From the NCBI GenBank assembly GCA_964372275.1, contig CAYJRR010000033.1:1-37405 (forward strand): a DNA stretch of 37,405 bases, given 5' to 3'. The position numbers and the translations under genes were made by a program. This document shows, piece after piece, positions 1-37,405 of this stretch. The DNA is from an uncultured bacterium (lineage in GTDB: Bacteria > CAYJRR01). Under the pieces are notes generated by a model, which saw only the letters and a program-made list of their open reading frames with translations, was not told the origin of the DNA and ran no database searches. The first letter of the stretch is position 1, and every line of letters begins with the position of its first letter.

Positions 1-1296
1 TTCGTCGAGCGCGGCGATGGCGAGGTCGATTTGCGCCTCGTCGACGATCAGCGGCGGAGCCACCACCAGATGGCTCACCCATCCCATCGCGAAGACGCCG
101 CGCTTCATCAAGTCGGCGGTAACGGCATCGACCACCAGCGGCGCGCGAGCCGCCTTGTCCTGCGGAGTGTTGAACGGATCGCGGGTGGCCCGGTCCTTCA
201 CCAGGTCGACTGCCCAGAACAGCCCCATCCCGCGCACGTCGCCGATCGACGGGTGCTTCGCCATGAGTCCCTTGAGCTTCGCGCCCAGGACCTCCCCTGT
301 CGTCCGCGCGCGGTCGAGGAGCCCGAGCCGCCGGTATTCGTCGATGGCGGCGATCGCCGGGGCGAGCGTGAGCGGGTGCGCCTCGTAGGTGTGCCCGTGG
401 GCGAAGAAGTGGTCGTCGAAGTGGCGGGCGATCTCCTTCGAGGTGGCGACCAGGCCCAGCGGCGCCGCTGCGCCGGTGATCCCCTTGGCGGTGGTGAGGA
501 TGTCGGGGACCACCCCCCAGTGGTCGACGGCGAACCAGGAACCGGTCCGCCCCCAGCCGCTCATCACTTCGTCGGCGATCAGCAGCACGCCCCGCTTCCT
601 GGCCAGCGCCGCCAGCTTCGGCAGGTACTCCTTCGGCGGTACGAGCACGCCGTTGGTCCCGACGATCGGCTCGACGATGACCGCGGCGACGTTCTCGTCG
701 TGGTCGATCATGTAGGCGAGGTAGTCGGCGCAGGCGGTGCCGCACTCGGGATAGGTCCGACCGAGCGGACAGCGGTAACAGTTCACCTCCGGCCCGAAGA
801 CGACGCCGTCGATCTTGCCGGCCGGCTCGACGTACCAGCGCCGCAGGTCCCCCGTGGCGGCGATCGATCCGGCGGTGGAGCCGTGGTAGCTCGTGTAGCG
901 GGCGACGATCTTGTGCTTGCCGGTGTAGAGGCGCGCGATCTTGATCGCCGCTTCGTTCGCCTCGGTTCCCGAGGTGGTGAAGAAGAACTTCTCCAACCCA
1001 CGGGGCATGACCTCGAGAAGCTTGAGCGCAAGCTTCGCCCGGACGTCGCAGGCGAAGGCGGGGCTGACGAAGGCGAGCTCCCGCGCCTGGGCGCAGATCG
1101 CTTCGATCACCGCCGGGTTCTGGTGTCCCAGGTTGTTGCAGACCAGCTGCGAGGAGAGGTCGAGGTAGCGCTTCCCGGAGGCGTCCCAGAACCAGCACCC
1201 CTCCGCCCGGGTGACGTGCAGCGGCCGCCAGTCGCGCTGGAAGCGCCAGGTGCCGTAGGTGTAGCGGGCGGTCGTTTGCGAAACGTCGAGCGACAT
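1..1296 (-). CDS. Class III PLP-dependent aminotransferase (3' end runs off the window)
   Basis: Manual translation from ATG 1296 (missing from the ORF track because no stop lies in the window): MSLDVSQTTARYTYGTWRFQ..GKRYLDLSSQLVCNNLGHQ..SGTEANEAAIKIAR..SYHGST..EPIVGTNG..LLIADEVMSGWGRTG..PDILTTAKGITG..GDVRGMGLF; class III signature with PLP lysine in TAKG. Confidence 0.93.
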   Translation of the reverse strand, partial: MSLDVSQTTARYTYGTWRFQRDWRPLHVTRAEGCWFWDASGKRYLDLSSQLVCNNLGHQNPAVIEAICAQARELAFVSPAFACDVRAKLALKLLEVMPRGLEKFFFTTSGTEANEAAIKIARLYTGKHKIVARYTSYHGSTAGSIAATGDLRRWYVEPAGKIDGVVFGPEVNCYRCPLGRTYPECGTACADYLAYMIDHDENVAAVIVEPIVGTNGVLVPPKEYLPKLAALARKRGVLLIADEVMSGWGRTGSWFAVDHWGVVPDILTTAKGITGAAAPLGLVATSKEIARHFDDHFFAHGHTYEAHPLTLAPAIAAIDEYRRLGLLDRARTTGEVLGAKLKGLMAKHPSIGDVRGMGLFWAVDLVKDRATRDPFNTPQDKAARAPLVVDAVTADLMKRGVFAMGWVSHLVVAPPLIVDEAQIDLAIAALDE

Positions 1297-1398
1297 CGGG
1301 GCCTCCGGGGTGCGGAACCGGATCATACCGAAGGGCATTGTCGACGTGATGCACCCGACGCCTTGAGCCCTGACACCGGCTGCGCGAGGATCGACCCG

Positions 1399-2085
1399 AT
1401 GCGACCCACGGTTCTCTTGTTCGACATCGACGGGACATTGATCACCACCGGCGGGGCGGGGCGGAAGGCGATCGTGCGGGTGTTCGAGCGGCTTTTCGGG
1501 AGGGCGGACGCGTTGTCGTTCGACTTTTCGGGGATGACCGACCGGGCGATCGTCCGGCGAGGACTGTCGGCGATGGGACCCGCGGCCGGCGAGGAGGAGA
1601 TCGATCGCGTGCTCGAGCCCTACCTCGAATGCCTGCGGGACGAGGTCGCGCGCGCGACGGTCTACCGGCTCCACGACGGGATGGCGGCGGCGCTCGACGC
1701 GGCGGCCTCTCGTCCGGGGATCGGTCTCGGGCTGGGAACGGGGAACATCCGCGAGGGGGCGCGCGTGAAGCTCGATCGCCTGGGGATCTTCGACCGCTTC
1801 GCCTTCGGCGGTTTCGGCAGCGATCACGAGGACCGAACCGAGCTGGTCCGCATCGGCGCGCGGCGCGGCGCGGAGACGCTCGGGGTGCCGTTCGCCGACT
1901 GCCGGGTGGTGGTGATCGGCGACACCCCCAAGGACGTCGCCGCGGCGCACGGGATCGGCGCCGAGAGCGTGGCGGTGGCGACGGGACACTTCGACGTGGC
2001 GGCGCTACGGGCGGCGGGTGCGACCTGGGCCTTCCGCGACCTCGCCGAGAGCGGGGCGGTGGAGACGCTCATCGGGGATCGTTAG
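1399..2085 (+). CDS. HAD-superfamily hydrolase/phosphatase
   Basis: Motif I LFDIDGTL, GLGTGN, motif IV VIGDTPKD. Real start is ATG 1399; the upstream part of ORF 31..2085 is the antisense shadow of the aminotransferase. Confidence 0.92.
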   Translation: MRPTVLLFDIDGTLITTGGAGRKAIVRVFERLFGRADALSFDFSGMTDRAIVRRGLSAMGPAAGEEEIDRVLEPYLECLRDEVARATVYRLHDGMAAALDAAASRPGIGLGLGTGNIREGARVKLDRLGIFDRFAFGGFGSDHEDRTELVRIGARRGAETLGVPFADCRVVVIGDTPKDVAAAHGIGAESVAVATGHFDVAALRAAGATWAFRDLAESGAVETLIGDR

Positions 2086-2126
2086 CGAAGGCGCTTCGAC
2101 GCGCGTCGGCGAAGATCGGGTCGAAG

Positions 2127-4700
2127 TCAGGTTCCGATTCGGCGCAGGGCGATCAGCGGGGCGTCCTCGTCTTCGGCGCGCGGCGCGGCGAGGTCGATGT
2201 CGCAGGCCAGCATCCAGTCGGCCTCGCCGTCCGGGGAGACGATCTTCTGCACCGCCTCGAAGCGTTTCGGCGCGACGGCGCGAAGCAGCGTGTTGTGCGG
2301 TCGGCGCGCGGCCGGGGTGAGGTCGATCGAGGGGTGCTCGGCGAAGTAGGGGGCGATCGCCTGCTCGATGCGCGAGGGGGCCCAGTCGGGTCCGGCGAGC
2401 GCGGCGGCGGAGTCGTAGTCCTTGTCGGCGATCGCCTTGAGCAGCCGGTGCAGCTCGTTGCGGACGCGGGCGGCGAAGGACTTGAAGTCGACGGTGGGGT
2501 CGAGGGGGCGGCGTAGGCGAGCGGCGGCCGCGGTGGCGGTCGCGACCGAGGCCGGAGCGGTAACCGTTCCCGTTTCCGCCGCCGAACGCGCACCCGTTCC
2601 CGAACCCGATTCGACCCGCCCCGCCCACTCGTCGAGGAGGCTCGAGTCCACTCCCCGAACCAGCGCCCGCAGCGCCTCGATCACGTCCTCCACCTCGTCG
2701 GTGCGGTAGACCGCCGGCACCGTCTGCACGAGCGTCTTGTAGGCCTGCGACAGGTACCGCAGCAGCACCCCCTCGCTGCGCTCCAGACCGTATTCGCGCA
2801 CGTAGTCGTTGAACGAGACGAAGCGCTCCAGCATCTCCCGCGCCACCGACTTGGGGCGGATGTTCTCGGCGCCGACCCAGGGGTGGCGCGCGGCGAAGTC
2901 GTTGAAGGTGGCGTAGACGAAATCGCGGTTCGGCTTGGGGTGCTCCATCTTCTCCAGCTCCGCCATCCGCTCCTCGTACTCCACCCCCGCCGCCTTGAGC
3001 TCCGCCAATTTTTGGCTCTTCAACCGGTCGAGCTGCTTGGCGAGCACCACCTCCGGGTTCTCCAGGATCGACTCCACCTGCGACAGCACGTCGAAGGCGT
3101 AGGTCGGAACCTCGGGGGAGATGCGCGGCAGCGAGTCGACCAGGTAGAGAGAGAGGGTGTGGAGAAGCGAGAAGTCGCGCTGCAGGTCGGGGGCGGCATG
3201 GATCTGCCCGCGGTCGACCTCGACCAACCGCGCCGAACGCAACGTGCGGAACCGCTCCGCCGCCGCGCGCCGGGCCTTCCGCTTCGCGTGCGGCGGCTCG
3301 TGCGACCGCGCGATCGTTTCCACCAGCCGCCGGTATCCGCCGCCGCGGCGCCCGGTCGGGACCTGGAGCATCGAGAGGAGCAGCCCGAACGTCACCTCGA
3401 ACCGCGACTCCAGCCGCTCCGGCTCCTGATTCTTCAGTTTCTCGAAGGTGGCCTGGTCCCAGTGGGCGTAGCCCTTGGTCGGGGGCTTGTGCTTCACCAC
3501 CTTCCGGCCGGCTGCCGCCTTCGCCTCCAGCTTCTTGTTCTCGATCACGTGCTCGGGGGCCTGCGCCACCACGTAGCCGCGCTCGTCGAACCCCTTCCGT
3601 CCCGCGCGGCCCGCGATCTGGTGGAAGTCGCGCGCCGAGAGGATCGCCGTCTTCTGCCCGTCGAACTTGCAGAGCTGGGTGAAGAGCACCGTCTTGAGCG
3701 GGACGTTGATCCCCATCCCCAGGGTGTCGGTGCCGGAGACGACCTTGAGCATCCCCTGCTGCGCCAGCTTCTCGACGGTGAGGCGGTACGTCGGGAGGAG
3801 CCCCGCGTGGTGCACGCCGATCCCGTGGCGCAGGTAGCGCGCGAAGTCCTTGCCGAAGGGGGTGGTGAAGCGCACTCCGTCGAGGGCCGCCCGGATCGCC
3901 TCCTTCTCCTCGCGCGAGGAGAAGTTCACGCTGGTGAGGTTCTGCGCCTGCTCGCACGCCGCTCGTTGGGTGAAGTTGACCAGGTAGATCGGCGCGCGTC
4001 CCTGGTCCACCAGGGTCTCGATCGTCTCGTGCAGCGGCGTGTCGCGGTATTCGAACTCCAGCGGCACCGGACGGACGGCGCTCTTCACGCGGACCACCTC
4101 GCGACCGGTGGTCGACGTCAATCCCTCCTCGATGGCGGTGGTGTCGCCGAGCGTCGCCGACATCAGCAGGAACTCGGTCCGCTCGAGCAGCAGGAGCGGC
4201 ACCTGCCACGCCAGTCCCCGGTCGCGATCGGCGTAGTAGTGGAACTCGTCCATGGCGACGGCGTGAATCGGAACCTGATCCTCGCGGATGGCGAGGTTCA
4301 CCAGGATCTCGGCGGTGCAGCAGACGATCGGCGCGTCGCGGTTGATCGTCGCGTCGCCAGTCATCATCCCCACGTTTTCGGCGCCGAACGTCTCGCACAG
4401 CGCGAAGAACTTCTCGTTGACCAGCGCCTTGATCGGGCAGGTGTAGTAGGAGCGGCGCCCTTCGCACAGCGACTTGTAGTGGAGGAAGGTGGCGACCAGC
4501 GACTTGCCCGATCCGGTCGGTGTGGAGAGGACGACGTGCTTCCCGTCGAGCAGCGCCAGGATCGCCTCCTCCTGCGCCTCGTAGAGCGTGAGCCCCGTCG
4601 CGGCGACCCACGCCATGAACCGGTCGAGGACCTCCCCCGGCGGGAGCGACCCGCCGGACGTCGGCGCGGCGGCGGAGAGCGGCGCGGGGGCGGCGGCCAC
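2127..4700 (-). CDS. Ski2/HelY-like DEAD/DEAH-box helicase with DUF3516-type C-terminal region
   Basis: Walker [58 protein letters not shown]-terminal [19 protein letters not shown]. Confidence 0.93.
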
Positions 4701-4779
4701 CGCCCCTACCTACCGGGGATCGGCGGGCGCGGCAAGGACGACCGGCCGTGGCGGCCGCGCGGATCGACGAGGGGCGGCG

Positions 4780-5558
4780 TCAGGGGCGCGGCTGGTTGAT
4801 GCAGTCGGTCGACGGGCCGGTGCGCAGCCGGTCGAGCAGTCTCACCAGGTTCCCGGTCGTGGACGCGGCCGGAACGGTCGCGGGAAGACGTTCGTCGAAG
4901 CAAGGTGCCCGGCGCGGGAGCTGGCGCAGGCACGAGCCCAGGTTGGACGCGAGCCACGCGATCTCCTCCGCACGGTAGGCGGCGCAGAACCGGTCCGGCT
5001 GGTGGACGAGCATCTCGATTGCGATGGCGAAGTATTCGGCGCCGTCGTTCTCGAGCGCGTGGAAATCTTCTCGGTAGCGGCGGGGGACGCCGAGCGTCTC
5101 CAGTCGCCGATCCAGGTCGTTCCGAAACCGATCCAGCTCCTCCGGCGAATGCCCCTGCCTCCGTCGTAGCGCGTCGGCGTAGAGAGTCGCCGGATCCCCG
5201 GACCAGCGCTGGGCAAGCGAGCGATAGCGAATCCGGAGGAACTCCTCCACCTTCCCCGCGGGAGCGCAGCCGCCGTGCCAGTGGTGCGCCATCTCATGCA
5301 GGGGCACGCGTCCCGGATCGCTCCACAGCGCCACCACCTCCGGGAGCGCGAGTCCGCTCTCCTCCGCCTCCCGGCGCAAGGCATCTTCCCGCCGGGGACC
5401 GAGGAGATGTCGACGGTCACCGGACTGCCGTCGCAGCGGGCGAGGCAGCCGGGGACGGCCTCGATCCCGGCTGCGACCGCCCGCGCGCTGCTCGGCCGTT
5501 CCGCCGCGGACGACGTACTCCCCGGTGAGCGCTGATAGCAGACCCTCGGCGTCGGCAC
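4780..5558 (-). CDS. HExxH zinc-metallopeptidase-like protein, apparently frameshifted near 5370; start uncertain
   Basis: C-terminal frame has LHEMAHHWH and a distal ENDGAEYFAIAIE (third-ligand-like Glu, as in MtfA/ATLF-like zincins). Upstream of about 5372 the GC3-rich reading is in another frame (AVAAGIEAVPGCLARCDGSPVTVDISSVPGG). Confidence 0.55.
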
Positions 5559-5708
5559 CGACCGCGCCGGTACGGCGCCAGCCGCACCTTGCGCGCGGGG
5601 CGGACGTTACCAACGTTTCACACGGCAGTCGTTCGAAGGGTGCGGCGCGGTCTCGCCGCAGGAATTCGGGTGGTCGGGCCGCCACTCGGGAGGTCGGGGC
5701 CCGACTTC

Positions 5709-6044
5709 GTGAAGACTCCGCCCAGACGGGTGCTGATCGTCGGATTCCGATCCGACGTGCGTCGCAATCTCCGCGTGGCCTTCGAATCGGCCGGTCATTC
5801 GATCGTCGAGGTGGCCACGGGTGCCGCGGCGCTCGATCACCTCTTCTCGAATGCACCGGCGCCGCACGCGATCCTGGTCGATACCGGCCTTCCGCCACCG
5901 AACGGCGATTCCCTGGTCGCGGTTCTCCGCTCGTACACCCGACTTTCGCGGATTCCGGTGATCCGACGGAAGCGGGGCGAGAGCGCCGCCGGCGTCGTGC
6001 GCGCAGTCGAAGCCGCGCTCGCGGACGATTCCCCGACGGGCTAA
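5709..6044 (+). CDS. Stand-alone, degenerate response-regulator receiver domain
   Basis: GTG start after GGAGGT; RVLIVG..AGHSIVEVATGAAALDHL..PHAILVDTGLPPPNG..RIPVI. Phosphoacceptor Asp present; N-terminal acidic pair and conserved Lys not evident. Confidence 0.7.
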   Translation: MKTPPRRVLIVGFRSDVRRNLRVAFESAGHSIVEVATGAAALDHLFSNAPAPHAILVDTGLPPPNGDSLVAVLRSYTRLSRIPVIRRKRGESAAGVVRAVEAALADDSPTG

Positions 6045-6067
6045 CCCGTGGCGCCGCGTCGGGGCGC

Positions 6068-8443
6068 CTACGAAGATCGTTGGCGTGACGGCGCCACGCG
6101 CCCCGGACGCGCCAGGAACGCGGCAAGGCCGATCGCGGCGAACCCGGCGACCGCGACGATCGATGTCCACGCGCCGGGCCGGCGCACCGGGCGGATCGTC
6201 ACCTCGGTCGCGCCCGCCGGGACGAGGGCCTGCGTCAAGGCGCCGTAGCCGGGGTGCAGCGGCAGCGGGACCTCCTCCGCGCCGACCGTCGCCGTTCCGC
6301 GGAGAAAGCTCGCGAAGTTCATCGCCACCGTCAGCGGACAACGCTCCGGCGTACGCACCCGCAGGCGGACAGTCTGTCCGTCCGGCTCGACCGAAGCCCG
6401 GTCGACCAGCGCCTCCGCGCAGCGCGGGGAGACCTCGGACGGAAGCCCCGCCGCGCGGACCGCGTCGTCCTCCTCGACGACGAGCGCCAGGCGCCCGAGC
6501 TCGGCGTGGAGACCGGTCCCGGCCGAGGCCATCCGGTCGGCGAGGGCCTGCACCGTCTTTTCGCGGACGAGGGCGGCGCTGAACCACGCCGGTCCGGCGG
6601 TCGGGCCGAGCGGGCGCAGGCGGAGCGACTTGCCCTCGAACGTCCCGAGGAAGGCGACGTTGTAAAGCTGCTGGAACAGGTCGAACGGCGGCCCCGAACC
6701 GAAGTCGAAGTAGACGTAGGTCGGATCGAACGGCATCCGGTGGACGGCGAAGTAGAGCTCCAGGAACCGGCGCGTCGGAAAGGCGTACCCGCTCAGGGAC
6801 GACAGGCCGAGGGCGTAGGCGGTGTTCGTCCCCAGCGACGGCAGGTCGTTGGTGAGCTCGATCCGGGTGAGCAGCGATCGGAGCTGCGGCTCCTGCCGCA
6901 GCGCCTCCGCGCGCATCTGCGCCGGTCGCCGCGTCGTGATCTCGGGGGTCGGATAGGGATTGAGCCGCTCTCGGAAGGCGCCGAGGCTCCCGCCGGCCAG
7001 GGCGAGGAGAAGCGCGCCGGCAGGAAGGGCGTCGGCGAGGCGTGGACGGAGGAGAGGGAGCGCCACGACGCCGGCGGCGAGGAGCCATCCGAGGGCCTCC
7101 CGGACCGGCGGCGAGACGGCGAACAGGACGCCGGCCACGACCGGACCTCCGACGACCGCGCCGAGCGGCCACCCGTCGGCCGACCGCCCGAAGCGTCGCA
7201 ACAGCGCCGCCCCGGCGACGATCGGCACCGCGAGCGCGAACGGCAGGATGGCGCGCGCCGGCACGCGGAAGCTGTCGAGCATCGGGAAGACCTTCGCCAG
7301 CCACGTCGACGCCGGAGCGACGTTCATCGAGAAGACGACCGCGAGCAGCACGCTGGCGCCCAGGCCCGCGGCGAGGGTCCTCGACCGCCGCCACCACGGG
7401 ACGAGCGCCAGCAGCACGAGCGGCGGACCGATCGGGAAGTTCACCTCGTGGTGGTAGGTCAGCTCCCTCGACGACGGGATCCAGCGTTTGGACCACGGGA
7501 TCGACGAGAGCCAGTCGCTTGACACGGCGGTGAGATAGCTGAAGGTGACCGGCTCGCTGCCCAGCGATCGCCCGCCGTCCGTTCCGCGGGCGTAGTCGAA
7601 CATCGCCAGGAAGTGGGGGAGCGACGCCAGTACCGAGCCGGCGCCGATCAACAGCACCGGCAGCGCCCGCGCCGCGACTCCGCGGGGGTCGGCGCGGTCG
7701 CGCGCGATCCACGCGCCGGCGACGGCCAGGAGGACGGGGCCGCCGAAGACGGCGCTGTAGAGCGTCATCTGGTGTCCGGGGGCCTGCAGCACGTGGAGGT
7801 AGGCGATCGCCGCGACCGCGGTGAGCGTGACGGTGAGCCGGCCGTTCGCCGCCGCCAGCAGCAGCGCCAGCGTCGCGAGGAAGGCGAAGCTCCCCAGCAC
7901 CAGGATCTCGTGGCCGTAGCCGAGGCGCCAGGCGAGCACCGGCGCGAAGGCGAAGACGGCGGCGAGGCCGACCTGCGCCGCCCGCCCGGGTCGGAGCGGC
8001 GGTCCGGCGTCGTCCGGAGCGGACCACGACCGGGCGAGGTCGACCGTCGCGCGACTGCCGAGGAAGGAGGCGATCACCTGGATGACGAAGGTGACCAGGT
8101 TCGCGCACGCCACCGGCGACAGACCCAGCCGCCCGGCGAGGCGGTAGACCGGGAGCGATCCGGTGATCGAATGCCCGGCGACCCCGCCGAGCGCGTTGAG
8201 GCGATAGAGGAAGCGCGTCCAGTCGCCGTCCTGCTCCAGGATGTCGCGGACCAGCGGAAGGGTGATGTAGGTCCCGTCGTGGCCGCTGATCTGGAGGCCG
8301 GGAGACCATCCCAGGAGCAGGAGCCACGTCGCCGGGACCAGGACCACGCCGATCGCCAGCAGGCGCAGGTCCTCGCGCTCGGCGCTCTCCACGCGAACGG
8401 ACCGTTCCGCCTTGGGGACGCCCTTCCCCTTCGGTCGTTTCAT
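6068..8443 (-). CDS. Polytopic membrane protein, YfhO/GT-C-like
   Basis: ATG 8443 (MKRPKGKG..); many hydrophobic helices, FRVPAR motif, SLSGY, C-terminal VPAGATEVTIR plus final TM helix, as in YfhO-like proteins. Confidence 0.65.
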   Translation of the reverse strand: MKRPKGKGVPKAERSVRVESAEREDLRLLAIGVVLVPATWLLLLGWSPGLQISGHDGTYITLPLVRDILEQDGDWTRFLYRLNALGGVAGHSITGSLPVYRLAGRLGLSPVACANLVTFVIQVIASFLGSRATVDLARSWSAPDDAGPPLRPGRAAQVGLAAVFAFAPVLAWRLGYGHEILVLGSFAFLATLALLLAAANGRLTVTLTAVAAIAYLHVLQAPGHQMTLYSAVFGGPVLLAVAGAWIARDRADPRGVAARALPVLLIGAGSVLASLPHFLAMFDYARGTDGGRSLGSEPVTFSYLTAVSSDWLSSIPWSKRWIPSSRELTYHHEVNFPIGPPLVLLALVPWWRRSRTLAAGLGASVLLAVVFSMNVAPASTWLAKVFPMLDSFRVPARAILPFALAVPIVAGAALLRRFGRSADGWPLGAVVGGPVVAGVLFAVSPPVREALGWLLAAGVVALPLLRPRLADALPAGALLLALAGGSLGAFRERLNPYPTPEITTRRPAQMRAEALRQEPQLRSLLTRIELTNDLPSLGTNTAYALGLSSLSGYAFPTRRFLELYFAVHRMPFDPTYVYFDFGSGPPFDLFQQLYNVAFLGTFEGKSLRLRPLGPTAGPAWFSAALVREKTVQALADRMASAGTGLHAELGRLALVVEEDDAVRAAGLPSEVSPRCAEALVDRASVEPDGQTVRLRVRTPERCPLTVAMNFASFLRGTATVGAEEVPLPLHPGYGALTQALVPAGATEVTIRPVRRPGAWTSIVAVAGFAAIGLAAFLARPGRVAPSRQRSS

Positions 8444-8469
8444 CGACGCCGATCGTATACTCGCGCTCG

Positions 8470-10329
8470 ATGCGGCGCCTCCTCTCCGTCGGACTCCTGG
8501 TCGCGCTCGCCGCCTGCGCCGAGCGGGCGTCGATCGACGTCGTCCTTCCGGCGGACCGGGCCTTCGTGCGCTCCGACGGGAGCCTTCCGATCGAAGCGCG
8601 GGTCGACGTCGACCGCGTGACCCGCCTGCGGATCGGTCTCGACGGCCGACGGTTGTCCGAGGTCGGGCGCGATGCCGACGGCGTCTTCCGCGATCACCTC
8701 GCGCGCCTGCCGCGCGGCCGGCACCGCCTGGAGCTGGTGGCGCCGGAGATCCCCGGAATGTCCGCGACACGCACCGTCTTCGTCGACCGGCTCCCGGACA
8801 GCCCCATCGACGGTCTGGGCCTTTCGCCCGACGGCGGACTGGCGCTCGCGCTCTCCGACGGCCGCCCGGCGGACGACGGCCTCTTCGTCGGTCCGCTGAC
8901 CTTGACCCGCATCGGGGACGGGCCGCCCCTACACCGGCTCCTCGCGCGGAACGGCGCCTTCGGCGAGGTCGCGCCCGGCGAGGGGACGGTGGCGTGGGTG
9001 GATCGCTGGCGCGCCGGGCGCGGTCGGCTGCGAGTCGCGTCGGTCGATGGATCCGACGAAGGGGCGACGCTCGCCGGCGTCCGCGGGATCGCCTACGCCC
9101 CCGACGGCGCGACGCTGGCCGCGCGGGGCGACGGGATCCACGTGGCGGCGGCGCCGTTCGTCGACTTCGTCGAGGCGGCCGCGTCTGCCGACCTGTTCGC
9201 CTTCGTCGGACCCGAGGACGACCTGGTCGCATTCGCGAAAACCGACGTGGAAGGGGCCTATCGGGCGACGATGGCGTCCGCGCCGGGCTACGCGCCGACG
9301 GCGCTGCTGCCGGTGTTGCGGGCGTCGATCGCCCGGCGCGGCGGCGCGCGCGAGGTGGCGTTGCGGCACTTCGATGCCGAGGGGCCCGGCGGGCTCTCGC
9401 TCTACGACTTCGGGTCGCGGAGCCTCGACGAGCGGTTCACGGCGGTCTCGACGGTCGCCTACTCGGGCGACGGCGCGTGGATGCTGGCCATCGCCGACCC
9501 GGACGCGGCCGGGATCGGTCGGCTGGTGCTGGAGGATCGCTCGACGGGGGCGGAGGTGGAGGTGGCCGACGGGATCGTCGACGCCGCGTTCGAGCCGGAG
9601 GGTGGGCGGGTTCTGGCGCTCTCGTCGTCCGGGGGGCTGACGGAGATCGACCTGACCGGGACGCCGTTCGGGGTCGAAGCGCTCGCGGACGGGGTGGTGG
9701 CGTTCGCGGCGCTCGAAGGGGGCGCCCGGTTGTGGCAGACGGCGGACGGGTCGCTGTTCGCACGCCTGCTCGACGCGGCCCCCGGTGGGCCGGCCGTGGT
9801 GCCGCTGGGACCGGTGCGGGAGGACGCCCCCGAGGTGGTGGCCTCCTCCGACGCGCGAACGATCGCCTTCGCCTCCGAGGACGGGACGCGACGACCGGTC
9901 CGGCGTGTCGACCTGGCGCTGGGGATGATCGCCGACTTCGGCGTCGACGCGCGCGGTCCGATCCTCCTCGCGTCGGGGGCGGTGGCGTGGATCGAACGAC
10001 GGGAGGAGGCGATCGACGACCTCTGGGTCTTTCCCGCCTTTCCGATCTCGATCCGGGGGCCGCGTCGGCTCGCCGAGCGGATCGACGCCGGCGCGATCGC
10101 GATCCGCTCCGACTCCGCGGCGATCGCGGTGGTGTCGGACGATGGAGGGGGCGGCCTCGTGCGTTGCGTCGACCCCTGGATGCGCGAGCGCTCGCTCGGC
10201 CCCTTCGAGGCGGCCGCGCCACGGCCGTTCTTCCATGCCGACGGCCGGATCGTGTGGTGGGGCCGGGATGGGAGGGAGCGGCGGGTGCTCTTTCTCGAGC
10301 GCTGTTTCCCCGACGCCGGGGACCGGTAG
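8470..10329 (+). CDS. Lipoprotein with Ig-like N-domain and TolB/WD40-like beta-propeller
   Basis: Lipobox LAAC; LPRGRHRLELVA Ig-like strand; repeated blade motifs LSPDG, YAPDG, YSGDG, FEPEG, SSDA. Confidence 0.7.
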   Translation: MRRLLSVGLLVALAACAERASIDVVLPADRAFVRSDGSLPIEARVDVDRVTRLRIGLDGRRLSEVGRDADGVFRDHLARLPRGRHRLELVAPEIPGMSATRTVFVDRLPDSPIDGLGLSPDGGLALALSDGRPADDGLFVGPLTLTRIGDGPPLHRLLARNGAFGEVAPGEGTVAWVDRWRAGRGRLRVASVDGSDEGATLAGVRGIAYAPDGATLAARGDGIHVAAAPFVDFVEAAASADLFAFVGPEDDLVAFAKTDVEGAYRATMASAPGYAPTALLPVLRASIARRGGAREVALRHFDAEGPGGLSLYDFGSRSLDERFTAVSTVAYSGDGAWMLAIADPDAAGIGRLVLEDRSTGAEVEVADGIVDAAFEPEGGRVLALSSSGGLTEIDLTGTPFGVEALADGVVAFAALEGGARLWQTADGSLFARLLDAAPGGPAVVPLGPVREDAPEVVASSDARTIAFASEDGTRRPVRRVDLALGMIADFGVDARGPILLASGAVAWIERREEAIDDLWVFPAFPISIRGPRRLAERIDAGAIAIRSDSAAIAVVSDDGGGGLVRCVDPWMRERSLGPFEAAAPRPFFHADGRIVWWGRDGRERRVLFLERCFPDAGDR

Positions 10330-10484
10330 CCTTCCGTCCGGATCTCGGACGATGGGCAGCGGCGCGGATCGTTCCGTCGAGTCGCCGGCGCGACGACCTG
10401 GAAAAATGTCTTTTCGCCGAAGCGCGGAGTCCCGCGCCGGTTCCAACACCGCGCGACGTCGTCCCGTGCGCACCGCGCGCGAAG

Positions 10485-10500
10485 CGGTCCAAGCCTTGCT
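10485..10500 (+). promoter_or_regulatory. Candidate sigma54 -24/-12 promoter
   Basis: CGGTCCAAGCCTTGCT: GG-N10-GC with TTGCT, about 30 nt before ATG 10530. Confidence 0.4.
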
Positions 10501-10529
10501 CTCTGGCCCGACGCGAAAGGGGGAGCGAC

Positions 10530-10826
10530 ATGGACGAAGAGACGGTATCGGAGGGCGAGGTGCGGGCGGCGTTCGACGGGGCGAAACCGAGGGGGCCTCG
10601 GGTGGTCTACGCGATCACGCCGGAGAAAAAGGACCGCGACGGTCGGGTGATCCAGCGGGAAGGGCAGGGGACGTGGAAGGAGGTGGGGGTGGCGTTCTGG
10701 AACGTCGACGACAGCATCAACCTCTACCTCGACGCGATCCCGATCACCGGCCGGCTCCAGATCCGGGAGCGGCGGCCGAGGCGCATGGAGTCGGGGGAGT
10801 CGCTGTTCGGAAAGGAGGGGGTGTGA
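10530..10826 (+). CDS. Small beta-rich hypothetical protein (possible ssDNA-binding), coupled to comEA
   Basis: RBS GGGGGAG; MDEETV..VYAIT..WKEVGVAFWNVDDSINLYLDAIPITGRLQIRE; stop overlaps next start (TGATG). Confidence 0.75.
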   Translation: MDEETVSEGEVRAAFDGAKPRGPRVVYAITPEKKDRDGRVIQREGQGTWKEVGVAFWNVDDSINLYLDAIPITGRLQIRERRPRRMESGESLFGKEGV

Positions 10827-11302
10827 TGCGCGACGTTCAACTCGAAAACGCGTGGCGCCGCGAAGATCGTCGGCGCCGGATCTGGATCGCGGTCCTGCTG
10901 TCGGGGGCGGTGCTGGTGTTCGCCGCGCTCGCGTCGACCTACGGCGCGGCGCGCGCGGAGGAGGGATGGGTGCCGCTCCCGCCGGCGCCCGCCGCGGCGC
11001 CGGCGGCCGTGTCGCTCGCGGAGCCTGGCGCCGCGTCGCCGACGGGAACGGACGAGGAGGTTCCGTTCCGGGTGAACCTCAACCTGGCGAGCGCCGAGCA
11101 GCTCCGGTCGATTCCGGGGATCGGGCCGGCGAAGGCGGCGGCGATCCTCGCCTATCGCGAAAAACACCGGTTCCACGTCACCGCCGACCTGATGCGGGTG
11201 CGCGGGATCGGACCGGGCACCTACCGCCGTCTGAAGCCGTGGCTGTCGGTCGACGGGCCGGCCGTGACCGGGATCCCGCCCCCGCGTCGGAACGGGACTT
11301 GA
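10826..11302 (+). CDS. comEA: ComEA-family helix-hairpin-helix DNA-binding protein
   Basis: N-terminal TM/signal, Pro/Ala linker, VNLNLASAEQLRSIPGIGPAKAAAILAYR..DLMRVRGIGP. Confidence 0.9.
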   Translation: MRDVQLENAWRREDRRRRIWIAVLLSGAVLVFAALASTYGAARAEEGWVPLPPAPAAAPAAVSLAEPGAASPTGTDEEVPFRVNLNLASAEQLRSIPGIGPAKAAAILAYREKHRFHVTADLMRVRGIGPGTYRRLKPWLSVDGPAVTGIPPPRRNGT

Positions 11303-11350
11303 CGCGGGCGTTCGAGCCGGATTTCATCCGCCCCCAAAAGAGAAGCTCTG

Positions 11351-11557
11351 TTGATCTCGGGTGTCCGGAGCGAGCGCTCCGGGGCGGCGGCCCGCAACGG
11401 CCGCCGTCAGGGAAGTCGGTGAAAGACCGACGCGGTCCCGCCACTGTGAGTGGAGAGCGCCTCGCCGAAGTACCACTGGGCCGCCGCCTCGATGCGGCGG
11501 CCTGGGAAGGTGGCGGGGGGCGACGACCCACGAGCCAGGAGACCTGCCCGAGGTCGA
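11351..11557 (+). promoter_or_regulatory. Cobalamin (B12) riboswitch
   Basis: AGGGAAGTCGGTGAAAGACCGACGCGGTCCCGCCACTGTGA, CCACTGGG..CCTGGGAAGG, B12 box GAGCCAGGAGACCTGCC; P1 pairs 11351-11361 with 11547-11557; directly upstream of a TonB-dependent receptor and ABC transporter. Confidence 0.96.
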
Positions 11558-11570
11558 AGATGCACCGGAA

Positions 11571-11594
11571 CCTCTCCGCGGACGAGAGGGAGGG
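11571..11594 (+). promoter_or_regulatory. Riboswitch expression platform: SD-sequestering hairpin with kissing loop
   Basis: CCTCTC (11571-76) pairs with GAGAGG (11584-89), overlapping the SD; loop GGAC (11580-83) is complementary to L5 GTCC (11435-38). Confidence 0.7.
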
Positions 11595-11597
11595 ACG

Positions 11598-13658
11598 CTG
11601 GCTCGACGTTTCGCATCGATCGCCTGCGCGATCGGATGGTGGTGTTGCTCCCGCGGCGCGGCCGCGGACGACGGCGGGGCTGCGCCCGCCGCCGCGACGC
11701 CGACCCCCGCCGCGACCGCGGTCCCGGCGCCGGGCAGCGCCGCCGTGGCCCCCGCGCAGACGGTGGTGATCGAGCGGCGTCGCCCGATGGCCGGGATTCC
11801 GGATGCGGCGGCCCGATCGACGATCGACCTGTCGCGTTTCGAGTCCCGATCGATCGGCCTGCCCGATCTCCTCGAACGGCTGTCCGGCGTCGACGTCGTC
11901 ACCTATGGCGGGACGGGCCAGGGGAGCTTCGTCCGGATCCGCGGCTCGTCGTCCGAGCAGGTGCTGGTGGTGGTCGACGGCGTGCGGATGAACCCGGTCG
12001 CCGGAGGCGGGGCCGACTTCGATTCGATCCCCCGCGAGCTCGTCGACCGGGTGGAGGTCGCGCGTGGAGCCGGAAGCGCGCGGTACGGGGCGGACGCCCT
12101 CGGCGGGGTCGTCTCGCTCGTTTCCGATCCGGCGGCGCGGCGCGGCGGCGTGACCGGGGCCGCCAGCTCCGGCGGCGCGCTGCGCACCTCCGCCACCGCG
12201 GCCGGTCTGCTGCGCGGCGCCGCGCCCGGATCCGCGACGCGGCCTTCCGGGTCCGGGGCGCCGTGGCGCTACGACCTGACCGTTCGCCGGGAGATCTCGC
12301 CGGAGCGATTCGAGTACTACGACTCCCTGCGCGACGAAAGCCGCACGAGGACCAACGCCGACGCCGACGCGTGGGGCGCGGCGGGGGGCCTGCGCGGGCC
12401 GCTCGGCGGCGGGGACCTCTCGCTTAGGCTTTGGGGCACGGCGCTCGCGGCGGGCTCCCCCGGTCCGTCGGAGTTCCCGACCGGGGTCGCGCGGCGGGGG
12501 GAGGATCGAGGAACGGTGGCCGTGCGGTGGGAGGAGCGCGACGGTGGCCTCTCCCGGACGGCGTGGACCGTCGACGGGAGCTTTCGAAACGAACTCGTTC
12601 GTTACCGGAACGACGAGCCGATCCTGGGGGCGTCGCCGGTTCGCGTCGAGACCCGGGGCTCCTCCGCCGGCGGCGGCGCGATCGCGCGTCGCGCCGTCGG
12701 TGCGTGGCTTCTCCTGGGCGGAGGGGCCGACGCGCGCGTCGAGACGATCGACGACCGCGACGCCGGCCGGCACGGCCGCACCGTCGCCGGGACGCACGGC
12801 GAGGCCACCGCGCTCCTCGGAAAGGTCGAAGCGACGGTGGCGACGCGGCTGGAAGGGGTCGACGACCGGTCGTCGGACGGCGGTCCGCGCCTCACGGCCT
12901 TGCCCTCGGCGGGGGTCGTCCTCCGACTCCGCGAGCGGCTCTCGGTGCGCGCGCACGGGGGCCGCGCCTACCGGCTGCCGACCTTCCTCGAACTGTGGCT
13001 CCCGAACATGGAGACCGTCGGCGGCAACCCGGATCTGGAGCCGGAGGACGCCTGGTCGGGGGATGTCGGGATCGCGGCGAGCGCCGGCGATCTCGGGAGG
13101 CTCGAAGCGGGGATCGACGCCGCCGTCTTCGGGACCTCCTACCGCCAGTCGATCCTGTTCGCGCCGGTGTCGGAGACGCGGTTCGGTCCGGTGAACGCCG
13201 AACGGGCATGGATCGCGGGGACCGAGCTGTCGGCCACGACCCGCTTCGCGCCTCGGGGCGACGGTCGCGTGGTCGAGGCGGAGCTCTCCTGGACGCGCCT
13301 CGAATCGAAGAGGATCGAGACCGACGCGCCGCTGCCCGGCCGGCCGCGCGACCGGTGGTTCGCCCGCCTCGCCGGTCGGCCCGTGCCCTGGGTCGAGCCG
13401 TTCGTCGAGGCGACGTGGAACTCCGGCGGCTACGCCGACTTCTTCGGAAACCTCGAGATCCCCGCCGGCGAGGTGATCGGCGCGGGCCTTTCGCTTCGCG
13501 GGTCGGGCCGTCTCGAGGGGCTGTCGCTCACGGTGGAGGGATCGAACCTCACCGACGCAGACGTTCGCGATGCGCGCTACTTTCCACAACCGGGCCGGAC
13601 CGTCTGGGTCACGACGACCTGGCGGGCCGGCCGGACCACCGCCTCCCAAGGAGACTAG
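11598..13658 (+). CDS. btuB: TonB-dependent outer-membrane cobalamin receptor (start probably CTG 11598)
   Basis: Plug motifs VRIRGSSSEQVLVVVDGVRMN, VDRVEVARGAGSARYGADALGGVV; barrel motifs AYRLPTFLEL, GNPDLEPE, NLTD, PQPGRT; riboswitch context. Confidence 0.88.
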   Translation: MARRFASIACAIGWWCCSRGAAADDGGAAPAAATPTPAATAVPAPGSAAVAPAQTVVIERRRPMAGIPDAAARSTIDLSRFESRSIGLPDLLERLSGVDVVTYGGTGQGSFVRIRGSSSEQVLVVVDGVRMNPVAGGGADFDSIPRELVDRVEVARGAGSARYGADALGGVVSLVSDPAARRGGVTGAASSGGALRTSATAAGLLRGAAPGSATRPSGSGAPWRYDLTVRREISPERFEYYDSLRDESRTRTNADADAWGAAGGLRGPLGGGDLSLRLWGTALAAGSPGPSEFPTGVARRGEDRGTVAVRWEERDGGLSRTAWTVDGSFRNELVRYRNDEPILGASPVRVETRGSSAGGGAIARRAVGAWLLLGGGADARVETIDDRDAGRHGRTVAGTHGEATALLGKVEATVATRLEGVDDRSSDGGPRLTALPSAGVVLRLRERLSVRAHGGRAYRLPTFLELWLPNMETVGGNPDLEPEDAWSGDVGIAASAGDLGRLEAGIDAAVFGTSYRQSILFAPVSETRFGPVNAERAWIAGTELSATTRFAPRGDGRVVEAELSWTRLESKRIETDAPLPGRPRDRWFARLAGRPVPWVEPFVEATWNSGGYADFFGNLEIPAGEVIGAGLSLRGSGRLEGLSLTVEGSNLTDADVRDARYFPQPGRTVWVTTTWRAGRTTASQGD

Positions 13659-13662
13659 AACG

Positions 13663-14760
13663 ATGTCCGCTCACCCAACGCCCGTTCCGTCCGCCCGCCG
13701 TCCGATCCGACTCGTCTTCGTCGCCGCCGCCGCGCTGCTCGCGCTCGGGTGCGAAGAGGGGGAGAAGAAGAAGGGGACCTACGACGCCGAGGTGTTCCCG
13801 GACGTCTTCCTCACCGGCGGAGGACCGAACCGCCTGGTGGTCGACGGAGACGACGGGTACGTCGTCAACGGCGACAACACGGTGCAGAAGATCGACCTCT
13901 CCACCTGCAGCACCGCCGAGGACAGCTGCGAGACGGCCGGCTCGGCCACGCTTCCGATCCTCTCGTTCCCCTACGACGGCGCGGTGGTGGGTGGCTCGCT
14001 TTACGTCTCGACCACCGGGGACGACAAGCTGGTCCGGATCGACACCTCCACCATGGCGATCACCGCGTCGATTCATAGCAACGGCGGCTTCACCCTGAGC
14101 ACGCCACAGTCGATGACCGAGAAGAACGGCACCCTCTACGTCGCCAACGGCGCCTCCTTCGGATTCGCGCCGGGGTACGTCGCGATGGTGGAGGGGACGA
14201 CGCTGACCGGGACGATCGCCACCACCCAGCTGTTTCCGGTGAGCGTCCAGGAGCTGCCGAACGGGAAGCTGCTGGTGGTCAACAGCGGCCTGTTCAACTT
14301 CGAGACCGAGGAGGTGACGGAGCCGGGGGGGCTCGACATCATCGACCCGGGCAGCGATGAGGTGGAGGAGAACATCCAGCTCGGCAACAAGCTGCCGGGT
14401 CCGATCGCGGCGATCACCGACGACGGCGCCTTCGCCTTCGTCCCCGCCAACGAAGGGCGGCTGCTCCGGGTGAATCTCGAAGACGGTTCGGTCTCGACGT
14501 ACGAGATTGCCGGGGCGGACGTCTACTTCTCCTGGATCGTGCTCGACGAGGGTCTCCTCTATCTGATGAGCTTCGGCGAAGACACCACCTACGTCCTCGA
14601 CGCCGACTCGCTCGAGCTGCTCGGGACGATCGTCACCGGCCCGGGTGGGGAGACGCCGCGCGGACCGGTCCACGGCGTCGTCCGCGAGCTCGACGGGGAG
14701 AAGTTCCTCCTGATCGTCGAAGGGCTCGCCAACGCGATCACGGCGGTGCGATTGCCGTGA
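13663..14760 (+). CDS. YncE/YVTN-type beta-propeller lipoprotein, BtuG-like
   Basis: Lipobox LALGC; blades YVVNGDNTVQKID, LYVSTTGDDKLVRID, LYVAN, LLVVNSG; sits between btuB and btuF. Confidence 0.75.
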   Translation: MSAHPTPVPSARRPIRLVFVAAAALLALGCEEGEKKKGTYDAEVFPDVFLTGGGPNRLVVDGDDGYVVNGDNTVQKIDLSTCSTAEDSCETAGSATLPILSFPYDGAVVGGSLYVSTTGDDKLVRIDTSTMAITASIHSNGGFTLSTPQSMTEKNGTLYVANGASFGFAPGYVAMVEGTTLTGTIATTQLFPVSVQELPNGKLLVVNSGLFNFETEEVTEPGGLDIIDPGSDEVEENIQLGNKLPGPIAAITDDGAFAFVPANEGRLLRVNLEDGSVSTYEIAGADVYFSWIVLDEGLLYLMSFGEDTTYVLDADSLELLGTIVTGPGGETPRGPVHGVVRELDGEKFLLIVEGLANAITAVRLP

Positions 14761-15698
14761 CCTGGCAGCGTCTCGCCGGAGCGTGGGCGTTGGTGGCGGT
14801 GCTCGGCTGCCGCGCGCCCGGCGCCGAGGTGGCCGCGGACACCCCGCTGCGTCCGGCGGCCGCAGCGATCGCGAACGAGTCCGCCGCGGGCGCCGCCGAT
14901 CGAACCGTCACCGACGCCGTCGGGAGAACGGTGACGGTTCCGGCGGCGCCCCGGCGGGTCGTGTCGTTGGCGCCGGCGCTGACCGAGACGTTGTTCGCGG
15001 TCGGCGCCGGCGACCTTCTCGTCGGCGTGACCCGGTTCTGCGATCACCCGCCGGCGGCGGCGGCGATCGAGCGGGTCGGCGGCTTCTCCGATCCCGACGT
15101 GGAGCGGATCGTCTCGTTGCGGCCCGACCTGGTGATCGCCACCGCCGACACCGTCTCCCGCGCCCGCTTCGACAGCCTGGTCGCCGCGGGGCTGGCCGTC
15201 TACGCGGTGAATCCCCGCGGGCTCGACGGCGTGGCGGAGACGTTCGCCGTGGTCGGAACGCTCGTCGGCCGCGCGTCGGAAGGGCGGGCGCTGGAGGCCG
15301 CCTTCCGCGGACGGATCGCGGCGGTCGAGTCCGGCGTCGCGTCGCGCCCGCGGCGCCGCGCGCTGTTCCTCTTCTCGACCGACCCGCTGATCGCGGCGGG
15401 GCCCGGAGGGTTCGTCGACGAGCTGTTGCGCCGGGCCGGCGGGGAGAACGTGCTCGCCTCCGCGCCGACCTCCTATCCGCGACTGGGAGTCGAGGGGGTG
15501 GCGGCGGCGCGGCCCGCGGTGATCCTCACCACCGCACCTACCGGGGAGGGGGCGATCCGGCGCACCCTCGGACCGGTCGCGGCGACGATCCCGGTGGTGG
15601 CGATGGAGGCCGACCTGGTGGAGCGGCCGGGACCGCGCCTGGCGGACGGGTTCTCCCGGCTCGCCGCCGCGCTGCACCCGGAGACGCCGCTTCCGTGA
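14757..15698 (+). CDS. btuF: Periplasmic cobalamin-binding protein (helical backbone fold)
   Basis: VTDAVGRTV..PRRVVSLAPALTETLFAVGAG..VGVTRFCDHP..PDVERIVSLRPDLVI..RPGPR; lipobox VLGC. Confidence 0.9.
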   Translation: MTWQRLAGAWALVAVLGCRAPGAEVAADTPLRPAAAAIANESAAGAADRTVTDAVGRTVTVPAAPRRVVSLAPALTETLFAVGAGDLLVGVTRFCDHPPAAAAIERVGGFSDPDVERIVSLRPDLVIATADTVSRARFDSLVAAGLAVYAVNPRGLDGVAETFAVVGTLVGRASEGRALEAAFRGRIAAVESGVASRPRRRALFLFSTDPLIAAGPGGFVDELLRRAGGENVLASAPTSYPRLGVEGVAAARPAVILTTAPTGEGAIRRTLGPVAATIPVVAMEADLVERPGPRLADGFSRLAAALHPETPLP

Positions 15699-16771
15699 CG
15701 CGCGCCGTCCTCTCGCTCGTCGGGCTCGCGGTCGTCCTCTCGGTGACGGTCGTCGTGGGCCTGCTGGTCGGCAGCGGAGGGATCGCGTCCGGAGAGGGGT
15801 CCGAGCTCTCTCCGGCGTCGATCGTCGCGGCGCTTTCGGCCGGGCCGGCGGCCGCCGAAACCGGTGCCGGCGTCGTTCTCTGGACGATCCGGCTGCCCCA
15901 GGTGCTGCTCGCCGCCGTCGTCGGAGCGGCACTGGCGGTCAGCGGCTCGATCTTCCAGGCGACGCTCCGCAATCCGCTGGCCGATCCGCTCCTCCTGGGG
16001 GTCGCCGCGGGGGCGTCGCTCGCGGCGTCGATCGCGATCGGCCTCGGCGCCGATTCGGCGTGGGTGCCGGCCGCCTCGGCAACCCTCGGCGCGGGGGCGA
16101 CGTTGCTGTTCGTCTTCGCCGTGGCGGGCCGGCAGCGGCGCTTCGACGCCGGGACGATGGTGCTCGCCGGCGTGATCGCCTCGACCTTCTACTCGGCGCT
16201 GACGCTGCTCCTCCTCTCGGTCACGCCGACCCCCTCGATCTCACGCATCCTGCAGTGGACGATGGGAGGGTTCGGCGACGTCGGCTTCGCCAAGGTGCGG
16301 TGGGCGGGGCCGGCGATCGGCGCGCTGGTGGCGATGGCGGCGGCGGGGACGCGGCCGCTGAACCTGCTGGCGATGGGGGACGACGTCGCGCGCTCGGCGG
16401 GCCTGGCCGTCGGAGGGGCGCGCGCCGCGCTCTACGCGCTGGGGGCGGCGCTCACCGGGGTCGCGGTCGCCGCGGCGGGCGTCGTCGGCTTCGTCGGGCT
16501 GGTCGTGCCGCACGTCGCGCGCCGGCTGGTCGGACCCGACGAGCGGGTCGCGCTCCCTGCGTCGGCGCTCCTCGGAGGGACCTTGTGCGTCGTGGCCGAC
16601 GCCGTCGCGCGGACGGCCGTTCCGCTGGCGCAGGCGGCATGGGCCTGGTGGCGCGGCGTTCCGGCGGCGGTCAGTCCGGTCGAGCTTCCAGTCGGAGTGG
16701 TCACGGCGCTCATCGGCGCGCCGTTCTTCCTGGCCCTCCTGATGCGCCGCCACGCCCGGGGGGGCGCGTGA
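15695..16771 (+). CDS. btuC: FecCD/BtuC-family ABC permease
   Basis: IRLPQV, FQATLRNPLADPLLLG, GDDVARSAG, GFVGLVVPHVARRLVG, ELPVGVVTALIGAPFF; GTGA overlap. Confidence 0.92.
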   Translation: MTRAVLSLVGLAVVLSVTVVVGLLVGSGGIASGEGSELSPASIVAALSAGPAAAETGAGVVLWTIRLPQVLLAAVVGAALAVSGSIFQATLRNPLADPLLLGVAAGASLAASIAIGLGADSAWVPAASATLGAGATLLFVFAVAGRQRRFDAGTMVLAGVIASTFYSALTLLLLSVTPTPSISRILQWTMGGFGDVGFAKVRWAGPAIGALVAMAAAGTRPLNLLAMGDDVARSAGLAVGGARAALYALGAALTGVAVAAAGVVGFVGLVVPHVARRLVGPDERVALPASALLGGTLCVVADAVARTAVPLAQAAWAWWRGVPAAVSPVELPVGVVTALIGAPFFLALLMRRHARGGA

Positions 16772-17625
16772 CCGGCGGCGACGCGCGGCGGGATCCGGGT
16801 GGCGGCGGAACGGTTGCGACCGGGCCGTTGCTCGAAGCACGAGCGATTTCGTTCTCTTTCCCCGGCGCGGCACCGCTTTTCGAGGACGTCACCCTGGAGA
16901 TCGCCCGCGGCAGCCACGTCGGGATCGTCGGTCCGAACGGCGCCGGGAAGAGCACGCTGCTCCGTCTGTTCGCGGGGGGCCTCCTTCCGGGAGCCGGGGA
17001 GATCCGGTTCGACGGCGTTCCGATGCGCGCGTGGCGGCGTCTCGCGCTCGCCCGGCGGATGGCCTACGTGCCGCAGTCGGCGCCGGCCGATCTCCCGTTC
17101 ACGGCGATGGAGGTGGCGCTCGCCGGGCGCTTCGCGCACGTCGGCTATTTCGGCGTGGAGTCGGCCGCCGATCGCGCGAAGGCCCTCGACGCGTTGACGC
17201 GCCTCGACGCCGCCGGCCTGGCCGGGCGACCGTACGCGGAGCTGTCGGGCGGCGAGCAGGCCAGGGTCCAGGTCGCGCGCGCGCTGGCGCAGGAGCCGGA
17301 TCTGCTGCTCCTCGACGAGCCGACCGCCTTCCTCGATCTCGGGGCTCGGCTCGACCTCTACGACCGGTTGCGGGAGGAGAACCGCCGGCGCGGCCTGACG
17401 GTCGTCGTCGTGACCCACGACCTCAACCTCGCGGCGGAATACTGCGACCGGCTCGTCCTCCTGGCAAAGGGGGGCGTGGTCGCGTCCGGTGCACCGGACG
17501 GGGTCCTGGACGAAGCGCGGATCGGCGCGCTGTACGGGTGCCGGGTGGCGGTCGACGTGAATCCGGCGACCGGTCGCCGCCGGGTGACGCCGCTTCCGCG
17601 CCACGCCCGGGACCGGCTTGCGTAA
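16768..17625 (+). CDS. btuD: ABC transporter ATP-binding subunit (cobalamin/iron-chelate type)
   Basis: GPNGAGKST, LSGGE, LLLDEPT, THDLN; GTGA overlap. Confidence 0.92.
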   Translation: MTGGDARRDPGGGGTVATGPLLEARAISFSFPGAAPLFEDVTLEIARGSHVGIVGPNGAGKSTLLRLFAGGLLPGAGEIRFDGVPMRAWRRLALARRMAYVPQSAPADLPFTAMEVALAGRFAHVGYFGVESAADRAKALDALTRLDAAGLAGRPYAELSGGEQARVQVARALAQEPDLLLLDEPTAFLDLGARLDLYDRLREENRRRGLTVVVVTHDLNLAAEYCDRLVLLAKGGVVASGAPDGVLDEARIGALYGCRVAVDVNPATGRRRVTPLPRHARDRLA

Positions 17626-17742
17626 GCGCAAGGAGCAGGAGGGGTGGAAGTTCAGAGACAGGTCAGGCACAGTGAAGAGTCAGGGGTGCCCTGACCGGAT
17701 GCTGGCCTTTCGCTGATCTTCCAGTCCTCCTACTCCTTGCGC
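17626..17742. ncRNA. Candidate structured RNA: 117-nt rod-like imperfect hairpin
   Basis: 17626-17666 pairs gap-free with 17702-17742 (34 of 41 Watson-Crick, 2 G-U, 5 isolated mismatches); apical hairpin GTCAGGG/CCCTGAC (17679-17695). Fills almost the whole intergenic gap. Transcription is not shown. Confidence 0.55.
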
Positions 17743-17753
17743 CGGAGACCGAC

Positions 17754-18419
17754 GTGGGGTTCCCGCGACACGCTCTCGTTCGACTCTTCGGGCAGTCGGC
17801 CCCCCTTGTCTTCGCGTGGTCGATCGCCGGGTGTGACGGCGGAGCGGTCGCGGACGACCCGTGCCCCGACGAGTCGGCAACCTACGGAGGCCGGGCGACC
17901 GACGAAGCCTGCCGCGCGATGCTCGACGCCGGCGACGACGTGCAGGTCGGTCATCCGTCGAGCGCCACCTTTCTGGGCGTGACCGGAACCGGCGCCACGC
18001 TCTCGTTCGGCTGGTCCTCCCCGATCGACGAGGACGGCGACCTCTTTCGCGCGCACGCCACTTCCGCCGCCGGCACGCGGCCGAGGCTCGGCGCCCGCGG
18101 TCGAAGGGATCTGGCGCTGTCGAGGCTGCTCGCCGCGCTCGATCCGATCCCGAAGGCCCTCGCGCACGAGGCGCCGGTCACCGGAGCCGTTCACATGCTC
18201 CGGGTGACGGGGGTCGACGGACGCGGCGAGCTGCTCTTCTTCACCACCGAGCTGCACTGGTTCCTGAGCGCGGAGGACGACGCCGACGTCCGGGCCACCG
18301 GCGGGGAGATGACGATCCGGATCACCTCCGCCTACCTCACCCAGAACCGGATCCTCAACCCGACGACCGACGGACCGTTCCGATCGGCGGACGACGGGAT
18401 CTTCACGGTGGAGGAATGA
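17754..18419 (+). CDS. Hypothetical lipoprotein with Cys pair and internal ALAH motif
   Basis: Lipobox IAGC; DDPCPDE..TDEAC; RRDLALSRLLAALDPIPKALAHEAPVTGAVH; ATGA-coupled to next gene. Confidence 0.75.
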   Translation: MGFPRHALVRLFGQSAPLVFAWSIAGCDGGAVADDPCPDESATYGGRATDEACRAMLDAGDDVQVGHPSSATFLGVTGTGATLSFGWSSPIDEDGDLFRAHATSAAGTRPRLGARGRRDLALSRLLAALDPIPKALAHEAPVTGAVHMLRVTGVDGRGELLFFTTELHWFLSAEDDADVRATGGEMTIRITSAYLTQNRILNPTTDGPFRSADDGIFTVEE

Positions 18420-19666
18420 GGCTCGGCGTCGCGATCCGGGCGCTCCGCCGGCTCGCCGTGCCGGCGTTCGTCGTCGGGTCGCTTCTCGTGTCCGCGTGCG
18501 AGGAAGACGAGATCGAGTACTACGTGGAGCTCGACGATCACTGGCCGGAGCGCGTCGTCTACCCGGGGCCGGGGGCGGGCGGGATCGTCCTCTCCAACGC
18601 CTACGAGGACACGCTCACCTTTCTCGCCGCGTCGTCGCTGGCGCCGGTGGCGACGGTGCCGATCGGACTGAGCCCGGTGGAGCTGGAGGGACCTCATCAC
18701 GTCGTGGTCAGCCCCGACGGCCGGTACCTCTACACCGCCCTCTCGGAGACGGTGCCGAACAGCGGCGCCGGTCCGCACGGCTCGCACGGCGACGGTTCGG
18801 TCCCCGGCTACGTGCTGAAGATCCGGGTGGCCGACGCCAGGCTCGTCGGATCGACGCGCGTCGACCGCAGCCCCGGCGACCTGCTCCTGTCTCCCGACGG
18901 CGCGACGCTCTACGTCAGCCACTTCGACGTGAAGCGGGTGCTGGACGAGCTGCTCGGAGGCGGGACGGAGGAGGCGATGCGGTCGGCGATCGCCCGGATC
19001 GACACCGCGACGATGACCCGGGAGGCGCTGGTCCCGGTCTGTCCGGCCGAGCACGGCATGGCGTTGTCGGCCGACGGCGCGACGCTCTACGTCGCCTGCT
19101 ACGGGAACGACGCGGTGGCGGTCGTCGATGCGATCTCCGACGGGTTCGAGCACGAGCTCGTCGAGCTCGGCCCCGACGCCGACCTCCTGCCCGAGAACCG
19201 CTACGCCCCCTACGCCGCCACCTTCGACCCCGACGGACGCACGCTGTGGCTCTCCTGCTGGGAGAGCGGCGACCTTCGGGCATTCAACACCAGCTCCGGG
19301 ACGATGGAGCTCGGTCGGACGATCGTGACCGGCGGCCTCCCCGGCTTCGGCGCGTCGCTCGGCGGCCTCCTCGTCGTGCCGAGGCAGTCGGGCGATCCGT
19401 CGACCCCCGACGACCGGCTGCTGGTGATCGACAGCGCGGGGGCGATCGCCGCGAGCCACCCGCTCGATCCCGCCGACTGCGTCGGCGCCCATTCCGTCAC
19501 GCTCCTTCCCGGCGATCCGGACCGGGTGCTGGTCGTCTGCGAAGGGGACCACCTGTCCCCCGGCACGGCGATCCGCGTCGACGTCGGCACCGGCGTCGTC
19601 GACGCGGTGGCGGAGGCCGGTCTCTTCCCCGACGCGGCGGCCTACCTCCCGGGGAGCGGGCGATGA
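18416..19666 (+). CDS. YncE-like beta-propeller lipoprotein with His/Cys-rich loops
   Basis: Lipobox VSAC; blades SPDGRYLY, SPDGATLYV, SADGATLYV, DPDGRTLW; motifs EGPHH, GPHGSHG, CPAEHG, CVGAH, CEGDH. Confidence 0.85.
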   Translation: MRLGVAIRALRRLAVPAFVVGSLLVSACEEDEIEYYVELDDHWPERVVYPGPGAGGIVLSNAYEDTLTFLAASSLAPVATVPIGLSPVELEGPHHVVVSPDGRYLYTALSETVPNSGAGPHGSHGDGSVPGYVLKIRVADARLVGSTRVDRSPGDLLLSPDGATLYVSHFDVKRVLDELLGGGTEEAMRSAIARIDTATMTREALVPVCPAEHGMALSADGATLYVACYGNDAVAVVDAISDGFEHELVELGPDADLLPENRYAPYAATFDPDGRTLWLSCWESGDLRAFNTSSGTMELGRTIVTGGLPGFGASLGGLLVVPRQSGDPSTPDDRLLVIDSAGAIAASHPLDPADCVGAHSVTLLPGDPDRVLVVCEGDHLSPGTAIRVDVGTGVVDAVAEAGLFPDAAAYLPGSGR

Positions 19667-20388
19667 CCGGTATGCACCGCGGCGTCTCCGCAGGGATCGC
19701 CTTCCTTGCGCTCGCGGGATGTGCCGGCGGAGAGACCGTCCGCCGGCCGGCGCGGGAGCTGGGCGAGCGGCTGTTCTCTTCGCCGTCGCTCTCCGACTCG
19801 AGCTTCAACGATTTCGCCTGCGCCGACTGCCACGCCGTGCGCGCCGCCGACGACGCCGACCGGCGCTACGCCGGATTCCCGATGGAGGGGGTGACGGCGC
19901 GGCCGAGCTGGTGGAACGGCCAGTCGACGCAGCTCCTCGATGCGGTGAACTTCTGCCTCGTCTACTTCATGCGCGGGTCGGCGATCGTCCCCGGCGAGAT
20001 CGAGGGGGACGCGCTCTACGAGTTCCTCGCGTCGATCTCGACCGGGGAGCCGGAGCCGGGGATCCCGTTCACGCTCGTCACCACCGTGCAGGCGCTTCCC
20101 GCGGGGGATGCCGACTCCGGGCGGGAGGTGTACGACCTCGCGTGCCGCGCGTGTCACGGCGCCCGCGGAAGCGGGAAGGGGCGTCTCTCGAGCGCGGTGA
20201 CCGTGCTGGGGGAGGATCTTTCCGCCGAGTACGACGAGCTGTTTCCCGGCGTCGACCACGACCTGCTGGTGATCGAGAAGGTGCGTCACGGGCAGTTCTT
20301 CGGCGTCGGCGGGAACATGCCGCCGTTCGCGCGGGAGCGGCTCTCGGACGAGGATCTGTCCGACCTCGTCGCCTATCTGGACCTGTAG
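19663..20388 (+). CDS. Diheme c-type cytochrome lipoprotein, TsdA/SoxA-like
   Basis: Lipobox LAGC; CADCH and CRACH; LLDAVNFCLVYFMRG; GNMPPF. Confidence 0.85.
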   Translation: MTGMHRGVSAGIAFLALAGCAGGETVRRPARELGERLFSSPSLSDSSFNDFACADCHAVRAADDADRRYAGFPMEGVTARPSWWNGQSTQLLDAVNFCLVYFMRGSAIVPGEIEGDALYEFLASISTGEPEPGIPFTLVTTVQALPAGDADSGREVYDLACRACHGARGSGKGRLSSAVTVLGEDLSAEYDELFPGVDHDLLVIEKVRHGQFFGVGGNMPPFARERLSDEDLSDLVAYLDL

Positions 20389-21719
20389 CGCGGAGCGGGG
20401 GACGGTTCGCCTCCGCGGCGCCGGCGTCGTGCGGCGAGCGCGATCCCCGCGGCCGCCAGGCACACGACCGCCGCGGGCACGGTCGCGCCCGAGGCCGGCG
20501 GCACGGAGCAGCCACAGCCACCGCCGCCGCCGTCGCCGCCGTTCTCGTCCTCCGGGGTCGGCGTCGGCGTTTCGATCCCGAGCCGCTGCGCGAGCGCCGG
20601 CCAGAGCGGATCGCAGATCGTCTTCACCGACGAGCCGTCGGGGCACGGTCGCGGGCCCTGGAGCTGGTCGAACCGGAACAGGCCGGTGTAGGTCGAGCCT
20701 CCGTCGGTGGTGACCGCCAGCGCCGCGCCGAAGGTGAAGTTGTTGGTGGCGAGGAACAGGCCGCGCTCGTCGACCGCCATCCCGTTGGCCCGTGGCGCGC
20801 CGTCGACGGCGATGAAGGTGCGGCCGTCGGTCGACCGGTAGACGGCATCGGTGGTGGTGGAGACCCAGAGGCGGCCGGAGCCGTCGTGGACGGCGCCGCG
20901 GATGTCGCCGACCACCTGCAGCACCGACGCGAACGAGACCCCTCCGTTGGTGGTGAGCAGCAGGTGGTCGGTGGTGGCGTCGGTGCGGACGAACGCCGTC
21001 AGGCCGTCGGTCGGCGAGACGGCGACGACTTCGAGACTGGTCTGCGGGAGCCCCTCGAAGGTGAAGCTCCACGGGTGCTCCGTGAACGATCCGCCGCCGT
21101 CCGCGCTCCGGTAGATCCACGCCTGCGCGCTCGGCGTGTACCAGTTCGCCGCGGCCCAGACCACCAGCGGATCGGTCGGAGACCAGCGCACCGACCGGAA
21201 GTAACGGTCGGCCATGAACAGCGGGCTCGTCGACCAGGCGATCCCGCCGTCGGTCGAGACCCACAGACCGTTCATCTGCCCGGCGCCCGTCGAGCTGGCG
21301 GCGAGCAGGTGGTCGGGGTCGGCGGGATCGATCGCCAGGTCGCGGATCACCACCTCGCGCAGCGCGTAGGGGGCGTCCCAGGCGCAGCCGTCGGCCGACC
21401 GGAAGAACGACGCGTCGGGAACGTTCGCGACGCCGATCGCCTTCACCGTCGCGAAGAAGACGTCGTCGGCCGACCGGAAGTAGGCGGGGGTGAGGGTGGA
21501 GGTCGGCGAGAGCAGCGTTTCGTGGCAGATCCAGGTGAACGTCTCGCCGTCGGGGGCGTCGAGGAGCCCGAAGTTCGCTTCGATCCCCAGCGTCACGGGA
21601 TCGCCGGGGCGCAGCGCGACGCGCAGCGAATCGGGGATCGAGGCGCCGTTCCCCCATGCGGTCGCCGGAGCGACCAGGAGCGGCAGCAGCAGGCGGAGTC
21701 GGGCGGACACCGCGGCCAT
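20373..21719 (-). CDS. BNR/Asp-box repeat surface protein with MYXO-CTERM-type tail
   Basis: Signal peptide; repeats RSADGCAW, STDGGIAW, RSADGGGSF, TTNGGVSF, RSTDGRTF, TTDGGSTY; PTPTP linker, GGGGGCGCSV, hydrophobic helix, RRRRR. Confidence 0.85.
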   Translation of the reverse strand: MAAVSARLRLLLPLLVAPATAWGNGASIPDSLRVALRPGDPVTLGIEANFGLLDAPDGETFTWICHETLLSPTSTLTPAYFRSADDVFFATVKAIGVANVPDASFFRSADGCAWDAPYALREVVIRDLAIDPADPDHLLAASSTGAGQMNGLWVSTDGGIAWSTSPLFMADRYFRSVRWSPTDPLVVWAAANWYTPSAQAWIYRSADGGGSFTEHPWSFTFEGLPQTSLEVVAVSPTDGLTAFVRTDATTDHLLLTTNGGVSFASVLQVVGDIRGAVHDGSGRLWVSTTTDAVYRSTDGRTFIAVDGAPRANGMAVDERGLFLATNNFTFGAALAVTTDGGSTYTGLFRFDQLQGPRPCPDGSSVKTICDPLWPALAQRLGIETPTPTPEDENGGDGGGGGCGCSVPPASGATVPAAVVCLAAAGIALAARRRRRGGEPSPAPRYRSR

Positions 21720-21738
21720 GATAACGCGCGCGCCGGAT

Positions 21739-23052
21739 TCACGGCATCCGCGCGTGGGCGACCCGCACGTCGGCGTCGCCGTCGGTCGTGTCGCTCCAGG
21801 CGATCCAGGCCTCCCCGTTCGCGACGGCGATGGAGAGGAAATCGCCGACGTTCGCCGTCAGGCTCGCCTCTGCGAAGCGGAACGATTGCGTGGAGACTTG
21901 CACGGCGCGGCCGATCGCCCTCCCCGGACCCAGGACGCGGGTCCACGCCCGCCATCGGTGGCCGCTCGAGCCGACCTCCGCCGAGCGGTCCGGCCCCTCC
22001 TCCAGCCATGCGGCGAGAAACCGATCCCCCCCGACCGGCTCGAGGGCCGCCATCCCGGAGCGGGATCCGTTCGCGTTGCGAAGGGGACCGACGCTCCGGA
22101 ACGGGGCCGCCCCCCGCGCGCGGCGTTCGAGTCGGTAGTCGGTGCGCCGCCCGTCCGCGTCGAGAACCGGCACCGCGCGCCAAGCCGCTTCGTCGTCGGC
22201 GACGGCCAGTACCGCGAGCGAGTAGTCGAGGAGCGCGGCCGCGCGGGGGAAGGCGATCCGGTCGAGGGCGGCGAACGTGCGCCCGTCTCCGGACGCGCGG
22301 CGATGCTCGACCGTCACCCTTCCCGGAGTCGACTCCGCCCGGTCGAGCAGCAGCGCCTCGAGCCCCTGCCGCCCCGGCCGCAGCGGATGGATCGACGCGC
22401 GCCCGTCGATCGACGCGCGACGCTCGAACCGTCCGTCCTCCTCCCGCCGTGCGGTCACCCAGCGCGATCGCCCGTCGGCGTCGACCTCGGACCAGGAGAG
22501 GAACAACCCCGAATCGGCCCGCGCGAGCCACGGGCGGTCGCAACGAACCGGTTCCGCCGAGACGATCGCCGACGGCGGGGACCAGGTCGCGCCGAAGTCG
22601 TCGCTCGACCGCGCGAACAGATCGCAGGCGCGGCCGTCCGGCGCGCCGGGATCGAGCCGGCAGGCGATCCACGCCAGATGAAGGCGCCCGCGCTCGTCCC
22701 GCGCGAGCGTCGGGTCGGCCTGCCCGAGTGGATGTTCGGGATCGGGATCGAGCGCCGGCACGCTCGCGGAGAACGTCGCGCCCCCGTCGGTCGATCGCGC
22801 GACACGCACCGCCGGCCGGACCGCGCTCGCGCCTCCGCCGATCCCCCCCGGCCCTGGGCGCGGCGTCCAGTCGATCCAGGCGACGGCGACCCCGCCCGAA
22901 CCGTCGACGGCGATCGCCGGCTCACCTTGCGCGTATCCGCCGTCGACGTCGTTGACCTGCACCGCCTCCGAGAGCACCACCGCCGTCCCCTTCGACGCGC
23001 AGCCGGAAAGGACGAGGGCCGCGAGGAAGGCCCCGGCGCGCGTCGGGATCAC
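21739..23052 (-). CDS. Sialidase-like (BNR/Asp-box) lipoprotein
   Basis: Lipobox LSGC; QGEPAIAVD, RSTDGGATFS, QADPTL, SSDDFGATWS, CDRPWL, GDFLSI, AWSDT. Confidence 0.8.
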   Translation of the reverse strand: MIPTRAGAFLAALVLSGCASKGTAVVLSEAVQVNDVDGGYAQGEPAIAVDGSGGVAVAWIDWTPRPGPGGIGGGASAVRPAVRVARSTDGGATFSASVPALDPDPEHPLGQADPTLARDERGRLHLAWIACRLDPGAPDGRACDLFARSSDDFGATWSPPSAIVSAEPVRCDRPWLARADSGLFLSWSEVDADGRSRWVTARREEDGRFERRASIDGRASIHPLRPGRQGLEALLLDRAESTPGRVTVEHRRASGDGRTFAALDRIAFPRAAALLDYSLAVLAVADDEAAWRAVPVLDADGRRTDYRLERRARGAAPFRSVGPLRNANGSRSGMAALEPVGGDRFLAAWLEEGPDRSAEVGSSGHRWRAWTRVLGPGRAIGRAVQVSTQSFRFAEASLTANVGDFLSIAVANGEAWIAWSDTTDGDADVRVAHARMP

Positions 23053-24245
23053 GCCGCCTCCACCAGGACCGACTTCAGGTAGAGCGACTCCGGGATCTGC
23101 ACGATCCAGGGATGGTCCGGCGGTTGGAACGTCTCGGCCAGCACCCGCAGCCGCCGGCCGGTCTCTCCGCCGGCGATGCGAAGCGTCTCCTCCAGCAACG
23201 ACGCCGTGAGGTGGTAGGCGCAGGAGGAGACGAACAGCGTTCCGCCGGGGACGAGCAGGCGCAGCGCGGCGGTGGAGAGGGTGACGAAGGCCCAGCGCGC
23301 CGTCGGGAGCTCCTCGCGGCGCTTGGCGATCGCCGGAGGGTCGAGGATCACCCGATCGAAGCGCGCCCCGGAGGCGGCGAGGCTAGGCATCTCCTCGAAT
23401 GCGTCGGCGGTGCGGACCTCGATCCGGGTCGCGACGCCGTTCCTCTCGGCGTGGGCGCGCGCGGCGGCGGCGGCGGCCGGGTCCTTCTCCACCGCCACGC
23501 ACTGCGCGCCGGCCAGCGCGAGGCGGGTGGAGATGCTGCCGGTCGAGGCGAAGGCGTCGAGCACGCGCTCGCCGGCCGAAACTCCGCGGCAAAGCATCGC
23601 GCGGTTGTCGCGTTGGTCGAGGTAGAAGCCGGTCTTGTGCCCGCCGGCCACCTGCGCGACGAAGCGCGCGCCCCCCTCCCGGAACTCGACCTCCGCCGGC
23701 GTCTGGCCGGCCAGCGGTCCGACGCGGACTTCGAGCCCCTCCTCGGTCCGCGCCGGCATGTCGCTCCGCTCGTAGATCCCCTTGGGGGAGACGACGCGCT
23801 CGAGCGCCTGCGTGATCAACGGCCGGAAGGCGTCGGCCCCGGCGTACCGGAGTTGCGCCACCAGGTGTCCCGCGTAGGCGTCGACGACGATTCCGGGCAG
23901 GTCGTCCGCCTCGGCGTGGACCAGGCGGACGCCCTCTTCCCCGGGGAGGTGGCGATCGCGAAGCCTCATCGCGGCGTCGATCCGGCGCACGAAGAAGTCG
24001 AGGTCGACGTCCTCCGCGAGGTCGCGGGTCAGGACGCGCATCGCGACGCGCGAGCCCGGCGTGAACCACCCCTTGGCGACCGACCCTCCGCCGGCGTCGC
24101 GCGCCACCACGATCCCGCCGGTCTTCCCCATGCGCTCGACGTTCCGGTCGACGCGCGCAACTTCGTCGCGATAGATCCACGGGGCGAAGTTGCGGACCTT
24201 CTTCTCCTTGCCCGGCTTGAGCACGATCTCGGGGAAGGTGGTCAC
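23049..24245 (-). CDS. rlmI: RlmI-family SAM-dependent rRNA methyltransferase (PUA + MTase)
   Basis: PWIYRDEV, RLVHAEADDLPGIVVD, GHKTGFYLDQRDNR, VLDAF, ILDPPAIAK, SSCA, QPPDHP, YLK. Confidence 0.88.
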   Translation of the reverse strand: MTTFPEIVLKPGKEKKVRNFAPWIYRDEVARVDRNVERMGKTGGIVVARDAGGGSVAKGWFTPGSRVAMRVLTRDLAEDVDLDFFVRRIDAAMRLRDRHLPGEEGVRLVHAEADDLPGIVVDAYAGHLVAQLRYAGADAFRPLITQALERVVSPKGIYERSDMPARTEEGLEVRVGPLAGQTPAEVEFREGGARFVAQVAGGHKTGFYLDQRDNRAMLCRGVSAGERVLDAFASTGSISTRLALAGAQCVAVEKDPAAAAAARAHAERNGVATRIEVRTADAFEEMPSLAASGARFDRVILDPPAIAKRREELPTARWAFVTLSTAALRLLVPGGTLFVSSCAYHLTASLLEETLRIAGGETGRRLRVLAETFQPPDHPWIVQIPESLYLKSVLVEAA

Positions 24246-24277
24246 GCCCGCCCTATAACACGTAAAGTCACGGGGAA

Positions 24278-25339
24278 ATGTCCGCGCGTTCGCGCTCCCG
24301 GGGGGACTCCCCCCGATCCCCCCCTGCGACGCACCTTCTCGCGGGCGATGTCGGCGGGACCAAGGCCGACCTCGCGCTCTACGAGCTCGTCGAACCCGCT
24401 CGACCGGGGCTGGCGGGCCTTCGGCTGGTCGCCGAGCGGACCTTGCCGAGCCGCGACTACGGCGGACTCGCTCCGTTGATCGCCGACTTCCTGGGACCTG
24501 GATCTCCCCCCATCTCGGCCGCCGCCTTCGGGATCCCGGGGCCGGTGGTCGACGACGTGGTGGTGACGACGAACCTCCCCTGGCGGATCGCGGCCTCGGA
24601 GCTGGCCGGCGCGATCGGGTGTCCGCGCGTCGCGCTGCTGAACGACCTGGAGACGACCGCCTGGGGGGCCCTCGCGCTCCCGCCGTCGGCGATCCACGTC
24701 CTCCATGATGGGGTGGCGCGTCCCGGGAACGTGGCGGTGATCGCCGCCGGAACCGGACTCGGCCAAGCGTTCCTCTTCTGGGACGGCGCCCGCTTCCGTG
24801 CCGCGGCGACCGAAGGGGGACACGTCGACTTCGCGCCGCGCGACGAGCTGGAGATCGGGCTTCTGTCGTTTCTGCGGCAGAAGTTCGGGCGCGTCTCGTA
24901 CGAACGGGTCGTCTCCGGTCCGGGGCTGGCGAACCTCTTCGACTACTTCGACGTCGGGCTTCACCGGCCGGTGGCGCCGGCGGTGCGCGCGCGGATCGCG
25001 CGAGGCGAGGACGTGGCGACGGTGGTCGGCGAGGCCGGCGTCGACGGGAGCTGCGCCACCTGCGCCGAGGTGCTCGAACGGTTCGTCAGCCTCTACGGCG
25101 CGCAGGCGGGGAACCTGGCGTTGACGGTGATGGCGGTGGGTGGGGTCTGGATCGGCGGCGGGATCGTGACCAAGATCCTGCCGCGCATGACGGCCGGTGG
25201 GTTCCTGCGGTCGTTCCGGTCGAAGGGGCGCTACGAGGCGTTCATGGAACGGATCCCGGTGAAGATCCTCCTCGAGCCGAAGACCTCCCGCCTCGGCGCC
25301 GCGCTCGCCGCGCGACGGCGGATGCAGGAAGGGACATGA
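24278..25339 (+). CDS. glk: Glucokinase
   Basis: LAGDVGGTK, TNLPW, LLNDLE, AAGTGLG, TEGGHVDFAP, SYERVVSGPGL, GGVWIGGGI, FRSKGR. Confidence 0.95.
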   Translation: MSARSRSRGDSPRSPPATHLLAGDVGGTKADLALYELVEPARPGLAGLRLVAERTLPSRDYGGLAPLIADFLGPGSPPISAAAFGIPGPVVDDVVVTTNLPWRIAASELAGAIGCPRVALLNDLETTAWGALALPPSAIHVLHDGVARPGNVAVIAAGTGLGQAFLFWDGARFRAAATEGGHVDFAPRDELEIGLLSFLRQKFGRVSYERVVSGPGLANLFDYFDVGLHRPVAPAVRARIARGEDVATVVGEAGVDGSCATCAEVLERFVSLYGAQAGNLALTVMAVGGVWIGGGIVTKILPRMTAGGFLRSFRSKGRYEAFMERIPVKILLEPKTSRLGAALAARRRMQEGT

Positions 25340-25361
25340 GCGCTTTGCCGGTGTCGAGACA

Positions 25362-26039
25362 ATGAGCGCCGTCGACGAAACCCCCACGCCGATCCGGCGG
25401 ATGGCACCCGGGCTTTTCCTCGGTGCGCTCGCGGCGGCCGCGGCCGCGGTCGTTTCGGCGCGGATCGGTGCGAGATTTCTGGGCGATGCGCGGGGCGAGG
25501 CCGTGGGCGTCGCAGCCGACCGTCTTGCCACCGACGTTGCGTCCGGCTCCTACGTGACCTTCGAGGCGCGACTCGATCCGGGACGCGTCGGTTATCTGCA
25601 ATCGGCAGGCGGCAAGATGGGCTACCTGTTGACGTCGCAGGCGGGTCCAGAGGTCGTCCTCTTCTGCGCTCCGCATTCGGAGTGCAGCCGCTACGTCGGG
25701 ACCCATGGACCGCTTCCCGGCAAGGAGCGGCCGCAAAGCGCGAGCTTCGGACAACCGGTCGTGCTTTCGGGTCGGCTGTTCGACGAATCGGCGGTGGCCT
25801 CTCGGCGGGACGTATCGATCGCCGACATCCGTCGGTACGCCGCGGCGGGGCGGGACGGCGGTCGCCCGGCCACGTCATCCGGTGCCGCTCGCTCCTCTCC
25901 GCCGGACGCACTCCGTGTCGTGTGGCTCGACGTCACGCCGGCCTCCGAGCGCGTCCGCGCCTGGATCGCGCTCGGCGCGTCGCTCCTCCTCGGCATCTCC
26001 GCCGCCGGGACGGGCGCGGCCGTTTTCCGGCGTCGGTAG
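25362..26039 (+). CDS. Hypothetical membrane protein (N- and C-terminal TM helices)
   Basis: Two hydrophobic segments flanking a soluble domain; follows glk on the same strand. Confidence 0.6.
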   Translation: MSAVDETPTPIRRMAPGLFLGALAAAAAAVVSARIGARFLGDARGEAVGVAADRLATDVASGSYVTFEARLDPGRVGYLQSAGGKMGYLLTSQAGPEVVLFCAPHSECSRYVGTHGPLPGKERPQSASFGQPVVLSGRLFDESAVASRRDVSIADIRRYAAAGRDGGRPATSSGAARSSPPDALRVVWLDVTPASERVRAWIALGASLLLGISAAGTGAAVFRRR

Positions 26040-26085
26040 CGTCCAGGCGAGACGTCCGTGCGCCACGTCGCTCGCGTGCCGACGC

Positions 26086-26700
26086 CTATCGCGCCCGGCC
26101 CACGCCCCTCGTCGAGCCGACCGGCGTCGAATCCGCTGGCTGCGGCGAACGCGTCGAGCCGAAACGCGGCGCGTTGCTGCCGGCGGCCGACCCCGCGGTT
26201 CCGGAGTGGATCGCCAATTGGCGTTCGATTGCTTCGGCCCGTCGGAGCGCTTCGCGGCGATCACGTTCGAGCGAGTCCCGTCGGGCGCGGAGCGCGTCCA
26301 TCGGCGTCGGAAGGCTATGACGATAGGATCCGTACGCGTTCAGGGCGAAGCTTGCGACGAAGATCGCCACCGCGGCCGGAGTGTTTACGAACGTCGCTCC
26401 GCCCGCAATCATCATGCCGAAAAGTCCGGCCTCCACCAGGCGATTTGCGGCGGCTTCCTGAGCCTTCGACGCTTCACGGGCGCCGTCGACGCGAAGGAGG
26501 AGGTCCTGTGATTCGCTCTCCGCTCGACGAGCCCGTTCGCGCTCCGTACTCGCCTGCCGGCGCAACGCCTCGATGGCGGGGCTCGCGATGGGAGAATCCA
26601 CCACGATCGGACCGGCGGGTTGCTCGGCACGAGCGGCGGTCGCCGCGAGGATCGAAAGCATCGAAAGTACGGCAAGCGCGCGACTGACGTTGGATGCCAT
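26086..26700 (-). CDS. Secreted coiled-coil / hydrophobic-hairpin protein
   Basis: RBS GGAGGA, signal peptide ending ARA-E; charged helix, two hydrophobic helices, second charged helix, S/T/G-rich tail. Confidence 0.75.
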   Translation of the reverse strand: MASNVSRALAVLSMLSILAATAARAEQPAGPIVVDSPIASPAIEALRRQASTERERARRAESESQDLLLRVDGAREASKAQEAAANRLVEAGLFGMMIAGGATFVNTPAAVAIFVASFALNAYGSYRHSLPTPMDALRARRDSLERDRREALRRAEAIERQLAIHSGTAGSAAGSNAPRFGSTRSPQPADSTPVGSTRGVGRAR

Positions 26701-26739
26701 TGAGTTCCTCCGTCCCGGATTGGAGTCGAGTCGAAGGAT

Positions 26740-26755
26740 TTCAAGGAACGTGCCG
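26740..26755 (-). promoter_or_regulatory. Candidate sigma54 promoter
   Basis: CGGCACGTTCCTTGAA (near-consensus -24 box, TTGAA variant -12), about 40 nt upstream of ATG 26700. Confidence 0.6.
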
Positions 26756-26840
26756 TCGAATTCCAGGCGCGATTCCAGCAGAAAAGCGAGCGAGCCACGA
26801 TCACGTCTCGGTACACGACATGGGTTTCGGAGTCGCCGCC

Positions 26841-26858
26841 TGCAGGGAGTTCCCGACA
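26841..26858. promoter_or_regulatory. Candidate enhancer (UAS) palindrome
   Basis: TGCAGGGAGTTCCCGACA, matching TGTCGGGA-N2-TCCCGACA also seen at 28221. Confidence 0.45.
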
Positions 26859-26931
26859 ACGAAAAAGGGCGGGAAGAGCGACGTGCGTGGGTCGATGCGC
26901 GATCCCCGTCGTCCACGCTAGGATGGAGTTC

Positions 26932-28182
26932 ATGCGGCCATCCTTGATGACATGGACCATCCTCGCGCCGTGGATCGTCGCTTCGTCGGTCTTGGTCGGC
27001 GCCTGCACGCGAAAGGAATCGGTCCCGCTCGCCCCAAAATACTACGAAGACGTGGCGCCGATTCTCCAGGAACGTTGTGTCTCGTGCCATGTCGCCGGTG
27101 GCATCGCCCCCTTTCCGCTCACCAGCTACGAAGCCGCGGCGGCGGTCGCATCGTCGATCAAGGCGACGACGGCCGCCCGGACGATGCCTCCCTGGGGCGT
27201 GGACAACTCGGGTAGTTGCCACACCTATGCGGATGCCCGGTGGCTCTCGGACGAAGAGATCGATACGTTGCGTGGATGGGCGGATGGAGGTGCGCCCGAG
27301 GGAAACCCGGAGGCGGCGCCGACGCCGACGTCGACGACGCCGGGACTTCAACGCGTCGACGCGACGGTCGACATGGGCTCGAGCTACACGCCGAACGCGA
27401 CCTACAGCGACGACTATCGTTGTTTCGTCGTCGACTCCGTGACGACGACGGATGCCTACCTGACGGCGTTCGAAGTTCGTCCCGGGGAGCCGAAGGTGGT
27501 GCATCACATCATCCTCTACGGCCTGACGGCGGAGGGAGAGACGGCGGCCGTGCAGAACGACGTGAACGATCCGGGCCTCGGCTACGAGTGTTTCGGCGGG
27601 CCCGGAAGTGCCGGTGCGTACTGGCTCGGCGCCTGGGCGCCGGGGATCCGGGTGGTCGAGTACCCTGCCAACACCGGCATTCTGGTTTCCGGCAACCGGA
27701 AGATGGTGATGCAGATCCACTACAACCTCGCCAACGGGGCGCTACCGGACCGGACCCGCATCGACCTGATGGGAGAGGCGACGGTTGCGAAGCCGTCCTC
27801 GCTCGCCGTGATCTCCGATTTCAATCTGGCTCTCTCTCCCGGGCAGTCGAACGCGACGCACACCTTTTCCTATCCGCTCGACTTCATGACCGGGCCCGCG
27901 GTGGTCTACGCCGTCTTCCCGCACATGCACCTGCTGGGGAAGTCGAGCCTTCTCGAGATCATCCGCTCGGATGACACGATCGAGTGCGTCCAGGACGGCT
28001 ACCGCTGGGACTTCGCGTGGCAGCAGCTGTACTTCTACGAGAGCCCGATCATCGCGCAGCCCAGCGATGTCCTTCGCATGACCTGCCATTACGACACCAC
28101 CTCCCGAACCGAGGTCACGACGTTCGGCGAGGGCTCGGAGGACGAGATGTGCGCGTCGATCATCTACAGCAGCGCTCCGTAG
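26932..28182 (+). CDS. Copper type II (PHM/DBH-like) monooxygenase-family lipoprotein with N-terminal c-type heme motif
   Basis: Lipobox VGAC; CVSCH, RTMPPW; CuH-type VVHHII and QIHY; CuM-type FPHMH and DEMC. Confidence 0.85.
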   Translation: MRPSLMTWTILAPWIVASSVLVGACTRKESVPLAPKYYEDVAPILQERCVSCHVAGGIAPFPLTSYEAAAAVASSIKATTAARTMPPWGVDNSGSCHTYADARWLSDEEIDTLRGWADGGAPEGNPEAAPTPTSTTPGLQRVDATVDMGSSYTPNATYSDDYRCFVVDSVTTTDAYLTAFEVRPGEPKVVHHIILYGLTAEGETAAVQNDVNDPGLGYECFGGPGSAGAYWLGAWAPGIRVVEYPANTGILVSGNRKMVMQIHYNLANGALPDRTRIDLMGEATVAKPSSLAVISDFNLALSPGQSNATHTFSYPLDFMTGPAVVYAVFPHMHLLGKSSLLEIIRSDDTIECVQDGYRWDFAWQQLYFYESPIIAQPSDVLRMTCHYDTTSRTEVTTFGEGSEDEMCASIIYSSAP

Positions 28183-28220
28183 GGACCGAAGCCCTCCCGG
28201 GGTCCCATCGCGCCGTCGAT

Positions 28221-28238
28221 TGTCGGGAGATCCCCACA
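28221..28238. promoter_or_regulatory. Candidate enhancer (UAS) palindrome
   Basis: TGTCGGGAGATCCCCACA, one mismatch from a perfect TGTCGGGA-N2-TCCCGACA palindrome. Confidence 0.5.
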
Positions 28239-28301
28239 CCGCGCTTCGGACGGATCGCAGCCGATTCATAGCCGATACGGTTCGTTACGGCCGACCGATC
28301 A

Positions 28302-28317
28302 TGGCCACCCGGTTGCA
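28302..28317 (+). promoter_or_regulatory. Candidate sigma54 promoter
   Basis: TGGCCACCCGGTTGCA: TGGC..GG-N10-GC..TTGCA, 38 nt before ATG 28355. Confidence 0.6.
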
Positions 28318-28354
28318 ACGACTCCTCCCGAACCTGCCGCCTGGAGGATTCATC

Positions 28355-28861
28355 ATGCGAAAAATAATGGCCGCTCTCGTCGTGCTCGCCGTGCCCTCGC
28401 TCGCCAGCATCGCCCACGCCGACCAGTTTTCCTGGATCGAGGCGGCGAAGGTGCAGAACGTGAGGGAAGCGGTTCGGACCTTGCGCCGCGTTCCGGCTTT
28501 CGAGTACTGCGAACCGTGTGGAGACGAAGCGCCGAAGCTCCTTGGAGGGCGCGTCAAGCTCGAGACCGTCCCGCAGGATTCCCGGTACCTGCGCGTGACG
28601 GTCGGAGGGAAGGAGATCGATCTCGCCTACGTCTTCGTCCAGACCGGCGAAGAGTCGCCCAGATTCGAGAACCTGGCGTGGCGCGTCGGGCTGATTCCCA
28701 GCGACGTCTCCCGCATCCTCACCCTGTCGCTGAAGGTCACGACTTCGCCGGTGCTTGATCCGTTCCCTGGATCGAACGTTTCGCGCAACGGGGACAGCAC
28801 CGGCGGGACCACCGGTGCCGCGTTTCCGTCGACGTCTACCGGAGCCGGAACCCATCGGTGA
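28355..28861 (+). CDS. Secreted hypothetical protein with CEPCGD motif
   Basis: RBS GGAGGA; signal ending AHA-DQ; YCEPCGD, IDLAYVFV, NLAWRVG; S/T/G-rich tail. Confidence 0.8.
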   Translation: MRKIMAALVVLAVPSLASIAHADQFSWIEAAKVQNVREAVRTLRRVPAFEYCEPCGDEAPKLLGGRVKLETVPQDSRYLRVTVGGKEIDLAYVFVQTGEESPRFENLAWRVGLIPSDVSRILTLSLKVTTSPVLDPFPGSNVSRNGDSTGGTTGAAFPSTSTGAGTHR

Positions 28862-28910
28862 CGTTTCCGGCGGAGCCCGATTGAAAGGCTCCGATCCTGG
28901 GAGGGGCAAG

Positions 28911-31019
28911 ATGGTACCTAGACGGGTCGTCGGCGTTCGGACGGCGGCGTTCGCGATGCTGGTCGCGTTCCTCGGCGGCCAGGTGGCGCGCGCGCAGGAC
29001 TCTTCGGGATCGGAATGCCCGACGGGGACGCTCGAGGTCGAGTCCGGCCGGCTCGGCTCGACGATCGCCGCGCTGCTGCAGGCCGCGGAGTGGCTGCCTC
29101 GCGATCCCTGCGCGGAGATCGCGGGGCCGCCGTCCCCCGCCGCCCTGCGGCAGGCGCGGAAGTACCTGGAACCGGGACCGGTCGGCGGCGGCGCGAAACC
29201 GCGTCTGACGACGATCCCGATCGTCTTCTCCGACCGTCGTGGCGCCCGACTGCTCGTCCTCTATCGGATGCAGTCGGCGGACGGCTCCGTGCGCTTCGTG
29301 GAGCCGGGCGGTCGCACCTACTCCGATCTCGAGGATTGGAAACGAAACAATCGGCTTCCACCGGGAGACGTGAGCTTTCCGGAGAACGGCGACGTTCCGG
29401 GCACCCGATGCGATCCCGTCTGGACGTCCTCGCCGACCCCGTCCACTCGGGTTTCCGCACGGTTCGTGCGAGGTCTCGACGTCGCCACGGGCGCCGCCGG
29501 AGTCACGCTCCTGGCGAGTTCCCTGGTCATCGGAACGGCCGGGACCGGCGGTGCCCTGATCGCGGCCGCCGGCTTGGGAACGGGTCTCTATGGCGGTATC
29601 CGGGCGGGATTCGACCTTCTCGACCGGGTGCGCCACGAGGAGTCGCTGAACCCGTTCTCGAGTGCGGAAGCGCGCTCGAACGAGCTCGCCCTGGCCGCCA
29701 GTATCGTTGGACTTGGTGCGACCGCGGCGAGCGTTCGAGGCTCCGTCGCCGTCGCGAAGGGGCTGAACGCGGTGGGGATCGTGCTCGCGGGCGCGGGCAC
29801 GGCGGACTTCGGTCTCCAAACGTTCCAGCAGTGGGAGCATCTCTCGCGCGCAGAGCGGACGGCGGCCCTGGCGAGGCTCGCCTTGTCCGGAACGACGACG
29901 GCCATCTCGATCCGGAACGCTTGGACCACCGGGACGTCCGCCACGGTCCGTCGCGCCGCCGGCGGCGCGGTCGAGCCGCCCCCTCTTCCCGAATACCTGG
30001 AGAAGCTGGAGCGCGCCGCGAAGCCGCTGACGCCACGGGAAGGGGGTGCTTTCCTGAGCGGACCGGCCGGCGGCGTCGAAGGCAGCTCGATGTCGAAGCA
30101 GCTGCGATCGGTCGGTCCCCATCTCCGCGCCCACGACTTGTCGCTGGAGGCCGCAGCGACATCGCCGCAGCTTCTCAAGATCGGCTCGGCCCGGGGATTC
30201 CAACGCGGCGGGCTCGCGGTCTGGAAGAATGACGTCTTCCCCGTCGACTACTTCGTGCGCCGGCATGCCGAGGGGGCCAGGGCCGAAATCGGAAAACGGG
30301 AACCGTGGTTCCGATGGGATGCTTCGCGCTCCGAGTTTGAGTTCCGCGATTCCGGGTCCAACGCACGCCTTCTCGAGCTGGTCAGGAACGGGCGGAAATC
30401 CCCGGAGAAGATCGCGCTCTACCGGGGCACCACCGCGTATGAGGCACTTCTCCTGGAGTTGGGGCGGGACGCCACCGGCGCCGCGCGGGACGCGAGTTGG
30501 CGGGAGGCGTTGCGTTCGACCCTCCGCGAGATCGTGGACTACAAGAAGTCGACGCTCGCCGCGTATGTGGAGCTCGCCAGGGAAGGAATGGTGACTGAGA
30601 CGGATGCACGCACGAGACAGGCGAAGTACGACGCCGTCGTGCGCCTCGCCGAAGACCGCATTTCGACGGCGGAACGTGCGCGGACCGCCGATCAAATCCG
30701 CGCCTTCGCACGCGACTCGCTCGACCGCCTGCTGGCGGATGGGTCCTTCGGCGGCGGTTTCGTCACGCCGGATCCGGACCGTGCCGCGATGTTCGCCAAG
30801 GGGCGCGTGGTTCGCTTCGACGTTCCATTCGAAGAGCTCGACCGGCTCCTGCGAAGCGATCGTCTCTATGTCGGGCTGGAGGCGATCGACCAGCAGCCGG
30901 CGGTGGAGATCGGCTTTCTCCCCCCCGCGGACGGCGCCGGCGGCGAGCGCCTTGGCGATCTCCTGCTCCGCTCCTTCTCGACGTCGACCGCTGCCGGAAG
31001 CTCGCAGCTGTTCAACTAG
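28911..31019 (+). CDS. Secreted polymorphic-toxin-like protein: DUF4781-like domain, hydrophobic helices, ART-like C-terminus
   Basis: RBS GGGAGG; signal ending ARA-Q; RFVEPGGRTYSDLEDWKRNNRLPPG..FPENG and DRVRHEESLNP..EARS recalled as DUF4781-like; C-terminal LYRG, GFVTPDPDRAAMFA, EIGF. Confidence 0.7.
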   Translation: MVPRRVVGVRTAAFAMLVAFLGGQVARAQDSSGSECPTGTLEVESGRLGSTIAALLQAAEWLPRDPCAEIAGPPSPAALRQARKYLEPGPVGGGAKPRLTTIPIVFSDRRGARLLVLYRMQSADGSVRFVEPGGRTYSDLEDWKRNNRLPPGDVSFPENGDVPGTRCDPVWTSSPTPSTRVSARFVRGLDVATGAAGVTLLASSLVIGTAGTGGALIAAAGLGTGLYGGIRAGFDLLDRVRHEESLNPFSSAEARSNELALAASIVGLGATAASVRGSVAVAKGLNAVGIVLAGAGTADFGLQTFQQWEHLSRAERTAALARLALSGTTTAISIRNAWTTGTSATVRRAAGGAVEPPPLPEYLEKLERAAKPLTPREGGAFLSGPAGGVEGSSMSKQLRSVGPHLRAHDLSLEAAATSPQLLKIGSARGFQRGGLAVWKNDVFPVDYFVRRHAEGARAEIGKREPWFRWDASRSEFEFRDSGSNARLLELVRNGRKSPEKIALYRGTTAYEALLLELGRDATGAARDASWREALRSTLREIVDYKKSTLAAYVELAREGMVTETDARTRQAKYDAVVRLAEDRISTAERARTADQIRAFARDSLDRLLADGSFGGGFVTPDPDRAAMFAKGRVVRFDVPFEELDRLLRSDRLYVGLEAIDQQPAVEIGFLPPADGAGGERLGDLLLRSFSTSTAAGSSQLFN

Positions 31020-31945
31020 GTGCGAATGCGATTCTTCGGCTCTCCGCTTCCGGTTCCGACGACGACGACTTCGCGCCCGCTCCGGCCCCATGCGTCCATG
31101 AACTCCTGCGCGGAGGCGGTCGAGAGCATTCCGGTGCTGTCGCGAAGCGAGACCGCCGTGACGCGTCCGTCTGCGTCCTTGTTCATCCCGGTCACCACGA
31201 CCCAATGGGCCCCTTCGGTCGAGGACAGTCGGCTTCCGTCGAACCCGACGAGCGCGATCGGGTTCTTCCCTTGGCGAACGTCGAGCTCGAGCAACGCGAG
31301 GTCGCTGCCGGCATCTCCACTGCGGCCATTTCGACGCGATGTATCGAATCCGTATCCCCGCCCGAGTCGCTGCATCGATTCCGAGTCCAGGTAGAAGCCC
31401 CATCGATTCGGCGCGCGGAGTCCCACATCCATGCTGCGTCGGATGGCCTCGTCGAGGGTGACGCCGGCATGCTGCCGTGTCGTGACGAAGGAGAAGGCCC
31501 AGGGACCGCAAAGGTTCAGATCGATCGACGGCGGCGGCTCTTCCTGAGCGGTCTGGGTCGAGAGCGCGAGCTTTTCGCGTGCCCACTTGTCCCGCAGGGC
31601 AGGCTCGTCCGCCGCGGTCGTGTCGCAGCGGCCGTTCAAACACCAGGGATCGTTACCGGTGCCGCCAACGCCGCCGGTCGCCCCGTACACGCCGCCCGGC
31701 GTGAGGCCCGACGACCGGGCCGAACCCCGTATGCCGGCGCCGGAGGGAGTCCCACCGCGAAGGCCGACGCCGCCGATGCCGCCCCCGGCGAGGATCCGAC
31801 TGACATCCCTTCCGAGGGCGTCGACGCCGATTCGAACGTCGGGCACGAGCGTATGCGCCGCCGCGACACCGGCGATCACGACGACCGAAACGACGAGCAG
31901 TTGCTCTGTGGCCGCCTGGCCGGTGGGCTGTCGGCGCCGACCCAT
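31016..31945 (-). CDS. Flp/Tad-type pilin fused to a C39-like (papain-fold) cysteine peptidase
   Basis: MGRRRQPTG|QAATEQLLVVSVVVIAGVAA (Gly -1, Glu +5, hydrophobic helix); Gly-rich linker; NLCGP, AHWVVVTG, LRDS catalytic-triad pattern. Alternative GTG start at 31963. Confidence 0.78.
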   Translation of the reverse strand: MGRRRQPTGQAATEQLLVVSVVVIAGVAAAHTLVPDVRIGVDALGRDVSRILAGGGIGGVGLRGGTPSGAGIRGSARSSGLTPGGVYGATGGVGGTGNDPWCLNGRCDTTAADEPALRDKWAREKLALSTQTAQEEPPPSIDLNLCGPWAFSFVTTRQHAGVTLDEAIRRSMDVGLRAPNRWGFYLDSESMQRLGRGYGFDTSRRNGRSGDAGSDLALLELDVRQGKNPIALVGFDGSRLSSTEGAHWVVVTGMNKDADGRVTAVSLRDSTGMLSTASAQEFMDAWGRSGREVVVVGTGSGEPKNRIRT

Positions 31946-31958
31946 TCGGGAAGAGCGA

Positions 31959-31974
31959 AGCACGACACGTGCCG
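31959..31974 (-). promoter_or_regulatory. Candidate sigma54 promoter
   Basis: CGGCACGTGTCGTGCT (GG-N10-GC); would give a nearly leaderless transcript for ATG 31945. Confidence 0.5.
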
Positions 31975-32089
31975 TCCGTGACGCACGCGGAAATGCTCGG
32001 ATACCCCTGGTGATATCGGGGGGGCTCGACTCCTGAATGGATAGTAATACCCCCAGGCACCTCCGCGAGCCACGGCCGGGCGGTCCGAC

Positions 32090-33406
32090 CTACTCGAATC
32101 CGTGTCGGCGTAGGAGATCGACCAGGTGGGAGCGGTCCATCTTCGCGTTGCGAGCGGCTTGGGAGACGTTTCCGCCCGACCGTTGCACCACCGACCGGAT
32201 GAACCGGCGCTCGAACTCGTCCACCACCACGCGCCTCGCGTCGCGGTAGGGAAGGCCCAGCAGCGGCTCGATCAAATCGCCTCCGCTCCCCGCGGCCGGA
32301 GGGTTTCGCGCGCTATCGAGCGCGGGCGCGCGGCCGGTGGCGACCATCGCCTGCACGAAGTTCCGGAGCTCGCGCACGTTACCGGGCCAATGATGGCGGA
32401 TGATCGCCCGCATCGTCTCCGGATCGACGACCGCATCGACCGAAAGTTCCGGGTCCTCTTCCCAAAGGAAGTGCTGGACGAGGGCGGCTATGTCGTCGCG
32501 CCGCTCCCGCAGCGGAGGGAGCTCGATCAGCACAACCGCCAGACGGTAGTAGAGGTCGAGCCGAAACGTCCCCTGGTTGACCTCCGCCCGCAAGTCACGG
32601 TTCGTCGCGGCGATGATCCGCACGTCGACGCCGATCTCCTCCGATCCGCCGACGCGACGGAAGCGACGCCTTTCCAGGGCGCCGAGAAGTGACGGCTGCA
32701 TCGACGCCGGTAGCTCACCGAGCTCGTCGAGGAAGACCGTCCCGCCGTTGCCCCGCTCGAACGCCCCGATGTATCGCTTTTCCGCTCCGGTGAAGGCGCC
32801 CCGTTCGTGACCGAACAGCTCGCTGGCGATGAGGCTTTGCGAGAGCGCCCCGCAGTCGACCGTCTCGAACGGCTCCTTCGACCGAGGGCTCCGGGCATGG
32901 ATCGCGCGCGCGACCAGCTCCTTGCCCGTGCCCGACTCGCCCACCACGAGTACCGACCCGTCCCCTTTCGAGATCCGGTCGATCTCGGCCATCACTCGCC
33001 GCATCGCCGGCGATCGACCGAGCAGCCCTTCGAGCGCTTCGTCTCCGTGCAACGGAACCGTGACCTCCGAGCCGTCCTCCACGCGAACCTTCGTCTTCCC
33101 GAGCGTGAGGATCGCGCCGGCCGGGACGGATCCCGTCGATACCGATGCCAGCCCGACGAAGGTCCCGTTCGTCGATCCGTGGTCGACCAATCGAATGCGG
33201 TCCGCGTCACGAATCATCTCGAGGTGGTAGCGCGACACCGTCGGATCGGTGAGCGTGACGTCGTTGCCCGGCGCGGTGCCCAGGGTCAACCGGTCGGTGG
33301 TGGCGACGATCGACAAGCCGGTGTTCGGCCCGTCGACGACGACGGCGCGAAGTCCGACCAGTGGAATCCCCTCGACGCGAGTCGGAACGGTCGTTATCGG
33401 TGGCAA
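32090..33406 (-). CDS. FHA-domain sigma54-dependent enhancer-binding protein (Fis-type HTH)
   Basis: FHA LGT..DPTVSRYH..GSTNGT; Walker A GESGTGKE; ELFGHERGAFTGA; FLDE; AATNRDL; WPGNVREL; GNVSQAARNAKMDR. TTG 33406 follows GAGGAG. Confidence 0.93.
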   Translation of the reverse strand: MPPITTVPTRVEGIPLVGLRAVVVDGPNTGLSIVATTDRLTLGTAPGNDVTLTDPTVSRYHLEMIRDADRIRLVDHGSTNGTFVGLASVSTGSVPAGAILTLGKTKVRVEDGSEVTVPLHGDEALEGLLGRSPAMRRVMAEIDRISKGDGSVLVVGESGTGKELVARAIHARSPRSKEPFETVDCGALSQSLIASELFGHERGAFTGAEKRYIGAFERGNGGTVFLDELGELPASMQPSLLGALERRRFRRVGGSEEIGVDVRIIAATNRDLRAEVNQGTFRLDLYYRLAVVLIELPPLRERRDDIAALVQHFLWEEDPELSVDAVVDPETMRAIIRHHWPGNVRELRNFVQAMVATGRAPALDSARNPPAAGSGGDLIEPLLGLPYRDARRVVVDEFERRFIRSVVQRSGGNVSQAARNAKMDRSHLVDLLRRHGFE

Positions 33407-33471
33407 TCGGTCCGTCTCCTCGTCGCGAACAATATCATTCCTCGGAGGGTCCCGCGGTATCGTGACGGAGG

Positions 33472-35583
33472 ATGACCCGGGTCGATCCGAGATTGCGGGT
33501 GCTTCTCGCGTCTTTCGGTACCGCCGCGATGCTTCCGGTGCTCGCGCCCATCGAGCGTTTGGCGTTCGACGCGCGGTTGTCATGGCGAAGGGACGGCGGA
33601 TGGCCTCCGGATCTCGTGCTCGTTCCGATCGACGATGCGGCCCTCTCGACCTACGGGCGGTGGCCGTGGCCGCGCTCGCTCCTTGCGCGCCTCCTCGAGG
33701 AGCTCGAGGCGAACGGCGTCTCGACGATTGCGCTCGATGTCGTGCTCGAGGCGAGGACGACGGAGGAGGAGGACGCGCACCTGGCGGATGCGCTCGGTCG
33801 GTCGGTGCTGGCGATCGGATACCACGCCGGCGGCGGAACGGCCGCCGACCCGGAGGTCCTTCGCGCCGCGTCGATCGGCGAGGGCGCGGCGGACGCGGCG
33901 ACGATGCCGGTCGACCGCTTTGTGACTCCTTTTCGCCCGTTCGCCGATCGGGCGGCCGGCGTCGGCCACGCGGCGCTCTTCACGCGTCGCGATGGAATCG
34001 TTCGCGGACACGTCCCCCGAATCGGGATCCCCGATCTGGATCGATCCGTCCCTTCCCTTGCTTGGGTGGCGCTCGCCCGCCATCGTGGCACCCCGCCCTC
34101 GGAGATTCCGTTGTACGAGGGGGAATCGTACCTGGACGTCGTACCGGGCGGACCCCTTCCCCGCGCGGTGCGCGCGGGCGACGTGCTGGCGGGAACCGTG
34201 GAGGCGGGTACGCTCGCTGGCGCGCTGGCCGTCGTCTACGTCGACAGTGATTTCGCGCGCGATCGGTTTCCGTCCGCGTTGGGGCCCGCGACGTCGGGGG
34301 GACTGCTACTGGCGTACGCCCTCCGGACGCTGGACGGTGGACGTGTTCCGATCCCGACTCCCCATGTCGCGGCCTTGGCGGCCCTCCTGATCCCGGTCGT
34401 GGTGCTCGCGGTCCGCGTGTCCCGGCTTTCCGCAGCACGGATCCTGTCGCTCGTCCTCGGGTCTTCCGCTGTCGTCGCTTTCGTGGGGCTCGCGGCGGTT
34501 CCGGCGCTCGATCTCTTCGTCCCCGTCGTCTCGCCGATCGCCTTTCTCGTCCTTGCCGGGTTGTCGCTCGCCGCACATTCGAGCCGGCTCGCGGAGGACG
34601 ACCGGATTCGCCTTCGCGCGCTGCTCGAGTCCGCCCGACAGGCGGACGCTCCGGAGTCGGTGACCGAGGATTCGACGAGATCCGCGCACCTTCGGCGACC
34701 GAGACGGACAGCGATCGTCGCCGACGGGGTGCTACCCGCGCTCGCCGCGGGAGTGTCGCTCGACGAGCCGGTCGCGATCGGGCGCTATTCGGTGCGTACG
34801 CTTCTGGGTCGCGGAGGGATGGGCGCGGTCTTCCTGGCGTTCGATGGCGACCTGAAACGGCCGGTCGCGTTCAAGGTGATGCGGGAGAGCGCGGGGCCGT
34901 CGTTCCAGCGATTTCGGAGGGAGGCGACCGCCGTTGCGCGCCTGGCGAACACGCACGTTGTTCAGATCCACGAGGTCGGGCTGGACGAGGTGGTTCCCTA
35001 TCTGGTGATGGAATACGTCCCCGGGGGCTCGGTCGCCGAGGCGTTGCGCGACGAGAAGCGGCTCCCGTGGTTGCGCGCGACCCGGCTCGTCGAAGGGGTC
35101 GCCAGGGGCCTGGGTGCGGCGCACGCGGCCGGCATCGTGCATCGCGATGTGAAGCCCGGGAACCTTCTCCTGGTCGATCGCGCGGGCGATGTCGCGAAGG
35201 TGACCGATTTCGGGATTGCCCGACTCGAAGGGGAATCGAGGTTGACGCGCGCCGGCACGTTTCTCGGGACCCTGGGATACGCCGCGCCCGAGCAGATTAC
35301 GGGCGGGACCGTCGATCCACGGACCGACGTCTACGCCCTGGGGATCGCGTGGTGGGAAATCGTCGTCGGAATGGCCGCACGCACCGGAAATCCGTCCGAA
35401 ATCATGGCGGCCACGATGAGCCGCCCCCTTCCGGAGGCGCGCGCGTTCGTCCCAGACCTCCCCGAGGCGGCCGCCGATCTGCTTTCCCGGATGACGTCGA
35501 TCCGTCCCGAACGCCGGCCACGCGACGGCATCGAAGTCGCCGGCGAGCTTGCGAGGCTCCTGCCGGACGAACCGCGCTCCTAG
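33472..35583 (+). CDS. CHASE2-domain membrane Ser/Thr protein kinase
   Basis: CHASE2 VPIDD..YGRWPWPRS..DGIVR, three TM helices, kinase LGRGGMGAV, VAFK, HRDVKPGN, DFG, APE, DVYALG. Confidence 0.93.
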   Translation: MTRVDPRLRVLLASFGTAAMLPVLAPIERLAFDARLSWRRDGGWPPDLVLVPIDDAALSTYGRWPWPRSLLARLLEELEANGVSTIALDVVLEARTTEEEDAHLADALGRSVLAIGYHAGGGTAADPEVLRAASIGEGAADAATMPVDRFVTPFRPFADRAAGVGHAALFTRRDGIVRGHVPRIGIPDLDRSVPSLAWVALARHRGTPPSEIPLYEGESYLDVVPGGPLPRAVRAGDVLAGTVEAGTLAGALAVVYVDSDFARDRFPSALGPATSGGLLLAYALRTLDGGRVPIPTPHVAALAALLIPVVVLAVRVSRLSAARILSLVLGSSAVVAFVGLAAVPALDLFVPVVSPIAFLVLAGLSLAAHSSRLAEDDRIRLRALLESARQADAPESVTEDSTRSAHLRRPRRTAIVADGVLPALAAGVSLDEPVAIGRYSVRTLLGRGGMGAVFLAFDGDLKRPVAFKVMRESAGPSFQRFRREATAVARLANTHVVQIHEVGLDEVVPYLVMEYVPGGSVAEALRDEKRLPWLRATRLVEGVARGLGAAHAAGIVHRDVKPGNLLLVDRAGDVAKVTDFGIARLEGESRLTRAGTFLGTLGYAAPEQITGGTVDPRTDVYALGIAWWEIVVGMAARTGNPSEIMAATMSRPLPEARAFVPDLPEAAADLLSRMTSIRPERRPRDGIEVAGELARLLPDEPRS

Positions 35584-35746
35584 TTCTACTTGTCCCCTTT
35601 TCTCGCGCACGCTCTGGAGATCGAAGACGCGATCCGGCGCCACCTGCGCCTCCACAAACTCGATCCGATGCCGTTCGTCCGGACGATGACCGCCGATGAA
35701 ATCCACGCGAGTTTCGTCCGCTTTCGCTATCGAATCTCAGGGCTGC

Positions 35747-36289
35747 TTAGGGGACGGTTGCGCGGCGCGTTTCTACGGATTCCCCCCCGACGCGGTATTC
35801 GAATTCGTCGTTCGATAGCCACCGGGCCGCGGAGTGGACAAGGGCCGCCTCCGCCGGTCCGACCGGTGCGCGCTCGACCTTCTCGGGCTTCACCTTTCCG
35901 CGAAGGTAGTCTTTGAGTTTTCGCGTCGAGACGACGTGGTAGGGACCGAAGCGGTCTTGGAGCAGCAGCACCCACTTTCCGTCGGGAGAGAAGAGTTCGA
36001 AAGCCCAATCGCTGAACTCGATTCGTCCGGACGGCTTGAATTCGTACCGCACCGGATCGCCCCGGAACTCGAAGGAGACCTTCGACGTTCCGAAGGCGAG
36101 CGGCACGCCAAGCTCGGCAGGCGGCTTCTCCCCTTCGAAAACGGCGGTCACCGTCCCGGTGGCGCTCTTTACCCGCACTGGAAAGTCGGAAGGGGCGGAG
36201 GTCGCCACCGCCATTGCCACGGATGCGGAGGCGATCTCGGCGTGTCCCGAAAAGGATACGGCGCATAGGAACGAAAGGAGAAGTTTCAT
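35747..36289 (-). CDS. Secreted hypothetical protein, candidate immunity/partner of the upstream hydrolase
   Basis: Signal-like N-terminus MKLLLSFLCAVSFSGHA; FSPDGKWVLLLQDRFGPYH; ATGA overlap with the upstream gene. Confidence 0.7.
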   Translation of the reverse strand: MKLLLSFLCAVSFSGHAEIASASVAMAVATSAPSDFPVRVKSATGTVTAVFEGEKPPAELGVPLAFGTSKVSFEFRGDPVRYEFKPSGRIEFSDWAFELFSPDGKWVLLLQDRFGPYHVVSTRKLKDYLRGKVKPEKVERAPVGPAEAALVHSAARWLSNDEFEYRVGGESVETRRATVP

Positions 36290-37152
36290 TGGACCCTCCA
36301 CGCCGCTTCCACGTCTTCGCGCGGGGCGACGATCGCCCCGGAGTTCCACGCCCACGTCTCGAGCTCTCCGTCCTCGATCAGCCGCGTGCTTTCGCAGCCA
36401 TCCGCCCAGTGCACCTCGTAGACCTTCCCGTTCAGAATCACCGCCATGTGCATTCCACCCTTCGCCGTAAGGACTCCGAAAGGAATTCGCTTCAGTCGAT
36501 CCAGTCCAGACCGGTTCGGAGTCCGGCTCGCATCCTCCGGACGATAGTCGACGATCGCTTTCGAACGGTCGACCGCCATGCCGTAGTAGGTGCCTTTCGT
36601 TCGTGCCACGTGGGCGGCGTAGCGGTGCTCGCCGTTCGAGTCGGAGGTCGTCGTGTCCGGGGCCCAGAAGAGGCCCGTCCACCCGAGATGAGACTGGAGG
36701 GCCTTCATCAGCTCGGTCCCACGAAAGCCGCCGCTCCCGCTGCTCGCGCGCGCCGAGGAAAAGACCCGGGACCAGTCGCCGCTGCGTCCGGTCGCAACGA
36801 ACGATTCCCGTAGCACGTCGATCACCCACGTCGTGCAGTCGGTCACCTGAGGGCGCGGGTGGATGCCAGCTGGCGGCGGGCCGGCCTTTGAGCCGATGAA
36901 CGTCCCGCAGCCGCGGCTCGCGATGAGCGCGTCGTGCTCCAGATCGAGGCGTCGCGCGACGGCGTTCGCGATCCGGCCGAAGGGACCGCGGAGCCCGGTA
37001 TCGATCACTTCCCGCAGGTCGGCGAGGGTGGGACTCGCGGCGTCTCCAGGACAGCCGACGTCCGGTTCCTGCTGGGCGGCTACGGACAGTGGAAGTGCGA
37101 CGACGATCGTTGCCACGCGCAGTCCGCGTACGAATGCCGGTATCTCGTTCAT
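36286..37152 (-). CDS. Secreted papain-fold (NlpC/P60-like) hydrolase candidate
   Basis: Signal ending VAA-Q; TDCTTWV (Cys), GMHMAV (His), VYEVHW (Glu/His) in NlpC/P60-like order. Confidence 0.65.
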   Translation of the reverse strand: MNEIPAFVRGLRVATIVVALPLSVAAQQEPDVGCPGDAASPTLADLREVIDTGLRGPFGRIANAVARRLDLEHDALIASRGCGTFIGSKAGPPPAGIHPRPQVTDCTTWVIDVLRESFVATGRSGDWSRVFSSARASSGSGGFRGTELMKALQSHLGWTGLFWAPDTTTSDSNGEHRYAAHVARTKGTYYGMAVDRSKAIVDYRPEDASRTPNRSGLDRLKRIPFGVLTAKGGMHMAVILNGKVYEVHWADGCESTRLIEDGELETWAWNSGAIVAPREDVEAAWRVQ

Positions 37153-37183
37153 CGTCTCGTCCACCTTCCTGAAGAGCCGGAAG

Positions 37184-37199
37184 AGCAGCCGACGTGCCG
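37184..37199 (-). promoter_or_regulatory. Candidate sigma54 promoter
   Basis: CGGCACGTCGGCTGCT (GG-N10-GC), about 32 nt upstream of ATG 37152. Confidence 0.6.
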
Positions 37200-37241
37200 A
37201 TGCCAAGTGGCCGGAAGTCGTGGAGATCGCCGTTGCGGAGT

Positions 37242-37259
37242 TGTCGGTGACTGCCTACA
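37242..37259. promoter_or_regulatory. Candidate enhancer (UAS) palindrome, weaker copy
   Basis: TGTCGGTGACTGCCTACA: TGT-N12-ACA with TGTCGG/CCTACA arms. Confidence 0.35.
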
Positions 37260-37281
37260 GCCGGGGAAGCGATTCCCCGGC
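37260..37281. repeat. 9-bp hairpin with GCGA tetraloop
   Basis: GCCGGGGAA-GCGA-TTCCCCGGC; no U-tract. Confidence 0.6.
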
Positions 37282-37291
37282 CGCTAGCAGT

Positions 37292-37339
37292 CTGCTGGAC
37301 AACCCCGGGGCGATGCATCGCCCCGGGGTTGTCCAGCAG
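37292..37339. repeat. Perfect 48-bp spacerless palindrome, possibly a MITE-like remnant
   Basis: CTGCTGGACAACCCCGGGGCGATG|CATCGCCCCGGGGTTGTCCAGCAG, preceded by CTAGCAGT. Confidence 0.9.
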
Positions 37340-37405
37340 CCTTGTGCAATGTCCACCGGCGCCCGCGCGGCAGGTGGTCGAATCTGCGACAACGCTGGAG
37401 ACGCT

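Follow-up and report, generated by a model that had tools for sequence, protein, structure and literature searches.

Myxococcus xanthus reportedly has a large sigma54 regulon and encodes FHA-AAA-HTH activators that frequently neighbor Ser/Thr kinase genes (Jelsbak, Givskov and Kaiser 2005). Most Nla28 targets in this organism are reported as intragenic in the available text of PMC9765219. A canonical phosphothreonine-binding FHA domain carries GR, SxxH, and NG motifs, according to the accessible part of PMC3162421. In Pseudomonas aeruginosa, pilA is under PilS–PilR–sigma54 control, and an excerpt of PMC6058289 names the membrane level of the pilin as the cue. The M. xanthus Kil/Tad pilus carries interchangeable minor-pilin Tips, complexes of the TadE/F/G type whose large subunit bears variable domains (PMC12075869, PMC8460266, both in excerpt). 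Tad pili are diversified by these tip complexes, and the same excerpts leave open how harm is delivered in predators (PMC12075869, PMC8460266). The term “kinase” has 0 occurrences in the available portion of the Tips paper (PMC12075869).

The window analyzed here is a stretch of 37,405 nt from an uncultured bacterium, and the region of interest extends from position 26,086 to 37,259. Our preferred reading, to which we give an even chance, is that the sigma54 boxes of this region are part of a genome-wide, mostly export-related set and that the core of the locus consists of a CHASE2 Ser/Thr kinase and a fusion of an Flp pilin to a predicted papain/C39-like protease, acting jointly as sensor and dedicated pilin on a Tad pilus. 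The kinase (33472–35583, + strand) belongs to a small family with the architecture TM-CHASE2-3TM-Ser/Thr kinase. Its catalytic motifs are intact, with the Gly loop, VAxK, HRD, DFG, and APE elements of Hanks-type kinases all present, and its sensor region spans residues 8–378. A C-terminally extended Flp pilin adjoins the kinase gene at 5/5 close paralogous loci and 2/2 metagenomic loci, five of these seven loci being paralogues within one genome and not independent. The genome harbors 13 Flp-like genes, and all five that encode at least 150 residues lie at most 1.6 kb from a close-family CHASE2 kinase. Full-length family kinases are present at two of 15 metagenomic loci, both with a divergent extended pilin, and the other 13 show partial CHASE2 matches without a pilin. 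Further full-length family kinases are P0002–P0005, P0008, and P0009. An indirect hint of one additional pair is provided by a 7898-nt Logan contig, on which P0009, a sixth outside kinase, occurs together with chimera P0146. No pilin lies alongside the distant CHASE2 kinase of C66, and the 18 loci found by synteny in named genomes, all from other phyla, match the kinase domain only, with no pilin match.

The pilin of the window (31016–31945, − strand) comprises an Flp-type prepilin (about residues 1–62), a Gly-rich linker, and a papain/C39-like peptidase domain (about residues 139–309). Flp (type IVc) prepilins have a short basic leader, G at −1, Glu at +5, and a hydrophobic helix. This pattern is seen here around G|QAATE, with Gln at +6 in place of the usual Tyr. 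The aligned part is 50% identical to the major pilin encoded at the C30 locus, which itself matches PF04964 below the cut-off (E = 7.5e-4). The C-terminal domain has the fold and the Cys-His-Asp triad of C39-like/papain-fold peptidases, with Cys146, His247, and Asp269 as the predicted catalytic residues and fold matches to the C39-like 3erv (E = 1.3e-4) and the PCAT1 peptidase (E = 2.1e-4). Such a domain is borne by 4/7 extended pilins and is absent from those of C5, C127, and L027. Cluster representatives include 21 pilin–protease chimeras, in which the triad is largely conserved (Cys 21/21, His 20/21, Asp 17/21); Pfam PF13529 was detected only below the cut-off, in 4/17 non-query members. 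No description of Flp pilin–protease chimeras was found in the main texts searched. A sigma54 box precedes 3/7 extended pilins.

The initial annotation placed four 16-mer sigma54-like −24/−12 boxes before genes for exported proteins, and all four were recovered at their positions and strands: box 1 (26740–26755, −), box 2 (28302–28317, +), box 3 (31959–31974, −), and box 4 (37184–37199, −). Scored with a matrix built from the same genome with the window's contig left out, boxes 1, 3, and 4 reach 12.5, 13.4, and 18.2 bits, respectively, and resemble sigma54 promoters well, while box 2 is weak (5.8 bits). The GG and GC elements, the fixed 10-nt spacing, and a position shortly upstream of a gene are observed, except that box 1 has GA at −12, a variant shared by 5/267 genomic boxes. 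Counted from the first base of the box, the start codon is 55 nt away for box 1 (26086–26700, −), 53 nt for box 2 (28355–28861, +), 29 nt for box 3 (31016–31945, −), and 47 nt for box 4 (36286–37152, −). The spacing of box 3 to its ATG is a near-leaderless geometry that is common to 58/267 boxes. The C31 paralogue of the gene behind box 2 has a 19-bit box at 54 nt from its start, compared with 53 nt in the window. Among 2465 gene leaders, 201, 381, 180, and 57 score at least as high as boxes 1, 2, 3, and 4, respectively, and 0.1% of shuffled leaders reach 12.5 bits and 2.9% reach 5.8 bits. A single matrix score is not proof, because 12 further sites in the window, mostly intragenic, reach at least 8 bits. 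A hydrophobicity heuristic assigns export-like N-termini to the products of all four genes, but that of 31016–31945 is a type IV (Flp) prepilin rather than a Sec signal peptide.

The boxes are sigma54-type promoter motifs and form part of a genome-wide set of about 200–270, most of which lie in front of genes with a likely exported product. The genome encodes one RpoN (E = 4.5e-64). Of 152 genomic copies of YGGCAC-N6-TGC, 96 fall in sense upstream windows versus 7.1 expected; at wrong spacings, only 2/103 and 2/91 copies do. Matrix scores exceed those of shuffled leaders, with 195/2158 leaders at 10 or above versus 9.2 in shuffles. The genome-wide scan with this matrix reveals enrichment before export-signal genes: export-like N-termini are found in 184/267 box-led genes versus 610/2094 others (p = 6e-36), and a second heuristic gives 213/267 versus 705/2094, the fraction climbing at each of the four box-score thresholds. 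Export signals thus characterize 69–80% of box-led genes and 29–34% of the others, where signal peptides and gene starts were assigned by author-made heuristics. A sigma54 promoter set with 70–80% exported-protein units offers a sequence-only route to listing the accessory secretome of this lineage.

The remaining genes of the region are diverse. Box 1 precedes a 204-residue orphan (26086–26700, −; added by hand, as it was missed by the gene finder) with an export-like N-terminus, a coiled-coil-like stretch, and a hydrophobic segment; no Pfam family or paralogue was found, and its GC3 is 0.74. A lipoprotein-like protein with copper type II monooxygenase domains (PF03712, PF01082) and a CxxCH motif (26932–28182, +) has no sigma54 box (score −6.1). 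Box 2 precedes a 168-residue exported protein with CxxC and no assigned family (28355–28861, +) and possibly also serves, by read-through, a 702-residue exported DUF4781 protein (28911–31019, +; PF16013, E = 5.6e-27), which has no box of its own (score 0.2). The C-terminal region of the latter gives an ADP-ribosyltransferase fold as a weak lead (atlas score 0.84 to Tox-ART-HYD1). Box 4 precedes a 288-residue exported protein (36286–37152, −) that is NlpC/P60-like by motif only. Its Cys106, His235, and His248 are invariant in 15/15 sequences; Pfam, PDB, and hhalign searches for the NlpC/P60 fold were not significant, comparison with seven AmiA-like proteins gave an hhalign E of 0.11 (one further locus being excluded for a frame problem), and the single-sequence fold model has a pLDDT of 39. 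The gene that overlaps it by 4 nt encodes a 180-residue exported protein (35747–36289, −) for which no family was found and which may act as its partner or immunity protein. Possible antagonistic enzymes are encoded by three genes here: a papain-like protease by fold search, and NlpC/P60-like and ADP-ribosyltransferase-like proteins by motif or weak lead.

The initial annotation had joined these genes in a local circuit, in which the kinase phosphorylates a threonine read by an FHA activator that switches on all four boxes as a battery of predation or competition effectors. The activator (32090–33406, −; start at 33406 TTG or 33430 GTG) indeed combines an FHA domain, a sigma54 AAA domain with GAFTGA, and an HTH-like C-terminus, as read from its sequence, and is divergent from the kinase, an arrangement seen again at C127. 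The genome encodes 46 Ser/Thr kinases and 33 sigma54 activators, 11 with FHA, and a kinase lies beside 4/11 of these. Four boxes in 11 kb versus 0.65 expected and a low GC3 common to the genes of the region (0.74–0.84; genome 5th percentile 0.84), as for one island, also speak for such a circuit. However, the boxes are only modestly clustered: at least three occur in 2.6% of 2569 sliding 11.2-kb windows (mean 0.65), and the probability of at least three is 0.12 given the region's six export-like leader genes. The 6 kb around FHA activators show no enrichment of boxes, whether the window's contig is excluded (7/49 vs 257/2394, p = 0.48) or included (10/56 vs 257/2409, p = 0.12), and neither do the surroundings of other activators or of all kinases in the genome; near CHASE2 kinases, p is 0.04, or 0.11 without the window's contig. 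No 9-mer indicative of a common enhancer is shared by the promoters above random promoter sets (p = 0.54 for four, 0.105 for three; n = 4, low power). In the FHA domain (33098–33286), SxxH (SRYH) and NG are retained and the phosphothreonine-binding Arg of GR is missing. The step from kinase to FHA is weakened because GT stands where the canonical motif has GR; the arginine is lacking in 10/12 activator FHA domains of the genome, and GR is retained in 19/20 non-activator ones. The activator is found at 2/7 kinase–pilin loci, as opposed to 7/7 for the extended pilin, and no other flagged gene of the region recurs beside the paralogous kinases. In a quick tree, nine FHA activators group together without the C33 and C127 activators being sisters. 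The circuit is considered very improbable; the sigma54-type boxes before exported-protein genes and the three possible antagonistic enzymes survive from this interpretation, whereas boxes before export-signal genes are the genome norm and not a regulon of the adjacent activator.

The main rival to the sensor-kinase/pilin reading, although itself rather unlikely, takes the chimera to be an interbacterial protease toxin delivered on contact, which its pilin leader would direct through the Tad pilus, with a TPR protein as chaperone or immunity factor and with the kinase triggering the machine post-translationally via Tad-locus FHA proteins, as PpkA does via Fha1 for a type VI system. The available part of PMC12136450 describes T6SS and CDI toxins of the papain-like Cys-His-Asp type, and the excerpt of PMC8460266 presents the Myxococcus Tad-like Kil system with many FHA proteins and contact killing. 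The retention of GR outside the activators fits this scheme, as do the best solved-structure matches of the family profile, which are chains named Contact-dependent inhibitor A (8ssm, 12aj; E about 1e-4), 3erv, and a DUF4150 protein (9l5u, E = 8.4e-4); these matches, however, span just 46 columns of His-Asp strands common to all C39-like folds. A TPR gene with an export signal is present at 4/7 loci, and in C24 and L028 it overlaps the stop of the pilin gene, but C33, C5, and C127 have no TPR homologue, and the chimera of the window has no adjacent downstream gene, immunity or other, and converges on 28911–31019. It is quite improbable that kinase and extended pilin are merely a co-inherited duplicated cassette without direct signaling, and that the activator and the exported genes on either side came into a variable region with no relation to it. 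A Mantel test on the seven pairs gives no significant correlation between pilin identity and sensor identity (p = 0.28), gene order differs among the loci, and C127 appears to be a fusion of two truncated cassettes (a TAA in its kinase is an assembly gap and was rejected as a lesion). Nevertheless, the pairing persists at 36–47% sensor identity despite changes in order and cargo and is seen on two outside contigs.

In the favored reading of a kinase and its dedicated pilin, the chimera would probably be inserted in the inner membrane, cut by prepilin peptidase at G|Q, and built into or attached to the Tad pilus encoded at C30, which would expose the protease on the surface or to the periplasm. 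The C30 locus encodes two boxed Flp pilins, TadE/G, CpaB, a secretin, three FHA genes, and one kinase. Few ligands of the CHASE2 sensor domain are known, and the constant pairing makes the pilin a candidate. With chances about equal for and against, the kinase could sense the state of the pilin via its TM and CHASE2 region, following either the amount of pilin in the membrane, in the manner of PilS with PilA, or a product of the protease. The activator encoded between them may drive the pilin promoter (box 3) alone; its role as a relay through a non-canonical FHA contact is a tentative and somewhat doubtful proposal, under which the other three boxes would likely be served by others of the 33 activators. 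A broader generalization is decidedly unlikely: a deep, uncultured lineage would use its major Flp pilin to tag interchangeable cysteine-protease effectors for export on a Tad pilus, each such pilin being sensed by its own CHASE2 Ser/Thr kinase signaling via FHA proteins. This Ser/Thr-kinase counterpart of PilS–PilR would also load a contact weapon, inside a sigma54-run secretome of about 200 units.

The locus shares with the M. xanthus FHA enhancer-binding proteins their FHA-AAA-HTH architecture, the kinase neighbors, and a genome with a large sigma54 set; it differs in the loss of the GR arginine from most activator FHA domains and in having a pilin chimera as the constant neighbor of the kinase. 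In contrast to Nla28 targets as excerpted (PMC9765219), the boxes are intergenic and near the ATG. The sourced features of PilS–PilR that recur are a membrane kinase, a sigma54 activator, and a pilin gene. However, PilS–PilR employs a histidine kinase, a receiver domain, and a type IVa pilin, whereas the present locus pairs a CHASE2 Ser/Thr kinase and FHA, with putative sensing, with an Flp pilin bearing an enzyme domain. Relative to the Cpe1 toxins of T6SS and CDI, as far as described in the excerpt (PMC12136450), and to C39/C39-like peptidases (PCAT1, 3erv), the C-terminal Cys-His-Asp papain-like domain likewise follows a trafficking domain, but this domain is an Flp prepilin instead of a T6SS or CDI module, and no constant downstream immunity gene is found, the coupled TPR gene being confined to C24 and L028. 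As in the partial accounts of Kil/Tad, a Tad machine comes with an FHA-rich gene cluster, and pilus diversity stems from several dispersed pilin loci. By our reading, CpaF of C30 carries a fused CpaE/ParA-like domain, while KilF is fused to FHA. Unlike the Tips, single major-Flp-like pilins carry the cargo here, each with a kinase, and a subunit of this kind fused to a protease would be a direct candidate cargo for harm delivery by a Tad pilus.

The assembly that contains the window (4.64 Mb, 70% GC, 94.6% complete) encodes one copy of RpoN, 33 genes with a sigma54-activator domain (FHA being present in 11), 46 Ser/Thr kinases above the cut-off, and 10 CHASE2 matches. Genes were called with the author's own script, 26086-26700 being added by hand. 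The four sigma54 -24/-12 boxes of the initial annotation are present in the sequence at 26740-26755 (-), 28302-28317 (+), 31959-31974 (-), and 37184-37199 (-), scoring 12.5, 5.8, 13.4, and 18.2 bits, respectively, with a matrix trained without the window's contig. The FHA activator (32090-33406, -) and the CHASE2 Ser/Thr kinase (33472-35583, +) are also as described there. Additional sigma54-like sites at 5266-5280 (-, 14.6 bits) and 10485-10500 (+, 8.6 bits) precede a 156-aa ORF and a 98-aa gene, respectively, and an ordinary uptake cluster (TonB-dependent receptor, FecCD permease, ABC ATPase) occupies 11361-17625 (+).

YGGCAC-N6-TGC occurs 152 times genome-wide, with 96 copies in sense upstream windows versus 7.1 expected; nearly all upstream copies lie 20-80 nt 5' of the start. 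With a spacer one base shorter or longer, 2/103 and 2/91 copies are so placed. Under the same training exclusion, 195 of 2158 leaders reach at least 10 bits, against 9.2 in shuffles, and a wider search window yields 267 box-led leaders out of 2465. Because 58 of these 267 boxes begin at most 31 nt before the start codon, near-leaderless mRNAs are implied. The rpoN gene has its own 15-bit box.

The association of boxes with genes for likely exported proteins extends to the whole genome. Export-like N-termini are found in 184/267 box-led versus 610/2094 box-less leaders (p=6e-36), and a second heuristic gives 213/267 versus 705/2094, the share climbing through all four thresholds as box score increases; both are hydrophobicity rules rather than trained predictors. 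Given this export bias, boxes 5' of exported-protein genes are the norm here. Of 11.2-kb windows across the genome, 2.6% hold three strong boxes, and the chance of such a set given six export-like leaders is 0.12. Boxes less than 6 kb from FHA activators are not enriched (7/49 versus 257/2394 without the window's contig, p=0.48), and the four promoters, a sample of little power, have no more 9-mers in common upstream than random sets do. The sigma54 regulon to which the window's boxes belong is not local. GC3 is low in all genes from 25401 to 37152, which favors some common history for them. The AT-rich spacer from the activator stop to the 31959-31974 box (31975-32089) contains GGGGTAT as a direct repeat whose copies are separated by 46 nt, a candidate activator site. 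A perfect 48-bp palindrome (37292-37339), close to the contig end and ~95 nt upstream of the 37184-37199 box, has no second copy in the genome by blastn; it may form a hairpin, serve as a binding site, or have arisen in assembly.

Canonical FHA domains carry GR, SxxH, and NG (available text of PMC3162421). The activator retains SRYH and NG but has GT in the GR position, making the proposed phosphothreonine step through this domain doubtful on sequence grounds. As read from the alignment, 2 of the 12 FHA domains of the genome's activators have GR and another 2 have GK; of its 20 other FHA domains, 19 have GR. Since 4 of the 11 FHA activators have a kinase neighbor, a non-canonical kinase-FHA link may exist.

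The kinase has four close paralogues in the genome (42-46% identity; contigs C127, C5, C22, and C24), a distant one on C66 (30%), and six full-length relatives elsewhere among 8000 scored candidates. A Flp-like N-terminus profile built from six seed genes, four of them next to a kinase, finds 13 genes in six frames (E<0.001). Five have at least 150 residues, and every one lies less than 1.6 kb from a close-family kinase; the C127 member was recovered solely by this search, which found no extended pilin near the C66 kinase. Two of 15 metagenomic loci have a full-length family kinase, both with a divergent extended pilin. Across the seven loci, an extended pilin occurs in 7, a protease domain in 4, a TPR gene in 4, and a sigma54 box 5' of the pilin in 3. 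The FHA activator, which in the window lies between extended pilin (31016-31945, -) and kinase, is not a constant partner: it occurs at two of the seven loci and at neither metagenomic one.

At the C127 locus (1326-6383), the kinase and extended pilin are accompanied by an FHA activator and by a CHASE2 gene lacking a kinase domain, which overlaps the pilin 3' end by 133 nt; the locus looks like two fused, truncated cassettes. Upstream of the C24 and C127 pilins, a TTGC(A/T) element is retained and the -24 GG is absent; these are possibly decayed sigma54 promoters. At one metagenomic locus, a second Flp-like gene begins at the contig end (1-60), downstream of the TPR gene.

The window's extended pilin is a chimera of Flp prepilin, linker, and a C-terminal domain (residues 139-309, model pLDDT 72.7) whose predicted structure resembles papain/C39-like folds, with 9 matches at E<=0.001, among them AziU3, 3erv, and the PCAT1 peptidase. 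Searching 1.84 billion representatives yielded 452 matches; among the best 150, 21 have at least 250 residues (four being queries), and all 21 show the prepilin-linker-peptidase arrangement in the alignment. The Cys is present in every one of them, the His in 20, and the Asp in 17. The family profile also hits structures entered as Contact-dependent inhibitor A, as well as a DUF4150 protein (9L5U), at E ~1e-4 to 1e-3 and across the His-Asp strands only. We infer that these entries are Cpe1-type toxins; the available main text of the Cpe1 paper does not mention 9L5U. Contig C30 carries a Tad locus that includes three FHA genes, a kinase gene, and two Flp pilin genes with boxes. Adjoining genes (25183-32248) have N-termini resembling those of bacterial microcompartment shell and enzyme genes.

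There is about an even chance that kinase and extended pilin form a sensor-pilin module. The chimera would enter the membrane as a prepilin and could join the Tad pilus, the kinase would read the chimera or its product, and at the window locus the activator may relay to the 31959-31974 box. The reading of PilA by PilS provides the model (available text of PMC6058289). Counting against a sensor-pilin module are the lack of covariation between pilin and sensor sequences and the origin of five of the seven loci in one genome. A pilus-delivered protease toxin, triggered post-translationally, is possible though rather unlikely. Passive co-inheritance of kinase and pilin is improbable; the missing covariation speaks for it, and the occurrence of the pairing on two contigs outside the genome against it.

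At least as improbable is the four-box regulon first proposed, in which the kinase acts through phosphothreonine and the FHA activator on exported effectors. From motif and fold leads, "effectors" is plausible for three genes. Cys, His, and His are invariant in the 36286-37152 product and the 14 of its 15 relatives that align with it, the pattern of NlpC/P60 enzymes; the gene is coupled to that of a candidate exported partner, and none of the searches run confirmed that fold. The 28911-31019 product has DUF4781, and an ADP-ribosyltransferase domain in it is only weakly suggested. For 26086-26700 and 28355-28861, no family match was found.

Neither a Flp pilin fused to a C39 peptidase nor a pilin with a papain-like domain as a Tad polymorphic toxin was found described in the literature covered (main texts, thin for subscription journals). 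Systems of known kinds include FHA activators with kinase neighbors, large sigma54 regulons, and Tad pili whose tips vary.
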